Below, piece by piece: positions 1-64,000 of a stretch of 64,000 bases of DNA. The translations under genes were made by a program, and so were the position numbers. The notes beneath the pieces are model-generated. The model had not been told where the DNA came from. It did not search any database and saw nothing but the letters and a program-made list of their open reading frames with translations. The stretch lies in NCBI GenBank assembly GCA_041658985.1, contig JBAZZC010000001.1, forward strand, positions 1,813 to 65,812, in the 5' to 3' direction. This DNA comes from Minisyncoccota bacterium. Its GTDB lineage: Bacteria; Patescibacteriota; Minisyncoccia; Phycocordibacterales; DATDWN01. Each line of letters starts with the position of its first letter. Within the stretch, counting starts at the first letter, position 1.

Positions 1-20
1 ACACCATCGACACGGAAACT

Positions 21-287
21 GTGTTCTTGCACGGAATCCTGCAAACTTCAGAGGAACAGAGAACCACAGTCCCCGTGCTGGAAATACGAGGAAAGGTGGG
101 AGTTCGAATCACTCAACACCTGAGTCTGGGTGGAGGAGTCTTCACCTCGCAATGGCTCAGCGTACCGATGGCTCCATCGTGGTCATTCCCTGGACAGTGG
201 ACCGCACTGGGGGGAACCAATTCGAAGCCCAACGTCCGGAACCTCTCGTTCATGGGCTACTCGTTCTTCGTCAGAGCCTCGTTCTAA
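21..287 (+). CDS. GC-rich ORF, 3' end of a gene probably starting before the window; unknown product
   Basis: open frame with GC-rich codon usage unlike surrounding genome; followed by two GC hairpins (gcgccgtaatggcgc, gagttgaga..tctcaactc) at 330-370. Confidence 0.3.
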   Translation: MFLHGILQTSEEQRTTVPVLEIRGKVGVRITQHLSLGGGVFTSQWLSVPMAPSWSFPGQWTALGGTNSKPNVRNLSFMGYSFFVRASF

Positions 288-523
288 TCACGTTTCCTGA
301 CGTCACAAGCGCGCCGTAATGGCGCACATGTTCTTTACGGAGTTGAGAATTACGGTCTCAACTCAAAACCCAAGCTCTTCGTGCTAGAACCACTGGGAGC
401 TTGTTTCGGTTTAAAAAATTTCACTAACATTCGTCCAAATCTGAAATTTATAGAAGTGTTTCTTTGTATAAATTTATAAAAACATGTTGATAATAGAGTT
501 AGTGTAGGGGTATACTTATACAT

Positions 524-904
524 ATGTCGTTTATCTTTTCGTATCTATCTTGGCACTACTCAAAAGCTTTTTTGAATATCTACGGAATTTTTTCAAATTT
601 TCTCTGGGTAATTTACAGATTTTTTTCCATTCCACTCTTACTTAAGACCTTTTTCTCCCCTTGGCGCCGTCTGGATAGTTCATACTCACAAAAAGTCAAT
701 CTCGGAGAATATTTTGGCACTTTTGTTGTCAACACATTAATGCGTTTAGTCGGTATGTTTGTAAGGCTAATTGTGATAGTTGTTGGTATTCTTTGTTTAA
801 TCTTTGTGTTTCTACTTGGAATTGTCTCTTTTCTCGCCTGGATTATTTTACCAGTTTTTATTGTTTGGATTCTTTATACTGGAATAATAAAAATACTCCA
901 ATAA
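524..904 (+). CDS. small integral membrane protein (hypothetical)
   Basis: ORF with several hydrophobic segments; promoter-like TTGATA..TATACT upstream; abuts next gene. Confidence 0.45.
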   Translation: MSFIFSYLSWHYSKAFLNIYGIFSNFLWVIYRFFSIPLLLKTFFSPWRRLDSSYSQKVNLGEYFGTFVVNTLMRLVGMFVRLIVIVVGILCLIFVFLLGIVSFLAWIILPVFIVWILYTGIIKILQ

Positions 905-905
905 T

Positions 906-3338
906 ATGAACAACACTATTTTGGAAAAAATCACAAAAAAATACGACCCAGCAAATACACTTGATGGTGTGATGCCTCTTAGGTGGCGAGAATTAATAAA
1001 AAATTTTTTTATTGATTTAACTATTTTTCTTTTTGTCTGGTTTGTTGCCTCTCCTACCGTTACTCCAGCATACACAACACTAATTCAAGGATTAACCTTG
1101 CTTTCTTTTGGTGTTGCATTTTTACTCTTTTGTTTAGACAGTTTCTGTCTTGATTTATATTTTGATGACCTACCGACAGTATTTACGGAACCACATTTTA
1201 AAAATCTTGAAATGACTGGGTCATATATTGTAGCGGGAATAATAAAAAGTACGAAAGAAGATGTTGCCTCTGGATTATTTCATTCTAGTATAGGTAGATT
1301 ACTAAGCACCCGTCTGGATATTCCTCTAGAAGAAGTAAATTTATTTATAAAAAACAAGAAAGATAAAGTCGCCCTAAGTCAGATTGAAATGCAAACCGAA
1401 AACAGGAGTGACCTATTTGAGAGTTATGCAATATCTATATACAAACAGGACAAAGAATTTAAGGACTTTCTTTTCCGTTATTCCATCAAGGAAAAAGAGC
1501 TCGGTGGCACAGCCCAGTGGATTACCAAACAATATGAAAGAGAAAAAAGAAATAGGAGGTGGTGGGGACGGGACGGCTTAAGCAAAGTAGATGGTATTGG
1601 AAAAGATTGGTCTTACGGAAAGGCTTTTGTTCTTGAGAAATATGCCACAAAGATAGAGGATTTGTATAACTTTTCCTCAAGCGGATTGGGACATCACAAA
1701 GAAGAGGTTGAAAAAATAGAAAGCATTCTTTCTCGAAAAAATGAGGCCAATATTTTGCTTGTGGCAGATGATGACCTACAAATGATTGGTATTCTTATAG
1801 AATTTTCAAAAAAAGTCCTTGGTGAAAAATCACCTTCTCTAAAAAATAAAATTATATTAACTGTTGATATAAACGATGTCATAGTTAATAAAAAAACAAA
1901 AGCGGATTTTGAAGAAGAAATCGTTAATATGTTTAACGGAGCGGTTGGAGCCGGAAATATAATCTTAGTCATTAAAAATCTTCCAAGTAGTATTTTAAAT
2001 AGCAACAGCATAGGAAGTGATTTTCTTGGACTGGTTGGCCCTTATTTAGACTCTCTTTCTCTCCAAATAATTGCCTTAAGCGATATTAAAAGTTTTCACC
2101 AGTATATTGAAAACAATATATCAATAATGGAAAAATTTGAGACCGTCCTTCTGAAAGAAGACTCCGAGGATAATCTCATTTATAATCTACAAAAAACCAC
2201 GGCTGAATTGGAGCAAAAATATGGCGTATTTTTTACGTATCCATCTCTAGTAGCTGTGGCTGAAAATGCCTCACGATATTTTATGGGACAGATTATTTCT
2301 GACAAAGCCAAGGACATGCTGGTTGAGTTGCCACAACTGGTTTTAAGACAAAAAAGAAAGACTGTAACTAAACAGGATGTTTTGAACATAGTAGAAACAA
2401 AAACCGGTATTCCTGTCGGAGAAATAAAAGAAAAAGAGAAAAATAAACTTCTGAATTTAGAAAAGATTCTCCACGAACGAGTTATAAGTCAAAACGAAGC
2501 TATCATTGCTATTGGGAGCAGTTTAAGACGAGCAAGGTCTGGCATAGAATCAGGAAATAAGCCTTTGGGCTCTTTCTTATTCCTTGGCCCAACCGGTGTA
2601 GGAAAAACGGAAACCGCCAAAGCTCTGTCTGAAGTATTTTTTGATAGTGATAAAAAGATAATTCGCCTAGATATGTCGGAATACAGCGGACCAAATGCTC
2701 TGTCTCAGCTTTTGGGTTCATTTGAAACAGGTAAGCAGGGTGTCTTAACTTCACTTTTGCGAGAAAATCAATATGGAGTTCTGCTTTTGGATGAGTTTGA
2801 AAAAGCTAATAGTGAAGTACATAATTTGTTTCTCCAAATATTGGACGAGGGAATTTTTTCTGATATGGTTGGTAAAAAAGTAAATGCCCGTAATCTTATT
2901 ATTATAGCCACATCAAACGCCGGAAGTTCTACTATCTGGGATTATGTTAAGGAATCAAAAAGTTTGGCCGACGGTAAACAAGAAATTATTGATGAAATTA
3001 TTCATCAAGGACTTTTCAAGCCAGAGCTTATAAACCGCTTTGACGGAGTTATTCTTTTCCACCCATTAAGTGAAACTGATTTAAAACAAGTAGCCAACCT
3101 GATGCTAAAAAAACTAGCCAAAAGATTAGAAGAAAAAAGTCTGGAATTAGTTATTACAGATGATTTGATAGATTATTTAGTGGAGAAAGGTTCGGACCCT
3201 GCATTTGGAGCTAGACCAATCAACAGAGCCATCCAAGATAATGTCGAAGAGATAATCGCCCGCAAATTAATAAGTGGTGATGTTAAACCAGGGTCACAAA
3301 TAACCATATCCAAAGAAGAACTGGTGTCAATAAAATGA
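906..3338 (+). CDS. membrane-anchored Clp/Hsp100-family AAA+ ATPase (ClpB/ClpC-like, single active D2 module)
   Basis: Walker A GPTGVGKTE, sensor/arginine-finger region and ClpB-like D2 C-terminal domain; middle region resembles degenerate D1; N-terminal 100 aa contain transmembrane helices. Confidence 0.8.
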   Translation: MNNTILEKITKKYDPANTLDGVMPLRWRELIKNFFIDLTIFLFVWFVASPTVTPAYTTLIQGLTLLSFGVAFLLFCLDSFCLDLYFDDLPTVFTEPHFKNLEMTGSYIVAGIIKSTKEDVASGLFHSSIGRLLSTRLDIPLEEVNLFIKNKKDKVALSQIEMQTENRSDLFESYAISIYKQDKEFKDFLFRYSIKEKELGGTAQWITKQYEREKRNRRWWGRDGLSKVDGIGKDWSYGKAFVLEKYATKIEDLYNFSSSGLGHHKEEVEKIESILSRKNEANILLVADDDLQMIGILIEFSKKVLGEKSPSLKNKIILTVDINDVIVNKKTKADFEEEIVNMFNGAVGAGNIILVIKNLPSSILNSNSIGSDFLGLVGPYLDSLSLQIIALSDIKSFHQYIENNISIMEKFETVLLKEDSEDNLIYNLQKTTAELEQKYGVFFTYPSLVAVAENASRYFMGQIISDKAKDMLVELPQLVLRQKRKTVTKQDVLNIVETKTGIPVGEIKEKEKNKLLNLEKILHERVISQNEAIIAIGSSLRRARSGIESGNKPLGSFLFLGPTGVGKTETAKALSEVFFDSDKKIIRLDMSEYSGPNALSQLLGSFETGKQGVLTSLLRENQYGVLLLDEFEKANSEVHNLFLQILDEGIFSDMVGKKVNARNLIIIATSNAGSSTIWDYVKESKSLADGKQEIIDEIIHQGLFKPELINRFDGVILFHPLSETDLKQVANLMLKKLAKRLEEKSLELVITDDLIDYLVEKGSDPAFGARPINRAIQDNVEEIIARKLISGDVKPGSQITISKEELVSIK

Positions 3339-3967
3339 GAAATTTTATAATAATTATCGTTTTGGTCTTGGTCGTCGGTGGAGTATGGTTTGCTAAAAGC
3401 AAAAACGTGGCGGTTGTTGATAAAACCTTAACGTCCTATAACAATTCAAGCTTAGGAATTTCTTTTACTTATCCAAAAATCCTAACAGCTAGTACAACGA
3501 GTGGTGTTATAACCCTCCATCACGAAGTTCCTTTTGTTCACCATGATTATTGTGATTTTAAAGGAGAAATAGATACAACAATTAACACATTAACTGATTT
3601 TGATGTTAAATTCTTCATTCAAAACAAAAACCTTGTCGAAACAATGAAAACCGTCAGCCCCTATATCCCCCAAGAAAACTTTATAGACAACACAGTAATA
3701 GAATCGCCCGGATTTATTGATAAATACTCGGTTGGTAAACTAGATGGATACAAAATATTTGAAGGGGCCGAAGGTTGTGGCCAAACAACATATTATTTTC
3801 CTGTTTCGGATACAAAAACAATTGTTGTACAGGAAGCACTGGTTACGGTGTTTACGGGAGTAATAGATGTTGAGAATATGGATAAAGCCCTAGCTGTTCC
3901 GGGGGTTATAAATAAAGAAAAATCTGCTGAAATATTTGAATCTATTTTGAAAACTTTGAAAATATAG
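3335..3967 (+). CDS. hypothetical protein with N-terminal signal anchor
   Basis: 4-nt overlap (ATGA) with clp-like gene; N-terminal hydrophobic helix. Confidence 0.5.
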   Translation: MRNFIIIIVLVLVVGGVWFAKSKNVAVVDKTLTSYNNSSLGISFTYPKILTASTTSGVITLHHEVPFVHHDYCDFKGEIDTTINTLTDFDVKFFIQNKNLVETMKTVSPYIPQENFIDNTVIESPGFIDKYSVGKLDGYKIFEGAEGCGQTTYYFPVSDTKTIVVQEALVTVFTGVIDVENMDKALAVPGVINKEKSAEIFESILKTLKI

Positions 3968-4074
3968 AAAATTTGATTTCTTTCTCACTAAAATCAATTT
4001 TTCTTGTGTATTTACATAAAATATGCTATGTTTCTCCTATGTTTCTTAGGTTTTATTAATTAATCATATAATTT

Positions 4075-4584
4075 TTGTCTACATACGTTAGGATAAACAA
4101 TCAAATCCAAGCTCCAGAATTAAGAGTAATTATGGAGGATGGTTCTAATTTGGGAGTATTATCTTTCAAAGAGGCCCTGGATAAGGCTAGAGAGGCCGGA
4201 CTTGACCTCTTAGAGATATCACCAAATGCTGTCCCTCCTGTTGCAAAAATTATGGATTATGGTAAATTTCAGTATGCTGAAAACAAGAAGCAAAAGATAG
4301 CAAAAACCAAGGCCCATACGGTAGAAGTCAAAAATATACAAGTAAAAGTGGGTACTGGGGACCACGATTTAGAACTTAAAGCCAAGAAAGCTTCGGGTTG
4401 GTTAAAAGAAGGAAATCGTATAAAAATAGACCTTTTTCTCCCAGGTAGAACCAAATATATGGATATGAAGTTCCTACGTGAACGTATGGATAGAGTTTTG
4501 AAACTTATTACTGAAGAATATAAGATTGCTGATGAAGCCAAAAAGTCACCAAAAGGTCTTAGTATCATCATAGAAAAGGCATAA
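4075..4584 (+). CDS. infC: translation initiation factor IF-3
   Basis: RINxxIxAxEVRxI...EISPNAxPPVxKIMDYGKF motif; non-ATG start probable as usual for infC; first gene of infC-rpmI-rplT. Confidence 0.9.
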   Translation: MSTYVRINNQIQAPELRVIMEDGSNLGVLSFKEALDKAREAGLDLLEISPNAVPPVAKIMDYGKFQYAENKKQKIAKTKAHTVEVKNIQVKVGTGDHDLELKAKKASGWLKEGNRIKIDLFLPGRTKYMDMKFLRERMDRVLKLITEEYKIADEAKKSPKGLSIIIEKA

Positions 4585-4596
4585 AAACAAGATATC

Positions 4597-4785
4597 ATGT
4601 CAACAAAAACAAACAAAAGCTTCACAAAAAGATTAAAAGTTAGTAAAAACGGCAAAATTAGTGCACGTAAAACTGGCCAAAATCATTTTAATGTTAAAGA
4701 AAGCCGAAGAACACAGCTTGCAAAGAAAAGAGGTGTATCTTTTACAATAAGTAATAAAGACAGAGCACATTATATTAAGAACTAA
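4597..4785 (+). CDS. rpmI: 50S ribosomal protein L35
   Basis: 62-aa basic protein TKRLKVSKNGKI... between infC and rplT. Confidence 0.85.
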   Translation: MSTKTNKSFTKRLKVSKNGKISARKTGQNHFNVKESRRTQLAKKRGVSFTISNKDRAHYIKN

Positions 4786-4815
4786 TTTTCAATTACTAAT
4801 TTCTAAACAAATACA

Positions 4816-5208
4816 ATGACACGGGTTAAAAAAGCGGTAAATGCCTTAAAATCAAGAAAAAATGTCCTCCGAAAGGTAAAGGGTTATAGACATGGAAGAA
4901 GCACAAAGGAGAGACAAGCAACTGAGGCCATATTTCATGCTGGAGCTTACGCTTTTGCCCACAGACGAGATAAAAAGAGTGATGCAAGAAAATTGTGGAA
5001 CGTAAAAATTTCGTATGCATGTAAAGAACTTGGCACGTCTTACAGCAAACTCATCGGGGCCTTAACAAAGAAAAAAATTCTTATAGACAGAAAAATCCTG
5101 GCCACTCTTGTAGAGGAAAACCCTGAAATATTTAAAAAAATCGTTGAATTCGCTAATTCAACCACTCCACCTAAAACAGCAAAAGAAAAAGAAACATCAA
5201 CAAAATAA
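4816..5208 (+). CDS. rplT: 50S ribosomal protein L20
   Basis: MTRVKKAVNALKSRKNVLRKVKGY...ID RKILA motifs typical of L20. Confidence 0.9.
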   Translation: MTRVKKAVNALKSRKNVLRKVKGYRHGRSTKERQATEAIFHAGAYAFAHRRDKKSDARKLWNVKISYACKELGTSYSKLIGALTKKKILIDRKILATLVEENPEIFKKIVEFANSTTPPKTAKEKETSTK

Positions 5209-5249
5209 TATAATCTACTACAATATATCGTAGTAAATTAATACAAAAA

Positions 5250-5277
5250 TTCCGGCTCTGGCCGGTTTTTTGTTTTA
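5250..5277 (+). terminator. rho-independent terminator of infC-rpmI-rplT
   Basis: ccggctctggccgg hairpin followed by tttttt. Confidence 0.7.
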
Positions 5278-5565
5278 TAAATAGCCTCTTTTCTTCAATT
5301 CGGCTTTTGTCTTTTCAACAATTTCTAACATTATTGCTCCACCACCAATTTCTTGGCTCGGTCTTGTGAGTGCATCACCACTTTTTCTAATTAGATAACC
5401 TTCAGAGTCAAGTTCACCCGTAAAATTCTCTATGAAATATTCTCTGTCCTTAGTCCTTAAAAATTCTAGAGCTAGTCGTTGTAAAATAGGTTCAGCTATT
5501 GAGTCTGTCTGCAATTGAACTATATCCATCGCTTCATAATTTTTTGGTTCTGAGTCTATTACCAT
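5275..5565 (-). CDS. hypothetical protein
   Basis: 96-aa ORF upstream partner of beta-CASP nuclease gene; no recognisable motif. Confidence 0.4.
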   Translation of the reverse strand: MVIDSEPKNYEAMDIVQLQTDSIAEPILQRLALEFLRTKDREYFIENFTGELDSEGYLIRKSGDALTRPSQEIGGGAIMLEIVEKTKAELKKRGYL

Positions 5566-5575
5566 ATATTTTTGA

Positions 5576-6952
5576 TTAAATTTTTAATCTATATATTTTA
5601 CCACGTTCCGGATAAATAGCATCTACATCCAGTTCTTCACGTAAACGTTGAACTAAATATGTTGAAGCACTTGGCTCGCCCATTACCACAAAGACTCTCT
5701 TGACTGTACTTGCTGTATTAGAAACCATTTCAACAATCCCGTCTGAATCTTTGTGCGATGAGTAGCCAGATATCATTTCTATTCTTGCCCGCACGGGAAT
5801 TACCTTGCCATTTATCTCTACTGATTTTGGTTTGTCTTGTATTCTCCTGCCTAGAGTTCCCACGGCTTGATACCCCATAAGAAGCACGGTGCTTTTTGGA
5901 TCTGGTAGAAAATTCATTTCGTGCCATGTTACCCTTCCCCCAGTCGACATGCCTGAACCAGCAATAATAATTTTTGGGTTAGGAATATTTACAATTTCTT
6001 CAGAATCACGAGATCCATGAGTTATTTTGAGTTTTGGAAAATTAAAAATATCGTCCCCACCACTTATTTCTCGTTGGACTTCTGGATTAAAATCTTTTTT
6101 GAATTGTTTATATATATTTGTAACTTTTAATCCCAAAGGTGAATCGAGATAAACTGGCACTGATGGAATTTTTCCTTCCTCTACCAAATTATTTAATTCA
6201 TACAATATGACTTGTGTTCTCTCTATAGAAAAGGCTGGCATAACTAGTGCACCCCTGTTATTGATTGTCTCCGTTACAATTTGTCGAAACCGAGTATCTC
6301 TTTCTGCTTTTGGCTCATGATTTCTGTCGCCATAGACACTGTCACAAATCAAATAATTGGCATCAGTAATTTTTTCCATATCTCTAAGAAGTGGTGCTGG
6401 TGAATTTCCAGAATCTCCAGTAAAAACAACTTTTTTGCCACCGTAACTAAACTCGTATATTGCTGAACCTAAAATATGCCCAGCATCTTTCAGATAAACC
6501 CCAAAATCTCCTATTTCTGTTTGTATGTGATAAGAAAGGGTCTCCCAGATAGAGAAGGTCTGTTCTAAATCAGCTATTTCATAAAGGGGCATCTCTTTTA
6601 CTTCCTCTGTTAGACTTTGTTTCTTCATCTCCATAACCTTCAAAGCATCCAGAAGCATTACATGGGCCAGCTCCTTTGTCTCTGGTGTAGAATAAATTGT
6701 TCCCCTGAAACCGTCTCTGACTAGTTTGCACACCCTACCAATGTGGTCCATGTGAGCGTGGGTAATAAATAGATAATTAATTGATTTTACATCATAGGAC
6801 CAAGGTTTATTATTTTCTTCGTATGAGTTCGGTGTACCTTGAACCAATCCACAGTCCACAAGTATTTTTGTCTTGTCACTTTCTAACAAAAAATTAGCAC
6901 CAGTAACCGTGCCTATTCCGGAAAAAAAAGTTATATTAAGTTTTTTTACCAT
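5576..6952 (-). CDS. MBL-fold beta-CASP ribonuclease (RNase J / CPSF-like)
   Basis: HAHMDHIG metallo-beta-lactamase motif plus beta-CASP-like C-terminal region; start placed at MVKK (track ORF extends to 7021). Confidence 0.7.
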   Translation of the reverse strand: MVKKLNITFFSGIGTVTGANFLLESDKTKILVDCGLVQGTPNSYEENNKPWSYDVKSINYLFITHAHMDHIGRVCKLVRDGFRGTIYSTPETKELAHVMLLDALKVMEMKKQSLTEEVKEMPLYEIADLEQTFSIWETLSYHIQTEIGDFGVYLKDAGHILGSAIYEFSYGGKKVVFTGDSGNSPAPLLRDMEKITDANYLICDSVYGDRNHEPKAERDTRFRQIVTETINNRGALVMPAFSIERTQVILYELNNLVEEGKIPSVPVYLDSPLGLKVTNIYKQFKKDFNPEVQREISGGDDIFNFPKLKITHGSRDSEEIVNIPNPKIIIAGSGMSTGGRVTWHEMNFLPDPKSTVLLMGYQAVGTLGRRIQDKPKSVEINGKVIPVRARIEMISGYSSHKDSDGIVEMVSNTASTVKRVFVVMGEPSASTYLVQRLREELDVDAIYPERGKIYRLKI

Positions 6953-7331
6953 ATTTTTTTGTATACAAACCAACAAAAAGACCTCCCAAGACATCAAAGA
7001 CCAAATCTGAAGCTGTATCATTTATATACTCTGGTGTAGAAAAAGAAGAAACAAGACCAAAATATACTTCGTATATTTCCCAAAAAATACCCACCACTAG
7101 AGTTCCTAGTACAACAATTGCAACCGTTCTATAAATACTCCATACAGCCACATTAAAGATTTTCTGGAATAACAGCAATATTATTAATCCTACCGCCACC
7201 CCAGAAAGCAAATGAAGAACTATGTCATACCACCAAACCGTCCAAGTTAAATAAAACTTAGCGTCTAGAAGATATAAAACTAAAATCAAAACCAATAGAC
7301 CAAAAAGAACTTTACGTAATTTTGTATACAT
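6936..7331 (-). CDS. small polytopic membrane protein (hypothetical)
   Basis: 131 aa with about 4 hydrophobic helices. Confidence 0.4.
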   Translation of the reverse strand: MYTKLRKVLFGLLVLILVLYLLDAKFYLTWTVWWYDIVLHLLSGVAVGLIILLLFQKIFNVAVWSIYRTVAIVVLGTLVVGIFWEIYEVYFGLVSSFSTPEYINDTASDLVFDVLGGLFVGLYTKKYGKKT

Positions 7332-7473
7332 TTAATTTATCCGCACACCAATTTTGGCATTGTGTTTTTGTTGCTTATTAAATATTTATCACAAAATATT
7401 ATTCTGATACTTTATAAATCAAATCATCATTTGTGAAAACACGATGCAACGATGCCAAATTTGGTGTTCGGAT
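7329..7473. repeat. family-1 inverted-repeat element copy 1 (TIR ATCCGCACACcaattttggcattg / caatgccaaatttggtgttcGGAT)
   Basis: 24-bp terminal inverted repeats enclosing about 95 bp AT-rich core; same ends at 6 other loci. Confidence 0.75.
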
Positions 7474-7745
7474 TAATTGTATCAAAATTAAAATACCCAC
7501 GCATTATCGTGAGTCTCTTAATGGGACTACATAGATATTCCCCTACTACAAAAGTAGGTGGGTGCTCGCAAATGCACTCGTCAGAATGACAAATAAATTT
7601 GTCGCTCATCGTGGTACAAAAATATAAAGCTCCCTAAAAATTGTTATCCGGAAAATATCAAATGTAGTCCTGTATGAATTATACCTCCACCACAAACCAC
7701 TTCAATATTGCCCCAGGTAAATAAATGTGCTGTATAAAGAAAATT

Positions 7746-8327
7746 TTATTCGTCTACCCCAAAACGCTTATAATTATACACAGGAACATCCCCAAACCAG
7801 TGTTTAATCTCATGTGCCGATTCTTCGGGAGTTTCCGAACAATGGATGATGTTTGTTACGCAACGCTTTTCTTTGTTGGCTAGTGCAGGAGAATCAATAG
7901 AAAAATCACCCCTAATAGTTCCTACATCGGCCCTATATGGCAACGTATCTCCGGCAAGTTTACGAACAATATCAACCGAATGAATACCTTGGACTATCAT
8001 TTTTACCAGCGGTGCAGATTCCATAAAATCAACAAGCCACTTTCTAATCTCTGGACCAATTTTGGCTGGATCGTTTGTACCAAAATCTGAAATCAGGTCA
8101 TAACCATATTTTTCATAAGTAGATACAGTTTTACTTCCTAAACGAGTTATCCATTCTTCATTTTTTGGATAGTGATTATCCAATTGGTCGTGTGTTGGTT
8201 GAAACATTTCAAGAGCAACTATTTTCAGATCGCGTTGTTCAAAACGCCTAATAACTTCCCCAATCAGCCCTTTTCTAACCCCGTCTGGTTTTATCATTAC
8301 AAATGTTTTTTCTTCTTTTGGATGCAT
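7746..8327 (-). CDS. ndk: nucleoside diphosphate kinase (long form)
   Basis: FVMIKPDGVRKGLIGEVIRRFE NDK motif; 193 aa with insertion. Confidence 0.7.
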   Translation of the reverse strand: MHPKEEKTFVMIKPDGVRKGLIGEVIRRFEQRDLKIVALEMFQPTHDQLDNHYPKNEEWITRLGSKTVSTYEKYGYDLISDFGTNDPAKIGPEIRKWLVDFMESAPLVKMIVQGIHSVDIVRKLAGDTLPYRADVGTIRGDFSIDSPALANKEKRCVTNIIHCSETPEESAHEIKHWFGDVPVYNYKRFGVDE

Positions 8328-8392
8328 AAATAATAAGTTAAAAGTTTATAAAGTCATAAAGTCCATAAAGACTTGCAAAGATAATACAGGAA

Positions 8393-9160
8393 TTATTTTG
8401 TTAACACAATCGGGTCGCCATTAGTAATCGCAATGGTGTGTTCAAAATGAGCTGCTACAGAACCATCTGCTGTTTTGTATGTATAACCATCTTTAGCTAA
8501 AACAATCTTATCTCCACCCAATGTAAGCATCGGTTCAAGAGCAATGACCATTCCAGGCCGTAGAAGCTCACCCCCACCTCTTTGCCCCTCGTTGGGTACA
8601 AATGGGTCCTCATGGACCTTGTAGCCCACTCCATGGCCCGCCAAACCACTACAAATACCATATCCCAGGGCCCTGGCAAAGGATTCTATGGTAAAACCTA
8701 TGTCTCCTATATAACCACCCCCTTTGGCAGCTTTTATACCTAAACCGAGAGCTTCTTTACAATGTTCTATTAGTTTTTTATTTTTTGGAGAAATTTTTCC
8801 AACCCCAACAGTAATAGCACTGTCCGTAATAAGTCCCCCATGAATCAAACCCATATCCAGAGAAACAACATCTCCTTCCTGTAAGATAAGTGGGTCTTCA
8901 TTTGGAATGCCGTGAACGATTTCATTGTTTACTGAAACACACAAAGCAGAAGGGTAAGGTCTTTTTGCCCCGCGAGGAGTGTAGTTTAAAAAAGCCGGAG
9001 TGTCTCCCCCCTCTTTCACCAGTTGTCTAGTAAAATCCTCCAGCACCTCTGTAGAAATTCCAGCTTTAACTTTTTTTGAAACCTCCGACAAAATAAAAGC
9101 GAGGCGTTTGCCACCCTCTCTTAAAATTTCTATTTCCTTTTGGGTTTTAATCGTTACCAT
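8393..9160 (-). CDS. map: methionine aminopeptidase type I
   Basis: pita-bread fold motifs (D..D..H..E..E), HGIGxxxHE-like region; follows adk as in spc operon. Confidence 0.9.
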   Translation of the reverse strand: MVTIKTQKEIEILREGGKRLAFILSEVSKKVKAGISTEVLEDFTRQLVKEGGDTPAFLNYTPRGAKRPYPSALCVSVNNEIVHGIPNEDPLILQEGDVVSLDMGLIHGGLITDSAITVGVGKISPKNKKLIEHCKEALGLGIKAAKGGGYIGDIGFTIESFARALGYGICSGLAGHGVGYKVHEDPFVPNEGQRGGGELLRPGMVIALEPMLTLGGDKIVLAKDGYTYKTADGSVAAHFEHTIAITNGDPIVLTK

Positions 9161-9741
9161 CCTAATTTCTGAAGAATTTCTTTGTGAACGTTTTCTATTG
9201 ATTGTTCCCCATTAATTTCAGTAAATGTATATTTATCATCTTTTTTAAAATATTCAACAGCAGGATAAGTGTCTCTTTCAAACCAATCCAGTCTTTTTTC
9301 TATTCCATAACTGTTATCATCATCCCGACCACGAGCCAAAAGTCTCTCTCTAGACCATTGCCTAGAAACATTCATATAAACAACATTTATTTTTCTACTA
9401 TAAAACTCTGAAATAGAACTAAACACAACCGCTTCTGGTAATGACCTACAGATACCATCAAGCATAATATGTTCACCATCTTTAATTGTCTCTATGAGCA
9501 TATCCGCCCAAAATCTAACCGCTAAAAAGTCAGGCTGTCTTTCTCCTTTTTTATATATTTCTAGTGCCAGTTTATTTGAATATCCCTCTCCGGCAATAAA
9601 CTCCCGAAATTTTGAACCTGTTTCCAGATGAATAATTTCTTTCCCGGGGTCTTTTTCTTTTAAGAGTTTTTCTAAAAGAGCAACTTGGGTACCCTTGCCA
9701 CATCCAGAACGTCCTATAAATATAAATGTCTGAGGAGTCAT
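9154..9741 (-). CDS. adk: adenylate kinase (divergent)
   Basis: P-loop GRSGCGKGTQ, LDGxxRS, position secY-adk-map. Confidence 0.75.
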   Translation of the reverse strand: MTPQTFIFIGRSGCGKGTQVALLEKLLKEKDPGKEIIHLETGSKFREFIAGEGYSNKLALEIYKKGERQPDFLAVRFWADMLIETIKDGEHIMLDGICRSLPEAVVFSSISEFYSRKINVVYMNVSRQWSRERLLARGRDDDNSYGIEKRLDWFERDTYPAVEYFKKDDKYTFTEINGEQSIENVHKEILQKLGW

Positions 9742-9768
9742 AAACTAAATTATAGCAAAAATACTTTC

Positions 9769-9905
9769 ATCCGAACACTAACTCTGGCATTGTCTCTGTG
9801 TTGCTATTCGGATAATAAAATAAATTATAGTAAGCTTGTCTAATTTACAAGTTAAGGTATAAATCGTGAGAGACGATGCAACGATGCCAGAGTTAGTGTG
9901 CGGAT
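9769..9905. repeat. family-1 inverted-repeat element copy 2
   Basis: ATCCGAACACtaactctggcattg ... caacgatgccagagttagtGTGTGCGGAT. Confidence 0.75.
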
Positions 9906-9967
9906 AAATAAACAGCGAACCGTGGAGCGAGAAGTCGCCCCACGGTGTAGTCGAAAGGTACAATGCC

Positions 9968-10654
9968 CTAGGGAGAGATGACTTCGAACGTGTCATCCCC
10001 CACACTCTTCACGTAGAGAGCGTTCGCCTCGGCTAGAAGCCGAGCGATGACCGGTGGGTGGTGAGCCATGTACACGTAACCCACTGGAGCACTCATGATG
10101 CACGAGCCAGTTCCTGGTGGTCTGTACAAACTCATGTCAATCGTCCCTTGCTGGCGAACGACTTGTAGAACCTTGTCCGCCCCGAAGCAGATTTGGTCCT
10201 GCGGGATAAGTCGTCGGCTTTCACCGACAACCGTCTCGAGAACGAAGCGCCGATGCGTCGGCCCCTCATCCTTGGGAACTGGAGTGTATCCGCAGGACAT
10301 CGCGAGCATCTCCGCGAAGTCGCCCACCTCAGACCACGACCTGAGATATGGGGCGTAGAGACATCTCCCGCCGGCATCTCGCAACCACCCAGCTGGGGTC
10401 CATTTCAACAGGGCTTTGCCACGATACGCCGCCACACGAACCCCGTTGAGACAGGGTCCATCATCAATCATCCAATCAATGAGTAGGTAGTCCCTTTCAC
10501 GAAGACCACCATTCATTATCTTGAATGAGTCAGGCTTTTCTGGACCTCTTCCAGCTCTGATTCTTTCAATCTCTTCCCTTGTAAAATGGGTCGTTTCGGG
10601 ATAAACCTTGGGTTTTTGGTTCCAGTCCCTTTTCGGCTTTGGCCATTTTCCCAT
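9968..10654 (-). CDS. GC-rich orphan protein A (unknown function)
   Basis: about 55% GC coding with AGGAGG SD 8 nt upstream of ATG at 10654; hairpin terminator 9918-9962; inserted between secY and adk. Confidence 0.6.
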   Translation of the reverse strand: MGKWPKPKRDWNQKPKVYPETTHFTREEIERIRAGRGPEKPDSFKIMNGGLRERDYLLIDWMIDDGPCLNGVRVAAYRGKALLKWTPAGWLRDAGGRCLYAPYLRSWSEVGDFAEMLAMSCGYTPVPKDEGPTHRRFVLETVVGESRRLIPQDQICFGADKVLQVVRQQGTIDMSLYRPPGTGSCIMSAPVGYVYMAHHPPVIARLLAEANALYVKSVGDDTFEVISP

Positions 10655-10759
10655 GGGTTTTCCTCCTTTCCTTGGGAATCCAATCAAAAACTACCACAAG
10701 ATGTGGCTGTATGTCAATAGATTATATTAAATTTAAAAATCAAAATATTTAAACCACTA

Positions 10760-10877
10760 AAAACTTTCAAATTTGGATGAAATTCGACGTGAGAAATTAA
10801 AAAGATGAGGAGCCTTACTTAGTGGTAAGGTGATGAATATTTTTAATTTGGGAACGAGGATTTCGCCAAATTTGGAA
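10760..10877. repeat. family-2 structured palindromic element copy a
   Basis: aaactttcaaatttgg...gagCCTTACttagtgGTAAGGtga...cgccaaatttgg; three nested helices. Confidence 0.7.
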
Positions 10878-10880
10878 GTT

Positions 10881-12152
10881 TTAATATTCCCTAATAGAAA
10901 CCTGTGCATCAATCTTCTTAATCAAATCAATAACTACAGAAACTACGATGAGAAGTGACGTTCCACCAATAGATATCGCTGTGATACCAGTAAGACCGCT
11001 CATGGCCAAAGGAAGAACAGCAATAAAACCCAAAAAGAGTGCCCCAATTAGAGTTAGCCGAGTTAATATTCTCGAGATATGGTCCGATGTTGATTTGCCA
11101 GGTCTTACCCCTGGAATAAATGCTCCGTTTTTTTGAAGATTTGTTGATATTTGGTCTGGGTCAAATGTAACGGCAGTATAAAAATAAGTAAACACAAATA
11201 CCAAAAAGAAATATGCTCCGGCATAAAACCAGCCATTCGCCAAAATATCCAACAAAAAGGTTGACACTGATTGTACTAAGGCGTTACTAGCACCCTGCAA
11301 AAATCTTAGTATCATTTGTGGAAATAGAAGTATTGAAAGGGCAAAGATAATTGGAATAACCCCCGCTTGATTTATTCTAAGTGGTAAATATGTTGATGTT
11401 CCCCCATAAACTTTATTTCCTCGAACTTGTTTTGCATAGGTTACTGGTATTGGTCTTTCCGCTTCGGTGATAATAACCACACCAACAATAACAAGAGCTG
11501 ATATGACAAGAAAGACTAAGTAAAGTGGTAATTGTGAAGCCTCAAAAGAAAAAACCAGTTGACCGATTGTTGCCGGCAAAGATGCAACAATACCAGCAAA
11601 GATGATAAGTGAGACACCATTGCCAATACCATATTCAGAAATAAGTTCACCGACCCACATCAAAAGTACCGACCCAGCTGTTATAACCAAAAGATTCGTA
11701 ACTAATTCAAGGGAAGTAAGATGGGCTAAGATTTGCTGATTTTCTAAGAGTTTTATAAAACTGAAAGCTTGAATAATAGCAAGTGGAATAGAAAGTATTC
11801 TGCTGTACTGAGCAAACTTTCGTCTACCAGCTTCTCCTTCTTCCTGATACATTTCCTTTAATTTGGGAAACATAATAGTTAGAAGTTGCATAATAATTGA
11901 TGATGTGATGTACGGACCAACACCAAGCATCACAATAGAAAGTTGGGCCAACCCACCGCCAGAGAAAAGATTGAGAAGCCCAAAGAATTCATTGCCAGCA
12001 AAAAACTGAGCTAATTTAACATGGTCAACTCCAGCAATAGGGACAGCAGCAAAAACACGAAACAAGACAAGTGCAGAAAGTGTAAAGAATATTCTTTTTC
12101 GTAATATTCTGTCTTGAAAGATAAGGGTGAATTTATTAAAAAGGTCTTTCAT
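10881..12152 (-). CDS. secY: preprotein translocase subunit SecY
   Basis: 10-TM protein with SecY signature regions; follows rplO. Confidence 0.9.
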   Translation of the reverse strand: MKDLFNKFTLIFQDRILRKRIFFTLSALVLFRVFAAVPIAGVDHVKLAQFFAGNEFFGLLNLFSGGGLAQLSIVMLGVGPYITSSIIMQLLTIMFPKLKEMYQEEGEAGRRKFAQYSRILSIPLAIIQAFSFIKLLENQQILAHLTSLELVTNLLVITAGSVLLMWVGELISEYGIGNGVSLIIFAGIVASLPATIGQLVFSFEASQLPLYLVFLVISALVIVGVVIITEAERPIPVTYAKQVRGNKVYGGTSTYLPLRINQAGVIPIIFALSILLFPQMILRFLQGASNALVQSVSTFLLDILANGWFYAGAYFFLVFVFTYFYTAVTFDPDQISTNLQKNGAFIPGVRPGKSTSDHISRILTRLTLIGALFLGFIAVLPLAMSGLTGITAISIGGTSLLIVVSVVIDLIKKIDAQVSIREY

Positions 12153-12156
12153 GGTA

Positions 12157-12594
12157 TTATTTTACCTCACCACCTGCTTTTTCGATAGCTAGTCGAGCTG
12201 AAGCTGAAACCTGACAACCTTTTACTTTTATTTTTCGGCTGAGCTGACCCCCTCCTAAAATTTTTACTCTTGGAAAAACCCCTGAAATTGTCCTGATGAT
12301 TCCTTTTTTTACCAATGTCTGTGGTGAAACAACATCACCATCTTTAAATATGCTAAGTTTTTTTAGGTTTATAACCGTGGGCTTTAGTTCAATGCTTGTG
12401 TTTATGTTTTTTCCGCGACCGCGTAATTTTGGTACCCTTTTAATAAAATCTCTAATTTCTGGTCTCTTCTTGTGACCAGCTCTAGCATTTTGTCCTTTTG
12501 TTCCACGTCCCGATGTTTTTCCACGAGTTCCCCCACGACCGACAAGGCGTGTTTTTGTATTTGGATGTTGTCTTTTTAGGTTATGTGTTTGCAT
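12157..12594 (-). CDS. rplO: 50S ribosomal protein L15
   Basis: Gly/Arg/Lys-rich N-terminus typical of L15; position before secY. Confidence 0.9.
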   Translation of the reverse strand: MQTHNLKRQHPNTKTRLVGRGGTRGKTSGRGTKGQNARAGHKKRPEIRDFIKRVPKLRGRGKNINTSIELKPTVINLKKLSIFKDGDVVSPQTLVKKGIIRTISGVFPRVKILGGGQLSRKIKVKGCQVSASARLAIEKAGGEVK

Positions 12595-12619
12595 GGTTGA
12601 TTTTTAATAACTGAAGTAG

Positions 12620-13243
12620 TTATTTTCTCGGTATTAATTGACTTAATGCTTTTACCGCTGCTTTGGCATTGTTGATTTTATTTTTGCTTCTGGAAAAGAT
12701 TTTGCTACTTACTTCTTTTATTCCAGCAAATTCCAAAACGGTTCTAACAGATGAACCGGCCAAGATTCCTTTACCAGGAGCACGCATAATAAGTACTCTT
12801 GAACTAGAATACTTGGCGCTTACTTCGTGTGGAATAGAGCCGTTTTTTGTCATATTGACTTTAATCATGTTTTTTCTGGCATCTCTAACGGCCTTATCTA
12901 TAGCCACCGGAGTATCTCCAGCTTTTCCAAGACCAACACCAACACGACCCCTTCTGTCCCCAATAACAATACCAACAGAAAAACTGAATCTTCGTCCACC
13001 AGTTACCACTCTCGTCACCCGACGAATACTTATAATCTTTTGGTCAAATTCTGGCTTAACCCGGGCTTCTCTTCTTGGAGAAGGTCTACGAGAATTTTTC
13101 CTAAATTCTTTTGGGGCCTGCGTTGAAACTACATCTTTTTGTAAGACGGTTGGTTCAATTTCTTCTTCAATTTTTATTTCTTCTGGATCCATAATATTTT
13201 TTAAACTAAAATTAAAACTGTAGTCCTCCCTTGCGAGCCCCAT
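12620..13243 (-). CDS. rpsE: 30S ribosomal protein S5 (N-terminally extended; start uncertain, alt 13192)
   Basis: S5 dsRBD and C-terminal domain motifs; directly followed by rplO with no L30 gene between. Confidence 0.85.
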
Positions 13244-13562
13244 CTGCTATCGCCTTAACACTGCCCGTATAAATAAAACCTCCTCTGTCAAACACTACTT
13301 CTTTGATTTTTTTTACCTTAGCTTTCTCTGCAATACTCTCTCCAACAAGCAAAGCTTTTTCCATCATACTTTTGCCTTTTACTTCCCGAGAATGAGCTGA
13401 TGCTAGAGTCTTTGTATTCTCATCATCAATGAGTTGGGCGGAAATGTGCTTGTTTGATTTGTAAACAGACAAACGAGGTTTTTCTTTTGTACCAGAAATC
13501 TTGGCACGAATTCTTGCGTGTCTTCTCGTTCTCTTCTCTAATTTTGCATTTAATGTTTTCAT
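13212..13562 (-). CDS. rplR: 50S ribosomal protein L18
   Basis: L18 motifs, operon position. Confidence 0.9.
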
Positions 13563-13577
13563 ATCGATATATTACCT

Positions 13578-13703
13578 AAACTTTCAAATTTGACCTAGGT
13601 CGCGTATAAAATTTGAAAAATAATGGGAGCCTACCTGAGTGCGTAGGTGACCATTATTTTTCAGATTTTAGACGATGAGATTGGTCATAATTTGTAAGTT
13701 TAG
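13578..13703. repeat. family-2 structured palindromic element copy b
   Basis: aaactttcaaatttg...gaaaaataatgg gagCCTACctgagtgcGTAGGtga ccattatttttc... Confidence 0.7.
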
Positions 13704-14233
13704 GCTGTCTTCTTACCTTGTTTACGCTTAACTACTTCGCCTTCATATCTCATCCCCTTGCCTTTATATGGCTCTGGCTTCTTTAGGGACCTAACTTTTG
13801 CTACAAACTCCCCAACAACCTCCTTATCAATGCCCGTTGTTGTAATAATGTTTTTCTCTGCTGTAACTTTCAGAGTGTTTGGAATCGGAACAATAACTGG
13901 GTGAGAAAAACCAAGGGCTAAAACCAGGGTCTCTCCTTTGACTTCCGATTTATACCCAATACCCTCAAGTATTAATTTCTTGACGTATGGGGTTGTGACA
14001 CCAGCTATCATATTCATGATGTGCGATGCATATGTTCCCCATAATGCTCGTGTTTCTAGTGTTTCAACCTTGGGAACAAGTGTAACTTTATTATCGGCGA
14101 TAGTAACATTAATATCGTCCTTGAAAATCTTTGTAAGTGTTCCAAGTGGGCCTTTAACAGTCAAAATTCCTCCCGAAAGTGAGACTTCAGTTGTTTTTGG
14201 TATTTCTATTATTTTTTTTCCGATTCTACTCAT
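13700..14233 (-). CDS. rplF: 50S ribosomal protein L6
   Basis: MSRIGKKIIEIP start; L6 two-domain pattern. Confidence 0.9.
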   Translation of the reverse strand: MSRIGKKIIEIPKTTEVSLSGGILTVKGPLGTLTKIFKDDINVTIADNKVTLVPKVETLETRALWGTYASHIMNMIAGVTTPYVKKLILEGIGYKSEVKGETLVLALGFSHPVIVPIPNTLKVTAEKNIITTTGIDKEVVGEFVAKVRSLKKPEPYKGKGMRYEGEVVKRKQGKKTA

Positions 14234-14248
14234 GTTATTTTGTGTTTG

Positions 14249-14371
14249 AAAAACTTTCAAATTTGGCCAAGGTCGAGGCAAAACTGGAAACAGAGTCCGA
14301 GCCGTACAATAGTACGGTGAGGATTATGTTTTCAGTTTTAACGAAGAGATTGGTCATAATTTGAATGTTTT
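14249..14371. repeat. family-2 structured palindromic element copy c
   Basis: aaactttcaaatttgg...gagCCGTACaataGTACGGtga...gagattggtcataatttg. Confidence 0.7.
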
Positions 14372-14758
14372 TTACCAGATTTTAAATAGTGCTTCACCTC
14401 CAACTCCTGCCTCTTTCGCCATCTTATCTGTCATAATTCCTTTTGGTGTTGAAAGAATAAGAGCGCCCATACCACCTTTAACCTTATTAATTTCTTTTGA
14501 TTTTTGATAAATTCTTTTTGATGTTTTTGAAACTCTTTCTATGCCATGAATTTTTGGACCGTTTTCATCATAAACAAAAACTACTTCAATAAACTTTGCT
14601 ATTTTCTTTCCTTTCTTTCCAAATGATTTTAGATAACCATCTTTAAAAAGAACATCACTAATTGCAAGTTTTAATTTTGAATATGGAAAAACAACAGATT
14701 CTTTTTTTGATTCTGTCGCATTCTTTATTCTAACTATCATATCTGATATTGGATCCAT
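14372..14758 (-). CDS. rpsH: 30S ribosomal protein S8
   Basis: S8 motifs, operon position. Confidence 0.9.
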   Translation of the reverse strand: MDPISDMIVRIKNATESKKESVVFPYSKLKLAISDVLFKDGYLKSFGKKGKKIAKFIEVVFVYDENGPKIHGIERVSKTSKRIYQKSKEINKVKGGMGALILSTPKGIMTDKMAKEAGVGGEALFKIW

Positions 14759-14815
14759 TTTGTTTATTATATTTTGGTGGTATCTCTGTGAGACCTACCA
14801 AAGATGTTATTTTAA

Positions 14816-15001
14816 TTACCACGAAGATTTCTTGATACCTGGAATCTTTCCTTCATTAGCTAATTCCCTGAAACAAATTCGGCAGAGACCAAAATCTCTC
14901 ATAAAAGCATGACCTCGCCCGCATTTGAAACATCGATTTGTAGCCCGAGTACTGAATTTCGGTTTTTTGAGAGCTCTTGCCTTTGTTGATGTTTTAGCCA
15001 T
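14816..15001 (-). CDS. rpsZ: 30S ribosomal protein S14 type Z (zinc-binding)
   Basis: 61 aa with CxxC...CxxC. Confidence 0.9.
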
Positions 15002-15068
15002 TTTTTAAATAAAATGAGCTTTAAAGCTCGGGTCTATACTATCAGGGATAAATCGCACTGTCAATTAA

Positions 15069-15674
15069 CTACTTTTTAATATTCCAACCCTTCTTTTTTG
15101 CCTTTGGAGCCTCCTTTTTGACTTCTGGGCCCCCAACCCCTGCCTTTCTGAATGGAAAACCTAGATGCTTTAGAAAAGCCAGTGTTTGCTTACCATCTTT
15201 AACTTTTGTGACAATTGTTACTGCCAAACCAAATACATCCTTCAAATCCTCATCTGATGATTCTGGAAATATGGTGTTCTCTCGAATGCCTAGAGTATAA
15301 TTACCCATTTCGTCTACTCCTGTGGTTGGAATACCACGGAAGTCTTTTGTTCTTGGAAGGGCAATATTTACCAGTCTGTCTAGGAAATCATACATCCTCT
15401 CTCCTCGAAGGGTTACTTGCATACCAACCGTATCCCCCTCTCGTACCTTAAATGCAGCGACTGACAGTTTTGCTCCCTTTCTAGCTGGTAATTGTCCTGT
15501 GATTTTTGCTAATCTGTCCGCAACAAGCTCAATTTTCTTTTTATCCTTCATTGAACCAACACCACTAGAAATAACCACCTTCTGAATTCTCGGCGCTTGC
15601 ATAGGATTTGTATATCCAAATTCGTCTTTTAGAGCTCTATAACCAGATTTTACTTTTTCTTTAATTGTTTGCAT
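15069..15674 (-). CDS. rplE: 50S ribosomal protein L5 (Lys-rich C-terminal extension)
   Basis: MQTIKEKVK...GYTNPMQAPRIQKVVISSGVG. Confidence 0.9.
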   Translation of the reverse strand: MQTIKEKVKSGYRALKDEFGYTNPMQAPRIQKVVISSGVGSMKDKKKIELVADRLAKITGQLPARKGAKLSVAAFKVREGDTVGMQVTLRGERMYDFLDRLVNIALPRTKDFRGIPTTGVDEMGNYTLGIRENTIFPESSDEDLKDVFGLAVTIVTKVKDGKQTLAFLKHLGFPFRKAGVGGPEVKKEAPKAKKKGWNIKK

Positions 15675-15829
15675 GATAGTTGAATTACTAATTGCTCTAA
15701 TTTCTAATTGACCTAAATAATGACAAAATACCAAATCCCAATAGATTCATTCCGTTGTTCTTTTTTAATTGGTTCTTATTCATTGGGTTTTATTTAGGAA
15801 TTAGGTCAATTAGGAATTAGAAATTATCT

Positions 15830-16054
15830 TTATTTCTTTTCTACCTTTTTAACATTTGAAACGTGAATTGGCATGGTCTTGTCTATAATCTGTCCTTTCT
15901 CACCACTCTTTCTTGCTTTCTGATGAACCTTCAAAACATTAACTCCAGAAACAATAACTTTATTTTCACTTGGTATTGATTTAGTAACGGTACCAGTTTT
16001 ACCTTTATCTTTTCCAGTTAACACTATTACTTTGTCGTCCTTCTTGATGTGCAT
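15830..16054 (-). CDS. rplX: 50S ribosomal protein L24
   Basis: KOW motif KDDKVIVLTGKDKGKTG. Confidence 0.85.
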   Translation of the reverse strand: MHIKKDDKVIVLTGKDKGKTGTVTKSIPSENKVIVSGVNVLKVHQKARKSGEKGQIIDKTMPIHVSNVKKVEKK

Positions 16055-16068
16055 GTTTGTAAAATAAT

Positions 16069-16446
16069 TTATACAACCTCTGGTGCTAATGAAATAATTT
16101 TCTGATATCCAACTTCACCAATTTCTCTTGGAATTGGTCCGAATATGCGTCCAGCGATTGGTTCTAGCTTTTTCTTATCTTTTATCACAAGAACAACTGC
16201 ATTTTCATCAAATCTAATGTATGAACCGTCTTTTCGTCTAAAAGGTGCCTTCTGTCTTACCACAATAGCTCGATGCACATCTTTCTTTTTTGTTGTTTTT
16301 CGAGGCTCTGCTTTCTGTACTGAAATAATAACCAGCTCACCGATGCTTGCATATCTCTTTTTTGAACTACCTAATACCTTAAACACTCTTCCGATTTTTC
16401 CACCAGAGTTATCAGCTATTTTAACGATTGAACGTGGTTGAATCAT
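16069..16446 (-). CDS. rplN: 50S ribosomal protein L14
   Basis: MIQPRSIVKIADNSGGK. Confidence 0.9.
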   Translation of the reverse strand: MIQPRSIVKIADNSGGKIGRVFKVLGSSKKRYASIGELVIISVQKAEPRKTTKKKDVHRAIVVRQKAPFRRKDGSYIRFDENAVVLVIKDKKKLEPIAGRIFGPIPREIGEVGYQKIISLAPEVV

Positions 16447-16525
16447 ATGTTTAGTTTATAAAGTTTGTAAAGTTTGTAAAGTTGAATTCATCTAATTTTT
16501 TGTTTTCTTTATGGACTTTATAACT

Positions 16526-16792
16526 TTATGAACTTTCGACTATTCTAAAGTGTTTATCCTTTGAAATTGGCGCGCATTCAATAATAGTAACCCTGTCCCC
16601 CACCTTCTTTGTATTTCCTTTGTCATCTGCTTTAAACTTTTTGTCGTGGGACACATATTTACCATATTTGGGATGTTTTACAAAACGAGAAACTTTTACA
16701 ACAATCGTGTCCTTCATTTTGTCAGATGTAACAATTCCAACCAAAGTTTTCTTGAGTGATTGTTTTGTTAGGTTTTCGGTTGTTTTTTTCAT
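16526..16792 (-). CDS. rpsQ: 30S ribosomal protein S17
   Basis: S17 OB-fold motif GIVTSDKMKDTIVVKV. Confidence 0.9.
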   Translation of the reverse strand: MKKTTENLTKQSLKKTLVGIVTSDKMKDTIVVKVSRFVKHPKYGKYVSHDKKFKADDKGNTKKVGDRVTIIECAPISKDKHFRIVESS

Positions 16793-16796
16793 GTTT

Positions 16797-16982
16797 TTAT
16801 TTTACAGATTTATTGTTCAAAATTGTCAAAATCCGAGCGATATCTTTTTTGAGTGAATTTCCTTCTTTAACATTTCTGACATTACTTCCAGAAACAGCAA
16901 AACGGAAATTACGCAAAGCCAACCTTTTCTCAGAAAGAAGTGTTTTAAGTTCTACTGGTGTTTTCTTAATAAAATCTTTCAT
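16797..16982 (-). CDS. rpmC: 50S ribosomal protein L29
   Basis: 61 aa helical, ELKTLLSEKRLALRNFRF. Confidence 0.85.
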   Translation of the reverse strand: MKDFIKKTPVELKTLLSEKRLALRNFRFAVSGSNVRNVKEGNSLKKDIARILTILNNKSVK

Positions 16983-16983
16983 A

Positions 16984-17400
16984 TTATTTTGAAATTATTT
17001 TGGTTTTAAGGGGAAGTTTTGTACCAGCTTTTCTCAAAGCTTCTTTAGCCACAGCGTCTGTAACCCCATCAACCTCAAAGATTATTCGTCCTGGTTTAAC
17101 AGGGGCACAATATCCAAACAAATCCCCTTTTCCTTTTCCAAGTTTTACTTCAGCTGGCTTTTTTGTTAACGGCATATCGGGAAAAATACGAATCCAAATC
17201 CTACCAGTCTTTCCAACTGCTCTAGATAGTGCCTTTCTTGCTGCCTCTATCTGATTAGACATAACACGAGCTCCACTTAGGGCCTTCAGAGCATGAGAGC
17301 CAAAAGAAATAGTCGTACCACGAGTACTGACACCCACTTTTTCAGCGTTTTTTCGCATTGTTTGCCATTTTCTGTATTTAACTTTTTTTGGTAGCAACAT
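16984..17400 (-). CDS. rplP: 50S ribosomal protein L16
   Basis: MLLPKKVKYRKWQ. Confidence 0.9.
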   Translation of the reverse strand: MLLPKKVKYRKWQTMRKNAEKVGVSTRGTTISFGSHALKALSGARVMSNQIEAARKALSRAVGKTGRIWIRIFPDMPLTKKPAEVKLGKGKGDLFGYCAPVKPGRIIFEVDGVTDAVAKEALRKAGTKLPLKTKIISK

Positions 17401-17409
17401 GGTAGTATT

Positions 17410-18069
17410 TTATTTTTTAGCAAAAATCTCCCCTCTATAAATCCAAACTTTTATACCAATTCCACCATAAGGTAGCCGGGCTTCATGTTTAGCAAAGTCT
17501 ACATCTGCTCTGAAAGTTTGAAGTGGAATTCGTCCTCTCTTTATTTTTTCCTGACGAGCCATTGATGCCCCGCCGAGTCGTCCCGATAGTTCTATTTTTA
17601 CTCCCAAGACATCTCGATTGGCCATAACTTTTTCAACCATTTGTTTTGTAACTCGTCGAAAAGGCAATCTCTTTTCTAGTCCATCGGCAATCATTTGGCT
17701 AACTATGGTAGCATTTGATTCTGGTGATTTTACTTCTTTTATATCTACCCTAACCTCACCCCCAGAAGAAAGTTTTTTGTTTGATAAAAATTTTAAAATG
17801 TCATTCTTTAATTTGACCGCACCGTCTCCTGACCTGCCAATAATCATTCCAGGTCTTGATGTTTCAATAATAATTCGAAGAACTTTTTCTCCCCTTTCCA
17901 TTTCTATATTACTCACATACATACCACGAAGCTTTTTCTCTAAATAAACACGAAGCAAGACATCACTTTTTAGAAACTCTTTGTATTTATTTTTTACCCC
18001 AAACCATCGAGATTTCCAGTCTCTTATGATTCCTAGTCTATGTGAATATGGGTGAACTACGTGGGTCAT
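17410..18069 (-). CDS. rpsC: 30S ribosomal protein S3
   Basis: KH domain and S3 C-terminal motifs. Confidence 0.9.
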   Translation of the reverse strand: MTHVVHPYSHRLGIIRDWKSRWFGVKNKYKEFLKSDVLLRVYLEKKLRGMYVSNIEMERGEKVLRIIIETSRPGMIIGRSGDGAVKLKNDILKFLSNKKLSSGGEVRVDIKEVKSPESNATIVSQMIADGLEKRLPFRRVTKQMVEKVMANRDVLGVKIELSGRLGGASMARQEKIKRGRIPLQTFRADVDFAKHEARLPYGGIGIKVWIYRGEIFAKK

Positions 18070-18118
18070 GATAATTAGTTAAAAGTCTTTAAAGTTCATA
18101 AAGTCTATAAAGTTAATC

Positions 18119-18544
18119 CTACTTTTTGGCACCAACTTTTTTGGTCTTTATTTTTATTGGTAATTTTTCAATTTTTACAACCTCCTTTACGACTTTTGAC
18201 TTTCGACTTTCGACTGGAGTCGATAATTCGACGAACACAGCACATGTTCTTTTTCGCATTGGATGAGCAGAACCACGGGCGGCAGGAAGTCTTCTGTATA
18301 ATATTTTTCCGCTATCTACTTTTATCACTTTTACAATTAAATTTTCAGTTGGAATATTTTGGGTCTTGGCGTTAGCCAGAGCTGACAGAATAAGTTTTTT
18401 TATTGGAAGAGAAGACTTCTTTGCAATAAAATCTAGGTTTACCAAAACATCTGATACCTTTTTACCTCTTACAGCATTCGCAACCATTCGCATTTTACGA
18501 GGAGCTTGTCTGAAATCAGATAATGTCGCAGTTGCTGTTGCCAT
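18119..18544 (-). CDS. rplV: 50S ribosomal protein L22 (Lys-rich C-terminal extension encoded by GACTTT repeats)
   Basis: L22 motifs; position. Confidence 0.85.
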   Translation of the reverse strand: MATATATLSDFRQAPRKMRMVANAVRGKKVSDVLVNLDFIAKKSSLPIKKLILSALANAKTQNIPTENLIVKVIKVDSGKILYRRLPAARGSAHPMRKRTCAVFVELSTPVESRKSKVVKEVVKIEKLPIKIKTKKVGAKK

Positions 18545-18549
18545 AATGA

Positions 18550-18894
18550 TTATTTTTTAGTTTCACCGACGGTGGCCTTGGCTGCTTGAGCAGAAGCAAT
18601 CTCGCTTTCCTTTTGTTTTTGTTCCATTTCTTTCTGCATTTTACCTCCGTGTCTTATAAATTTCTTTGTAGGAGAAAACTCACCTAATCTGTGTCCAACC
18701 ATATCCTCATTAACTAAGACATCAATATGGGTCTTGCCATTATGAACACCAAACGTAAAACCAACCATTTCAGGGGCGATGACACAGGCTCTTGACCAAG
18801 TCTTAATAACCCCAGTTTCAGTGGATTTTTTACCCTCGATTTTCTTTAGAACTCGCGGGTCAACGTATAGGCCTTTCTTGCTTGATCTTGTCAT
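18550..18894 (-). CDS. rpsS: 30S ribosomal protein S19 (C-terminally extended)
   Basis: [20 protein letters not shown]. Confidence 0.9.
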
Positions 18895-18924
18895 ATTTTA
18901 ATTTGTTCAAAACAAAAACCACAT

Positions 18925-18953
18925 TGTTAGTGGTATTGACGCTTAACTTCATA
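18925..18953 (-). promoter_or_regulatory. sigma70-type promoter (TTGACT-17-TAGTAT) reading into rpsS
   Basis: near-consensus hexamers 17 bp apart on minus strand just downstream of GC-rich gene B hairpin; coordinates approximate. Confidence 0.4.
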
Positions 18954-19103
18954 CCGCAAACAAAATTGTAAGTAGAGGTAATGGCTCTGACTTGGCGTTT
19001 ATACTATACAAATCAAGGAAATAAGTCAACAGGCTTACAGGTAAGTTAAAGGGCGAGCCCGGCCGTTGCCGAGTCCGCCCTCTTTGGACGAGCTCCCACC
19101 CAC

Positions 19104-19628
19104 CTACTGCGGGAGCTGGAGCCCCTTCACCTTGGCCGGATCGAGCTTGCTGCCACCCTTCGGGAAGATAACCCCAGCGCCGAGGAAGGGCATGGTGAAC
19201 ATGATCCTTCCATCACCAATGTCCTGCGGGGAAACCTCCGTGGGGTTGATGTAGAACGGGAAGATCTGCCACTTTTCCCATTCCGATCCCGGAACCAGCC
19301 GAGCGACCCACGGGGACTCGAAGAAGATCAGGCCATCACGAAGTTCGATCTTCGAGATCGGCCCTCGGTAGTACGTCCCATCCTCTTGAGTTTCGAGGTC
19401 GCCTCCGACGATGTCATCCCTCCGTAACACGTCTTCCCAGGTCATGTGAACCTCCCATCTGGCAAAATTGCCACCAGACAACACCTTACATCTTTTTACA
19501 AAAGTGTCAACGTCTTTGCTTGGTAAAAAATATCTTCGAGAAACATCCGCAGGCGCTGAGCTTGGTGTTGTCATAGACCCCGAGCTTTGCGAGGGGCTCT
19601 TGACAACGAAGCGCCGAGGACCGAACAA
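19104..19628 (-). CDS. GC-rich orphan protein B (unknown function; probable true start 19445 with GGAGG SD)
   Basis: GC-rich open frame between rplB and rpsS; GC hairpin 19050-19085 downstream; N-terminal 60 codons are AT-rich and bracketed by 26-bp inverted repeats. Confidence 0.5.
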   Translation of the reverse strand: MFGPRRFVVKSPSQSSGSMTTPSSAPADVSRRYFLPSKDVDTFVKRCKVLSGGNFARWEVHMTWEDVLRRDDIVGGDLETQEDGTYYRGPISKIELRDGLIFFESPWVARLVPGSEWEKWQIFPFYINPTEVSPQDIGDGRIMFTMPFLGAGVIFPKGGSKLDPAKVKGLQLPQ

Positions 19629-19685
19629 GGCTTCCGCAGGAGAAGCCTTGTGTTTTCGAGAAGATATTATTTACCAAGCAAAAAC

Positions 19686-20528
19686 TTACTTCCTCTTGCC
19701 CACCTTCCTTCGTGAAACAATTAATCTGTTCGAGTATTTCTTTGGAGTTCTAGACTTCTGACCCTTTCCTGTTGGCTTACCATATACAGAGATTGCTCTC
19801 TTTCTCCCTCTACCTTGTCTGCCCTCTCCACCTCCGTATGGGTGGTCAACTGGGTTTTGAGCTGTACCACGAACTGTAGGACGAATACCAAGCCATCGTG
19901 AGCGACCAGCCTTTCCAAGGTTTGCTAACCTATTTTCATTATTTGAAACCTCACCAATACTTGCATAGGCAGTCTCCTTCACTTTTCGGACCTCAGATGA
20001 AGGCATCTTCAAGTCAACCATCCCAGCGTCTTTGGCTATAACTTCAATATAATTTCCGGCAGAACGAGCCAGTTTTGCTCCTCCTTGTGGCTTTACTTCA
20101 ACATTATATACAAATGTTCCAATAACTATGTTTTTTAAAGGAAGTCTATTACCAGGCTTTTGTTCAACATTCTCTCCAGTGACACAGATATCACCAACTT
20201 TTACTGATTTAGGAAGTAAAACATATCTCTTTTCACCGTCCTTGTATTGAGCCAAACCAATAAAACCAGCCCGGTTTGGGTCATATTCTACGGTTTTGAT
20301 TGTATAAGGAACGTCCATCTTGTCATATCTAAAATCAACCTCTCGAAAAAGTTTCTTATGACCACCACCTTTGTGACGAGTTGTAATCTTGCCGTGATGG
20401 TTTCTTCCAACTGACCGCTTAAAACCGCTTGTTAAAGATTTGAAAGGTTTACCGGTTGTCAAAAAATCACCGTAGGAAACAGTTGTGTGTTGGCGTTGGG
20501 ATTTAGATGTCGGCTTGTATGATTTCAT
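19686..20528 (-). CDS. rplB: 50S ribosomal protein L2
   Basis: L2 motifs GRNHHGKITTRHKGGGHKK. Confidence 0.95.
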   Translation of the reverse strand: MKSYKPTSKSQRQHTTVSYGDFLTTGKPFKSLTSGFKRSVGRNHHGKITTRHKGGGHKKLFREVDFRYDKMDVPYTIKTVEYDPNRAGFIGLAQYKDGEKRYVLLPKSVKVGDICVTGENVEQKPGNRLPLKNIVIGTFVYNVEVKPQGGAKLARSAGNYIEVIAKDAGMVDLKMPSSEVRKVKETAYASIGEVSNNENRLANLGKAGRSRWLGIRPTVRGTAQNPVDHPYGGGEGRQGRGRKRAISVYGKPTGKGQKSRTPKKYSNRLIVSRRKVGKRK

Positions 20529-20559
20529 AAATTTGAATTTTCTTTATAACTTTCAACTT

Positions 20560-20838
20560 TTAACTTTCTAACTTCTGGCCTTTGGCCAGGTATATGTAAG
20601 CCTTTTTGTATCCTGATTTTGTACCCCTCTTGCCTCGTACAACCACATTTTTTGCTGGTATTGTAACTGTGTTTATTCTGATTGGGGTTATTTTGTATTT
20701 TTCAACAAAAGCTTTCTTAACATCATTAGATGTTGACTTTGGGTCTACTTCGTAAACATAGACCGAAGATTCAGCAGACATCGTAGCCTTTTCTGTAACA
20801 TGAGGTCGTATTAAAATATGGTTTAGGTCTTTCTTCAT
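20560..20838 (-). CDS. rplW: 50S ribosomal protein L23
   Basis: 92 aa, L23 pattern, position. Confidence 0.85.
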   Translation of the reverse strand: MKKDLNHILIRPHVTEKATMSAESSVYVYEVDPKSTSNDVKKAFVEKYKITPIRINTVTIPAKNVVVRGKRGTKSGYKKAYIYLAKGQKLES

Positions 20839-20843
20839 TTTAT

Positions 20844-21593
20844 TTACTTGCCCTGCGTAGCTTTACGCGAAGCGGGGGTTAATTTTTCAGTAATTTGTGG
20901 CAGACCTTTGTCTGGATTTGAAATAACGACATATTTGTATTTCATTAAATCAATTGGGTTTATATTGCGTATTTCATCAACAACTAAATTACCAAAATTT
21001 CTAAAACTTTTTTCTGTTGTTGTATCTTTCTCTGATAAAGCAATGTAGGCTGAATTTTTCTTTTTACTTAGTAAGTCCTTGTAACCATCTATTTTTGAGA
21101 GAGATGAGAGAACATTTTTTGCTTCGTTTGTTTTTATGGCTCGCATTCCTAAATCATCAACAAACAAAACCTGACCGTCTCTATATTTTGCAGAAAGTAT
21201 CATATATAGGGCCTTTGCTTTCATTTTCTTGTTTACTTTTTTATCAAAAATTTTGTCATTTCTTGGCCCATGAGTCACGCCTCCACCAACCCATATAGGT
21301 GAACGAGTTGAGCCGTGCCTTGCGCGACCAGTTCCTTTTTGTTGCCACGGCTTCTTGCCTCCTCCCCTAACATCTCCCCGATTTTTTGTGTGGGCTACAT
21401 TAGTTCTTGCACTTGATTCCATAGAAACAACAACTTGGTGAACCAAGTCAGCATTCCAAGGTAAAGCAAAAACTGATTCTGGTAGAGAAATCTTTCCAGC
21501 TTCTTTACCCTTCTGATTATAAACAGTAGCTTCCAAAGCAACAGGTGTGTCTGTTTTTATTTTAGTTTTTTTTGTTGTTTTAGATGTTTCCAT
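20844..21593 (-). CDS. rplD: 50S ribosomal protein L4
   Basis: L4 motifs, position. Confidence 0.9.
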   Translation of the reverse strand: METSKTTKKTKIKTDTPVALEATVYNQKGKEAGKISLPESVFALPWNADLVHQVVVSMESSARTNVAHTKNRGDVRGGGKKPWQQKGTGRARHGSTRSPIWVGGGVTHGPRNDKIFDKKVNKKMKAKALYMILSAKYRDGQVLFVDDLGMRAIKTNEAKNVLSSLSKIDGYKDLLSKKKNSAYIALSEKDTTTEKSFRNFGNLVVDEIRNINPIDLMKYKYVVISNPDKGLPQITEKLTPASRKATQGK

Positions 21594-21631
21594 GATTTTT
21601 CTTTATAGACTTTACAAACTTTATGGACTTT

Positions 21632-22246
21632 TTACTTTCCTATTACTTCTACTAGTGTTCCTCTGCGACCAGCGACTGTTCCTCGTATAAAAATTTCTCC
21701 AGTTTCTGGTTTTACACTAACAATTGTTAAATTCTTAGTTGTGATTCTGTCTCCACCCGTTCTGCCGGCCATTCTTTTGCCCTTTGCTACACGACCACCA
21801 TCACGACCAGCACCACCGATAGAACCCGGCTCTCTTTCTGAATGTTTTTGCCCGTGTGAACGAGGACCTCCGTGGAATCCATGTCTTTTCACCACACCCT
21901 GAAAACCTTTTCCTTTTGATATGCTAGAAATGATAACCTCGTCCCCCTCTACAAATGTTGAGAGGTCAATTGTGTCTCCGACTTTCATTGCTGGGTCGCC
22001 GTCTGTTGTAAACTCTCGCAAATATCTAAAATTGCCACTTCCCATGTGGCCTTTTTCTGGTTTATTAATATTTTTTTCCGCTTTTTCGCCAAAACCAACT
22101 TGGATAGCATTATAACCATCTGTGGCAACAGTTTTAATTTGTGTGACAACCATTGGACCTGCTTTCAAAACAGTCACTGGATGTACCAGACCCTTATCAT
22201 CAAAAATTTGGGTCATATTGATTTTTGTTCCCAATATGAACTTCAT
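21632..22246 (-). CDS. rplC: 50S ribosomal protein L3
   Basis: L3 motifs FxxGxxVDVTGxSKGKGFQG. Confidence 0.9.
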   Translation of the reverse strand: MKFILGTKINMTQIFDDKGLVHPVTVLKAGPMVVTQIKTVATDGYNAIQVGFGEKAEKNINKPEKGHMGSGNFRYLREFTTDGDPAMKVGDTIDLSTFVEGDEVIISSISKGKGFQGVVKRHGFHGGPRSHGQKHSEREPGSIGGAGRDGGRVAKGKRMAGRTGGDRITTKNLTIVSVKPETGEIFIRGTVAGRRGTLVEVIGK

Positions 22247-22470
22247 ATTTTTATTTTATATTTGGAGACGTTTTGCGGACAGTAATGAGAAAAGGTTTTC
22301 CTCAACATTGCCCTTCGCTAGCCCCCATGAAAAAGTCGCTTAAAGCGATTTGGCTATGGTAACAGATATCAATTTTTTAATCAAGTCGCTCTGGCCTTTT
22401 TGTTTAATATTTTATACAGAAAGGACCTCACGACGAGCGGGGGCCGAGAGGCCCTTCCTTTGTCGTGAGG

Positions 22471-22746
22471 TCACTGGTTGTCGAACTCCGTCGACTCGCG
22501 ACCCAAACCAAGTTGAACAGTCTCGGCGCAGGCCGACAACCTCTCAACCTGGAATCCAGTGTCAATCAACACTAAGATCTTGGTGATTTCAGCTGCCGGA
22601 ACACCTGTTCTCTCAGCGAATCCGTCAATATCCTTCGTGACGGCTTGCATGAGACCAGGGGTCTGCCGAAACAATTGCTTCAGCAGTTTGTAGCTTACTA
22701 TAGTTGAGTCCATCGATATCTCCCTCCAAAACAAATGGTATCCCAA
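22471..22746 (-). CDS. GC-rich orphan protein C1 (91 aa, unknown)
   Basis: GC-rich ORF with GGAGGGA SD; terminator-like hairpin module 22405-22465 immediately downstream. Confidence 0.5.
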   Translation of the reverse strand: MGYHLFWREISMDSTIVSYKLLKQLFRQTPGLMQAVTKDIDGFAERTGVPAAEITKILVLIDTGFQVERLSACAETVQLGLGRESTEFDNQ

Positions 22747-22879
22747 ATTATATAAATGTCAACGTAAACAAAAAACCGCTAAGATTAAGGGTGACTTATT
22801 ATACAGAAAAGACCTCGCGACAGACGAGAGGCGCAAGGCCCTTCCGTTGTGCGAGGTCGTGTGTCAGCGAGTGGAGAAG

Positions 22880-23344
22880 CTACTTCTGCAACACTCCAGC
22901 GACATAAACTCTCGGGGGTGGCCAGCCACCCTTTGTACATCGTGTGATGATTAGCTTGTCGAAGTGCCCACCATTCGGGCCATCAACAAACTCCACCCAC
23001 CCCTGGCAGAACATGGCTGTTGTCGGTTCGTACAACTGCACCTTCGCCCCTGACTTGGAAAGGTCGGCGAAGGCATTGAGTCTGAAATCGTCCTTGTCGA
23101 CTTCACTTCCTTGCCGGTGAGGAATCGCCTTATTCAGACGATCCCTCAGCTCGTTCTCGACCCTCGTCACCTCAGCGCGACGCTGGTTTTGCCGCTCGAT
23201 GGCCCCCTTTTTCAAATGAGACAACGACATGGTCCCGACCAACAGCAAAATACCCACAATCACGTAGGAGAGAAACGTACACGAAGCTTTTCCGAACATA
23301 CCCCCTCCAATCCAGATGGTCAGTACTTGACCATACCCTTTCAT
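22880..23344 (-). CDS. GC-rich orphan membrane-anchored protein C2 (start 23344 or 23299)
   Basis: GC-rich ORF with N-terminal TM helix; TTGACA-17-TATAAT promoter ends right at the upstream ATG; paralogous hairpin module 22800-22860 downstream. Confidence 0.5.
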   Translation of the reverse strand: MKGYGQVLTIWIGGGMFGKASCTFLSYVIVGILLLVGTMSLSHLKKGAIERQNQRRAEVTRVENELRDRLNKAIPHRQGSEVDKDDFRLNAFADLSKSGAKVQLYEPTTAMFCQGWVEFVDGPNGGHFDKLIITRCTKGGWPPPRVYVAGVLQK

Positions 23345-23437
23345 ATTATATCACCCTTTGTAATTAATGTCAATAATACAAAATAGCCCTAGTTAGGGCA
23401 ATTTTGTTGAATTTATATTGTTTGAAATCATCCCAGC

Positions 23438-23878
23438 CTACATAATCTTTACATCGATGTTGACTCCCGAGGGTAAACTCATGTTAGTAAGTGCCTCCAT
23501 AATCTTTGGTGTGGGATTGAGAATATCTATAAGTCTCTTGTGCACTCTCATTTCAAACTGCTCTCTAGCATTTTTGTAAACGAAAGATGAACGATTGACT
23601 GTGTACTTCTTGATCTCTGTAGGAAGTGGAACTGGCCCTTCTATTTTTGCGTCATAGCGAAGAGCTGTATCTATAATTTGTTTTACTGACAGGTCAAGTA
23701 TTTTGTATTCGTAAGCTCTAACTCTGATTCGCAACTTAGAAATTACATCAGCCTTGGCAGGAATCTTGACTGCAGTTTTTTTAACTGCGGGTTTTTTTGC
23801 AACTTTTTCTACCATCTCTTTTTTTGTTGTTTTTGTAACCATTTTTTGTTTATTTAAGTACTTTTGAGGATAGTACAT
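23438..23878 (-). CDS. rpsJ: 30S ribosomal protein S10 (Lys-rich N-terminal extension)
   Basis: LRIRVRAYEYKILD...HKRLIDIL S10 core. Confidence 0.9.
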   Translation of the reverse strand: MYYPQKYLNKQKMVTKTTKKEMVEKVAKKPAVKKTAVKIPAKADVISKLRIRVRAYEYKILDLSVKQIIDTALRYDAKIEGPVPLPTEIKKYTVNRSSFVYKNAREQFEMRVHKRLIDILNPTPKIMEALTNMSLPSGVNIDVKIM

Positions 23879-23884
23879 CTAAGA

Positions 23885-24004
23885 AATTTCATAATCTGGA
23901 TGCAGTTCTAGGCGGAAAGTGAAAAAGAATTCGAGCCTGCCTGAGTGCGCAGGTGAGAATAATTTTTTGCTTTCCAACAACGAAATGCGCCAGATTTGGA
24001 ATTT
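23885..24004. repeat. family-2 structured palindromic element copy d
   Basis: aatctggatgcagttctaggcgga...gagCCTGCctgagtgcGCAGGtga...cgaaatgcgccagatttgg. Confidence 0.75.
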
Positions 24005-24007
24005 CTG

Positions 24008-25204
24008 TTAAGCCGTAATCGAGGTTACAACACCAGCACCCACAGTCTTCCCCCCCTCCCTAATAGCAAACCTCTGGTTCTGCTCTAGGGCAACTGGAGC
24101 AACTAATTTAATCTTGAATGTAACCGTATCTCCTGGCATGACCATTTCCACACCTTCATTTAGAGTTACATCTCCAGTAACATCTGTCGTTCTGATGTAA
24201 AACTGTGGTTTGTAACCAGAGAAGAATGGTGTGTGTCGTCCACCTTCCTCTTTCTTTAGAACATAAACTTCAGCTGTAAATTCTGTATGAGGAGTAACAG
24301 TACCTGGTTTTGCAAGAACTTGACCTCGATGAATTTCTTCTTTCTTTGCACCTCGAAGTAAGATTCCAGCATTATCCCCTGCAATACCCTCTTTAAGTGA
24401 TTTGTTGAACATTTCGATACCTGTAACTGTATATTTCTGTGTATCTTTCAAGCCAATACATTCAATTTCTTCACCAACTTTAACAACCCCCCTTTCAATT
24501 CTTCCAGTAACCACCGTTCCTCGGCCCTCAATTGAGAAAATATCTTCAACTGGCATAAGAAATGGTTTTTCTAGGTCTCTTTGTGGAATTGGGAAATATG
24601 TATCTAGGGCATTAGCTAATTCTAATATCTTCATTGCCCATTCGTCTGTATTGTCCTTTGATTCAAGAGCTTTAAGGCCAGAACCCCTAATAACAGGAGC
24701 ACCCGCACCATCAAAACCCTGTTTTGTAAGGAGTTCTCGAACTTCCTCCTCAACTAAATCAATAAGTTCCTTGTCAGGCACCATATCGCATTTATTTAGG
24801 AAAACAATAAGCTTCGGCACACCGACTTGTTTTGCCAAAAGCACGTGCTCTCTTGTTTGAGGCATCACGCCATCTGTTGCAGCAACTACCAATATCGCGC
24901 CATCCATTTGGGCGGCACCGGTAATCATGTTTTTAATATAGTCAGCGTGTCCAGGAGCATCCACGTGTGCATAGTGTCTCTGTGGTGTTTCGTATTCTGA
25001 GTGGTGAAGAGCAATGGTTATTCCTCTTGCTTTTTCTTCAGGAGCACTATCAATTTTGTCCACTCCTTCAACTCTAGCTGAATATCCTGCGCCTGCGCGA
25101 GAAAGCACAGCAAGAATTGCTGCTGTTAATGTTGTCTTCCCGTGGTCAACGTGGCCAACTGTACCGACGTTTACATGGGGCTTTGATCTATCAAAATCTG
25201 CCAT
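24008..25204 (-). CDS. tuf: elongation factor Tu
   Basis: [22 protein letters not shown]; start at [14 protein letters not shown]. Confidence 0.95.
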
Positions 25205-25460
25205 TGTATTTATGTGTGTTATCTCACAGCGCTTCCAAATTTGGCGAACTTCTGCGTTGGACTTGTAAAATGTTCGTCGTCGTATGTCTATACGCCTCCT
25301 CACCTTTTACTTCGTCCGCCTTGAATTTCATCCAAATTTTAAAGCGTGTAATTAAACAAAGATTAAAACTAATAATGTTTTAGAAATTCCAACAACTCAA
25401 TGTTCGAGAAATCTGAATTCTGGGAACTTCCAAAAATGGTCGCGTGAAGCGACACTGAGT

Positions 25461-25489
25461 ATACTAGTCAAAATAACAAAAATAGTCAA
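25461..25489 (-). promoter_or_regulatory. candidate promoter TTGACT-17-TAGTAT upstream of tuf
   Basis: consensus hexamers on minus strand, about 250-nt leader to tuf ATG. Confidence 0.35.
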
Positions 25490-25493
25490 GTTA

Positions 25494-25796
25494 TTAAGCC
25501 GGTATCAGTAAATCCCTTTTAAGATTTTGGCGTTCTTCTGACACAAGTTGTCCAAATGTTGGGATTTTTGATTGTAAAAAGACCAAAACATCTTGTGGAG
25601 TAGTGGCATCTTCGTCTAAAAGTAAATCAAATTCGGTCTGTTCTTTTTCAGAGAGAATATCAAGAGCTCTTACTAGAAGAGCTTGATATATCATCTTTCC
25701 GACACGGTCAGCTATTTCAACCTGTTTTTCAGAAGTCAATGATTCAAGTCCCCACTCTTTTATTATATCTTTTGATAATGTATCGTCTGTTGTCAT
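25494..25796 (-). CDS. hypothetical acidic protein (100 aa)
   Basis: ORF downstream of giant membrane protein gene, upstream of tuf promoter. Confidence 0.4.
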   Translation of the reverse strand: MTTDDTLSKDIIKEWGLESLTSEKQVEIADRVGKMIYQALLVRALDILSEKEQTEFDLLLDEDATTPQDVLVFLQSKIPTFGQLVSEERQNLKRDLLIPA

Positions 25797-25858
25797 TAAT
25801 TTAATTATATCCTTTATTTATTTGCTCTGCATCCACAGATGGTCACCAAATGTTCATA

Positions 25859-28800
25859 TTATTTTTTAACAAACTCAAAACTTTTAATAACATCTTTTAA
25901 CTCCTTAAATTTGAGTGCTTTTTCATAAGGGGTCTCAACGAGAAATCCGAATAATCCGCCTTTCAAATTGCTATCTAATTTTATATTTGAACCATTTTCT
26001 GTTATCCACCCTTTAGCAATTTCTTTACCGTTGAGTAAAACCCTAACTATGTTTGGGTCTTCCTCTACACCATGAAGCACAGATAATCTTCCACCATCAA
26101 AAACCACACCTTTCATTTCTTTATAACCACTAAACCATTCGTTTTTGTCAAATGCTTCAAGAAATGCCTCACGAATACTTCTGTTTTCTATGCCATTCTG
26201 AAATTTATCATCTAAGACTAATATTTTTCCACTACCAAATGGCCGTTCCTGGGCAATTTTTAAACCTTCAATTTCCATAGTTTTAACACCATTCCTGTCT
26301 AATATATCGACAAAAGTCTCTTTAAATGGAACACGTATTTGGGAAACTTCCACAGCTGATGGAGTTGTTTTTTTAACAGCAAAGACATCTCTTGATTCAA
26401 GTGGTTGCACTACTGGAATCACTTCTGGTTCAGGAGGCATTTCAACCTTAGTGATTTCTGCTTCTGAAACATCTGGCACATCTGGCACATCTGATGTTGC
26501 TTTTGGCATAACCGCTTGTGACTCATTAACTTTTGGTGTAAACATCTCTCCGCCAGTTTCTTCAAAGGTTACTACCTTTCCGGTTTTTGTATCAACCATG
26601 TCAATTGATTTTCCCCCACGCTCATAAACCAAGTGTCCATGATTATCAACACCAAGGTGTTCACCCTTAAACATCATTGCACTATCACCGCCAGTGTCGC
26701 CCGGCTTATAGAAACCATACTCTTTTGCAATTTCAACAGATGGTTTGTCCATAAAATTGGTTTTGATTTCTTGTGGAATGTGGTCGCCATATTTTCTTAT
26801 AACCGCCGCTTTCAAATCAAGAATTGTTTGCCAACCTCCTTGGGAAGACGCCTCAACCCTCACTTGAGATACGTCTACAACTTTTGGACCTTCTGGTATT
26901 TGTGGTTTTGGAACAGCTGGCGTCTCTGGCGGTACCACTTTTGCAGATACGGGCGAAACGACAGCTTTTGGTCTGGCTATGCCGTCAAAAGATTTTGTGC
27001 CTTCAACTCTTGGCCTATCCATTATTTGACTCCCACCTAAACCCCCACCAGTACTGGCTAATAAAGGGGTTTCTAAAAGAGACTGAGTCAAACCAGCCAA
27101 GATACCAGTTCCTGCCCCCGCACCAACCATTATCATAGCTTTTTTAACCCTTTGTCCTTTCATTCTTCTTTTTTCTAATTCACGGGCCTCCATATATTTT
27201 TTTTCCTTTTGTTCAGATGTTACTGATGGGTCTCTGGAAATATAGGTTGCTTCATATTCTTTTCTTATTTCTTCATTTTCTCTTTCTGTTTTTTTGCCAT
27301 ACCGCTTACCAAAATATGTAGAACCTAGAGCCCCAGCGGCACCACGGACTATACGTGTCCCAGCAATTGATGCGCCAAAGGCAAGACCCCCAGCCACACC
27401 AGCACCAGTACCGATGAGTATTGGAACAAAAGCCAGACGAGCTGTTATCGGTACCTTTGACCACACTTTTAAGGCCCTACTCGCTCTTTCTTTTACCCAT
27501 TCTGTTCTCTCGTTTTTTGGTAATGATTCCCTGATTTGTTCCTGTAATATGTTCCATTCTGCGTCAGCATTTTCTAAACGTCTTGATAATTTTTCAAATT
27601 CATCCCCTATTGATTCAGTATCTTTTTCCACCTTCGTTATTTTTGCCTCTATATAAGCATCCAAAGTTTGACCTATTCTTTCTTTTGCCTCTAATTCCAA
27701 CCTTCTTGCATTTTCCACTGCGTCACTCATTGATATCCTGTCACTAGAAACTAGATTTCCCAAAAGACCAATAAATTTTTGTGTGTTTGATTTTCTCTTA
27801 TCATAATCAGCCATAGCCCTTATATATTCCAAACGAGCTTGTTCTAATACTTTTTCAGGATTTTGCTCGAGTACCCCTGAATCTAAAACTACAGAAACCC
27901 CTTCTTCGGATTCACCAAGAATACTAAGTATTTCTTTGTGTTCTTCTTCAGTAAAAGCAAGTCCTGGTCGAGAATAATCAAATAGGATTTTCAAGACTTC
28001 TTGTTTTGTAATTCCACCCTGTTTTAAGGTATCAAGAACAAGTTTAGCTCCTATATCTACTTTATTTAAACCTTCTATATATAAAATTAGTTTTTCTGGA
28101 ACGACAAACACTTTCTCACCTGTCATATTTTCATCCAAGATAATTTCGTGTCTAAGTAGTTCCGCAACTAATTTACGCAAACCCCTTGCTCTTGGTACAT
28201 TTACAATATTTTGCAATGGATTTTCGCTTTTTCTGATTTCTTCTATTGCTTTTATTAAGCCGTCCGGAGAATAACTAATACCACTATCTTTATATACACC
28301 AAGATGACCCAGCTTCTCATATAAATCCTTAAAATCACTAGCTACAACATCTGGACCCCCTTCAGCTTCAATAAGATTTTTAACATCATCCGTCCTTTCT
28401 ATGATAGGTTCAGGTTTTTCTAAATAACTTAAAACCATTGCGTACTGTTCTGGAGAGATATTACCAATATCACGAGCTTCATTTAAAATTTCTCTGACTC
28501 TCTCTTTTGAATTAGCATATTCCAGTTCCCATTGATAACGCCTGAAAGATTTAGCAGTCACGGGGTCACTCTCCGAGGCAACTAATCTAGTAAAAAACTC
28601 TAAAACACGTGAATCTACTCTAAAACTTTCTTTGGGCTCCGTTTCAATTTTTTCTGGAACAATGGGTGGCAACAGTGCATTAGAAATTTCTGGTTCTGGT
28701 GCTAAATCAGTTGGTCTTTGTTTTAAAACGTCAGCAAGGTCGTGCACCCCAGAAGGAACCTGTGGTTCTTCTTCTCGTTGCATATCATTTCTAGCTAAAA

Positions 28801-28930
28801 TATCCAGAGGAGCTTTTCTTGGTGGGGTTAGACTAGAATCTAAATCCGTAGCTGGTTTTGTTTGATCAATAACACCATTCATGTGTGTATTGTATCCCGT
28901 TAGAGTTTTACAATCAACTAAAAATTTCAA
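25859..28930 (-). CDS. giant membrane protein (1023 aa; cytoplasmic N-domain, Gly-rich TM hairpin, large extracytoplasmic C-domain)
   Basis: long ORF between fusA and tuf; central GxxxG-rich hydrophobic segments; no catalytic motif recognised. Confidence 0.6.
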   Translation of the reverse strand: MKFLVDCKTLTGYNTHMNGVIDQTKPATDLDSSLTPPRKAPLDILARNDMQREEEPQVPSGVHDLADVLKQRPTDLAPEPEISNALLPPIVPEKIETEPKESFRVDSRVLEFFTRLVASESDPVTAKSFRRYQWELEYANSKERVREILNEARDIGNISPEQYAMVLSYLEKPEPIIERTDDVKNLIEAEGGPDVVASDFKDLYEKLGHLGVYKDSGISYSPDGLIKAIEEIRKSENPLQNIVNVPRARGLRKLVAELLRHEIILDENMTGEKVFVVPEKLILYIEGLNKVDIGAKLVLDTLKQGGITKQEVLKILFDYSRPGLAFTEEEHKEILSILGESEEGVSVVLDSGVLEQNPEKVLEQARLEYIRAMADYDKRKSNTQKFIGLLGNLVSSDRISMSDAVENARRLELEAKERIGQTLDAYIEAKITKVEKDTESIGDEFEKLSRRLENADAEWNILQEQIRESLPKNERTEWVKERASRALKVWSKVPITARLAFVPILIGTGAGVAGGLAFGASIAGTRIVRGAAGALGSTYFGKRYGKKTERENEEIRKEYEATYISRDPSVTSEQKEKKYMEARELEKRRMKGQRVKKAMIMVGAGAGTGILAGLTQSLLETPLLASTGGGLGGSQIMDRPRVEGTKSFDGIARPKAVVSPVSAKVVPPETPAVPKPQIPEGPKVVDVSQVRVEASSQGGWQTILDLKAAVIRKYGDHIPQEIKTNFMDKPSVEIAKEYGFYKPGDTGGDSAMMFKGEHLGVDNHGHLVYERGGKSIDMVDTKTGKVVTFEETGGEMFTPKVNESQAVMPKATSDVPDVPDVSEAEITKVEMPPEPEVIPVVQPLESRDVFAVKKTTPSAVEVSQIRVPFKETFVDILDRNGVKTMEIEGLKIAQERPFGSGKILVLDDKFQNGIENRSIREAFLEAFDKNEWFSGYKEMKGVVFDGGRLSVLHGVEEDPNIVRVLLNGKEIAKGWITENGSNIKLDSNLKGGLFGFLVETPYEKALKFKELKDVIKSFEFVKK

Positions 28931-29084
28931 TTACTACGCTACTCATCCTGCATAATTTTACTTTATACAAAAAATGTAAAACTCTAACGGGACAGGTCGT
29001 TTTTACAACGTTGATGCAATGAAAAAACTCACTAAGAAGTGAGAATTTTCTGTATTAATAGAATAAAGAATCCTGGAGGATTTT

Positions 29085-29185
29085 TTTTCGAGTTCAAGGC
29101 GAAATGAAAAAATGCGAGGAGCCTTACTGTCGTAAGGTGACGAGGATTTTTGAAATTTCAACGCAGAAATCGGACAAAAAGACCC
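29085..29185. repeat. family-2 structured palindromic element copy e
   Basis: gagCCTTACtgtcGTAAGGtga core with A-/T-rich flanking helix. Confidence 0.6.
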
Positions 29186-29188
29186 AGG

Positions 29189-31330
29189 CTATTTTCTAGA
29201 CTCAATAATTGTCAAAGCGACGTTTGGTGGCACCACTTCATAATGATCAAACTCCATCATAACCGACCCTCTTCCTTGTGTCATTGAACGAATATCAGTT
29301 GTGTATCCAAACATTTCAGACAAAGGAACCTTAGCGTGAATTACTCGGAGCATTCCTCTCTCCTCCATTCCTTCTATCTGCCCTCGTTTACCTGAAAGTG
29401 AGCCTGTGATATCTCCCATAAATTGTTCTGGCATGATAGCATCAACTTTCATAATAGGTTCAAGTAAGACAGGTCTGGCTCTTTTGGCTGCATCTTGGAA
29501 AGCTTGAGAGGCTGCAATCTTGTAAGCAATTTCAGATGAGTCAACATCATGATAAGAACCGAATGTAAGTTCGCAGGAAATATTTACCATTTTGTATCCA
29601 GCAACAATTCCTCTATCCATTGCCTCATGAACACCTTTTTCACAGGCAGGAATAAATTCTTGTGGGATAACGCCCCCTTTGATTGAGTCAATAAATTCAA
29701 AGTCTTCATATCGTTTAACATTCTTAGGAATTTTTGCTCCCTCTTCAATTTTCTCAAGAGGTTTGATTGTGAGTTTTACGTGACCATACTGACCTTTTCC
29801 ACCAGTCTGTTTGATATATTTGTGTTCCGCCTCGGCTGTCCCAAGAATTGTCTCTCTGTATGCTACTTGTGGTTTACCAACATTTACCTCAACACCAAAT
29901 TCTCGTTTCATGCGGTCAACCATAATTTCTAGATGTAGCTCTCCCATACCAGAGACAATCGTCTCGGCTGTTTCGGAATTTGATGACACAATAAACGTTG
30001 GGTCCTCGTCAGAAAGTTTTTTGAGGGCCATACCCATTTTTTCCTGGTCAGCTTTTGTTTTTGGTTCAATACGAAGTGAGACGACAGGAGCAACGAATTT
30101 AATTGGGTCAAGAAGAATTGGTTGGTCCTCGTCACAAAGTGTGTGAGATGTTTTTGCAGACTTTAATCCCACCGCTGCTGCGATTTCTCCGGCAAAAACT
30201 TTTTTTACTTCCTCACGTTTGTCAGCCTGAAGTCGCACAATACGACCCAACCTTTCTTTCTCACCTGTGGTTGAGTTATAAATATATGTTCCAGACTCAA
30301 TTGTCCCAGAATAGACACGAAAGAAAGTTAGCTGTCCAACGAATGGGTCGTTTTGAAGTTTGAAAGCAAGAGCAGAAAAAGGTTCTTCATCAGAAGGTTT
30401 CCTAAATATTTCATCACCTGTTTTTGGGTCTAAACCTCTGACGGGAGGGATGTCTAGTGGAGACGGGAGATATTCTACAACTGCGTCTAGAACAAGCTGG
30501 ATACCTTTGTTTTTCAAAGCAGAACCCGCCATGACAGGAACAATTTTTACAGCAAGACAGGCCTTACGAAGAGTCTTTTTTAGCTCTTCTATTGTTGGTT
30601 CCTTACCATCTAGAAACATTTGCATTTGCTCATCATCTTGTTCAACAATTTTTTCTATAAGCTCTGCGCGATATTTTTTTGCTTCATCCAAATATTCGGC
30701 GGGAATTTCTGACTCACGAATATCCATACCCATATTTCCTTCAAAGTGATAAGCCTTCATTTTCAAAAGGTCAATCACCCCCTCAAATTTATCCTCTAGA
30801 CCAATAGGAATTTGTAGGCGAACTGCGTTTTTTGTCAGTCTGTCTAAAATGGAGGCAAAAGAACGCTCAAAAGATGCACCCGTTCTATCAAGTTTGTTTA
30901 TCAAACAAATTCTTGGCACAGCGCCATCATCAGCATATCTCCAGTTTGTTTCTGATTGTGGTTCAACTCCGGCAACTCCGTCAAAAACCACAACCGCACC
31001 GTCAAGAACACGAAGTGAACGTTTTACCTCAGCTGTGAAATCAATGTGTCCGGGAGTATCAATAATATTGAAACGATAGGTGGGTTTGTCTCCCTTTGGC
31101 ATGTAGGTAGGATTCCAGAAACAAGTGATGGCTGCAGCAGTAATGGTAATACCTCTTTCACGCTCTTGTTCCATCCAGTCTGTCACCGTCTCCCCCTCGT
31201 GCACTTCACCAATCTTGTGAGTCATTCCTGTATAGAAAAGCACACGCTCTGATGTGGTTGTTTTACCAGCGTCAATGTGCGCTATTATACCAAAATTACG
31301 AACCTTATCTAGGGAATAGTCTCTATTCAT
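29189..31330 (-). CDS. fusA: elongation factor G
   Basis: [23 protein letters not shown] and full-length EF-G domains. Confidence 0.95.
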
Positions 31331-31453
31331 AAGTTAAATTATTGTAAATAAAAATGCCCGGAGGCACACAGGAAACTATATACCAAAAACCATTTTTGAG
31401 CAATAATGCAAAACTCCCAGTTAAGGGTTTATATTACTCACGTATAAATCAAT

Positions 31454-31984
31454 TTATTTTAAATTACTAATTACTTCATCTATAAGATCCTTTAATTGAC
31501 CTCTGTTTGATATGACCCTTGCTTTATCAAGGTTAGTGAAGACAAGATTACCACCAATTTCACTCAATGTTGTCAAACCACTACCAAGAGAATCCTCGGC
31601 ACCATATGATCCACCAACACCAAATTCTTGAGTTAATTCATATCTGTGGTCAGTTGGTGCATCTATTATTTGAGATACCTGATTTGGTTCTAGAACCATT
31701 TTGATAGTAAAAGTTATATTATCTCCTTGACCAGGAATTCTTTGAATTGATACTTCTAATGGGTTTCCAGTATTCATAAATCTATCTTCAATAGTAAAAA
31801 TCCTCGGAGTCATGTTCCCTCTTGGAACTAATTCTCCTAATATCTTTATTTTAGGATTTATTTCTTCACTTAACGCAAATCCTTGCATTTGCTGTGCGTC
31901 TTCCTCTTTCCTTTTTTCAGCCATAAAAACGTCATACTCATTTGGTTTATCTTCACTCGCTGGTTGAACTCCTTCTTCACTCAT
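31454..31984 (-). CDS. hypothetical protein (176 aa)
   Basis: ORF preceded by family-1 IR element; no motif recognised. Confidence 0.45.
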   Translation of the reverse strand: MSEEGVQPASEDKPNEYDVFMAEKRKEEDAQQMQGFALSEEINPKIKILGELVPRGNMTPRIFTIEDRFMNTGNPLEVSIQRIPGQGDNITFTIKMVLEPNQVSQIIDAPTDHRYELTQEFGVGGSYGAEDSLGSGLTTLSEIGGNLVFTNLDKARVISNRGQLKDLIDEVISNLK

Positions 31985-31993
31985 AATTTTTTT

Positions 31994-32064
31994 ATCCGAA
32001 CACTAACTTTAGCATCGCTCCGCCGTGTTTCGATGAAACACAATGCCAAAGTTAGTGTGCGGAT
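31994..32064. repeat. family-1 inverted-repeat element copy 3 (short form, 71 bp)
   Basis: ATCCGAACACtaactttagcatcg...caatgccaaagttagtGTGTGCGGAT. Confidence 0.7.
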
Positions 32065-32168
32065 GAATTAAAATATTAATACCCTAATTTTACCCCGACC
32101 ACAAGAATTTACAACCCTGTAATTAAATCCCTTCTTTTCCCCTAACAACTTAAACCAAACCCCCACTC

Positions 32169-32196
32169 AATCTACTACGATATATCGTAGTAGATT
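32169..32196. promoter_or_regulatory. 28-bp perfect palindrome aatctactacgatatatcgtagtagatt (copy downstream of yerC-like gene)
   Basis: exact palindrome, identical copy at 32641-32668, near-identical at 5212-5239. Confidence 0.6.
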
Positions 32197-32203
32197 GATA
32201 ATA

Positions 32204-32608
32204 TTATTTTGAATATTTTCTCCAATATTTCTTTCCAACCGGTGGAGGCATTATTCCCCCAACAGTTAGTATTCCCCATATTATTTTTTCAAAATCCAAT
32301 TTTTGTTTTTTTGAAATCTTGAGAAGAGTATCGTACTTTCCAATTTCAATACCCAGAGACATCATTGCAACCGTGGACGGACTCACCTTTAATATTTCCA
32401 CAATCCTATGTTGTGGAGTTTTACTATCAAGCATGAGAATAATCGCCAGACGTTTAGCGAGCATGGTTCTTTCTGTATCCGAAAAAAGTTCATTTACTAC
32501 CGAGGAGAGATATTTCTTGTTTTGTGCTTCCCCAAATGTTAAAAGAAGCTCACTTAATAATTTCTCCAATAATTCTGGGTTTAATTTTTTACTTGATACG
32601 TGTGGCAT
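32204..32608 (-). CDS. TrpR-fold DNA-binding protein (YerC/YecD-like)
   Basis: LFSDTERTMLAKRLAIILML...QHRIVEILKVSPSTVAMMS resembles TrpR/YerC helix-turn-helix core; flanked by identical palindromes. Confidence 0.5.
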   Translation of the reverse strand: MPHVSSKKLNPELLEKLLSELLLTFGEAQNKKYLSSVVNELFSDTERTMLAKRLAIILMLDSKTPQHRIVEILKVSPSTVAMMSLGIEIGKYDTLLKISKKQKLDFEKIIWGILTVGGIMPPPVGKKYWRKYSK

Positions 32609-32640
32609 AGATTATATTTACAATTAATTTTAATATCTTT

Positions 32641-32668
32641 AATCTACTACGATATATCGTAGTAGATT
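32641..32668. promoter_or_regulatory. 28-bp perfect palindrome (copy about 35 bp upstream of yerC-like start); candidate operator
   Basis: identical to 32169-32196. Confidence 0.6.
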
Positions 32669-32752
32669 AAGAACTGAGTGTCAACATCAAAAAGCATTTT
32701 TGAACAATGACAAAATAATTAAAGAGCTTCTCACAAACCAAGGGCAGTTATA

Positions 32753-33028
32753 TTATTTTTCACCCAGTTCTTCTAGAAGCTTACCAAAGTGCTTATTGGT
32801 CCAGCCGTGGTAATGTATCTCCCTGATTCCACCAGCATCACCCCCACTCGCCATACCTCTTATTTCATTAATTACAGAACAATATTCTGACATTGAAATA
32901 TTTCTCTCTTCTCTTAAACTACTTAGTCTGCTATCAAAATTATCAGGAAGACCGCCGGGTGCCCCTTCCTCGGAGCTACTCTTATCTGCACCGTCAAAAT
33001 CACCGTATTCCGGCTCTTCGTTTGACAT
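32753..33028 (-). CDS. hypothetical acidic protein (91 aa)
   Basis: ORF in rpsG-fusA island. Confidence 0.35.
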   Translation of the reverse strand: MSNEEPEYGDFDGADKSSSEEGAPGGLPDNFDSRLSSLREERNISMSEYCSVINEIRGMASGGDAGGIREIHYHGWTNKHFGKLLEELGEK

Positions 33029-33125
33029 GTTATTAGACTAGAGTAATAACACACTAATTTTATTCCTCCCCCAGATAAATACAAGACATGGCAACCAGAA
33101 TTTCTCTTTGGGAAGATTCTATGGC

Positions 33126-33356
33126 TTAAAGTCTACCTTTTAGGTTCCTTACTTCTTGTTCCAAATCTTCAAGCCTTTCATGGTCAGACTTGTGGTGAAC
33201 AAGAGCTTTTTGAATAAATGGCCAGATAATAAGACCAATAATTACGTCAAAAATAACAATTAGAAGTATCTCAAACTCCCAATGTGCCGGGTCTCTTACT
33301 AAATCAAAAAATGATTCCATGAGGTTATTTAAGACAACCAGACAAACAAAATCCAA
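33126..33356 (-). CDS. small membrane protein with C-terminal coiled coil (76 aa)
   Basis: one TM helix then charged helix. Confidence 0.35.
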   Translation of the reverse strand: MDFVCLVVLNNLMESFFDLVRDPAHWEFEILLIVIFDVIIGLIIWPFIQKALVHHKSDHERLEDLEQEVRNLKGRL

Positions 33357-33367
33357 AACAAAAAACT

Positions 33368-33787
33368 TTACATTACTGGTTTATTTGGAAATAAGTGTTT
33401 TACCGCTATTAACAACATAACAGTAATTTGTGTAATAGTTGCAGTAATTAAAAGTCTAAAGCTCCACCCTTCAATCTCAAATCCACCAGTCTTAAAACCT
33501 TGGAAAAAAGCGATTACAAAAATAGCAACGGTTTCTGCTGCCAAAAACCAGAATAAGATAAAAAGTGTATTTTTCTTTAAACCTATATCTTGCTCAAATG
33601 CCCTGTTTTCTAACTGTCCTTTTTCTAGAGCAATTTTTTCCTGAATGCTTCTTTCGCCGAACGGTCTTATATTATATTGCAGAGGTCTCTTAATTCCCTG
33701 CTGATGAACTAGTGAAGCACGAATTTCTTTAAATCTTTCTGAAAGATCAGTATTTCTCTTAGAAAATGACTCGGGAATTTCTGTCAT
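33368..33787 (-). CDS. membrane protein (2 C-terminal TM helices) translationally coupled to ImmA/IrrE peptidase
   Basis: ATGA overlap with upstream gene; hydrophobic C-terminus. Confidence 0.5.
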   Translation of the reverse strand: MTEIPESFSKRNTDLSERFKEIRASLVHQQGIKRPLQYNIRPFGERSIQEKIALEKGQLENRAFEQDIGLKKNTLFILFWFLAAETVAIFVIAFFQGFKTGGFEIEGWSFRLLITATITQITVMLLIAVKHLFPNKPVM

Positions 33788-34338
33788 GGTAATAATTTTA
33801 ATCGCTCGAGTCTTATGCTCATTGTGGAGACGGAAACATTAAAGACTTTAGCACATGATTCTACATCTCTTAAACTCTCCCAGGCCTGAACTATTAACTC
33901 TGAAGGCATTATTAAAGCATACGCAAAATTATTCGCTTCGATTTCCATTTGACTAATTTCTGCTTCATCCAGACTAAACAATGCTCTACCCCCGTCAAAA
34001 AAGTCACTGTCAACAATAATTCCCTCAATTTTTATCTTATCCTTATGTAAAAAATAATGACCCAATTCGTGAGCTAGTGTAAAGTTTTGTCTTTCTTGAG
34101 ATTTACTACTATTAATTGCGATGTGAAATTCGTAAGTCTTCACACCACTAGAATCTTTCTCCTCATACGTTATCGCCCCTGATAAGTTTTTTATAGAATC
34201 CTCTGAAAATTCAAACGATTGTATTTTAAGTTCAAAGATTGAATCTGTTATGTTTTTATATGGAAATGGAGATAAATCCAGAGGATTATATTGTTTTCTT
34301 ATTTCATTGGCCTTAGACTCACAATCAGCTCTGTTCAT
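33784..34338 (-). CDS. ImmA/IrrE-family (COG2856) zinc metallopeptidase
   Basis: HELGHYFLH HExxH motif in characteristic context ...FTLAHELGHYFLHKD...E..NxFAxxLLMP. Confidence 0.75.
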   Translation of the reverse strand: MNRADCESKANEIRKQYNPLDLSPFPYKNITDSIFELKIQSFEFSEDSIKNLSGAITYEEKDSSGVKTYEFHIAINSSKSQERQNFTLAHELGHYFLHKDKIKIEGIIVDSDFFDGGRALFSLDEAEISQMEIEANNFAYALIMPSELIVQAWESLRDVESCAKVFNVSVSTMSIRLERLKLLP

Positions 34339-34575
34339 AGTTATGATTATACACCTTTCTAAATATTTGTTTCAATCTTAGTGTGATTGTGTAAAAATCT
34401 TAATTCTAAGTATTATATAAAATAAAAAGTAAACTTGTAGACGAAGATTTTTGTGAGGATTTTTGTTGAAGTTCGAAGCTCGCAGGTTTTTTCTGTGACC
34501 AAAACGTACAACAGTACGTTGCGTGGAACAGATAAAAACCGAGAGCAAAGAAATTCGGCAAAAAGACCACAAAAA

Positions 34576-35055
34576 CTACCAAGCAAAATGGGCAAAGGCC
34601 TTGTTTGACTCCGCCATTTTATGCGTATCTTCTCTCTTCTTCACTGCCTTACCTTCATTTTTTGAAGCTAGTATAATTTCGTCAGCTAAGCGAGATGCCA
34701 TAGGAGCACCTTTGCCTGAGCGAGCTGAATCAATAATCCATTTCATTGCGAGAAACGAACGTCTTTCTGGTCGAACTTCTCGAGGAATTTGGTAGTTAGC
34801 ACCTCCGACTCGACGAGAGCGAACTTCTGTAAGAGGGCCTGTATTTTTTAATGCTGTATCAAAAACTTCCATTACATCCACTGTCGTAGCTGTGCCTAGT
34901 TTCTTAATAATCTGTTCAAATGCATCATAAACAATTTTTCGAGCTGTCGCTTTTTGTCCACGAATCATTATGTAATTGATAAATTTACCAACTTTCTCAG
35001 AATCATATTCGTGATCTTTACCTACTATATTTCTGTTTGTTATTTTTCTTCGCAT
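34576..35055 (-). CDS. rpsG: 30S ribosomal protein S7
   Basis: S7 motifs across length. Confidence 0.95.
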   Translation of the reverse strand: MRRKITNRNIVGKDHEYDSEKVGKFINYIMIRGQKATARKIVYDAFEQIIKKLGTATTVDVMEVFDTALKNTGPLTEVRSRRVGGANYQIPREVRPERRSFLAMKWIIDSARSGKGAPMASRLADEIILASKNEGKAVKKREDTHKMAESNKAFAHFAW

Positions 35056-35104
35056 TTTTGTGTTTGTATTTTACTTTATGGACTTTATGAACTTTATAGA
35101 CTTT

Positions 35105-35518
35105 TTACTTCCCCTTAGGTTTCTTTACACCATATCTAGACCTACCCTGCATTCTTTTTTCTACTCCTGTTGCATCGAGCTTGCCTCGTACTATTGTATA
35201 TCTGATACCAACATCCTTTACTTTTCCACCACGAAGCAAAACCACTGAGTGTTCCTGTAGTCCATGTCCCATTCCTGGAATATATGCCGTAACCTCCATA
35301 CCATTTGTTAGTCTAACTCTAGCAATTTTTCGAATAGCAGAGTTTGGTTTCTTTGGTGTTTTTGTTGTTACTTTCGTACAAACTCCCCTTTTAAATGAAG
35401 ATGGATAATAGACAGGTCTGTTTGTTAGAGTGTTGAATCCACGAGTTAAAGCAATGGCCTTTGATTTAGGTCTACCTTTTGAGCGTCTTTTTTTAATCAG
35501 CTGATTTATCGTTGACAT
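35105..35518 (-). CDS. rpsL: 30S ribosomal protein S12
   Basis: KPNSALRK-like [16 protein letters not shown]... Confidence 0.95.
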
Positions 35519-35559
35519 TACTTCACTACTCTAATATATATGTATCAAAATTGCAAATA

Positions 35560-35865
35560 CTTGTTTGTATAAACGAAATGGCCCGCCTCCGAAGAGAACG
35601 AGCCTTTGCCCCCGAGTTATTTTTATGTCTCGGTGGGAGGAGCGGAGGAGAGGGGGTGTGGCCAACCAGTTGATTGATTCGCTGTTGTCGCAAGTCGCTG
35701 AACGCCATTGTCGCCGATTGCAAATCTTCGCAACCGGCGAACTTCGCCAGACGCCGATGTCGCAGATCGCTAAACGCCAATTTCGCAAGATGTCGCAAGC
35801 CGCCAGACGCCGTTGTCGCAACGCCAGACCCCTCTCTCCAACAGAAAGCCTATCACACTAGCCGT
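35560..35865. repeat. GC-rich degenerate tandem-repeat region upstream of rpsL (recurring TTGCGACA / GGCGTCTGGCG units); open in all frames
   Basis: 55-60% GC low-complexity block in AT-rich context; 4 spurious overlapping ORFs on both strands. Confidence 0.5.
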
Positions 35866-35978
35866 ATAATGTCAAGCAATTTTTGTATATGAAAAATAGC
35901 CTTACTCTAGGCCTTTATTTAAATTTTACTTACATAAATATGGAGATTACTGTACGAAAAAGATAAATACTAATTTCA

Positions 35979-36593
35979 CTACGGGATTAATCCAGTTATG
36001 AGAGAAAATTCAAAAACAACTAGAGGTAAAACAAATTTCCAAAGGAAGAAAATGAAGAAAATTAAAACAAACAATCCGTTTCGTTCTAGAAAATCACGAA
36101 CACCTTGCATACTATAAGGTAAAATGGAGAAAAGGATTTTTGAACCATCAAGAGGAGGAATGGGTATTAGATTAAACGTGGCCAGAATCAAGTTTATAAA
36201 TACTATGGTAGAAGAAATATATGTAAATGCCTGTCCAAATTGAGAAGTTATCCCAAAACGAATAAGCAGACCAAAAAACAAGGCCACACAGATATTAGAC
36301 GCTGGACCAGCAAGAGCCACCATGGCCTCTCCCCATCTTTGATTTCTTAGATTATATGGATTGAAAGGAACAGGTTTTGCCCAGCCAATTATAAAACCAC
36401 CAAACATATATGACATTACAGGCAAGAGAAAAGAGCCAAACCATTCTAGGTGTTTCATTGGGTTAAGAGTCAACCTGCCCTGAAATCTTGCTGTATTATC
36501 CCCTTGTAGATAGGCAACGTAACCGTGAGAGACCTCATGGATGACGATAGAAAAAATTAGTATGAGAATTGAAAAAATAAAATCGAGAGACAT
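35979..36593 (-). CDS. site-2 protease family (peptidase M50) intramembrane metalloprotease
   Basis: HEVSHG HExxH in TM helix and NLIPIPPLDG motif. Confidence 0.75.
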   Translation of the reverse strand: MSLDFIFSILILIFSIVIHEVSHGYVAYLQGDNTARFQGRLTLNPMKHLEWFGSFLLPVMSYMFGGFIIGWAKPVPFNPYNLRNQRWGEAMVALAGPASNICVALFFGLLIRFGITSQFGQAFTYISSTIVFINLILATFNLIPIPPLDGSKILFSILPYSMQGVRDFLERNGLFVLIFFIFFLWKFVLPLVVFEFSLITGLIP

Positions 36594-36705
36594 GGGATAG
36601 TCTATAAAGTCGAAAGTTTATAAAGTCTATAAAGTAGATTCATTTGCTCCTTTTGACTTTATAGACTTTTGACTTCTGACTTTGTTATGATACCATACTT
36701 TCATT

Positions 36706-36948
36706 ATGGCTAAAGTATGTCCAATATCAAAGAAAAGTTCCCAGCTTAGTGGTGGATATTCAAACCGCACTCGTGCTACGCAGTTTAATCCAACTGGTGT
36801 TACTCGAAAATATGCCAATCTTCAAAAAAAGAAGATATATATTCCTGAACTCAAAAAATCAATAACCCTAACTCTCTCAACCACAGCAATTAAAACTATT
36901 CAGAAAAATGGTGCTTACGCTACACTCAAAAAAGCAGGTTTGATTTAA
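36706..36948 (+). CDS. rpmB: 50S ribosomal protein L28
   Basis: MAKVCPISKK...NLQKK... L28 pattern. Confidence 0.8.
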   Translation: MAKVCPISKKSSQLSGGYSNRTRATQFNPTGVTRKYANLQKKKIYIPELKKSITLTLSTTAIKTIQKNGAYATLKKAGLI

Positions 36949-37000
36949 GAAATAACAAAAAGTCCAGTTACCAAAAGACATCTTGATAGAGGATGTTTTT

Positions 37001-37028
37001 TTGACATTAATAAATATAAGGGTAATAT
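37001..37028 (+). promoter_or_regulatory. sigma70 promoter TTGACA-16-TAATAT for small GC-rich ORF
   Basis: consensus hexamers. Confidence 0.5.
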
Positions 37029-37046
37029 TCGATATGGGGGTGCCCT

Positions 37047-37238
37047 ATGAAATGGCGAATGTGCAAGGCCATCGTCAGAAACATAGGCTACCTACTTTCC
37101 TATGATTTCTGGCGACTCGCTCTCCGAGACAAGGAGTTTCCCGTAATCACGATCGTTCTCCTCATATTGTTTGCGGGGTGTTCCGACATCCTGCGGATGA
37201 TATTCACTCCGGGTTACCCGGAGAAGGCCGCCGACTAG
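37047..37238 (+). CDS. small GC-rich single-TM protein (63 aa)
   Basis: own promoter, SD, and ggccgcc..ggcggcc hairpin after stop. Confidence 0.4.
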   Translation: MKWRMCKAIVRNIGYLLSYDFWRLALRDKEFPVITIVLLILFAGCSDILRMIFTPGYPEKAAD

Positions 37239-37244
37239 GCGGCC

Positions 37245-38114
37245 TCATCGTTTCAAAAGAAACCTTTTCCCATCTGATTCAAAAATCACTTGTCCTACAT
37301 CATATGTTCCAATGATTGGGACTTTTAGTTTATTTAAAATATCCAAAACTTCTTTGTGTGGATGGCCATACGTATTGTTTTTTCCTGCAGATATAACAAC
37401 CCATTCTGGATCAACTGCTTTTACATACTCTTCCGACGAACTTGTTCGTGAGCCGTGATGACCAGCTTTTAAAATTGTGCTTTTTAAGTTGTTTTCTAAA
37501 CTAACAAGAAAATGTTCTATGTTTGTCGGCGAATCTCCTTGTAACATTACCGAGGTCTCACCATAAACCAATTGCATTACAATCGAACCGTCATTTGGAT
37601 TTAGACCAGAAATATCTCTGTCTGGGAAAATTACTCGTAAATATGCACTCCCACCTAAATCAATTATTTGTCCTCGCCTTGCAATTATTTTTGGAATTTT
37701 TTTATTTATGATTTCGTCTTCTAATAGAGAATATGCCTCACTTTTATTTGTCGTGCCGGGCTCAAGCACTACATCGGTTTTGTATTTTTTCAGAAAAGGG
37801 ATAAATCCTTCGTAGTGGTCCTTATCTGGATTTGTCACAACTAGCATATCAATTTTTCTGTCATACCAAGGTAAAATGGATGAGATTTCTTTCATTAGAG
37901 CGTTATTTGGGCCACCATCTATCAAAACCTGTATACCAGTTGGTGATTCAATAAAAATCGAGTCACCCTGACCAACATTCAGGAAGACAACAGTCAAAAT
38001 CCCCTGACGATTTTCTCTAATTACAGTAGACCACAAAACGAAGCTTAAAATCAAAAGTAGTCCAAGAATATACCAGCGTAGATAAGCACGAATATGAGAA
38101 AATCTTTTCAACAT
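37245..38114 (-). CDS. membrane-anchored ComEC C-terminal-type metallo-beta-lactamase domain protein
   Basis: VVFLNVGQGD...GHHGS...TYGHPH MBL motifs typical of ComEC/Rec2 nuclease domain; own N-terminal TM. Confidence 0.7.
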   Translation of the reverse strand: MLKRFSHIRAYLRWYILGLLLILSFVLWSTVIRENRQGILTVVFLNVGQGDSIFIESPTGIQVLIDGGPNNALMKEISSILPWYDRKIDMLVVTNPDKDHYEGFIPFLKKYKTDVVLEPGTTNKSEAYSLLEDEIINKKIPKIIARRGQIIDLGGSAYLRVIFPDRDISGLNPNDGSIVMQLVYGETSVMLQGDSPTNIEHFLVSLENNLKSTILKAGHHGSRTSSSEEYVKAVDPEWVVISAGKNNTYGHPHKEVLDILNKLKVPIIGTYDVGQVIFESDGKRFLLKR

Positions 38115-38147
38115 ATGTTATATTATACACACAAAATTAAGAGCTAA

Positions 38148-38289
38148 ATCCGCACACCAACCCTGGTATTGTGTCTTCCGTTGATATTATATGTATAATA
38201 GATATATCAACTGGTGAATTTACTAGTAACTGAGCAATAATTTCCACACCACGACACAATATCAACGATACCAGAGTTGGTGTGCGGAC
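38148..38289. repeat. family-1 inverted-repeat element copy 4 (contains TGtATAAT extended -10 directed at sod gene)
   Basis: ATCCGCACACcaaccctggtattgtg...caacgataccagagttggtGTGTGCGGAC. Confidence 0.75.
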
Positions 38290-38302
38290 AAATCAAAACA
38301 AA

Positions 38303-38914
38303 ATGGAATTTAAAGAAAAAAAATTTAACATCGGTGAACTAAAGGGAATTTCAGCAAAAACGATTGAGGAACACCTAAAACTTTATGCTGGGTATGTAAA
38401 AAATACCAATAGTATCCTAGAAAAGATACCGGTATACGAAGGATATGTAAAAGAAGACGCTTTTGCTCCGTATGTAATAAGCGAACTAAATAGACGATTC
38501 AGTTTTGAATATAACGGCATGAGAAATCATGAGATTTACTTTGATTCACTATCAGATGGAGCAAAAGAAATTACACCAGACGGTGAACTAATAAAATGTA
38601 TCGCCTACTTATGGGGTTCATTTGATAAATGGCTCGTACAATTTAAAACACTTGCTACAACTCGTGGTATTGGTTGGGCCATGCTTTATTTAGACAGAAA
38701 AGAACACCGGCTTTTAAATGCCTGGGTTGATGAGCAACATATTGGACAGCTCCAAGACTGCACTCCAATACTTGCCCTAGACATGTGGGAACACTCCTTC
38801 GTTGCCGACTATCAGCCAAGTGGTAAAAAACAATATATTGAAGACTTCTTTACTAGTCTTAATTGGCAGAATGTTGAGAAAAATTTTTCAGAAAGTATAA
38901 GCCCAGAAAAATAA
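38303..38914 (+). CDS. sodA: Fe/Mn superoxide dismutase
   Basis: N-terminal helical His sites and C-terminal DMWEHSF motif. Confidence 0.85.
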   Translation: MEFKEKKFNIGELKGISAKTIEEHLKLYAGYVKNTNSILEKIPVYEGYVKEDAFAPYVISELNRRFSFEYNGMRNHEIYFDSLSDGAKEITPDGELIKCIAYLWGSFDKWLVQFKTLATTRGIGWAMLYLDRKEHRLLNAWVDEQHIGQLQDCTPILALDMWEHSFVADYQPSGKKQYIEDFFTSLNWQNVEKNFSESISPEK

Positions 38915-40343
38915 TTCCGTAAACAAAAATTAAAATAATAGGTGAAAAAGCTGGTAGATTTATTGAACCAAATGGAATACCTGCTCCAATATGTATCACT
39001 GTAAGTTGGTACCACAGCAAAATGTAGGTAAAAAAGGCTGGAATGTAAGATAGATAGAGAGAAACCAAGCCCACAATTCCAGTCACAAACCCAAAAAGCA
39101 TGGCTATTGGTATCGTTCCAAGAATTAAAACATTCACAGGAAGAGAAACCAGAGACAAAATACCCATATTGTAAATTAGATATGGAAGAACCGTAATTTG
39201 TGTAGCGATTGTGCCTGAAACTATTTCTCGTAATCCAAATTTTTCTGTTATCCATAACAGATATGGGGTAATGTAAGGCGAAACAAAAATCAACCCTATT
39301 GTAGCCAAGATAGAGAGTTGAAAAGATGGGTCAAATGCGAGTAGAAGTGGGTTTGGAGCAAGCATCAAAACAATTGTAAAACCAAAAACACGACTGATTT
39401 TATAATCTCTGTTCATTCTCTTAGCAAACAAGGCAACCAAAACCATAATCGCTGCTCGCCAGGCTGATGCTCCCCCACCAGAAAGAATTGTAAACAAAAT
39501 AATACCAACAACACCAAAACTGAAAGATAAATTTTTAGGCAAGAATTTGAAAAAGGCCATTATGCTCCCAGCAATAATAGCAATATTGTAGCCAGAGAGA
39601 ACAACAATATGAGAAACTCCTGTTTTTTGAAATTCTGAAAGTAATTCTTTGCCTAATGATTGCTTTGTTCCAAGTAAAAGTCCCGCCAAAAGACTTGATT
39701 GCGGTTCTGGTAAAACCCCGTTGATTGAATCAGTAAAAACTTTCTTTGTGCTAAATAATAAATTTTTTATGACACTACCGTGCCCACTTGATACCAGATT
39801 TATTGTTGTGTAATTACTCGTATACCAAATTCCCCTAACTCTTAAATATCCCCTGTAATCAAACATTCGACCATCTGTTTCAATTTCTCCAGGTTCTTTC
39901 AGGGTAACTTTCATTTTTACCCTATCTCCATATTTGTATTCTGGATAGATTGGAACTGTAACTAATATCTTTTCTTTCACTGCAACAGTGGTCGTCCCAA
40001 TATATATGTTACGCAAACTTACAGTTAATTTTGTATTATTTTCTCTAACGTCTGGCTCGTTTACTATTATTCCCTCGACAGAAATTTTTTGGTCAGCGTA
40101 TCTATCTAGTTGTGACTCTTTATACAAGTTTGAGACATACATTCTTCCTACACCAAACAAAATACCAACCATGGCTACCACAATAAAGGTTAAAACTATG
40201 CGGTACTCCTGTGCAATAAAATATTTATATACAAAAAAAATCACTGTGACAAAAACTAAAGCAATAAAAAACCCGACACCAATCGGAACAAATGACCCTA
40301 TTGCAATCCCACTGATGAAACCAAAAACAAAAGACAAAATCAT
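38859..40343 (-). CDS. comEC: ComEC/Rec2 competence-domain membrane protein (DUF4131 + competence domain; no MBL domain)
   Basis: polytopic membrane topology with ComEC competence domain pattern; 56-bp convergent overlap with sod 3' end. Confidence 0.7.
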   Translation of the reverse strand: MILSFVFGFISGIAIGSFVPIGVGFFIALVFVTVIFFVYKYFIAQEYRIVLTFIVVAMVGILFGVGRMYVSNLYKESQLDRYADQKISVEGIIVNEPDVRENNTKLTVSLRNIYIGTTTVAVKEKILVTVPIYPEYKYGDRVKMKVTLKEPGEIETDGRMFDYRGYLRVRGIWYTSNYTTINLVSSGHGSVIKNLLFSTKKVFTDSINGVLPEPQSSLLAGLLLGTKQSLGKELLSEFQKTGVSHIVVLSGYNIAIIAGSIMAFFKFLPKNLSFSFGVVGIILFTILSGGGASAWRAAIMVLVALFAKRMNRDYKISRVFGFTIVLMLAPNPLLLAFDPSFQLSILATIGLIFVSPYITPYLLWITEKFGLREIVSGTIATQITVLPYLIYNMGILSLVSLPVNVLILGTIPIAMLFGFVTGIVGLVSLYLSYIPAFFTYILLWYQLTVIHIGAGIPFGSINLPAFSPIILIFVYGIIFLGLYFLKNFSQHSAN

Positions 40344-40344
40344 A

Positions 40345-41016
40345 TCATTCCGTAAATTCTTTTATGATTTCTTCCTCATTTTCGGGAGAAATACTTTTTT
40401 TATATTTTGCATTAACACCATGAACTCTCTTTTTGCATTCTTCCCAAGTCTTGTGAACTTCCACAACACCATCAACCATACTTATATAGGAATAGGCACG
40501 ACTTTTTGATTTTGACTTCTTCGAAGTTTTTGTTTCTTTAATTGAAACATCAACTCCATACCTTTGGCGCGAACCACTGTATAGCACGACAGGAACCCTA
40601 TCAGCAAAAGACGTGGCAATCACATCACATCTTTCATTTCCAGCTGTTCCACTGTGACCTTTTATAAGTTTCCAATCAATTATTTTGTGTTTTCTAGCAT
40701 CATCAAGCCTCTTCCACAAGTCTTTATTCAAAACATCTTCCTTTTTTGATGTTTTCCATTTATTTTTATTCCAACCAATAACCCAGCGAGTGATTCCGTT
40801 TACAACATAGGCAGAATCAGTATATATAGTCATTTCCCTCTCTTGTAAAACAGAATCTAGAGCAGAAATAACTGCCAGAAGTTCCATACGATTGTTTGTA
40901 GTGTGGTCTTCTCTTCCACCAAGCTCAATTGCCTTATCATCTGTTAGAATAACAACCCCCCATCCACCAGGACCAGGGTTTCCTCTTGCCGAACCATCTG
41001 TAAAAATTGTAACCAT
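40345..41016 (-). CDS. rnhA: ribonuclease HI with C-terminal hybrid-binding (RNase H1-N / caulimovirus VI-like) domain
   Basis: IFTDGSARGNPGPGGWG...DSAYV...HSGTAGNERCD catalytic core; C-terminal YSYISMVDGVVEVHKTWEECKKRVHGVNAKYKKS resembles HBD. Confidence 0.75.
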   Translation of the reverse strand: MVTIFTDGSARGNPGPGGWGVVILTDDKAIELGGREDHTTNNRMELLAVISALDSVLQEREMTIYTDSAYVVNGITRWVIGWNKNKWKTSKKEDVLNKDLWKRLDDARKHKIIDWKLIKGHSGTAGNERCDVIATSFADRVPVVLYSGSRQRYGVDVSIKETKTSKKSKSKSRAYSYISMVDGVVEVHKTWEECKKRVHGVNAKYKKSISPENEEEIIKEFTE

Positions 41017-41044
41017 TAAACAAGTATAACAAAATCTCGTTGTA

Positions 41045-41150
41045 GTCGTACATTGAAGAGAGACTAGTGAGGCTGTCGAGCCGAACTCAAGCAAAATTCT
41101 AGCAAGAATTTATGCGTGTCTCTCAGAAATGTACGACGAAAAAAGAGATT
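41045..41150. repeat. type-B inverted-repeat element (copy 1)
   Basis: about 105 bp with 17-bp arms gtacattgaagagagac/gtctctcagaaatgtac; inverted copy at 49530-49640 (about 85% identity). Confidence 0.6.
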
Positions 41151-41155
41151 TTTTA

Positions 41156-42922
41156 TCAAAAAATATCCACAATCCTCAGTCTTAATTCAGGAAAGTTGCG
41201 GAATGTTGATTTTTCCAATGTTGCGACAAGATTTATATTACTTCCCACTTTGATGGGTACTGGAAATTTATCTCCATTTGAGAAAAACGCAATCGCAGTT
41301 ACATCTGAATTTTTTCCGCTAGAGGCGGATCCGCCTCTGGCGGAAAATTTTAGTTCTAAATGATTTTGTTCTTTGCCAAAAAGTTTCATTCCGACTACTG
41401 TAATATTTTCAAAAAGAAAAAGTGGTTTTGGATTGTTTAGCCCAAAAGGTGCAAATTTTTCCACAGAACTATATGTATCCCAATCCACATCATTGAGAGA
41501 AAGTTTTTTATCTATTAACGTATCCTCAGTTATTTTGTGTTCTTTTGTTAATTCTAAAAATGCTTCATTCAACCTACTCTCCAGTATATGAATATTTTCC
41601 TGTGCCACAGAAAAGCCCCCAGCTCCTTTGTGTCCTCCGTAGTCCACAAAAACATCTTTGGCTTTTTCCATGAGCGCCACAACATCTGTGTCTCCTCCAG
41701 CACGACAGGAACCTTTTATAATTGCGCTTCCGTTACTTCCTTCTCTCCCCCAAAAGAAAACCGGACGATTGTGCTCATCAGAGAAACTGTTTGCAACAAG
41801 TCCTAGAAGAGACGGTTTCCACTCTGGATTTCCAAAAACCAAAACGTGTTTTCCGCCCAAGGCGGATCCGCCTTGGGCGGACATGTCACCAAATCTTTCA
41901 TCAATTCTTTTTTTTATTTCTTTTATCATACTTCCCACCACACCCTTTCTCTCATCATTTTTATTATTCAAATGCTGTGCCAATACTCCCGCTTCCACTT
42001 CATCGATTGTAGATAATAAAGTAAATGCATCTTTGGGAATTCCCATTCGTGAGGCAGCGTTGATTCGTGGAGTAATCATAAAAGCAACATCATCTTCCGT
42101 TGCTGTGTTTTGGTTTATCCTAAGTAGAGAAAATAATTTCTGGAGTCCTGCCCGTGGACTTTTTTGTAAAACCTTCATCCCATAATAAGAAAAAATCCTA
42201 TTCTCACCTAAAAGCGGAACCATATCAGAAAGTGTGGCCAGTCCAACCATATCGAGCATCCACTTTTCTTGACCATCCTTCCATTCAAACTTTCTAGATT
42301 TAATTAGAGCTTGAATGACTTTAAATATCACCCCAGCACCACAAAGCATTTTTTCTGGATACTGACACCCCTTTTGTTTTGGGTTTATTATGGCGAATGC
42401 TTTTGGTAATTTTTTTCCTGGTATGTGATGGTCGGTAATAATTACGTCAATCCCGTGTTTCTCCGCGGTCTCTACTTGTTCAACGTCTGTAATTCCACAA
42501 TCAATTGTGATGAGCAATTTCACACCTCCCTCCGCCAACAAGTCAATTGCTTCGTGATTAAGTCCGAATCCCTCCTCATTACGAAGCGGAATATAATTTA
42601 CAAAATTGTTGTAGTTAATTTTTTTAAAAAAATCGTGCAAGATAACTGCCCCGGGAATACCATCTGCATCATAGTCACTATATATTCCAATTTTTTCATT
42701 ATTCTTGATGGCTTTCAGAATTCTTTCCACCACCTTTTTCATATCTTTTAGTAGATAGGGGTCATGAACATGTTTATCGTAATCTGGGCTGAGGAACTGC
42801 TGTGAAGCTTCTACATCACTAATTCCCCTTGCATATAATAGAGCTCTAACGAGAGGGTGATAGATTTTTAATCTTTCATCTATGTCTTGTGGAATCGGGT
42901 CTCGTAGAGCATATTTTTTCAT
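41156..42922 (-). CDS. recJ: single-stranded-DNA-specific exonuclease RecJ
   Basis: DHH motifs DYDADGIPG, ITDHH, DHH-associated DHHA1 region. Confidence 0.85.
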   Translation of the reverse strand: MKKYALRDPIPQDIDERLKIYHPLVRALLYARGISDVEASQQFLSPDYDKHVHDPYLLKDMKKVVERILKAIKNNEKIGIYSDYDADGIPGAVILHDFFKKINYNNFVNYIPLRNEEGFGLNHEAIDLLAEGGVKLLITIDCGITDVEQVETAEKHGIDVIITDHHIPGKKLPKAFAIINPKQKGCQYPEKMLCGAGVIFKVIQALIKSRKFEWKDGQEKWMLDMVGLATLSDMVPLLGENRIFSYYGMKVLQKSPRAGLQKLFSLLRINQNTATEDDVAFMITPRINAASRMGIPKDAFTLLSTIDEVEAGVLAQHLNNKNDERKGVVGSMIKEIKKRIDERFGDMSAQGGSALGGKHVLVFGNPEWKPSLLGLVANSFSDEHNRPVFFWGREGSNGSAIIKGSCRAGGDTDVVALMEKAKDVFVDYGGHKGAGGFSVAQENIHILESRLNEAFLELTKEHKITEDTLIDKKLSLNDVDWDTYSSVEKFAPFGLNNPKPLFLFENITVVGMKLFGKEQNHLELKFSARGGSASSGKNSDVTAIAFFSNGDKFPVPIKVGSNINLVATLEKSTFRNFPELRLRIVDIF

Positions 42923-42964
42923 TTAACTAGTGTAACACAGCTAGACATAGCGTGAATAACAAAA

Positions 42965-43710
42965 CAAATGTGGTAAAAATAAAAGCACACGGAGGCGTTG
43001 CCTCCAAAGTTGTTTGTGTTATACTTATGACATGGCCTTACGAAAACAAAATTTTGTTCCCGGGGAATTCTATCACCTATACAACCGCGGCACCGACAAA
43101 AGAATTATTTTTGCAGATAAAAAAGATTATGAACATTTTTTATTTTTGATGCACATCTGCAATACCACCAAGAATATAGAGTCAAGAAATATTAATGAAA
43201 CCTTTAATCGTGAAGAAACTCTTGTTGACATAGGAGCATACTGCCTCATGCCAAATCATTTTCATTTTTTAGTATACGAAAAAACAGAAGGTGGGGTTTC
43301 TAAATATATGCTTAAACTAATGACCGGATATTCAATGTACTTTAATAAAAAATACGAGCGCACAGGAAAATTATATGAGGGGGTATTCAAATCAATTCAT
43401 ACACAAAACGACAACTATTTAAAATATCTATATTCATATATTCATTTAAATCCCGCCAAATTAATTGATAAGGATTGGAAAACGAGCAAGAATAGAAATG
43501 TTGTAAACTTATTAAAATATGTTTTTGATTATAAATATTCAAGTTTACAAGAATATGTGGGTTTAAAATTTAAAATTATAAATCCAATACCATTCCCTAC
43601 TTATTTCAAAGAACCCGATGACCACAAAAAAGAGCTTTTTGAATGGCTCAGTCTCAAAGAAGATTAGCTGATACGGAGGCGTTGCCTCTGTATTGCCTCT
43701 GTAATTTAAA
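42965..43710 (+). mobile_element. IS200/IS605-family minimal insertion sequence (tnpA only) with subterminal hairpins
   Basis: Y1 HUH transposase gene flanked by same-orientation hairpins acggaggcgttgcctcc at 42977-42999 and 43673-43690. Confidence 0.6.
43014..43667 (+). CDS. tnpA: Y1 HUH transposase (IS200-like TnpA / RAYT-like)
   Basis: HUH motif NHFHFLV and catalytic tyrosine motif YSYIHLNP. Confidence 0.7.
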   Translation: MCYTYDMALRKQNFVPGEFYHLYNRGTDKRIIFADKKDYEHFLFLMHICNTTKNIESRNINETFNREETLVDIGAYCLMPNHFHFLVYEKTEGGVSKYMLKLMTGYSMYFNKKYERTGKLYEGVFKSIHTQNDNYLKYLYSYIHLNPAKLIDKDWKTSKNRNVVNLLKYVFDYKYSSLQEYVGLKFKIINPIPFPTYFKEPDDHKKELFEWLSLKED

Positions 43711-43731
43711 ATTTGTGTTAAAATAATAAAT

Positions 43732-44100
43732 GTGGAAAACTGTATATTTTGCAAAATAGTTAAAGGAGAAATTCCTTCACATAAAGTTTATGAGGATGAA
43801 AATTTCTTGGCTTTTTTAAGTATTGAACCGGAATCACCAGGACACACCCTGGTAATTCCAAAAGAACATTATAGATGGGTTTGGGGTGTGCCAAATGTCG
43901 GAGAATATTTTGAAGTAGCTAAAAAAATTGCACTTGCCCAACAAAAAGCATTTGATACCGACTGGATACTTTCAAAAATAGTTGGTGAAGAAATCCCCCA
44001 CGCTCACATTTGGGTCTTTCCAAATGATAAAGTCAAAGGGGATAAAAAAGATTTTGAAACAAACGCCAAAAAAATTATAGAGAATCTACAAGTTTTATAA
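43732..44100 (+). CDS. HIT-family (histidine triad) nucleotide hydrolase
   Basis: CIFCKI...GHTLVIPK...PHAHIWVFP histidine triad. Confidence 0.85.
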   Translation: MENCIFCKIVKGEIPSHKVYEDENFLAFLSIEPESPGHTLVIPKEHYRWVWGVPNVGEYFEVAKKIALAQQKAFDTDWILSKIVGEEIPHAHIWVFPNDKVKGDKKDFETNAKKIIENLQVL

Positions 44101-44845
44101 TCTCAATAAAATCTTTTACTCGCAAGCTCTCTCGCCCAACCAGAAGTCCTGCAACATTTCCATCACGGACCAAAACATCGGCATTTACCCTGTCTGCATC
44201 ACCACCATATATTATTTTTACACCTTCAGAAAAAGCCCCACACAAATCTTTTAAAACTTTTTTGATAAAAATAGACATCTCGTGGAGCTCTCCAGGACTA
44301 ACTGGCTCTGGACCACCAACGGCCCATAATGGCTCGTAAGCAATGACCACTTGGTCCAATTGTTTTTTAGAAACATCTTTTAGGCTAGAGACAATTTGCT
44401 GTTTTATAAAATTATAGAAATCACCGTTTGCATCTCGGCTACTTTCTCCAACACAAATTATTGCAGTCATTCCCCCGCCAATTACAGCCCTAACTTTTTT
44501 ATTTATAAGCTCATCACTCTCCCCTCCGCCAGTTGGCGGATATCTTCTTTCTGAGTGACCAACAATTACATAATCAACTTTAAATTGGGTAAGCTCGGCA
44601 AAACTAACTTCACCAGTGAAAGAACCAAGTGCTTCATAATTTGCATTTTGTGCACCAAGAGAAAGTGAACCAGCCATCAAATTAGATATAGAAGAAAGAA
44701 AAACAAAAGGTGGACAAAGAACGACCGTGGTATTTTTTACACCACGCATTGCTCTTTTTACATTTACCGCTATTTTCTTTGCTTCTTCTAAACTTTGTGG
44801 ATTCATTTTCCAATTTCCCACCACAAGTCTTTTTGGTTTTTTCAT
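44075..44845 (-). CDS. tpiA: triosephosphate isomerase
   Basis: VGHSERR, AYEPLWAVG, GG motifs. Confidence 0.9.
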   Translation of the reverse strand: MKKPKRLVVGNWKMNPQSLEEAKKIAVNVKRAMRGVKNTTVVLCPPFVFLSSISNLMAGSLSLGAQNANYEALGSFTGEVSFAELTQFKVDYVIVGHSERRYPPTGGGESDELINKKVRAVIGGGMTAIICVGESSRDANGDFYNFIKQQIVSSLKDVSKKQLDQVVIAYEPLWAVGGPEPVSPGELHEMSIFIKKVLKDLCGAFSEGVKIIYGGDADRVNADVLVRDGNVAGLLVGRESLRVKDFIEIIKLVDSL

Positions 44846-44891
44846 AGTTGCTATTTTAACACAAAATCAAATTCTGGGGATTTTTAGGACT

Positions 44892-45000
44892 TTTAGATTT
44901 GGATGCAATTCGCGAAAGATGAGAAAAATGATTTGAGCTTGCCTGAGTGCGCAAGTGAAAATCATTTTTTGAAATCTGACAAAGAAGTGCGCCAAATATA
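44892..45000. repeat. family-2 structured palindromic element copy f
   Basis: atttggatgcaattcgcgaaa...gagCTTGCctgagtgcGCAAGtga...gtgcgccaaatat; abuts stop codon of upstream gene. Confidence 0.75.
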
Positions 45001-45006
45001 AAAGTC

Positions 45007-46800
45007 CTATTCTACTTCCTCCCAAGAAGAGATTGACCACCCTCCACTAGGCCCACTTGAAAAATTCACGTCAGCTAAGCCACTTTCGTAATTTATAATA
45101 GCTCCACCAGAAGCTTTTATAAGATATGCCGTAGCGGCCTTCACACCAGAACCACCATTTAAGGTCATCGTTCCTCTTTGGGCACTTAAAATGACAGCCC
45201 CAGCACCTCCAGAGAGAGTCAGTGCATCAACCCCACCACAAGATGAGTCGATTGGACAATTGCTTGTGGTAAGAACCATTAAATAACTCCCAGCTTGACC
45301 CGAACCAGATAAATTTCCTCCACCCGCTAGAGATACTATATTATCAGAGAGAAGCACTCCACTTTTTGTTCCATATGATGCGGCAAGTTTTATTTTTCCT
45401 CCCCCACTTAAAGTAATAGTGCCTTGAACCCAGATTGTTCCTGAGAGGGTAAGAGTTCCACCACCATTTACAACAAGATTACCTGTGATTTTTGTCGGCC
45501 CCACTGTCGCTCCTGCCCAACCAACAGTATAGTTACCAGTTATCGTTCCACCAGCGGAGGCCTCACTTTTCCAGTCCGCTATGTTGCTGTCAGAGATTGG
45601 GTAACCGGTAGGTGATGGGTCTGGCCTTGATGTGTCGCATGATTTGTTGTTGTCATCTCCAGTCTGGCAATAAAGATTACCCGCGACTTGTGCACCAGTT
45701 ACATTGTGGGCGTAAGCATCACCAACACCACCACTACCAATAACCACTGCACCAACATAAGTTCCACCACCGATAGTTGAGGTTAATCCACCCAAATAAA
45801 TCCGAAAGTATCCATCTAGTCCAACTGGGTTGGTATTGTTCCAGGTTCCAGCATATTTTCCTAGTTTTGCTGAACCGTTGGTGTATGATGAATTTCCTCC
45901 AATGGTGTAATAGTTGGTGGAACTTTGGGTGCTATTGTCTAACACTAACCAATAGGTCGTCCCAGGAATAAGTTCTGGATTATCGGGAAACACAACATCA
46001 ACCCAACCATAGTTTATAGACACGAGTGATGCCGAAAGCGTTCCTTGTGTTGTAAATAAATTAGTTGTACTTGGATTTCCAGAAGAATTGGTAACCATTC
46101 TCACTGTAATATCTGATGGGCTACCTGTCTTTTTTATATAAAGACTGACTTTGTTTATTGGGCCCTGATTTGTAACTTGAAAACTCTGGGCTAAATCTTG
46201 GGTGGTTGATGTATCTCTAAATTTAATATTATTTGTTGGTGGTGTTGGAGTATCGTTTAATTGGTCTGAACTTAATGCAGAACTATTTGCCGCAATGGCC
46301 GAACCAGTAATAGTTACACCATTTGTGGCAATAATATCTCCATTCGAATACACATTGCCGTTTACCCTAGACCCACCACTTAAATTAAAACCACCGGTTC
46401 CAGTTTGAATACCATAATTGAAGGCTGTGCCAACCCCAGTTGTTACACTCGATTGCATCTTCCTGATTATTCCAGCTCTATCAGAGACAGCATTAATAGT
46501 CTTTCCTTCTGATGTGGAGATAACATTAATCGTCGCCGTATAACCGTTTAGAACAACAGTGTCCCCGGAACTAACTGTTTTCCCAGTTTTTAGACGATAC
46601 ACAGCATCTTCGAGCGCTCCTTCAGCTAAATAATAACTTTCTTTTGAAAAAACCACCTCCTTCGAAATAGTAGCTTGTTTTAAAATTGGGCTAATAATTC
46701 CAAACACAATAGTCATAGACGTAAACAAGAAAAATATCACTGCGATAAGCATTGCTGCACCTTTATTATATTTATTTTTTTTGTCTTTTTTATTACTCAT
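45007..46800 (-). CDS. large Gly/Thr/Ser-rich exported protein (597 aa) in pilus cluster; possible pilus-associated adhesin
   Basis: N-terminal hydrophobic anchor, beta-rich low-complexity body; not a canonical prepilin (no E at +5). Confidence 0.5.
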   Translation of the reverse strand: MSNKKDKKNKYNKGAAMLIAVIFFLFTSMTIVFGIISPILKQATISKEVVFSKESYYLAEGALEDAVYRLKTGKTVSSGDTVVLNGYTATINVISTSEGKTINAVSDRAGIIRKMQSSVTTGVGTAFNYGIQTGTGGFNLSGGSRVNGNVYSNGDIIATNGVTITGSAIAANSSALSSDQLNDTPTPPTNNIKFRDTSTTQDLAQSFQVTNQGPINKVSLYIKKTGSPSDITVRMVTNSSGNPSTTNLFTTQGTLSASLVSINYGWVDVVFPDNPELIPGTTYWLVLDNSTQSSTNYYTIGGNSSYTNGSAKLGKYAGTWNNTNPVGLDGYFRIYLGGLTSTIGGGTYVGAVVIGSGGVGDAYAHNVTGAQVAGNLYCQTGDDNNKSCDTSRPDPSPTGYPISDSNIADWKSEASAGGTITGNYTVGWAGATVGPTKITGNLVVNGGGTLTLSGTIWVQGTITLSGGGKIKLAASYGTKSGVLLSDNIVSLAGGGNLSGSGQAGSYLMVLTTSNCPIDSSCGGVDALTLSGGAGAVILSAQRGTMTLNGGSGVKAATAYLIKASGGAIINYESGLADVNFSSGPSGGWSISSWEEVE

Positions 46801-46804
46801 GTTC

Positions 46805-47320
46805 TTAGACTGCCCTTAAAACAACTGTCGAGTGGTAAGTTCTTGTTTCAGTCACAGTTCCAGCTGTTCCAGAAACAGTCATATCAATTTTAATTGCCGT
46901 AGAGATACCGCTCTCCAGTTTTGTAAAAACGAGACTGTTGATGACAGAATCAGAGGCAGATAATGGACCAAAATAACTTCCGTTAACATCAAGCCTTATT
47001 ACTCCATTTTGAAAATAAAATTTTTCTGTTGTAGAAACACCATCAACGGTAGAGATAATTACCAACACCCCCAAGTTTGTGCCAAAAACGCTGTTTATGG
47101 AATCAACTTGATTTGCTGACCTTATATCTCGGGTGAGTCTCTCCATAACATCTACTGCCGAATGGTCTACTTTGCGTAAGGCGACAACATTTCTGTAGCT
47201 TCTAGTAAAAGATAGGGTTGTATTTATCATGAGAAGAGAGACAACAGACAAAATAGCTAAATAAATAATCATCTCTACCAAAGAATATCCAGATTTTTTT
47301 GTTTCCTTGTGTCTTATCAT
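46805..47320 (-). CDS. type IV pilin-like protein (prepilin N-terminus GYSLVEM)
   Basis: class III signal peptide motif. Confidence 0.7.
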   Translation of the reverse strand: MIRHKETKKSGYSLVEMIIYLAILSVVSLLMINTTLSFTRSYRNVVALRKVDHSAVDVMERLTRDIRSANQVDSINSVFGTNLGVLVIISTVDGVSTTEKFYFQNGVIRLDVNGSYFGPLSASDSVINSLVFTKLESGISTAIKIDMTVSGTAGTVTETRTYHSTVVLRAV

Positions 47321-47782
47321 TTAATTGTAGAGATTTGTTATATAAGTTGATATTGCTCTGGTTGTTGTACCATGCCCCTGCCAATATTCAACGGTTGTTG
47401 TTATCTTTTTTGTGTTTGGATCATATGTGCCACTTGCTGAAATCTCATCCCCAGCATCTCGTTTAACATCAGTAATATTTATTTTTCTCAAAAAAATATT
47501 ATCAATGTACTGAGGCGTGGTCGTAGTAGCCCAATCATTACTAAAAGATAAATAATATGTAGTCGAGGTTGATAAGGCGGAAATGTTTGTCCAACTTTTG
47601 TCACGAAAATAAGTCATTATCTCAAGTCCCTCCTCTAAAATATAGCTGGCACTGACATTTTGTTGGTTAGCAAAAGCATATTGGACATAGGTACTAAATA
47701 CCGAGCTGACAGCAAGAATGCCAACTGAAATTATGGCTGAACCAATTAATATCTCCACTAATGCCATCCCTTTGTTATTCAT
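47321..47782 (-). CDS. type IV pilin/pseudopilin-like protein
   Basis: KGMALVEILIGSAII N-terminal motif. Confidence 0.65.
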   Translation of the reverse strand: MNNKGMALVEILIGSAIISVGILAVSSVFSTYVQYAFANQQNVSASYILEEGLEIMTYFRDKSWTNISALSTSTTYYLSFSNDWATTTTPQYIDNIFLRKINITDVKRDAGDEISASGTYDPNTKKITTTVEYWQGHGTTTRAISTYITNLYN

Positions 47783-47783
47783 T

Positions 47784-48248
47784 TTATTGATATTCCATTA
47801 AACCCGTTTTATATATTGTAACAGTTTTCGATTTTGATATCCCAGGAGAAGACACAACCACCGTGCCATAGTTAACGGTCTCACCTGTTAGACGATCAAA
47901 AACCACATCACTTCCACTTGGCGTAAGACTAATCGTCAAAATTGTGTCCGTAGAACTCAAAATAAAATCTTGGTTGGTTGGACTACCCGCAATGTAACTA
48001 GTCCCAACGAACAAGGTAACCTTAGTCGAAGAAAAGTGAACACCATAACTAGAGGAGTTTTTTGATGTCAGAGTTTGATTGCGTGCCTGTCTTAAAACTT
48101 CAACGACAGTGTCTGTATCCATATTAAGTGCCTGGTTTGTTTTAAAAGTTACAAATGTGTTAAAAATTATCATAGAGACGACTGACATAATAGCTACTAC
48201 GACAAGCAATTCGACTAAGGTAAACCCATGTTTAAATGATAATTTCAT
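47784..48248 (-). CDS. type IV major pilin-like protein
   Basis: KHGFTLVELLVVVAIMS canonical prepilin leader and hydrophobic helix. Confidence 0.8.
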   Translation of the reverse strand: MKLSFKHGFTLVELLVVVAIMSVVSMIIFNTFVTFKTNQALNMDTDTVVEVLRQARNQTLTSKNSSSYGVHFSSTKVTLFVGTSYIAGSPTNQDFILSSTDTILTISLTPSGSDVVFDRLTGETVNYGTVVVSSPGISKSKTVTIYKTGLMEYQ

Positions 48249-48290
48249 TTTTTGAAAATTAAAAACCAGAAACTGAAAATCTAACTAATA

Positions 48291-49507
48291 CTATTTAATA
48301 CTGTCTCCTATTGAATATATAGGACTAATAATCGAGATAGCAAAAATTCCAACCGCCACACCTATAAAAACCATCAGCACCGGTTCAATAACCGACGACA
48401 TATCTTTGGTTTTTTGGTCTATTTCTTCTTCATAAAACAAAGCAACGTTTAAAAGCATATCCCCCGTCTTACCTGTTTCCTCACCCACTGAAACCATTTC
48501 GGAAACAAAGATTGGATAAAGGTCGTGATGTGCAGAAAAAACCGATGACATTGTCGTGCCTTTTTGAACTGAAATCTGAATTTCATTTAAAACTTCTTTG
48601 TAGTATGAATTCTGCAACACATCTTTCGTTACCCCAGAGGCCACAACAATATCTACCCCAGAGGAAAGCAATGATGATAGAGTTCTAGCTGTGCGAGCGG
48701 CATTAATCTGTCTGGTAACACCACCAATTATTGGTAACTTTAACAAAACAAAATCTAGAAATCTTTGACCTCTCTTTGTTCTAATTGCAAAAATAAAAGC
48801 CAAGACTAACAAAATAAAACCAAATAAAACAAAAATAAAGTATGAAACAAGAAAATTGCTTGTACCAATAATCATCCGTGTAGAAAAGGGAAGGTCCAAA
48901 CCCAACCCTGTAAATGTGGCGGTAAGAGTCGGCACCATATAAATCATCATGAGCACACCAATCGCTACCATTAAAACAAGGATAATAACTGGGTACATTA
49001 AAGCCCCCCTTATTTTTCTGTTTAACTGATAAGTTTTTTCCATCTGCAAAGCGACATTTTGTAAAGCAGAGGAGAGATTTCCAGATTCCTCCCCCGCTCT
49101 AACCATAGAGGTAAAAAGTGAAGAGAATACTTTTGGGTAAGCTTTCATAGAATCACTAAGTGTGGTTCCACGACTTAAGGATGCGTTAAATCGTTTAAAA
49201 CTTTTTTGAAAAGATTTTTTGCTTCTCTTTCCATTATTGAAAGAGCTCTAGTTATGGGCAACCCAGCATCTATCATTTTCGATAAATTTCTAGCAAAAAT
49301 AATTTTGTCGTGTGTTTTGATGTTATCAAGAAATGGCAAAAAATTTGAAATATTAAATGTTGATTTATTTTGTGCTTCTTCGGCAAAGACAACTGAGTTA
49401 CCGTCAGTTTTAATTAAGTGGTACAAAGCAAATTTATCTTTTGCTTCCATTGTCCCTTCAGTTTGCTTACCTTCTTTATTTACTGTTTTGTAATGAAATA
49501 GTGGCAT
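48291..49507 (-). pseudogene. pilC: pilC (GspF-family platform protein) split by stop and +1 frame change near 49148-49177
   Basis: N-terminal GspF part 49175-49507 and C-terminal T2SSF repeats 48291-49148 in different frames. Confidence 0.55.
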
Positions 49508-49529
49508 GGGTTTGAATGATTCAAAATCT

Positions 49530-49640
49530 CTTTCTCGTCATATCTCTCAGAGAGACACGCATAAATTTTTGCTAAAATTTTGCTTGAGTTCGCACCGTCG
49601 TGCTCACTAGTCTCTCTTCGAGATATGAGTCAACGAATTT
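49530..49640. repeat. type-B inverted-repeat element (copy 2, inverted)
   Basis: reverse complement matches 41045-41150. Confidence 0.6.
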
Positions 49641-49736
49641 TTCAAGTCATACTTTATATAATTGTATCAAAAATAAATTTTATTTACATAGAACTTGTGT
49701 ATAAAAACTTTTATAAACATAAAGCCCCTCACCAAT

Positions 49737-49765
49737 TTGCCAAATTGGTGAGGGACTAAGTGTTA
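49737..49765 (-). terminator. perfect 14-bp-stem palindrome ccctcaccaatttg c caaattggtgaggg after gene D
   Basis: exact palindrome followed by T-rich tract on minus strand. Confidence 0.6.
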
Positions 49766-49787
49766 GAGAGTCAAGGGGCCATGGGGA

Positions 49788-50450
49788 CTAGGCCACCACG
49801 GGGGCGGTCAGTTGCGGGAAGACGAAGCGATGACGATCCTCGCCGTCCCAGACGTGGTCGAGCGACAGCCGGTGGGCGCGGACGTGGAGACCAAAGGGGC
49901 AGACGCGCACGCTCGCAACGAAGAACTCGTTGTCCTTCTTCACGAGGAAGAAGGTTCCGTAGCCATCCATTCTCAACCAGTCCTGGTGGGTCTCGCAGAA
50001 TGAGATGACCTGACCCTGGGTCATGACCAGATTGTCCAGAGGGACGCCGACATTGGCGTAAATGTCAACGAACTTGCCATTGCGGACGAGCTCGTGAACT
50101 TCCACGTCCGTGTTGGGGGTTGCCACTCCTTCCACGTCGAGACCGTAGTTGACGAAGTCGGGGTCGATGTAACCCCGAAACACCGTCTTGGCCTTGGCGA
50201 TAGTCCGCTTGCCCTTGCAGGCAGAGATGGTCAAAGTCTCCCCGCCCGAGACGAGACGGAGGTAGAAAGCGGACTTCTTGGTCGGCTTCACCACCTTCGG
50301 CATGATGTCGGCGTCGCCGTCGAGGTATGCCTTGATCATCCGAAGACGACCACCCGACCCAATGAGATTTACTTGTTCGGGGGTTAAGCCATCCTCTTCA
50401 AATCTGTCCGACAACCACTTCATCTGGTCAATCGTGTAGAGTAAGGACAT
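49788..50450 (-). CDS. GC-rich orphan protein D (unknown function)
   Basis: GC-rich ORF; AGAAAGGG SD then ATG at 50450; consensus promoter 50599-50627 and structured leader upstream. Confidence 0.6.
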   Translation of the reverse strand: MSLLYTIDQMKWLSDRFEEDGLTPEQVNLIGSGGRLRMIKAYLDGDADIMPKVVKPTKKSAFYLRLVSGGETLTISACKGKRTIAKAKTVFRGYIDPDFVNYGLDVEGVATPNTDVEVHELVRNGKFVDIYANVGVPLDNLVMTQGQVISFCETHQDWLRMDGYGTFFLVKKDNEFFVASVRVCPFGLHVRAHRLSLDHVWDGEDRHRFVFPQLTAPVVA

Positions 50451-50598
50451 CGTCCTACCCTTTCTGGCACATCGTGCCAATGCTGGCTCAGCGGGATGCT
50501 TTGCCACAGCAGAAAAGGTCATTGTTTTAGGGCACTTTCTGCTATGGCAAATCTTATTTTTGACTCTATAACACTTTTAAAGAACTGCTTAACTTATT

Positions 50599-50627
50599 AT
50601 ATTATACACCCCTAAACCACTTTAGTC
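50599..50627 (-). promoter_or_regulatory. consensus sigma70 promoter TTGACT-17-TATAAT for gene D with upstream A/T UP-like tract
   Basis: perfect -10, 5/6 -35, 17-bp spacer; paralogous copy upstream of gene E. Confidence 0.6.
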
Positions 50628-51056
50628 AAGGTGTGAGATTTACACAAAAACTTTCAAATTTAGGCAAAACCTGAGGCGTAAGCCTCGGTTTGCGCTCGTC
50701 GTTCCAACGGTTGAACGTGGCGAAATGTACAGAATACCATCCAAACCACCTCCCCTAGAAATTCTTTTGAAGATTTCGGGGTTGAATATAATTTCGCATC
50801 ATAATGCGTCAGTATTCTGCACCAAGTATCTTCATTTTTTTGAAGTGTCTACATAAGTCCTCCGTCTGAAACCGTGGTCGCAGACGCTCTCAACTTATCC
50901 CAACAAGTGAGGAGCGTGTAAGAATTTATTCTTACGACGTCCGAGTGCCGTCGAGACAAAGGGTACAACCCTTTATGGATACTGGATTCGGCCGCCAGAA
51001 ACCTTAATCTCCAGCAAGATTCACCTACTACCATATTTAGTATAACAAATTTTTTT

Positions 51057-51193
51057 ATCCGCACACCAACTTTGCCATCGTTTTTATGTTCTGTCTTGAT
51101 AGGTTATAAGATAAAAAAAATTATGTATAAATATTAAAATATTATTGATTTGTTTTTGTAAAAACAGAGCTATGGCAAAGTTGGTGTGCGGAT
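51057..51193. repeat. family-1 inverted-repeat element copy 5
   Basis: ATCCGCACACcaactttgccatcg...ctatggcaaagttggtGTGTGCGGAT. Confidence 0.75.
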
Positions 51194-51249
51194 ATATCAA
51201 AAAACCGGCCACAGAAACTGTGCCGGGGTGCAGGGCTGAGGTCAAAGGT

Positions 51250-51906
51250 TCAAGGAGAACCGAGACCCCAGCCCTTAGAACTTACTTGCGGACGCCAGCG
51301 AACCACCAGTAGGCGTCCCAGGCGTAGTCGTGGCGGTTTGACGTGCACGCGGCGCCCGCCGTGCCAACGGCGGAACGTGGCGAAACACCACTTGCCGTTC
51401 TCATCCTTCCAGTGCGTACCGTGAAGATGTGTGTCGGCGAAGGTGGGGTCCGCCTCGTTGACAGCAGCGACGGAGTACGGATCAGCGGGCTTGAGACCCG
51501 CAAACTCGTACTCCTTCTCCAAATCGTCGTCACTGATGACGCCGTTTTTGTAGGCCTCCGGACGAGGCTTGAAGAAAACGACCTCCGTCGGTCCGCCCGT
51601 ACCTTTCGGCATGGTCGCGACGACGCCGGCGTCAACGTACTGTTTCCGGCCCGTCGCCTTGAGCGTCGCTTCCGGAGTGCGCGTGTTGTCCACGTCGACC
51701 AGTCGAATGATGAGGTTGGCCAACGATTCGACCAGCTCGCGGAACACCGCGAACATCCTCATGCCGAGATTGTCCACCCCCAGCGCCTGCTGGGCGCCAT
51801 CCTTCGGAGTTTCCGCCTGATGCTTGCGCATGGCAGCACGGAGTTGGTCCACAACCGTGTCAATCTGTCCGTCGGTCATCGGAGATGCGGTCATGGTCTG
51901 TGCCAT
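51250..51906 (-). CDS. GC-rich orphan protein E (unknown function; 3' end/frame uncertain)
   Basis: GC-rich ORF with AAAGGA SD; promoter 52027-52055; hairpin terminator about 51200-51232 followed by family-1 element. Confidence 0.55.
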   Translation of the reverse strand: MAQTMTASPMTDGQIDTVVDQLRAAMRKHQAETPKDGAQQALGVDNLGMRMFAVFRELVESLANLIIRLVDVDNTRTPEATLKATGRKQYVDAGVVATMPKGTGGPTEVVFFKPRPEAYKNGVISDDDLEKEYEFAGLKPADPYSVAAVNEADPTFADTHLHGTHWKDENGKWCFATFRRWHGGRRVHVKPPRLRLGRLLVVRWRPQVSSKGWGLGSP

Positions 51907-52026
51907 GGCGTCATCCTTTCGTGACTAGGCAACTGTATTGTCGCCATAGTTTTTAATTTACAAGATGTTTATGAACTAAAAACTATGGCGACTTGCAAGT
52001 AAGTATCAAAGAACTTAACTTTCTGT

Positions 52027-52055
52027 ATTATACACCCTTAATCAGTTTCCGTCAA
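52027..52055 (-). promoter_or_regulatory. consensus sigma70 promoter TTGACG-17-TATAAT for gene E
   Basis: paralog of D promoter module (about 85% identity over about 100 bp). Confidence 0.6.
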
Positions 52056-52163
52056 GGCGTGACATTTGACACAAAAACTTTCAAATTTAGGCAAAACCCG
52101 AGGCGTAGGCCTCAGTTTGTGCTCGTAGGATTTTTGCTCAAGGTTGTGTATTTGGGGGCTTTC

Positions 52164-52272
52164 ATATTTGGATGCAGTTCGAGGCGGACGAAAAAAATAA
52201 CCCGAGCCTTACTTGTCGTAAGGTGAGGGCTATTTTTTAAAGTCCAACAAAGAAATGCGCCAAATATGAAAG
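52164..52272. repeat. family-2 structured palindromic element copy g
   Basis: catatttggatgcagttcgaggcgga...gagCCTTACttgtcGTAAGGtga...aatgcgccaaatatg; abuts pilB stop codon. Confidence 0.75.
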
Positions 52273-52275
52273 TCC

Positions 52276-54027
52276 CTATTCGGAGGTAGCGCGCAGTACC
52301 TCTTCTATGGTCGTAATCCCCTGCACTGCTTTAAATATACCATCTTCAAACATGGTCAGCATTCCTTCTTTTTCTGCCTGGGCCTGTATGGCATCTGACG
52401 TGCCAGATTTTAAAATAATTTCTTTAATGGTTGGGGTCATTTTTAAAATTTCATGTACTCCAACACGACCAGAATAACCATCGTCTCCCGAGACATCTTT
52501 CTTCATTCTCCAGAACGGTATTTTATCCCACGTTTCTGTCTTTCCCACGACTTTTTCGCTTCTTAGGGCTTCCAAAACTTTCGTCAAATTAACAGATTTG
52601 CCAAGTGTATCAAGTTCTCCCTTGGTCAAAATATATTTTTCTTTTTTATCTGTTAGTTTTCTCACTAACCTTTGAGCAATAATTACATTAATAGTGGAAA
52701 CAAGAAGAAACGGCTCAACTTTCATATCAATAAGCCGAGGAATGGCTCCAGCTGCGGAGTTGGTGTGAAGAGTTGAAAGGACAACATGTCCAGTAAGAGA
52801 AGCGTTGATAGCTAGAGCCGCTGTTTCGTTATCGCGAATCTCACCGACCATAATAATATCTGGGTCTTGGCGAACAAGAGTGCGCAATCCATTGGCAAAC
52901 GTCAGTCCAATTTCAGGACGAACTTGGGTTTGGTTGATTCTTTTCATTTGGTACTCAATTGGGTCTTCAACGGTAGAAATATTAACATCAGGAGTATTTA
53001 AAATATCGAGAATTGTATAAAGAGTTGTGGTTTTTCCTGAACCAGTCGGACCAGTGGTCAGAATCATCCCTGTAGTTGATTTTACTGCAGCATGGATTCT
53101 TTCTAACCCTTCACCATGAAAATGAAGTGACTCCAATGTAAATCCAGAAACATTTTCTCGCAAGAGTCTCATGACCACTTTTTCTCCATAATAAGTCGGT
53201 AAGGTCGAAACACGAAATGAAACTTTTTCGCCATCCGAATCAATTTTAAATCTTCCGTCTTGAGGAAGACGCTTTTCGTCCAACTTTAGACTTGATAATA
53301 CTTTTATACGAGCAACAATACTTGGAGCCATGTTTTTTGGTAAAATCATGGCATCGTGTAAAAGACCGTCAAGACGATATCGAACCAATAGTTCTTTTTC
53401 CTGTGGTTCAATATGAATATCGGATGCATTTTGTAAAATGGCGTGTTTTAGTAAGGTGTCAACAATACGCACAACCGGAACATCATCCGCCAGTTTTCTT
53501 AAATCTTCTTCGCTGGTTGCTGCTTCTTCTTCATCAAAAATATTTTTTATTGAGTCAGCGTCTTTTTGAATCAAGTCGCCAAATTCTGCTTTTAGTGATT
53601 TTTGATACTGCAGAATAGCACTTTTCATCGACTCAGCATCAGTTAGACGAGGAAGGATTTTTAAACCAACTTTCTTTTTAACAAAATCAATTGCAGTGAG
53701 GTCTTCTGTATCAAGCATGGCCACTTCCAAAGCTGTATCAGTCTTCTTGAAAGCAACGATATTGTGATTACGAGCAATTGGCTCCGGAATAAGAGAAAGA
53801 ACTTCAAAAGGTAGTTTTTCTTTTTTCAGGTCGACAAAAGGAATACCAAGAATGTAGGCCTGCATCCGACGAAAGTCGTCCTCTGTCATCTTTCCTTTAC
53901 TTACCAAAATTTTTCCAAGACTTCCTCCAGTTTCTTTGCTTTCTTTTTCAGCGAGCTCCAAATCACTTCGTGAGACAAGACCTGAGTCTAGGATAAACTC
54001 TTTTAATTGTGCTTCTTCAATATGCAT
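52276..54027 (-). CDS. pilB: type IV pilus assembly ATPase PilB (GspE family)
   Basis: N-terminal GSPII_E_N domain, Walker A GPTGSGKTTTLY, Asp/His boxes. Confidence 0.9.
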   Translation of the reverse strand: MHIEEAQLKEFILDSGLVSRSDLELAEKESKETGGSLGKILVSKGKMTEDDFRRMQAYILGIPFVDLKKEKLPFEVLSLIPEPIARNHNIVAFKKTDTALEVAMLDTEDLTAIDFVKKKVGLKILPRLTDAESMKSAILQYQKSLKAEFGDLIQKDADSIKNIFDEEEAATSEEDLRKLADDVPVVRIVDTLLKHAILQNASDIHIEPQEKELLVRYRLDGLLHDAMILPKNMAPSIVARIKVLSSLKLDEKRLPQDGRFKIDSDGEKVSFRVSTLPTYYGEKVVMRLLRENVSGFTLESLHFHGEGLERIHAAVKSTTGMILTTGPTGSGKTTTLYTILDILNTPDVNISTVEDPIEYQMKRINQTQVRPEIGLTFANGLRTLVRQDPDIIMVGEIRDNETAALAINASLTGHVVLSTLHTNSAAGAIPRLIDMKVEPFLLVSTINVIIAQRLVRKLTDKKEKYILTKGELDTLGKSVNLTKVLEALRSEKVVGKTETWDKIPFWRMKKDVSGDDGYSGRVGVHEILKMTPTIKEIILKSGTSDAIQAQAEKEGMLTMFEDGIFKAVQGITTIEEVLRATSE

Positions 54028-54189
54028 ATGAGTAGTTGAAAGTTTATAAAGTCCATAAAATCAAAAGTGAACTAAAATTTACTTTATAGACTTTGGACTT
54101 CACGACTTTTGACTCATTCATTATATCAAAAAAATATCTTTTTACATAAAAAATGTGTATAAGAAAATAAAATTAAAAACGTATTATAT

Positions 54190-54603
54190 CTATCCCTTAA
54201 TACCACGGACTTCCATCTCTTTTTCAATAAGCCTGAGTGATATCATTTCACTAAGACGATGTGTAGAATCCCGAGACACATCTAAATCTTGAAATGCTAC
54301 CCGAAGTTCTTCATCACTCAATTTTTTTATTCTTTGTTCCTCATTGTATTCAAACTGTGCTCTACCTTCTGCACCATCGGCATCTCTCTCAAGGTCTTTT
54401 ATACCATCTTCAATACTATTCCGACGACTATAAGATTCTGTTCTCGGACCCATTGTTTCTAATAAGGCCGTATCCTCCTTTATCCTTTCACGAGATATTT
54501 TTCCAGCTTTAGCCATTACTTGAGCTTCTTCTATATTTACAACTCTTCCTGAAGCTTCATCTTCAGGGGTTGAAAAGAATCCTTTTAATTCTTCTTTAGA
54601 CAT
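54190..54603 (-). CDS. hypothetical charged protein (137 aa)
   Basis: ORF upstream of pilB. Confidence 0.4.
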   Translation of the reverse strand: MSKEELKGFFSTPEDEASGRVVNIEEAQVMAKAGKISRERIKEDTALLETMGPRTESYSRRNSIEDGIKDLERDADGAEGRAQFEYNEEQRIKKLSDEELRVAFQDLDVSRDSTHRLSEMISLRLIEKEMEVRGIKG

Positions 54604-54685
54604 AAAATTTTTGTTAGAGTAATAATTAAGTTACATACTAAGAATATCTCGTACCTATTTTTTTAACAAGCCCTACTTATAATCA

Positions 54686-54715
54686 TTGACAAAAATATAT
54701 CGTTTATGCTAATAT
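54686..54715 (+). promoter_or_regulatory. sigma70 promoter TTGACA-18-TAATAT for nusA
   Basis: consensus hexamers. Confidence 0.55.
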
Positions 54716-54731
54716 AGCACTATTGAAGTTC

Positions 54732-54757
54732 GCCCACCCGGGCGGGCCATTTTTTTA
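54732..54757 (+). terminator. leader hairpin gcccacccgggcgggc + U7 (putative attenuator) in nusA 5' UTR
   Basis: GC stem followed by ttttttt between promoter and nusA start. Confidence 0.5.
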
Positions 54758-54821
54758 GGGAAAATTCGTAGCCATTCGTAGATTCGCATTATTCGCATAT
54801 TCGTATATAACAATAAATAAC

Positions 54822-55991
54822 ATGATGGATTTAAAGGTAATTAACTCAGTGCTAGCCCAGCTGGAGGAAGAGCGTGGTATCCCAAGAGAAAAAATCTTGG
54901 AGGCTATTGAACTTGCTTTGGCTACTGCATACAAAAGAGAGTACGGTAAAAAGGGCCAAATTATTCGGGCAAAATTTGATATAAACACAGGAAAAACTGA
55001 AATGTTTCAGGTTAAAATTGCTGTAGACGAAAGTACTGTTGCTATGAACGAAGATGAAATCCCTACTGATATAAAAGAGGGTGAAAAAGAAATGGATTTA
55101 TACAATCCCGAACATCATATGATGCTCTCCGACGCTCGTCGCATAAAGAAAGACGTTGTGTTAGGTGAAGAAATGATATTTCCCCTTGAAGCCCAGGATG
55201 ACTACAGCCGTATCGCTGCCCAAACAGCAAAACAAGTCATTATGCAAAAAATCCGTGAGGCAGAAAAAGTTTCTGTTATGTCAGAATATGGTAAAAGAGA
55301 GGGTGAGATTGTCACTGGCACGGTTCAAAGAATAGAGAGAGGTAATGTTTTTATTGATATGGGTCGAGCTACAGGCTTACTTCCCTATGAAGAACAGATT
55401 CCAGGTGAGAGATTTGGACAAGGAGAAAGAGTCCGAGCATATTTATATAGAGTGGAAGAGTCAGGAAAGGGTGTTTTCTTACGACTTTCTCGTTCACACC
55501 CAAAGCTGTTGGAAAAATTATTTGAAGCAGAAACTCCAGAAATAGCTAATGGCACAGTGATTATAAAATCAGTGGCTAGAGAGGCTGGTAGTCGTACTAA
55601 AATAGCTGTTAGCTCAACCGACCAGCACATTGACCCAGTTGGTTCAATGGTTGGACAGAGAGGAGTCCGAGTTTCGACGGTTATGTCAGAACTTGGTGGT
55701 GAAAAAATTGATATTATTGAGTGGTCAGAAGACCCAAAGAAGTTTATAGAAGACGCCCTCTCACCAGCAAAGGTTTTATCTGTAACACTAAACGAGGAAG
55801 AAAAGCAGGCCACAATCATGGTTTCGGAAGACCAACAATCTTTAGCAATTGGAAAAGGTGGTCAAAATGTTCGACTAGCAGCCAAACTGACTGGATGGAA
55901 GATTGACATACAATCAGCCACAAATAAACCCGACATATCAAGAGACATCTTGGCTCACGAGGAAGAAGAACCAGAAGAGAGTGTTGTCTAG
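54822..55991 (+). CDS. nusA: transcription termination/antitermination factor NusA
   Basis: N-terminal domain, S1 and two KH domains. Confidence 0.9.
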   Translation: MMDLKVINSVLAQLEEERGIPREKILEAIELALATAYKREYGKKGQIIRAKFDINTGKTEMFQVKIAVDESTVAMNEDEIPTDIKEGEKEMDLYNPEHHMMLSDARRIKKDVVLGEEMIFPLEAQDDYSRIAAQTAKQVIMQKIREAEKVSVMSEYGKREGEIVTGTVQRIERGNVFIDMGRATGLLPYEEQIPGERFGQGERVRAYLYRVEESGKGVFLRLSRSHPKLLEKLFEAETPEIANGTVIIKSVAREAGSRTKIAVSSTDQHIDPVGSMVGQRGVRVSTVMSELGGEKIDIIEWSEDPKKFIEDALSPAKVLSVTLNEEEKQATIMVSEDQQSLAIGKGGQNVRLAAKLTGWKIDIQSATNKPDISRDILAHEEEEPEESVV

Positions 55992-56033
55992 TAGTAGAAG
56001 TTGATGTAGTATCTCTTATTATTAGTTAAAAAC

Positions 56034-56078
56034 CCCGACGCTACGGTCGGGGAACCGACCGTAGCGTCGGCTTTAAAA
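56034..56078 (+). terminator. bidirectional intrinsic terminator: perfect 16-bp stem CCGACGCTACGGTCGG-GGAA-CCGACCGTAGCGTCGG
   Basis: exact inverted repeat with GNRA loop, A-tract before and T-tract after. Confidence 0.75.
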
Positions 56079-56084
56079 ATTATC

Positions 56085-58097
56085 ATGAACACATACCTCG
56101 TATTTGCTCTACTAGCCTCTGTCGTTGCTATCGTCTATGGTCTTATTTTAGCAAAATCCATTCTAAAAAAGAGCCCTGGGAATGAGCGCATGCAGGAAAT
56201 TGCCAAGGCCATTCAAGAGGGCGCCCAAGCATATTTAAATAAACAATATAAAACTATAGGAATGATCGCCGTAGTGCTTTTTCTAGTCATTGGTTTTATA
56301 CCAAAACTTGGTTGGATTATGGCTCTCGGATTTTTAGTTGGAGCTATCTTCTCTGCCTTGGCTGGATATATAGGTATGAATGTGTCAGTTAGAGCAAATG
56401 TTAGGACAGCAGAAGCTGCTCGAGGAGGAATAGATGGTGCCCTTTCTTTAGCTTTTAAGGGCGGGACCGTTACGGGACTTTTGGTTGTTGGTCTTGCTCT
56501 TCTTGGTGTCACTGGTTTTTACGTAATCACAAAAGATGTTACCGCTTTGGTTGGTCTTGGTTTTGGGGCTTCTCTTATTTCGGTCTTTGCAAGATTGGGT
56601 GGTGGAATTTTTACAAAGGCAGCTGATGTAGGTGCTGACCTTGTTGGTAAACTTGAAGCTGGTATTCCAGAAGATGACCCAAGAAATCCTGGGGTTATTG
56701 CCGACAATGTTGGTGACAACGTTGGTGATTGTGCCGGTATGGCCGCTGACCTTTTTGAGACTTATGCTGTCACATCAGTGGCTACTATGCTTTTAGGCTC
56801 GCTTCTTTTTGCTGGATTCGAAAATGCAGTCATTTATCCGCTAGCTATTGGTGGAATGGCAATCTTTGCGTCAATTATAGGCACGTGGTTTGTGCGTCTC
56901 AGTAAATCAAAAAATATTATGGGGGCTTTGTACAAAGGCCTGATTGCTTCTGGAATTATTGCCGCTGTTACCTTCTATCCCATTACAAAGATGCTCATGT
57001 CTGGAAACGGTAAGTATGCAGTACTAGATTTGTTTCTTTGTTCTCTAGTTGGATTGTTGGTAACCGGAGCTTTAGTTGTCATTACAGAATATTTTACTTC
57101 AACAAAATATTCTCCAGTACAATCTATCGCCCTAGCTTCTGTTTCCGGTCACGGAACAAATGTTATCCAAGGTTTAGCTATCTCAATGAAATCTACCGCT
57201 TGGCCTTTAATTACTATTGTCCTAGGAATTCTTGCTTCTTATTATTTTGGTGGGCTTTATGGAATTGCTGTAGCCGCTATGTCCATGCTCTCAATGACAG
57301 GAATTATTGTGGCCATAGATGCATATGGTCCGATTACCGACAACGCTGGAGGAATCGCTGAAATGGCAAATCTTCCAGAAGAGGTTCGCAATGTTACAGA
57401 CCCACTTGATGCGGTTGGAAACACCACAAAAGCTGTAACAAAGGGTTACGCTATTGGTTCTGCGGGGTTAGCTGCTTTGGTTTTGTTTGCATCTTATACA
57501 GAAGAAATCGTTAAAGCGGGCAAAAGCATAACTTTTGATTTAAGTAACCCATATGTAATCGTCGGTTTGTTTTTGGGTGGACTTCTTCCCTACTACTTCG
57601 GTGCGCTTTGTATGGAAGCCGTAGGAAAAACCGCAGGCAAGGTGGTAGAAGAAATCCGAAGACAGTTTAGAGAAATAAAAGGAATCATGGAGGGCACAGC
57701 CAAACCAGATTATGCTAAAGCCGTTTCAATTATCACGGGTAGTGCTATTAAACAGATGATTGTGCCAGCCCTAATACCAGTCTTGGCTCCAATTTTAGTG
57801 ATGTTGGTTTTTGGAAAAGAAATTGGGCTTGTAGTACTCGGAGGCTTACTTGTTGGTTCTATTATTACTGGACTATTCGTAGCAATCTCAATGACCTCGG
57901 GTGGTGGAGCATGGGACAATGCCAAGAAACACATTGAGCAGGGTAATCATGGTGGTAAAGGTAGTGATGCTCACAAAGCAGCTGTGACTGGAGATACTGT
58001 CGGTGACCCATACAAAGATACAGCCGGACCAGCCATGAATCCAATGATTAAAATACTAAATATTGTAGCTCTTATTATTGTGACTCTTATGATTTAG
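56085..58097 (+). CDS. hppA: membrane-bound H+-translocating pyrophosphatase
   Basis: [18 protein letters not shown] and [21 protein letters not shown] signatures. Confidence 0.95.
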
Positions 58098-58252
58098 CTA
58101 GAAGTAAATTATAAAACTCTTGGCTTGATATATATTTTTTGGGGCACGGATATTTTTCTGCTGAAAAATTCCTCGTGCTCCCTCCGTCGAGCGTCGCAAG
58201 TCCCCAAAAAATATACATCTGCGCCGTAGTTTTATAATTCTCATATAACCAA

Positions 58253-58283
58253 CAAAAAACTCGGTTTGTTATCCGAGTTTTTT
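58253..58283 (+). terminator. bidirectional terminator aaaaaactcgg tttgttat ccgagtttttt
   Basis: hairpin flanked by A6 and T6. Confidence 0.65.
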
Positions 58284-58321
58284 GTTATATAATAGATTGA
58301 CTCGGATTTATCATTAACTTC

Positions 58322-58452
58322 ATCCGCACACTAAGTCTGTCATCGTTTTATTTCATAAAACAAAACTGATTAAATAAAACATCAGTAAAAAATTGAAATA
58401 AAATGCGATGATAATAAAATAAAAGGAATAATGACAGACTTAGTGTGCGGAT
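58322..58452. repeat. family-1 inverted-repeat element copy 6 (ends 10 nt before start codon; internal TTGAAA-16-TAAAAT)
   Basis: ATCCGCACACtaagtctgtcatcg...aatgacagacttagtGTGTGCGGAT. Confidence 0.8.
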
Positions 58453-58462
58453 AAACTAAAAA

Positions 58463-59146
58463 ATGAAAAAATTTATATTAAACACACTATTAATTACTCT
58501 TATTTTTGGTGCAAACATTGCTTTGGCGCAAACAGGAGCTATCTGTACCCAGGAGGCCAAACAGTGTCCTGACGGTTCGTACGTCGGAAGAACTGGACTA
58601 AACTGTGAATTTGCAAAATGTCCAAACTCTGTTTCTACTTCTACTTCAGCAACACCAAGACAAGGGTTAATGCAAAAATTAAAGAATGTGGTAGAAAATA
58701 AAAAAGAAGTCAGAGAAGAAGTAAAAAACAAGATTCAAGACAGAGTTTCTAGTACCACAGCGCAAAGAATTGAGAAGCGTTTTGAAAAAGTAGCAACAAA
58801 ATACTTAAGAACAATTGAAAGAGAAGAAGCTATTATGGCAAAAATTGTTTCTAGAATTGAAAAGATAAAAGCTAATGGAGGAAATGTGATAGAAGCAGAA
58901 AAACTTGTGGCCACAGCAAAAATCTCACTAACTCAAGCAAGAACGATTTATGAAACATTAAAAATATCTGCCAACTCTGCTGATTCAGTCGAAAAAATAA
59001 CCAAAGAAACATTAACCAACTTAAAAAATACAGCAAAAAATGTAGAAAAATACTTAAGAGAGGCTCACAAATCATTACAAAAAATAGTCGGTGTCTTAAG
59101 AGGTGTTTCAGGGTTGCGAAATGCCACTTCTACAAAAGAAGATTAA
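58463..59146 (+). CDS. secreted protein with N-terminal 4-Cys module and long helical/coiled-coil region
   Basis: signal peptide, CxxxxC...CxxxxC. Confidence 0.5.
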   Translation: MKKFILNTLLITLIFGANIALAQTGAICTQEAKQCPDGSYVGRTGLNCEFAKCPNSVSTSTSATPRQGLMQKLKNVVENKKEVREEVKNKIQDRVSSTTAQRIEKRFEKVATKYLRTIEREEAIMAKIVSRIEKIKANGGNVIEAEKLVATAKISLTQARTIYETLKISANSADSVEKITKETLTNLKNTAKNVEKYLREAHKSLQKIVGVLRGVSGLRNATSTKED

Positions 59147-59167
59147 TAATTATTATTAAACTAATTC

Positions 59168-59298
59168 ATCCGCACACTAAGTCTATCATCGTTTTATTTC
59201 ATAAAACATAAGGATAATCATAAAATATCTAGTAAAAATTCAGTTTAAACATGGAATTGCTAAAACAAGAGAAATAATGATAGACTTAGTGTGCGGAT
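59168..59298. repeat. family-1 inverted-repeat element copy 7 (about 90% identical to copy 6)
   Basis: ATCCGCACACtaagtctatcatcg...aatgatagacttagtGTGTGCGGAT. Confidence 0.8.
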
Positions 59299-59306
59299 AA
59301 AAAACC

Positions 59307-59576
59307 ATGGAAGGAGAAAATAAATCGTCAGTTGGCTCTATCATCGCAACAATTATAATTATTGCCATAATTATTTTGGGTGGACTATATTTTTGGGGAA
59401 AACGTCTAGAGGAAAACAAATCGAAAGAAGACTTAATAACAAGCTTTACTCCAGGAACAACAGAAACTAATGGAACAGAAGCAACAACCAGTGTTAGCAG
59501 TTCAGATGATTTAAATTCTATTGAAGCAGACCTCAACGCAACCGTCTTAGATGGTTTAGACGCTGATTTACAATAA
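59307..59576 (+). CDS. small membrane protein (89 aa)
   Basis: one TM helix then Thr/Ser-rich tail. Confidence 0.4.
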   Translation: MEGENKSSVGSIIATIIIIAIIILGGLYFWGKRLEENKSKEDLITSFTPGTTETNGTEATTSVSSSDDLNSIEADLNATVLDGLDADLQ

Positions 59577-59671
59577 AATTTACAAAAACGAAATCTGTAA
59601 AGACCACCTCAAGGTGGTTTTTACTTACCAAAATTGACTGGATTGCGCATATACGATAAAGTCTAAGAGCT

Positions 59672-60745
59672 ATGTCACAACAAAAACACTACACGGATAT
59701 AAAAATCAACTCGTTACCAGACAGAGAAATTGAAATTATTGGGACAATAACGGCCGAAAAAATGGCCCTCATGAGAGAGCGGGCTTTGGCTAAGATTAAA
59801 GCTGATTTAGAACTCCCGGGGTTTAGAAAAGGCAATGCTCCTGATAATATTGTTGCCCAAAAAGTTGGGGAAGGAAAATTGTTAGAAGAGGCAGCGGAAA
59901 TTGCCTTGTCAGAGGAGTATCCAAATATTTTAGAAGAAAACAAGATTGATGCCATCGGCCGACCAGAGATTTCTATAACCAAAATAGGTTTAGGAAGCTC
60001 AATGGAATTTAAAGTTAAAACCTCTCTTATGCCCGAAGTTAAACTTGGAGATTATAAAAAATTAGCCTCATCGGCTAACTCGCCGAAGAGGCGAGATGAA
60101 ATTCTCGTTTTGGACTCGGAAATTGAGGATGTAATAAAAGATATACAAAAAAACATTGCCCATCAGAAATTGCATAAATCCGCCGATGAGGCGGAACATA
60201 ACCATGCAGAAATTAAAGACAGTGATTTACCAGAAGTTAATGATGAGTTTGCCAAAATGATTGGTGGGTTCAAAGATGTGGTAGAAATGAAAGAGAAAAT
60301 TAAAGAGAACATTGCTTTGGAAAAAAGCCTGAAAGAAAAAGATAAAAGAAGAACGGTAATCCTTGAAGCAATAATGAAAAAATCTGCAATTGACTTACCA
60401 AAAATAATTGTTGATGGAGAATTAGAAAAAATGTTGGCTCAATTCAAGGATGATTTGGCCAGAGCCAGTATTACTTACGAAGATTATTTGAAACACATAA
60501 AAAAGACCGAGGAAGACTTAAAAACCGAGTGGAAAGATGTGGCTGTAAAACGTGCAAAATCACAAATCATCCTGAATAACATTGCAAAAGAGGAAGCTAT
60601 CGCTCCAAAAGAAGAAGAGGTGAAGAAAGAAATGGAACATATTCTCTCACAATACAAAGACGCGGAACGTTTCCGTGTCCGAATGTATGTTGAAACATTT
60701 CTCACCAATGAACTTGTTTTTCAGTTTCTTGAATCACAGAAATAG
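59672..60745 (+). CDS. tig: trigger factor lacking most of the PPIase domain
   Basis: N-terminal ribosome-binding motif PGFRKGNAP and C-terminal EVNDEFAK region; only 357 aa. Confidence 0.75.
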   Translation: MSQQKHYTDIKINSLPDREIEIIGTITAEKMALMRERALAKIKADLELPGFRKGNAPDNIVAQKVGEGKLLEEAAEIALSEEYPNILEENKIDAIGRPEISITKIGLGSSMEFKVKTSLMPEVKLGDYKKLASSANSPKRRDEILVLDSEIEDVIKDIQKNIAHQKLHKSADEAEHNHAEIKDSDLPEVNDEFAKMIGGFKDVVEMKEKIKENIALEKSLKEKDKRRTVILEAIMKKSAIDLPKIIVDGELEKMLAQFKDDLARASITYEDYLKHIKKTEEDLKTEWKDVAVKRAKSQIILNNIAKEEAIAPKEEEVKKEMEHILSQYKDAERFRVRMYVETFLTNELVFQFLESQK

Positions 60746-60763
60746 AAAATATAAATTGTATTT

Positions 60764-60792
60764 GACTTTTTTCATATTTATTGGTAATATCC
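60764..60792 (+). promoter_or_regulatory. consensus sigma70 promoter TTGACT-17-TAATAT
   Basis: hexamers and spacing. Confidence 0.55.
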
Positions 60793-60800
60793 TATAGGAT

Positions 60801-61259
60801 TTGGAAGAGATATTCCTTGCACTTAACCACAAGGGGGTGTCTGTGTTGTCTTGTTCTTTGCGTCCGACAACCCGATTGCGGGTAATACAATCACTCAAGC
60901 TTCTGGGTGGAATCACAAGCTCCATCTTCCCCGAAGTGGAAGCGGCTCTCCTTGGTAACCTCGATTATCAGAGAGCAATCGAGTTCATGATCCCCAACAA
61001 GACGATGGGGTGGTACAGATCAACGATGGACCTGTTGTTCTGTGAACTCCACCCGAAATACCGCGCGTCATGTCGCACGTACTATGTCAACAAGGGTCCG
61101 ATGCTGAAGGACCTCATCACGGTGGATGAGTGGGTAGAGTACAACAGTCGCCTACTCAAAGCCCTAGAGGTTGCCCACGATCTGTTCTGCGAACAGCGCC
61201 AGATGTGGTGGGGCTGGTATCGTCGGCGAGTGGAGAGAGCATTTCGGGCAACCGCCTGA
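60801..61259 (+). CDS. GC-elevated ORF of unknown function (alternatively a structured RNA; start uncertain)
   Basis: open frame with TTG/ATG candidates; terminator hairpin 61285-61320; see findings. Confidence 0.3.
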   Translation: MEEIFLALNHKGVSVLSCSLRPTTRLRVIQSLKLLGGITSSIFPEVEAALLGNLDYQRAIEFMIPNKTMGWYRSTMDLLFCELHPKYRASCRTYYVNKGPMLKDLITVDEWVEYNSRLLKALEVAHDLFCEQRQMWWGWYRRRVERAFRATA

Positions 61260-61282
61260 TAACTGCAGGGTTTCAAACGCAG

Positions 61283-61322
61283 ACCCCCACCCCCAGAGCG
61301 TCGTTGCTCTGGGGGTTTGTAA
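61283..61322 (+). terminator. hairpin cccccagagcgtcgttgctctggggg + T-tract
   Basis: 10-bp GC stem. Confidence 0.65.
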
Positions 61323-61387
61323 TTTATAAAAATAACAAACTAGCTACAGCTATAGCTGCAGTTTCGGTACGGAGAATTTGAGTGAGA

Positions 61388-62308
61388 TTATTTCTTTAAC
61401 CACAAGACTACCGCCTGAGAAAGTTCTCTTTCGTATCCATTAAATCCGTGGTCGGCTCCTTTGATTATTTTATAATCAAAGTTCGGCTGTTTTGCCTTTA
61501 GGGTTTCCACAACTTCTTCTACATCATTTAAAAGATACTGGTCTTTTTCTCCATAAATAACAAATGATGGTTTCTTAATAAATTTAAAATACCTAAATAA
61601 AGGTTTCTTTGAAAGTTTATTTTTTCCGAGTGATTCATAAAACGGAAAAGTATTATAATCTCCATCTGGATTGGCTATATCATAAAAACCCTTATAGGAG
61701 AAAACAAAAGAAGGAAGCAGTTCGGGTATAATTTCGTTGCCTTTTTTGTTTTTAATCTTAGTTTTGGATTTAGATAAGAGTTTCCAAAATTTAATCTTGC
61801 CTAAATGGGTGTAATAACTGGCCGTATCATCTCCCCCGGACAGCAAGACATACTTCTCGATTTTATTTTTCGGCTTGTAAAAATTGTATACGCAAATTTT
61901 ATTTGCCCCCGTTGACGCCCCAATAAGATAAAACTTTTTATAACCTCGAGTTTTTAGGAAAGAGACGGCTCCGTCTATATCATAAACGCATTCTTTGATT
62001 TTTTCGTGTGCCGTACCAAAATATTTGGGAGTTTCCTTGTTCTTCTTTATTACTTTTAATCTCTTAATGATGTGAGCACCACGATTATTGAAATACAAAA
62101 TTGAAATTTTTTGTTTTTTGAGAGCTAAAGCCAAAGGGTGATTTTTCTCTTCATTATAAAACACAGATGCACTTCCGTTTCCGTGGAGAAATATAACCGC
62201 TGTTTTAGAGCCTTTGGACTCATAAAAAAGTCCGGGTAGATTTAGTCCATCTTCAGTTTTAAATTCTATAAATTCGGGTTTCATGTTTCTTTTGTGTTTT
62301 TTAAGCAT
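61388..62308 (-). CDS. alpha/beta-hydrolase fold protein
   Basis: HGNGSA oxyanion region and GASTG nucleophile elbow. Confidence 0.6.
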   Translation of the reverse strand: MLKKHKRNMKPEFIEFKTEDGLNLPGLFYESKGSKTAVIFLHGNGSASVFYNEEKNHPLALALKKQKISILYFNNRGAHIIKRLKVIKKNKETPKYFGTAHEKIKECVYDIDGAVSFLKTRGYKKFYLIGASTGANKICVYNFYKPKNKIEKYVLLSGGDDTASYYTHLGKIKFWKLLSKSKTKIKNKKGNEIIPELLPSFVFSYKGFYDIANPDGDYNTFPFYESLGKNKLSKKPLFRYFKFIKKPSFVIYGEKDQYLLNDVEEVVETLKAKQPNFDYKIIKGADHGFNGYERELSQAVVLWLKK

Positions 62309-62495
62309 ACCAGTTTAGTAAATAAAAATCATTATAAAATCCGGCGAGGGTTTCCCCTCGCCGGACCGACACTACCACAGGAACAGGGGGAGCCCCCCGC
62401 AGGCACGGGTAATGCTCCTGTACATTCACCACCTCCTTTCGTCTTGAACTCCAAGTTCCCTCTGATTGTGAACCGGCATACCACCACATGGGCGA

Positions 62496-63266
62496 TTAAG
62501 ACTTCGGTATCTCACGTTCCCTCCATGGATGAATGATTGGGAGCGACTTTTTGCGCCTCAATCCGAGCAAATGGTCCGTTCTAGCATCAGCTGCCTGAAG
62601 GAAGATTGCGTTCGGATAAAGGAGCTCAAGGGCCTCCCCGATGAGAGCGTAGTCGGCAAGTCGCTTACGCGACGAGGGCTCAAGTTCTGCGCGACGGGTA
62701 TACCTGAACTTGGGAATGCTCAGGCGATACCGAATGTCGGCGTCCAAGGCCAGAGATTGCTTCGACTCCCCGGCCCACCTGAGTGCACTTTCGTACGAGA
62801 TACACCCGGCGGTGACCGCCTTCGGCTCAATGTCGGACCAGAAAAGAATATCGCCTGGAGGTGCTTTTCCTTCCTCCCTGGCAATTTCAATCTGAAGCCA
62901 CGCCTCTTCCCGAAGCTCGGATTGCGGTTGGAACCACCCCCACGTCCTGACCCATTCCAAATCCTGGACAAAGAGCGTGAGGGTGACTTCTTTTCCCAGG
63001 TTTTGGAGGCGCTCAATCAACCCCTCGGTTTTTTGCCGAACACTCCGACTGAAAAACCCGACCGAGGCCACATTGAGGTCTCGTCCATCTTCGGTTCCCG
63101 TTGCACAGGAAATACCGACAAGATGGACGGTGGGGGTATTTAGAGCTTCGCACAGCTCCGGAACCGAAACGATATTTTCAGTCTCGGTTTCCTCAAGAAG
63201 AGCAAAGGTGCTCGCCTCAACCCCTCGAAGCTTAGAGACTGCCTGTCTCGCATCCCGGTTAGCCAT
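62496..63266 (-). CDS. GC-rich orphan protein (256 aa, unknown)
   Basis: GC-rich ORF with AGGAGA SD; promoter TTGACA-18-TACTAT near 63500-63530 and about 230-nt structured leader. Confidence 0.5.
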   Translation of the reverse strand: MANRDARQAVSKLRGVEASTFALLEETETENIVSVPELCEALNTPTVHLVGISCATGTEDGRDLNVASVGFFSRSVRQKTEGLIERLQNLGKEVTLTLFVQDLEWVRTWGWFQPQSELREEAWLQIEIAREEGKAPPGDILFWSDIEPKAVTAGCISYESALRWAGESKQSLALDADIRYRLSIPKFRYTRRAELEPSSRKRLADYALIGEALELLYPNAIFLQAADARTDHLLGLRRKKSLPIIHPWREREIPKS

Positions 63267-63559
63267 CTCACTTCTCCTGTCTTTGTGATAGTGTGAAAGA
63301 ACTTCGAAGAGTTATCTCCGACCAGACACCTGTCTGGGACCTGCTTGCAATATTTTGTAAACAGGTCCAAAACGAAAACGACCCTCGAGTGAGGATCGTT
63401 TCTTTGTGTCTTTTTTGGCCTATTACACTCTACAGAATAGAAAAAATCCTCACTTTATGGGCGTTAAAGTGTGCAAACCAAGTGGATTTTTTCTGTATGT
63501 TTGAAATCATATGCTTATTCACTATAGTACCACTTGCCTCAGTTTTTTGTCAAACCGAT

Positions 63560-64000
63560 CTACAAGAGTAGCAAACTGGCCACAGCGATGGCGGCAGTTT
63601 CAGTGCGGAGAATTTGAGTGCCGAGAGAGACAATTGGCATATTGTAAGATTTGAATTGAGCGATTTCTTTGTCTGAAAACCCCCCTTCTGGACCAATAAA
63701 AGCAGCAAAAGATGCCTGGTTTGTACTATTTATGTATTGTTTGAAAGAAATTCCAGTTGGATGGAAAGCTATTTTCTCTTGAGGCAACATTCCCCCCTGA
63801 AATAAATCTTGAATTGTTGTTATTTCATGAATTTCCGGAATATCACTTCTCCCCGACTGTTCTGATGCCTCAATGGTAATTTTTTGCATTCTATCTAATT
63901 TTAATTTTCTTTTTTCAGAATGTTCACAAATTATTGGAACAATGTGATTTACTCCAAGCTCTGTCGCTTTTTGAACCAGTAACTCAAAATTATCTTTTTT
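63560..64000 (-). CDS. rsmE: 16S rRNA (uracil1498-N3)-methyltransferase RsmE, 5' part beyond window end
   Basis: C-terminal IGPEGGFS...ILRTETAAIA motif; frame stays open to base 64000 (ELLVQKATELGV...). Confidence 0.7.
   Translation of the reverse strand, partial: KKDNFELLVQKATELGVNHIVPIICEHSEKRKLKLDRMQKITIEASEQSGRSDIPEIHEITTIQDLFQGGMLPQEKIAFHPTGISFKQYINSTNQASFAAFIGPEGGFSDKEIAQFKSYNMPIVSLGTQILRTETAAIAVASLLLL

Follow-up and report, generated by a model that had tools for sequence, protein, structure and literature searches.

Conserved peptidase-membrane protein gene pair in a variable rpsG-fusA spacer, a candidate relative of toxin-antitoxin phage-defence pairs

Gene content of the rpsG-fusA spacer

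The window analyzed here is a 64 kb stretch of DNA from a very small uncultured bacterium, in which six minus-strand ORFs sit in the 3.2 kb between rpsG and fusA (Table 1). The first of them, pep184, encodes a minimal ImmA/IrrE-type zinc metallopeptidase, which matched Pfam Peptidase_M78 (PF06114) with 75 bits (cutoff 22; 5.9e-21), and its stop codon overlaps the start codon of tm139, whose product has two hydrophobic segments (residues 73-98 and 109-130). They are followed by genes for a single-TM protein (tm76/64), an acidic protein (acid91), a TrpR/YerC-fold protein (trpR134) bracketed by two identical perfect palindromes, an inverted-repeat (IR) element and a 176-aa protein (unk176). The initial annotation had listed all of these features, and each was recovered at its coordinates, including the HELGHYFLH motif, the ATGA overlap and the IR element.

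Table 1. Features in and around the rpsG-fusA spacer (positions in the window)
Feature	Position	Strand	Remarks
rpsL	35105-35518	-	
rpsG	34576-35055	-	
Terminator-like hairpin	34503-34520	-	AACGTACtgttGTACGTT then TTTGG; about 55 nt after rpsG stop
Sigma-70-like promoter for the pair	34346-34375	-	TTGAAA-18-TATAAT; best promoter-like site in the region, 11/12 positions
pep184	33784-34338	-	ImmA/IrrE-type (M78, COG2856) Zn metallopeptidase; HELGHYFLH
tm139	33368-33787	-	2-TM partner; start ATG overlaps pep184 TGA by 4 nt (ATGA)
tm76/64	33126-33320	-	Small single-TM protein, charged C-terminal helix; ORF 33126-33356
acid91	32753-33028	-	Acidic 91-aa ORF; pI 4.57
PAL-1	32641-32668	.	Perfect 28-bp palindrome AATCTACTACGATATATCGTAGTAGATT; upstream of trpR134
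trpR134	32204-32608	-	TrpR/YerC-fold HTH protein; Pfam Trp_repressor 2.1e-6, 28.1 bits (cutoff 27)
PAL-2	32169-32196	.	Identical 28-bp palindrome AATCTACTACGATATATCGTAGTAGATT; 7 nt after trpR134 stop
MITE-like IR element	31991-32067	.	8 nt upstream of unk176 ATG
unk176	31454-31984	-	176-aa ORFan; only match in 5.8 billion clusters is unk176 itself
Box A	31384-31404	-	ATTGCTCAAAAATGGTTTTTG; overlaps possible fusA promoter TTGCTC-17-TATAGT
fusA	29189-31330	-	
Third palindrome copy	5212-5239	.	2 mismatches; 3 nt after rplT stop, then canonical terminator

tm76/64, acid91 and unk176 had no family matches. The true start of tm76/64 is probably the ATG at 33320 (64 aa), because of the homologue in the sister genome L262 and the gene call in L002. 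acid91 is lineage-restricted; its 90% cluster has two members, and it was not found in L262 or in another sister genome, L259. The AF2 model of unk176 (pLDDT 42) was unusable.

The terminator-like hairpin after rpsG is part of a region (34480-34580, minus strand) with an RNA folding energy of -27.8 kcal/mol (z = -3.0). The stretch is conserved in L259, and by reading of the L262 sequence, a hairpin built on another stem and followed by TTTTGG occupies the corresponding position there. This hairpin probably separates transcription of rpsL-rpsG from that of the downstream cassettes. Promoter-like sites in the region are not more numerous than in shuffled sequences (16 vs 15.4), and the site upstream of pep184 was assigned to the pair because of its match quality, position and conservation, both hexamers being kept in L259. 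Its -10 ends 7 nt before the pep184 ATG, so that mRNA from this predicted promoter would be leaderless or nearly so. The promoter-like motif of fusA was read by eye, and the promoter scan did not report it. Box A, which overlaps this motif, is conserved upstream of fusA in L259 and L262, has a 90% copy at 32688-32708 upstream of PAL-1 (direct repeat D3) and recurs at cassette boundaries.

The spacer is a patchwork of modules

Comparison with sister genomes revealed that the six genes do not travel together. In L259 and L260 (77-80% nucleotide identity), the order is rpsG 3' spacer, peptidase, 2-TM gene, 105 bp and fusA; sequence corresponding to window 31407-33360 is missing, and thus the pair is present without the other four genes. 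L261-L268 (83% nucleotide identity) have the order S7, 68-aa ORF, palindrome, TrpR-like gene, palindrome, Phd-like 83-aa ORF, 77-aa ORF, palindrome, 99-aa ORF and fusA, and the peptidase was not found in their rpsG-fusA spacer. The L262 spacer thus carries the small TM protein, the palindromes and the TrpR-like gene with a Phd-like cassette. Among the 15 closest S7 relatives, the gap is filled by 0.7-2 kb of unrelated ORFs in five, rpsG and fusA are close together (10-109 bp) in three, and no fusA follows rpsG on three contigs with at least 5 kb downstream. In distant bacteria, the gap is 8-100 bp. Because sister genomes and relatives carry different gene sets there, the spacer is a cassette hotspot, hypervariable within this Paceibacterota lineage, and the six genes, which had first been taken to be one system, are a patchwork.

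The spacer would hold at least three independently inherited modules: pep184 and tm139 (module A); the small TM protein, palindrome, TrpR-like HTH gene and palindrome (module B); and the MITE insertion with the ORFan (module C). The IR element in module C forms a strong hairpin (-37.9 kcal/mol, z = -8.5) and has relatives at about 7339-7474 and 9768-9907 in the window, and L262 keeps its empty site, TTTTAATT|TAAAAATTATGAGTGAAGAAGG. The promoter region and the first five codons (MSEEG) of unk176 are shared with the unrelated 99-aa ORF in L262.

A lineage-conserved TrpR-like gene and its palindromes

trpR134 resembles TrpR and YerC/YecD in that it passes the Pfam Trp_repressor threshold, but it has a 40-aa C-terminal extension, and its DNA binding is only predicted. 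It was rejected as a TrpR orthologue, since it scored 14.9 bits against the NCBIfam TrpR equivalog (cutoff 67). No solved structure matched it by sequence. Its product is 94% identical in L262, where the gene lies at the same rpsG-fusA position, and its dN/dS is 0.03, similar to that of fusA. Therefore, trpR134 is a lineage-conserved gene and not an accessory partner of the peptidase, and the earlier proposal that it regulates a module including the peptidase does not hold. The same is true of tm76/64, which was not found in L259 and is 80% identical to the 68-aa ORF that immediately precedes the palindrome and TrpR-like gene in L262: it belongs with the TrpR-like gene in the lineage-conserved module and not with the peptidase pair. 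Module B would be a lineage-conserved regulator.

Both copies of the 28-bp palindrome are exact, and none would be expected in shuffled sequences. The window contains only three copies, and the third, after rplT, shows that the TrpR-like gene is not the only one with this palindrome. PAL-1 contains the -10 (TACGAT) of a promoter-like site, TTGACA-17-TACGAT (32656-32684), upstream of trpR134, and the -10 lies within PAL-1 in the window and L262 alike. The palindrome is 28/28 identical in L261-L268, although the gene-bearing block is only 85% identical in DNA. As in autoregulated repressors, a palindrome covers the gene's own -10, and PAL-1 would probably be the operator of trpR134. The palindromes would also double as 3' hairpins and as recombination points at cassette boundaries. 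The RNA hairpin of PAL-2 with its flanks is stable (-21.6 kcal/mol, z = -6.1). L262 7923-8443 is homologous to window 32686-32167, and this homology breaks exactly at the outer edge of PAL-2; the flank downstream of the third L262 palindrome matches the flank downstream of PAL-2.

The palindromes could instead be REP-like or attC-like structural and recombination elements (3' hairpins, terminators and recombination sites delimiting cassettes) and not operators of the TrpR-like gene, an alternative that we take seriously while judging it somewhat short of probable. Like REP and integron attC sequences, they are short, dispersed intergenic palindromes at gene 3' ends. Each copy closely follows the stop codon of a gene that reads towards it (rplT, acid91 and trpR134 in the window; the 68-aa ORF, trpR134 and the 77-aa ORF in L262), the hairpins are stable, the repeat marks the exact point at which the window and L262 differ by the Phd-like pair cassette, and the window encodes a RAYT-like Y1 transposase. 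However, this gene, the only Y1 transposase gene in the window, is flanked by another hairpin, CGGAGGCGTTGCCTCC, which is found nowhere else in the window, and the 20 kb annotated with Pfam showed no integrase. The palindrome is also perfect over 28 bp with no loop, its identity across diverged genomes exceeds the needs of a hairpin, and the window and L262 both have the -10 of the TrpR-like gene inside PAL-1. Against the operator reading, two genes converge on the rplT copy from either side, and an operator would be pointless there.

Conserved pairing of the peptidase with the 2-TM protein

The catalytic residues of pep184, H90-E91-xx-H94 and E132, are invariant in the family alignment. Its best PADLOC match was capP (2e-26), and PADLOC RmrA models matched it up to 3.8e-14, in the protease region only (model positions about 126-296). 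Its nearest solved structures were CapP (7t5t; best PDB match, 7.7e-9) and then IrrE (3dte), and its best PHROG match was 'transcriptional regulator'. Neither an HTH nor a GAF-like domain was found in its 184 aa. A signal sensor is not evident, since the HTH and C-terminal domains found in RmrA, CapP and IrrE are missing from pep184, which speaks against a TA or defence reading.

The 2-TM protein has a variable N-terminus, a conserved juxtamembrane helix (EQDIxLKKxTL), a TM1 with invariant E85/T86 and with Q96 just past it, and a TM2 with the invariant run ATITQIT, ending at LFP. Its AF2 model (pLDDT 63) is all-helical (7-30, 48-97 and 107-132). It has 425 relatives at E<=1e-3 among 1.84 billion representatives and matches PHROG 5346 and 35754, both of unknown function, and family searches gave no HTH match. 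No protein in 50,697 phage records, Gordonia phages included, was similar to it; this, too, runs against a TA or defence reading.

A tm139 family gene lies directly downstream of the peptidase gene in all 30 loci analyzed, which span CPR, Firmicutes, Chloroflexota, Proteobacteria and prophage-like contigs, so that the pairing proposed in the initial annotation is decisively conserved. In all close loci and about 13 distant ones, it was the ORF right after the peptidase that the partner HMM matched. The gap between the genes is -4 to +11 nt in 27 loci; in the other three, a start codon was presumably mis-called. The two proteins co-diverge, with a correlation of r=0.79 between their identity matrices (Mantel p about 5e-4). 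Both genes are under purifying selection (dN/dS vs L259, 0.03 for the peptidase; 0.12 for the partner), and this selection has maintained the pair ever since the window genome and L259 split (dS saturated). None of the other four window genes accompanies it at any other locus analyzed. The peptidase and the 2-TM protein are thus a real unit. The strong purifying selection fits a physiological role as well as a defence role.

The position of the pair differs in every genome examined, and at one locus it is present or absent among sister genomes. Its spread is patchy (CPR, Clostridia, Bacillus, Dehalococcoidia, Proteobacteria and viral contigs). About half of the 11 contexts examined adjoin restriction-modification (R-M) systems, recombinases or a HigB/Xre-peptidase TA system, as the suggestion of co-occurrence with defence islands had anticipated. 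The neighbours include a type I/IIG-like R-M system (L083), an R-M island that encodes a C protein and two N6_N4 methyltransferases and also has a PvuII-like ORF (L254), Dam/Dcm methylases with MazG and a DUF87 ATPase (L085), serine recombinases (L087 and L257), and a cluster of HigB, a 398-aa M78 protein, Beta_protein and a P4 cII-like ORF about 1.9 kb away (L256). In the other half (L084, L091, L258, the P0026 contig and the window itself), the pair has everyday housekeeping genes around it, which weighs against a TA or defence reading; core genes near the pair in several loci include dnaK-dnaJ, recJ, nusA, smpB and an ABC transporter.

Comparison with known systems and possible function

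[quoted passage not shown] In the system of Gordonia phage Kita, which protects against phages, RmrT carries TM helices at its C-terminus and causes membrane depolarisation (PMC10440598). This is a published precedent for the view that ImmA-type peptidases with membrane partners occur in defence. Both are two-gene TA-like cassettes in which an ImmA/IrrE-type Zn-peptidase protein lies beside a small unannotated partner. They differ in that PADLOC RmrA models have about 360-400 positions, whereas pep184 has 184 aa, and in that pep184 has no counterpart of the HTH often seen at the N-terminus of published RmrA-type proteins. RmrT toxins vary widely and exchange partners (PMC10440598), whereas tm139 belongs to one strongly conserved family that co-diverges with the peptidase, a difference that counts against a RosmerTA-like reading.

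With CapP/CapH, IrrE/DdrO and ImmA/ImmR, the pair shares the M78 catalytic core (HExxH and a downstream Glu) and a protease gene adjoining its presumed target, and in distant, prophage-like relatives the pair has an XRE-like repressor gene as its neighbour. However, the neighbour of pep184 is a 2-TM protein and not an HTH substrate, and pep184 has neither the central HTH nor the C-terminal GAF-like ssDNA-sensing domain. It also lacks the cysteine-switch loop (PMC13228613), because there is no Cys between H98 and E132, and no CBASS or other immune operon lies downstream of the pair. PD-lambda-2, which consists of a HigB-like toxin, an Xre-peptidase fusion and a P4-antitoxin-like protein, is an experimentally validated TA-like defence system with an ImmA/IrrE peptidase domain (PMC9519451), and the L256 cluster near the pair resembles it. 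Its toxin is HigB and not a 2-TM partner, and its peptidase is fused to an Xre HTH.

The pair looks like a previously undescribed relative of known toxin-antitoxin phage-defence pairs. Module A would be a self-contained two-gene cassette, probably translationally coupled and with its own promoter-like site, from a widespread family whose minimal ImmA/IrrE-type Zn peptidase invariably precedes one particular 2-TM protein. The initial annotation had stressed the lack of a recognisable toxin; this overlooks tm139, the obvious effector candidate, which we propose to be a membrane effector or substrate. By analogy with RosmerTA, the likeliest mechanism would be TA-like or abortive-infection-like. 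The 2-TM protein, with invariant polar E, T and Q in its helices and a cytoplasmic N-terminus, may be a membrane-permeabilising effector controlled by the cytoplasmic peptidase. The peptidase might hold the effector inactive, as an antitoxin does; alternatively, a stress or infection signal might cause it to cut the variable N-terminal region of tm139 at the conserved juxtamembrane helix, releasing the effector. Toxicity, proteolytic control and a defence or addiction function are what we infer for the pair. As a whole, our explanation (a hotspot with modules, a TA-like pair and a palindrome-linked regulator) is held with about as much confidence as doubt.

It is possible, but unlikely, that the pair is instead a regulatory proteolysis module from prophage immunity regions, in which the ImmA-like anti-repressor cleaves an XRE-type repressor encoded elsewhere and the 2-TM protein is a tether or sensor that times the peptidase, with no toxin. 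All characterised M78 relatives, ImmA, IrrE and CapP, cleave HTH repressors (PMC13228613, PMC10440598), and the PHROG match of pep184 points in the same direction. By reading of the sequences, an XRE-like HTH gene adjoins the pair in IMG/VR contigs L094, L099 and L101, an HTH-like ORF lies nearby in L095, and XRE-like, integrase-like and terminase-like ORFs lie nearby in Bacillus paralicheniformis L016. However, as the initial annotation had noted for this peptidase, no XRE gene adjoins the pair in the window, nor in nine of the ten other CPR contexts, and the XRE gene in the tenth belongs to an R-M cassette. The small ORFs upstream of the pair had no HTH match, no prophage genes lie near it in the window, and the strict coupling and co-divergence of the two proteins suggest that they act directly on or with each other.

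We consider it quite improbable that the pair has a housekeeping membrane function in small-genome bacteria and no role in conflict, such as that of a protease dedicated to processing or quality control together with the membrane protein that is its substrate or adaptor. Such a function would account for purifying selection comparable to that on rpsG and fusA, core-gene neighbourhoods, retention in reduced CPR genomes and a partner unusually conserved for a toxin, but it fits poorly with the absence of the pair from the same locus in L262, its shifting position, its patchy taxonomic spread, and the R-M systems, recombinases and TA genes that repeatedly adjoin it.

The reading in which the six genes together make up a single accessory defence or addiction island, with the palindrome-flanked TrpR-like protein as regulator and the str operon exploited for expression, can practically be set aside: the genes share a strand, are packed tightly and include a single DNA-binding protein gene, trpR134, but they segregate independently in L259 and L262, the extra four accompany the pair nowhere else, the modules have separate promoter-like sites and hairpins, and the TrpR-like gene is conserved in the spacer without the pair. 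Placement in an essential, highly transcribed operon likewise carries little weight, given the terminator-like hairpin after rpsG, the separate promoter-like sites (that of fusA by eye) and a spacer that is variable in most close relatives. The hotspot that holds the pair contains a Phd-like cassette in L262, in keeping with a TA- or defence-like character.

Conservation of the peptidase/membrane protein pair

Comparative analyses revealed that pep184, encoding an ImmA/IrrE-type (M78) peptidase, and tm139, encoding a protein with two transmembrane segments (2-TM), form a genuine and widespread unit. The details given for these ORFs in the initial annotation are all present: Pep184 (184 aa) carries HELGHYFLH, its stop codon overlaps the start of tm139 via ATGA, and Tm139 (139 aa) has two hydrophobic segments. 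By tblastn, a tm139 homologue was found directly downstream in 12 of the 13 closest genome loci of the peptidase, which include Vogel-, Lipton- and Saccharibacteria, Paceibacterota and some mis-binned MAGs. In these 13 loci, neither rpsG nor fusA nor any of the other four genes of the window's rpsG-fusA spacer was found near the pair by tblastn. In every close locus, an HMM of the partner hit the ORF right after the peptidase gene, and it did so as well after about 13 far more distant M78 genes, including those of Clostridium saudiense, C. paraputrificum, a prophage-like region of Bacillus paralicheniformis, Dehalococcoidia, Kistimonas, a Pseudomonadota MAG and four IMG/VR contigs resembling clostridial phages. 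The pairing is conserved across genomes, being kept in 30 of 30 pairs, and the gap between the two genes is -4 to +11 nt in 27 of them; the three outliers were taken as mis-called starts. The identity matrices of peptidase and partner correlate (r=0.79, Mantel p ~5e-4, 30 pairs). Between the window and its relative L259, dN/dS was 0.03 for the peptidase and 0.12 for the partner, values that are approximate as dS is saturated. The genes are small, overlapping, co-oriented and paired across varied contexts, as in a generic type II toxin-antitoxin (TA)-like cassette.

All partner homologues share the same layout. A variable N-terminus is followed by a conserved juxtamembrane helix, TM1 with an invariant Glu, a short EEW loop, a Thr/Gln-rich TM2 and an LFP end. 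A profile search of 1.84 billion representatives with Tm139 yielded 425 members of the partner family (representatives at 50% identity), and Tm139 matches two PHROG families of unassigned function; the pair's family is widespread and unstudied. The structure predicted from an eight-sequence alignment is a helical hairpin (pLDDT 63), uninformative for a fold search.

Pep184 scored above the curated Pfam cutoff for Peptidase_M78 (PF06114; 75 bits against a cutoff of 22, E = 5.9e-21). Its family is compact (about 175-185 aa), and H90, E91, H94, E132 and E134 are invariant in an alignment of 30 members. Both HExxH and the downstream Glu as third ligand are present, E132 aligning with the Zn ligand E128 of CapP (PMC13228613). 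Among PADLOC models, Pep184 matches capP (2e-26) and many RmrA models (up to 3.8e-14), the latter in the protease part only (model positions ~126-296). The nearest solved structures are CapP and IrrE, through the catalytic domain only (residues 65-177 of 291 and 81-157 of 301, respectively). In these structure alignments the 184-aa Pep184 has no C-terminal GAF-like sensor domain of the kind found in IrrE and CapP; Pfam and PADLOC found no helix-turn-helix (HTH) in it, and, judged from sequence, it lacks the cysteine switch of CapP (PMC13228613).

Coordinates of the features discussed (window unless a relative's contig is named)
Feature	Coordinates (strand)	Description
rpsL	35105-35518 (-)	ribosomal protein S12
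rpsG	34576-35055 (-)	ribosomal protein S7
Two-gene cassette	33368-34338	pep184 and tm139
pep184	33784-34338 (-)	M78 peptidase
tm139	33368-33787 (-)	2-TM partner
Small TM ORF	probable start at 33320	64 aa
Acidic ORF	32753-33028 (-)	pI 4.57
trpR134	32204-32608 (-)	TrpR-like, 134 aa
unk176	31454-31984 (-)	176 aa
fusA	29189-31330 (-)	EF-G
PAL-1	32641-32668	28-bp palindrome
PAL-2	32169-32196	28-bp palindrome
Third palindrome copy	5212-5239	slightly degenerate, 3 nt after rplT stop
Box A	31384-31404, 32688-32708	21-nt repeat
Box A, L262	9037-9057, 9725-9745	21-nt repeat
MITE-like family	7339-7474, 9768-9907, 31991-32067	terminal inverted repeats ATCCGmACACyAAyTyTGGCAT
fusA-tuf junction	25859-28930 (-)	1023-aa ORF and ~100-aa DUF5663-like ORF
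M50-rpsL spacer	35551-35990	~440 bp, non-coding, GC-rich (46%)
Y1 transposase gene	43014-43667 (+)	RAYT/IS200-like
Hairpins of the Y1 gene	42990-43005, 43674-43689	flanking both sides
L262 cassette	8545-9107	83-aa and 77-aa ORFs in rpsG-fusA hotspot
L256 cluster	8113-11275	HigB, 398-aa M78, Beta_protein, P4 cII-like ORF
L033 locus	10001-12709	distant M78 gene and EF-G gene

The rpsG-fusA spacer

The window derives from a MAG of Candidatus Paceibacterota (ENA ERZ27249449, contig k141_1030899 of 148.7 kb). Here, the pair is the first part of a run of six ORFs between rpsG and fusA, which had been taken as one island and a single candidate defence or addiction module. Two sister genomes show that the six ORFs do not form a single island. 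The peptidase's closest relative (85% aa identity) lies on two short contigs, L259 and L260, which align with the window at 77-80% DNA identity in three blocks: the spacer downstream of rpsG, the peptidase and 2-TM genes, and the fusA promoter region with fusA. Only 105 bp separate the pair from the third block, and the DNA of the other four genes (window 31407-33360) has no counterpart in L259/L260. The second sister genome (L261-L268) is 83% identical to the window in rpsG and fusA at the nucleotide level, and its upstream synteny is the same (RecJ, RNase H, ComEC, SOD, metallo-beta-lactamase, L28, M50, S12, S7). There, the order between S7 and EF-G is a 68-aa homologue of the small TM protein (80% identity), a palindrome, the TrpR-like gene (94%), a palindrome, a Phd/YefM-like 83-aa ORF with a 77-aa ORF, a third palindrome and a 99-aa ORF; the peptidase and 2-TM genes are absent.

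Among the 15 closest S7 relatives, all from metagenomes, the rpsG-fusA gap contains 0.7-2 kb of unrelated ORFs in five, the two genes are 10-109 bp apart in three, and no fusA follows rpsG in another three (contigs with at least 5 kb downstream); the other four contigs ended too early for a decision. In more distant bacteria the gap is the usual 8-100 bp. Because the gap contents differ among S7 relatives whereas distant bacteria keep the usual gap, the spacer is a lineage-specific variable hotspot. The original interpretation is partly supported: the conserved peptidase/2-TM cassette stands, and what else lies in the interval is a set of unrelated occupants of a hypervariable spacer.

The 83-aa and 77-aa ORFs in the hotspot of L262, which are bounded by copies of the 28-bp palindrome, are probably a type II TA pair. 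This cassette has its own palindromic operator-like site, AAGTTTATCTTAAGATAAACTT.

Genomic contexts of the pair

The position of the pair differs in every genome examined. The contexts fall into conflict-related or mobile ones and ordinary ones. Among the former, in L083 the pair lies just after dnaJ, beside an HsdR_N/N6_Mtase/Eco57I and Methylase_S system. In L254 it directly follows a cassette of an XRE C-protein, an N6_N4 methyltransferase and an unknown ORF, in a region that also holds another methyltransferase, a PvuII-like ORF and a LexA-methyltransferase fusion. It is found with Dam and Dcm methylases, MazG and a DUF87 ATPase in L085, and directly after a 589-aa serine recombinase, near an 823-aa N6_Mtase, in L087. 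In L256/L257, where a serine recombinase lies at the contig end, the neighbours are a P4 cII-like ORF, Beta_protein, a 398-aa M78 protein and HigB. Ordinary contexts are those between recJ and nusA (L091), after an ABC transporter (L258) and among hypothetical ORFs, NYN and SmpB genes (L084 and the P0026 contig), and the window is counted with them. Such mixed contexts are typical of small TA-like or defence cassettes, as a case-by-case listing and not as a statistical enrichment. As first described, no XRE gene adjoins the pair in the window, and this holds in 9 of the 10 other CPR contexts; no HTH was found in the small ORFs upstream of the peptidase at other loci.

Two neighbouring arrangements were observed in passing. 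The L256 (Paceibacterota) cluster, about 1.9 kb from the pair, is similar to PD-lambda-2, a validated E. coli defence system (PMC9519451). In L033 (Arenicellales), a distant M78 peptidase gene lies directly upstream of an EF-G gene; since the locus has no match to rpsG or rpsL, this EF-G is probably a paralogue and the neighbourhood probably a coincidence.

Proposed function

The M78 relatives studied so far, ImmA, IrrE and CapP, cleave an adjacent HTH repressor (PMC13228613, PMC10440598). In ImmA/ImmR, IrrE/DdrO and CapP/CapH the substrate is an adjacent XRE-type repressor, whereas the neighbour of Pep184 is a 2-TM protein with no HTH match in Pfam, NCBIfam or PADLOC. A peptidase paired with a membrane protein has a precedent in RosmerTA, whose published definition requires merely an antitoxin bearing a Zn-peptidase (10.1101/2022.05.11.491447). 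RmrT of Gordonia phage Kita has C-terminal TM helices and depolarises and permeabilises the membrane, and the Kita RosmerTA pair protects E. coli from two BASEL phages (PMC10440598). Tm139 resembles Kita RmrT in architecture only (PMC10440598): a search of 50,697 phage records with Tm139 and a clostridial partner gave no matches or chance-level ones (E >= 0.5), and so no sequence link between Tm139 and Kita RmrT was obtained. RmrA models span about 360-400 positions, often with an N-terminal HTH, in contrast to the 184 aa of Pep184.

From the Kita precedent of a membrane-acting toxin in phage defence, we infer that Tm139 may be a membrane-permeabilising effector with a cytoplasmic N-terminus. 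Pep184 would control it, either by neutralisation or through proteolysis of its variable N-terminal region, with the cut at the conserved juxtamembrane helix. The proposal is based on the tight pairing, the co-divergence and the polar invariant residues within the TM helices, together with the variable contexts, the presence or absence of the pair in sister genomes and the TA-like cassette in the L262 hotspot. However, Tm139 is strongly conserved rather than swappable and has no sequence similarity to known RmrT toxins, Pep184 has no sensor domain of any kind, and the pair has been under long-term purifying selection, all of which count against this proposal.

The main rival is that Pep184 is an ImmA-like anti-repressor and Tm139 its membrane tether or sensor. 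XRE-like genes beside the prophage-like relatives are consistent with this, but the CPR loci do not favour it. A more far-reaching version of the effector proposal, which we regard as rather unlikely, is that the pair acts autonomously in abortive infection or addiction as a membrane pore gated by the protease, a system that CPR, Firmicutes prophages and other phyla would share. The missing HTH, the missing sensor domain and the unswapped partner would set it apart from RosmerTA. Cleavage of the partner's cytoplasmic N-terminal region would open or destroy the pore, which the invariant Glu, Thr and Gln residues might line.

The 'Zn-peptidase plus toxin' architecture of TA and defence systems is known already; what is new here is a minimal peptidase with a conserved, uncharacterised 2-TM partner. 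The object of interest is the two-gene cassette with its promoter-like site, to which a TA-like or defence function can be ascribed only provisionally. CPR/Patescibacteria have reduced genomes and an episymbiotic lifestyle, which make their immunity poorly understood. If the pair works as proposed, the protease-controlled TA and defence systems would gain a compact, widespread family, and the pair would be among the few defence or addiction candidates in CPR/Patescibacteria. It would also mean that a membrane protein, instead of an HTH repressor, can be the target of the ImmA/IrrE catalytic core. The pair is directly testable because homologues occur in cultivable Bacillus and Clostridium.

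Putative transcription units in the str operon

The placement of the six genes in an essential operon had been considered meaningful. However, a terminator-like hairpin lies downstream of rpsG and is conserved in L259; L262 also seems, as read from its sequence, to have one with a different stem. A strong promoter-like site for the pair, TTGAAA-18-TATAAT, ends 7 nt before the ATG and is conserved in L259. A fusA motif, TTGCTC-17-TATAGT, is kept in all three genomes, although it was read by eye and unreported by the promoter scan. These sites point to separate transcription units within the operon, and a position 'inside an essential operon' therefore implies no coupling. The classic rpsL-rpsG-fusA-tuf operon thus appears to be broken here into separately promoted units, with a spacer that acts like a hotspot for cassettes, a warning not to equate such positions with functional coupling.

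The fusA-tuf junction is interrupted as well, so the str operon is broken in at least two places; the 1023-aa ORF at this junction has no Pfam match. The 21-nt box A repeat, ATTGYTCAAAAAKGSTTTTTG, was found in both the window and L262. It coincides in part with the possible fusA promoter and is found again upstream of palindrome copies, at the borders of cassettes. It resembles the trace that recurrent insertion or recombination at this promoter would leave.

The TrpR-like gene and the palindromes

TrpR134 clears the Pfam Trp_repressor cutoff narrowly (28.1 bits vs 27) and falls below the NCBIfam equivalog TIGR01321 (14.9 bits against a cutoff of 67.25), from which it is judged not to be a TrpR orthologue; a sequence search of the PDB gave no meaningful match. 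Between the window and L262 it is 94% identical with a dN/dS of 0.03 (fusA, 0.02; rpsG, 0.06), and it occupies the same position, preceded in both by the small TM gene. This conservation and position indicate a conserved spacer resident unrelated to the peptidase pair, and a recent mobile element is unlikely. A 41-nt inverted repeat around the gene was rejected as transposon ends, the extension past the palindrome having 7 of 10 matches in AT-rich DNA.

On either side of the gene there is indeed an exact copy of a 28-bp perfect palindrome, none being expected by chance, and a third copy, after rplT, is to be added to those first recorded. At the spacer in the window and L262, 28 of 28 positions are identical in four of five copies, with one mismatch in the fifth, against only 85% DNA identity in the homologous block holding trpR134, which argues for selection or gene conversion. 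In both genomes PAL-1 holds the -10 of the only good promoter-like site of trpR134 (TTGACA/TTGACT-17-TACGAT), which fits possible autoregulation by TrpR134. Every copy, including that at rplT, lies just after the stop of a gene transcribed towards it and can fold into a stable hairpin. In L262, the insertion point of the Phd-like cassette lies exactly between a palindrome and the sequence that, in the window, flanks PAL-2 on its downstream side; the cassette ends in a second palindrome and box A. Hence, the palindromes mark recombination and cassette boundaries as well. That the spacer is a cassette-capture site recombining at the palindrome, independently of an integron integrase, is less probable still than the protease-gated pore. 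No IntI-type recombinase was found among Pfam-annotated genes within 10 kb on each side, and the repeats, as 28-bp perfect palindromes, are unlike integron attC sites.

The window also contains a RAYT/IS200-like Y1 transposase gene, which matches Pfam Y1_Tnp at 1.8e-7 and, below the cutoff, the NCBIfam model for REP-associated tyrosine transposase at 2.9e-8. A different hairpin, CGGAGGCGTTGCCTCC, flanks the gene on each side and is present nowhere else in the window, so that the 28-bp palindrome was ruled out as the REP of this transposase, which is not obviously the palindrome's mobiliser.

Small ORFs, MITE-like elements and repeats

The remaining residents of the spacer, namely the inverted-repeat element, the single-TM small ORF, the acidic ORF and the 176-aa ORF, are present as listed in the initial annotation, except that the probable start of the small TM ORF is the ATG given in the table. 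The acidic ORF occurs in very close relatives only. Unk176 has no homologues in 5.8 billion clusters and is thus an ORFan; its single-sequence structure model (pLDDT 42) was not used for fold search. It is unrelated to the 99-aa ORF of L262 beyond the first codons (MSEEG), which are shared together with the promoter region. L262 has an empty site for the 77-bp element that precedes unk176, and the element is therefore a true MITE-type insertion. No Rfam family reached its gathering score in the whole 64-kb window, nor was any tRNA or other known RNA gene found; a sub-threshold miRNA-model match on the MITE hairpin, the only one in 31300-36000, was spurious. The spacer between the M50 peptidase gene and rpsL, also without an Rfam match, carries degenerate 23-35-nt repeats (CGCCAGACGCC...TGTCGCA), and the corresponding spacer in L262 is only 40 bp long.

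Follow-up and report, generated by a model that had tools for sequence, protein, structure and literature searches.

A probable remnant of a Patescibacteria-type DGR and a second DGR target gene between pilB and pilC of a Minisyncoccota bacterium

Features of the region between pilB and pilC

Within the 64-kb stretch of DNA that was analysed (the window), the type IV pilus genes pilB and pilC are separated by a 2.7-kb insert carrying two genes, designated D and E (Table 1). The insert had been described as splitting a pilB-pilC pair and, indeed, pilB and pilC are adjacent in a related locus, L009. The pilC gene is present as two ORFs, with a frameshift near 49150-49190. The tRNA/tmRNA scan found none. 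D and E are predicted to be separate transcription units, each with a sigma-70 type promoter and a terminator, in which the order would be promoter, conserved single-stranded leader of ~35 nt (AGTTCTTTGA...ACTTGC), hairpin of 16-20 bp, SD, ORF and terminator. The gene ends agree with the original prediction: a hairpin with perfect arms and a T-rich tail, then an inverted-repeat element, follows D, and hairpins, then an inverted-repeat element (51056-51194), follow E.

Table 1. Features of the pilB-pilC insert and its flanks (window coordinates)
Feature	Position	Strand	Remarks
pilB, type IV pilus assembly ATPase	52276..54027	-	upstream flank; Pfam T2SSE E=4e-121 and MshEN
MITE-like IR element, family-1	52155..52276	.	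17-nt arms; related copies elsewhere in window
E promoter module	52014..52126	-	hairpin 52100-52113; 25-mer 52074-52098; -35 52050-52055; -10 52027-52032
R1 leader hairpin, E 5' UTR	51937..51995	-	cmsearch 59.8 bits
Gene E, DGR variable protein	51282..51906	-	family typically ~206 aa; predicted C-type-lectin fold
E variable region (VR)	~51285-51385	-	3' part of gene E
GC-rich inverted repeat just after E VR	arms 51233-51243 / 51264-51274	-	read from sequence; conserved in L009
Terminator-like hairpin after E inverted repeat	51210-51222	-	terminator scan; same arrangement in L009
MITE-like element	51056..51194	.	perfect 23-nt inverted arms; related arms at 7336, 9880, 31987, 59289
Structured non-coding RNA domain	50726..51035	-	precedes TR in intact DGRs; two alignments
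Truncated TR, first ~35 nt	50690..50725	-	downstream fused to D hairpin and promoter module
E-type TR sequence			TTCGCCACGTTCAACCGTTGGAACGAC...
D promoter module	50588..50699	-	hairpin 50673-50686; 25-mer 50647-50671; -35 50624-50629; -10 50601-50606
R1 leader hairpin, D 5' UTR	50497..50554	-	cmsearch 65.6 bits; leader conserved in D-family loci L001, L003
Gene D, second, unrelated DGR variable-protein family	49788..50450	-	220 aa; predicted C-type-lectin fold
D variable region (VR)	~49800-49925	-	
D terminator hairpin	49723..49757	-	16-pair stem; 14-bp perfect arms; T-rich tail
MITE-like IR element, type-B	49538..49628	.	19-nt arms; second copy 41055-41124
pilC (T2SSF)	48291..49507	-	downstream flank; Pfam T2SSF on both pieces; tblastn with L009 pilC

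D and E represent two families of probable DGR variable proteins

Neither Pfam nor PHROGs gave a match to D, E or any of five further GC-rich ORFs, and PDB sequence-profile searches with the E family and the D family returned noise only. In structural models both proteins adopt C-type-lectin (CLec) folds that would display their variable residues. D and E each fall into a Paceibacterota (CPR) protein family of their own, 380 homologues being available for E; as both families adjoin a template repeat (TR), the accessory variability determinant gene (avd) and a reverse transcriptase (RT) in other genomes, both are probably variable proteins of diversity-generating retroelements (DGRs). E homologues lie next to bAvd and RVT_1 in L007 and L009, as does a D homologue in L003. 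The VR/TR pairs of these loci (L009, 97 nt; L007, 81 nt; L003, 117 nt) differ at TR adenines in 20/24, 20/28 and 20/24 cases, respectively, these counts being taken over slightly wider windows, with non-A differences that include the flanks and two gap positions in L007. The order in intact relatives is a target gene with a 3' VR, GC-rich inverted repeat and terminator, promoter, structured RNA of ~240 nt, TR, terminator, avd on the opposite strand, and RT. In such an intact DGR, an RT-Avd complex would copy the TR RNA into cDNA, misincorporating opposite adenines, and the cDNA would replace the VR, so that the ligand-binding face of a small protein of C-type-lectin fold is rewritten.

The original prediction held D and E to be paralogues that arose when a gene was duplicated in tandem along with its promoter and leader; a short recurrence upstream of D would be what is left of the decayed 3' end of a third gene resembling E. 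Upstream modules that are 78-92% identical, the same hairpin motif in both leaders and two C-type-lectin models that both start with N-terminal helices would all suit such an origin, but the proteins themselves do not: BLASTP of D against E gives no match at E<10 and hhalign of the two family profiles a probability of 0.9%. Other genomes, moreover, have the two families at separate loci, where each family has a TR of its own, and the leader sequence past the TSS is specific to the family, within which it is conserved from genome to genome. The recurrence argues in the same direction, as it is identical to a TR, has AAC where the codons are variable, and is preceded by the pre-TR RNA instead of E coding sequence. 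A tandem duplication is therefore hardly credible. What D and E have in common (the C-type-lectin fold, the status of DGR target and the leader motif) points at most to a very distant relationship and to no local duplication.

A truncated template repeat and its RNA domain lie downstream of E

The VR of E has a constant, IMH-like 3' end, TGGTGGTTCGCTGGCGTCCGC, that is common to the TRs of the relatives. Further downstream, the RNA domain found ahead of the TR in intact DGRs is retained; its alignments contain 48 consensus pairs, with compensatory changes in 18. The window copy has ~78 extra nt at ~50899-50976, and a tblastn search with a spurious antisense ORF of L009 gave 81% conservation. 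No Rfam 15 family matched it at gathering score.

This domain is followed by the beginning of a TR: residues 50690-50724 are identical to the L009 TR at 35/35 positions, and the identity to both the L009 and the L007 TRs ends at GCGCAA. The recurrence of 24 nt upstream of the D module, which had been attributed to a decayed E-like gene end, is real and even longer (50692-50725 vs. 51352-51385, 85% over 34 nt), but it represents the 5' part of a TR. Compared with the VR of E, the TR remnant has mismatches at 7/9 adenines and at 0/27 other bases (hypergeometric probability ~4e-6 by our own arithmetic); in other words, all differences (7/7) are at A. Its AAC codons coincide with variable columns of the E family. 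Against the full L007 and L009 TRs, 18/26-27 differences of the E VR are at A, the remaining ones being flank or lineage differences and one 1-nt insertion.

This insertion lengthens the A-run at 51337-51339 by one base and shifts the E frame within the VR. The called ORF extends to 51250, without the conserved ...WWFAGVRK end; E covers 87% of its family and the conserved C-terminus sits in another frame. The frameshifts of E and pilC could be consensus errors of metagenome assembly; the one in E, however, is reproduced in two assemblies, and the identical frameshifted protein is on record from 4 sources and 2 contigs. Comparison with L009 (5700-5760) further reveals that the MITE-like element at 51056-51194 occupies the site of the TR-RNA promoter of intact relatives. 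A MITE in this promoter together with the 1-nt frameshift in the VR indicates that diversification in cis is dead; E is probably a pseudogene, and D probably either a frozen target or one that is served remotely.

The remaining DGR components are missing from the window

In the 64-kb window, tblastn searches with three RTs of homologous loci and with three Avd sequences, avd being present in those loci as well, gave no match. RVT_1 is absent from the called genes at contig positions 4315-24695 and 66288-87058 (10 kb past either window end), the search for avd and RT covering ~83 kb of one 148.7-kb contig. The ORF at the right window edge, 63560-63889, had no entry on record. Of a full-length TR including the 3' IMH* end, only positions ~1-35 are left, and no cognate D-type TR occurs in the 64-kb window. 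Of the differences between D and the foreign L003 TR, 23/42 are at A.

We consider it highly probable that the insert is the remnant of a Patescibacteria-type DGR accompanied by a second DGR target gene. E would be the target of this DGR, its VR bearing adenine-specific scars of diversification. Downstream of E, the structured RNA would survive together with 35 nt from the start of the TR, and the rest of the TR, avd and RT would have been lost, the break in the TR being fused to the hairpin-plus-promoter module that is thought to drive D. D itself would be an intact member of a different target family whose own TR is missing. We thus infer that the locus is a fossil DGR, located within a cluster of type IV pilus genes in a CPR bacterium. 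Its decay, readable base by base, offers a concrete history in place of the mistaken tandem duplication.

The locus might nevertheless be alive, if a complete DGR at another place in the genome still diversified D, and possibly E, in trans as remote targets; the truncated TR would then be an irrelevant leftover. The ORF, VR-like C-terminus, promoter and terminator of D are all intact. PMC8144416 mentions DGRs whose targets lie apart from the RT. Targets without a neighbouring RT are indeed frequent: in metagenomes, 39 E-family loci extend 2.5 kb or more past the gene; an RT and a TR 3' end adjoin 18 of these, nearly all of which also have avd, and an RT within 3 kb is missing from 21/39, several loci having a partial RT or avd. 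The D homologue of L001 also stands without adjacent avd and RT. On the other hand, the VR of E is frameshifted, RT, avd and a D-type TR were not found in the window, and no RVT_1 was found in the 20 kb beyond, which makes diversification in trans rather unlikely compared with a fossil DGR. Orphan targets and partly decayed cassettes, which amount to about half of the E-family loci, matter in any case for surveys that count DGRs by RT-VR adjacency.

The promoter modules upstream of D and E are related in sequence

The shared module that had been reported upstream of both genes is real; it measures ~112 bp, and its identity differs by segment: 92% over 61 nt (50639-50699 vs. 52066-52126) and 78% over 54 nt (50588-50641 vs. 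52014-52067), with blastn giving 91% over 76 nt. The 25-mer AAAACTTTCAAATTTAGGCAAAACC occurs in exactly two copies in the window, with 0 expected by chance. The near-consensus promoters of the original prediction are also present on the minus strand, TTGACT-17-TATAAT for D (50629..50601) and TTGACG-17-TATAAT for E (52055..52027); each matches 11/12 consensus positions and they are the two best-scoring sites of the region. The small hairpins, GAGGCGTAAGCCTC in the D module and GAGGCGTAGGCCTC in the E module, were likewise found as described. We rejected GAGGCGTAAGCCTC as a DGR cruciform because it does not follow a VR but lies beside the truncated TR and the promoter; the inverted repeat that does follow the VR is the one at 51233-51274.

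Judged from sequence, the identity of ~91% between the distal halves of the modules would be due to recent copying or gene conversion that involved nothing but non-coding DNA; only these ~76-113 nt of promoter DNA appear similar enough (91%) for a recent intragenomic copy. The distal end of the E module (ACGAGCACAA) matches 9/10 of the TR-derived bases at the D-module junction. As the E module thus contains ~10 nt that are TR-derived in the D copy, the copy probably postdates the truncation of the TR, or else the truncation used this microhomology.

The base composition of the target genes is conserved among homologues

D and E have a GC3 of ~0.75 as against ~0.3. Such genes could have been acquired recently from a phage, a plasmid or a host, or else be assembly chimeras, and the shared module could belong to a mobile element that brought them in, namely a MITE whose promoter faces outward. 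Their GC content of 58-62%, compared with 39% for the window, the MITE-like elements flanking the insert, the differing positions of E-family genes in a conserved backbone, and the recurrence of the module 16-mer AAAAACTTTCAAATTT as the arms of family-1 elements at 10759 and 14249 are all compatible with import. However, homologues that are only 54-78% identical, from several Paceibacterota genomes, have the same GC3 bias (0.75-0.85, in genomes whose GC3 is ~0.3), and a bias repeated across such diverged sequences is not that of a one-off recent import or chimera. The DGR's own avd and RT, unlike the target genes, are AT-rich. Furthermore, IMG/VR viral contigs yielded no relative of E, no PHROG matched, and the module core GCCTAAATTTGAAAGTTTTTGTG had 0 exact matches in the metagenome contigs scanned. 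Import is therefore very unlikely, and a GC3 bias that is confined to the target genes of the DGR provides a lead for DGR biology.

A covarying leader hairpin precedes genes of several target families

Both leaders fold as stems: 51940-51992 of E forms a stem of ~19 bp (z = -5.6) and 50497-50554 of D one of 16 bp (z = -2.6). The leader hairpins had been proposed to covary around a GCCATAG core, and this is borne out by a covariance model, R1, whose seed comprises nine D- and E-family leaders from different genomes. In the seed, 93.5% of cells are paired, vs. 36-49% when slid, and 11/17 pairs have changes on both sides; none of the shuffles (0/500) attained the score of the real alignment. Among 43 distinct sense-strand matches, 95.7% of cells are paired in an alignment that was fitted to the model and thereby favours pairing; these matches contain 59 G-U and 14 A-C cells, and sense scores exceed antisense scores. 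R1 occurs upstream of at least 52/80 E-family genes and also upstream of D-family genes. In the 64-kb window cmsearch returned two matches only, the leaders of D and E, and R1 is missing from the other GC-rich ORFs (near 9968, 19104, 22880 and 62496). Several unrelated families of DGR targets share R1, which is an RNA structure conserved on the sense strand. It is apparently undescribed: the 64 kb contain no Rfam 15 match at gathering level, the leader hairpin included, and the Rfam E-value search gave only sub-threshold plant miRNA-precursor matches to long hairpins.

Long stem-loops in 5' UTRs can stabilise mRNAs or act as RNase III processing sites. R1 resembles them as a sense-strand helix of 16-20 bp between TSS and SD that is kept by covariation, and differs from them in its apparent restriction to DGR-target genes and in having no Rfam family. 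We infer that the hairpin may control mRNA stability, processing or translation; its stem would be long enough for a possible RNase III substrate. An anti-SD role of the AGTTCTTTGA tract would be speculative, SD pairing being seen in the MFE fold of L011 and in none of the window leader folds. It is tempting, though doubtful, to regard R1 and the AGTTCTTTGA...ACTTGC tract as an undescribed class of cis-regulatory RNA for DGR variable-protein genes of Paceibacterota, present in at least three non-homologous families, which along with the GC3 bias would mark a special expression or handling of the targets linked to diversification. The hairpin constitutes a lead on the regulation of DGR targets, a subject on which the literature searched contained no description.

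Comparison with known DGRs and other genetic units

Patescibacteria/CPR DGRs form DGR clade 2 of Roux et al. 2021 (PMC8144416) and their "architecture B3" was described by Wu et al. 2018 (PMC5758913). The loci homologous to ours agree with them in having a target, TR, avd on the opposite strand and RT, with adenine-specific VR/TR differences and small targets without Pfam match, as reported for most CPR targets. The window locus differs in that it has kept nothing but target genes, 35 nt of TR and the RNA preceding it, with RT, avd, the 3' part of the TR and IMH* lacking, and in that two unrelated target families stand side by side. Neither a leader hairpin nor a GC3 bias of whole target genes is described in the literature searched. 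Compared with degenerate DGR cassettes, the decay would here be legible step by step, as a MITE in the TR promoter, a TR cut after 35 nt and a frameshift in the VR. With remote or orphan DGR targets it shares VR-bearing genes that have no adjacent RT.

The prototype, the DGR of Bordetella phage BPP-1 (mtd-avd-TR-brt), shares with our locus the IMH-like constant end common to VR and TR and the GC-rich inverted repeat after the VR, a feature described in PMC5758913. Here, in contrast, the element is cellular and not phage-borne and appears inactivated, avd is inverted, and the TR is preceded by a conserved structured RNA and directly followed by a terminator hairpin. A requirement of the TR for flanking RNA segments is reported in bioRxiv 10.1101/2023.10.23.563531. 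The conserved ~240-nt RNA 5' of the TR in the CPR architecture may bear on RT priming.

Phage "morons" are autonomous promoter-gene-terminator units of deviant base composition. D and E recall them as self-contained units with a strong promoter and a terminator of their own, a GC content unlike that of their neighbours and a position between operon-like cluster genes. Unlike morons, they are chromosomal, lie outside a prophage and appear to be DGR targets, with a composition bias conserved across genomes. In L007, finally, a DGR lies between the H+-PPase gene and nusA, two genes that are adjacent in the window genome; set beside the adjacent pilB and pilC of L009, this suggests that the position of the DGR is mobile relative to a conserved backbone.

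Organization of the insert between pilB and pilC

The window has a GC content of 38.7% and contains about a dozen short GC-rich islands, two of which are the minus-strand genes D and E. The original prediction regarded these as tandem paralogues splitting the pilB-pilC pair. The splitting is borne out, pilB and pilC being adjacent in L009, one of the homologous loci (L numbers) from other genomes or metagenomes. Paralogy is not: BLASTP gives no match between D and E, and profile-profile comparison of the two families yields a probability of 0.9%. The terminators and inverted-repeat (IR) elements noted after D and after E are both present, and for each of the two genes a promoter, a conserved leader hairpin and a terminator of its own can be recognized. 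All sequence features of that prediction are found, and its interpretation, namely paralogy and the reading of a repeated stretch as a gene end, is largely replaced. pilC is itself broken into two ORFs of 110 and 285 aa by a frameshift near 49150-49190; across the gap, homology to the L009 pilC resumes in another frame, and the gene is either a pseudogene or affected by an assembly indel.

Features of the insert and related elements (window positions)
Feature	Position	Strand	Remark
pilC	48291-49507		Pfam T2SSF on both ORF pieces
D	49788-50450	-	GC-rich island between pilC and pilB
Template repeat remnant	50690-50724	-	
Pre-TR region	50726-51035		directly upstream of the template repeat remnant
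E (called ORF)	51250-51906	-	GC-rich island between pilC and pilB
pilB	52276-54027		Pfam T2SSE, E=4e-121
Locus tags (148.7-kb source contig)			WCW47_01195, WCW47_01200
MITE-like elements at the insert	51056-51194, 52155-52276, 49538-49628		
MITE-like elements elsewhere	~7336, 9770-9908, 10755-10890, 14249, 23897-23992, 25311, 31987, 41055-41124, 44979, 59289		
Other GC-rich ORFs	9968-10654, 19104-19574, 22880-23344, 62496-63266	-	islands of 53-55% GC
Other GC-rich ORF	60801-61259	+	island of 53-55% GC
Further GC-rich islands	1-400, 35561-35880		53-55% GC
Terminator-like modules	22380-22470, 22790-22860		TTATACAGAAAGGACCTCACGAC...GTCGTGAGGTC

D and E as predicted targets of a diversity-generating retroelement

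Neither D nor E has a Pfam or PHROG match. Homologues (14 for D, at least 380 for E) all come from CPR-type assemblies. The E homologues in L007 and L009 are followed by bAvd on the opposite strand and RVT_1, and the D homologue in L003 shows the same arrangement. In these loci the 3' end of the gene is directly repeated in a downstream non-coding copy, over 97 nt in L009, 81 nt in L007 and 117 nt in L003, with 20 of 24, 20 of 28 and 20 of 24 differences, respectively, falling on adenines of the non-coding copy. Adenine-biased differences between variable region (VR) and template repeat (TR) are the hallmark of diversity-generating retroelements (DGRs). Alignments of both families also display alternating hypervariable columns at the C-terminus. 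D and E are accordingly both predicted DGR variable proteins, the genomic context of their homologues being decisive. The order target-TR-avd (reverse)-reverse transcriptase (RT) matches the 'B3' arrangement typical of CPR, whose DGRs form a clade of their own (PMC5758913, PMC8144416).

Members of the E family usually have about 206 aa and end in ...WWFAGVRK. The window E aligns to the family over just 87% of its length, the conserved C-terminus being encoded in a different frame that ends at 51282, owing to one extra A in the run 51337-51339 (GTCAAC to GTCAAAC, compared with the TRs of relatives). The identical frameshifted protein is on record from four sources and two contigs.

Template repeat remnant and pre-TR RNA

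The stretch of the E 3' end recurring upstream of D was recovered (34 nt at 85%), but it corresponds to a truncated TR and not to a decayed E-like gene end, since the remnant at 50690-50724 agrees with the opening of the L009 TR at 35 of 35 nt. It differs from the VR of E at seven positions, every one a TR adenine (AAC to CGC, AAC to CAC, GAC to GGC, GAG to GGG, AA to CG); 7 of 9 adenines and 0 of 27 other bases are changed (hypergeometric chance about 4e-6). The adjoining region is homologous to the approximately 240-nt pre-TR region of intact elements, whose consensus structure comprises 48 pairs, 18 with compensatory changes; the window copy keeps the structure and carries about 78 extra nt at 50899-50976. 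This structured RNA, seen directly 5' of the TR in L009 (5762-5987), L007 and L010-L017, contains an invariant GACACTTCAAAAAAATGAAG and small hairpin insertions placed differently in different genomes, and has no Rfam match.

In intact loci the pre-TR RNA is preceded by a promoter, and the TR is followed by a terminator hairpin. In the window, the promoter is broken by a MITE-like element of 139 bp with perfect 23-nt arms that occupies its position (51056-51194), and the TR ends after GCGCAA, where it is fused with the hairpin-promoter module of D. Neither RT nor Avd was found in the window by tblastn with proteins from three homologous loci, nor RVT_1 among called genes within 10 kb beyond either edge, the stretch covered, window plus flanks, being about 83 kb of a 148.7-kb contig. 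The window also lacks a D-type TR. The locus is thus very probably a decayed CPR-type DGR (E, pre-TR RNA and truncated TR) beside a second, orphan target gene, D.

Promoter modules

The similarity of the modules upstream of D and E was confirmed (92% over 61 nt and 78% over 54 nt; by blastn, 76 nt at 91%), as were the promoters TTGACT or TTGACG, 17 nt, TATAAT, each scoring 11/12 and the best in the region. A 25-mer of the module occurs exactly twice, with no occurrence expected by chance. Leader sequences after the TSS are family-specific and kept across genomes, D resembling L001 and L003, and E resembling L004. The distal part, consisting of the -35 element, the AAAACTTTCAAATTT tract and a small hairpin, is 91% alike between the two window copies, more than between genomes; recent copying or conversion therefore involved this non-coding piece alone. 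The E-side copy starts with ACGAGCACAA, a 9/10 match to the TR-derived bases of the D copy, ACGAGCGCAA. Either the E-side module was copied from the D junction after TR truncation, or this microhomology mediated the deletion. The 16-mer AAAAACTTTCAAATTT recurs as arms of IR elements dispersed elsewhere (10759 and 14249), so the module is partly made of MITE-like repeat.

Leader hairpin

Folding confirmed both leader hairpins (E, about 19 bp, z = -5.6; D, 16 bp, z = -2.6). One hairpin fits nine D- and E-family leaders from different genomes with 93.5% of cells paired, falling to 36-49% when the partners are slid; the covariation proposed earlier is upheld, 11 of 17 pairs being altered on both sides and none of 500 shuffles reaching the covariation score. 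The derived covariance model (R1) has exactly two matches across the 64 kb of the window, namely the leaders of D and E, and it also matches on the sense strand, 40-115 nt upstream, in at least 52 of 80 metagenome E-family genes. Among 43 distinct matches 95.7% of cells are paired, in an alignment biased towards pairing by its fit to the model. There are 59 G-U cells against 14 A-C cells, and scores are higher on the sense than on the antisense strand, which points to an RNA rather than a DNA structure. In one predicted fold a conserved AGTTCTTTGA tract is base-paired to the SD, a pairing that the folds of the window's leaders lack. The hairpin, which has no Rfam match, is a putative stability, processing or translation element. 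An extra match in L032 (1409-1467) precedes a third protein family (gene start near 1540) with a VR-like C-terminus, ...MRWSWLDHGWYGSRPALRV, indicating that the motif is not confined to the D and E families.

Placement of the target genes

The window genome and L007 share the backbone genes for methyltransferase, trigger factor, H+-PPase, nusA and pilB. In L007 the E-TR-avd-RT cassette sits between the H+-PPase gene and nusA, whereas in the window genome these two are adjacent and E and D follow pilB instead. Similarly, L004 carries an E gene flanked by a beta-CASP gene and rplT; the window genome has no E at this site. Among 39 E-family loci with enough flank, several of them partial, 18 adjoin an RT and 21 have none within 3 kb, so the RT module has commonly been lost or separated. 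L039, L052, L053 and L094 are partly decayed DGRs, with TR and avd without RT, or with truncated RT fragments. No E relatives were found on viral contigs. Targets of both families recur in or beside type IV pilus or pilin-like (N_methyl) clusters of different Paceibacterota genomes (L001, L003, L009 and the window).

GC3 bias and dispersed repeats

D, E and their homologues (window, L001, L003, L004, L007, L009) have GC contents of 57-63% and GC3 of 0.75-0.85, the bias extending to 480 nt upstream of the VR, compared with about 0.28-0.43 in neighbouring genes and in the DGR's own avd and RT. A single recent import does not account for the bias, since it persists between homologues just 54-78% identical. 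The DGR literature searched yielded no mention of such a bias in targets; together with the leader RNA motif, it is worth following here.

ORFs of the other GC-rich islands, including 1-400 and 35561-35880, have no Pfam match; those starting at 9968, 19104, 22880, 60801 and 62496 lack PHROG matches and resemble neither D nor E nor one another. The R1 hairpin is absent from the other GC-rich ORFs. Intergenic regions hold several families of MITE-like inverted-repeat elements, and an arm sequence of one of them is part of the promoter modules of D and E and is also found upstream of the ORF at 9968. The two similar terminator-like modules lie on either side of small GC-rich ORFs, near 22470-22720 and 22880-23344, and this pair is another repeated regulatory cassette in the window genome.
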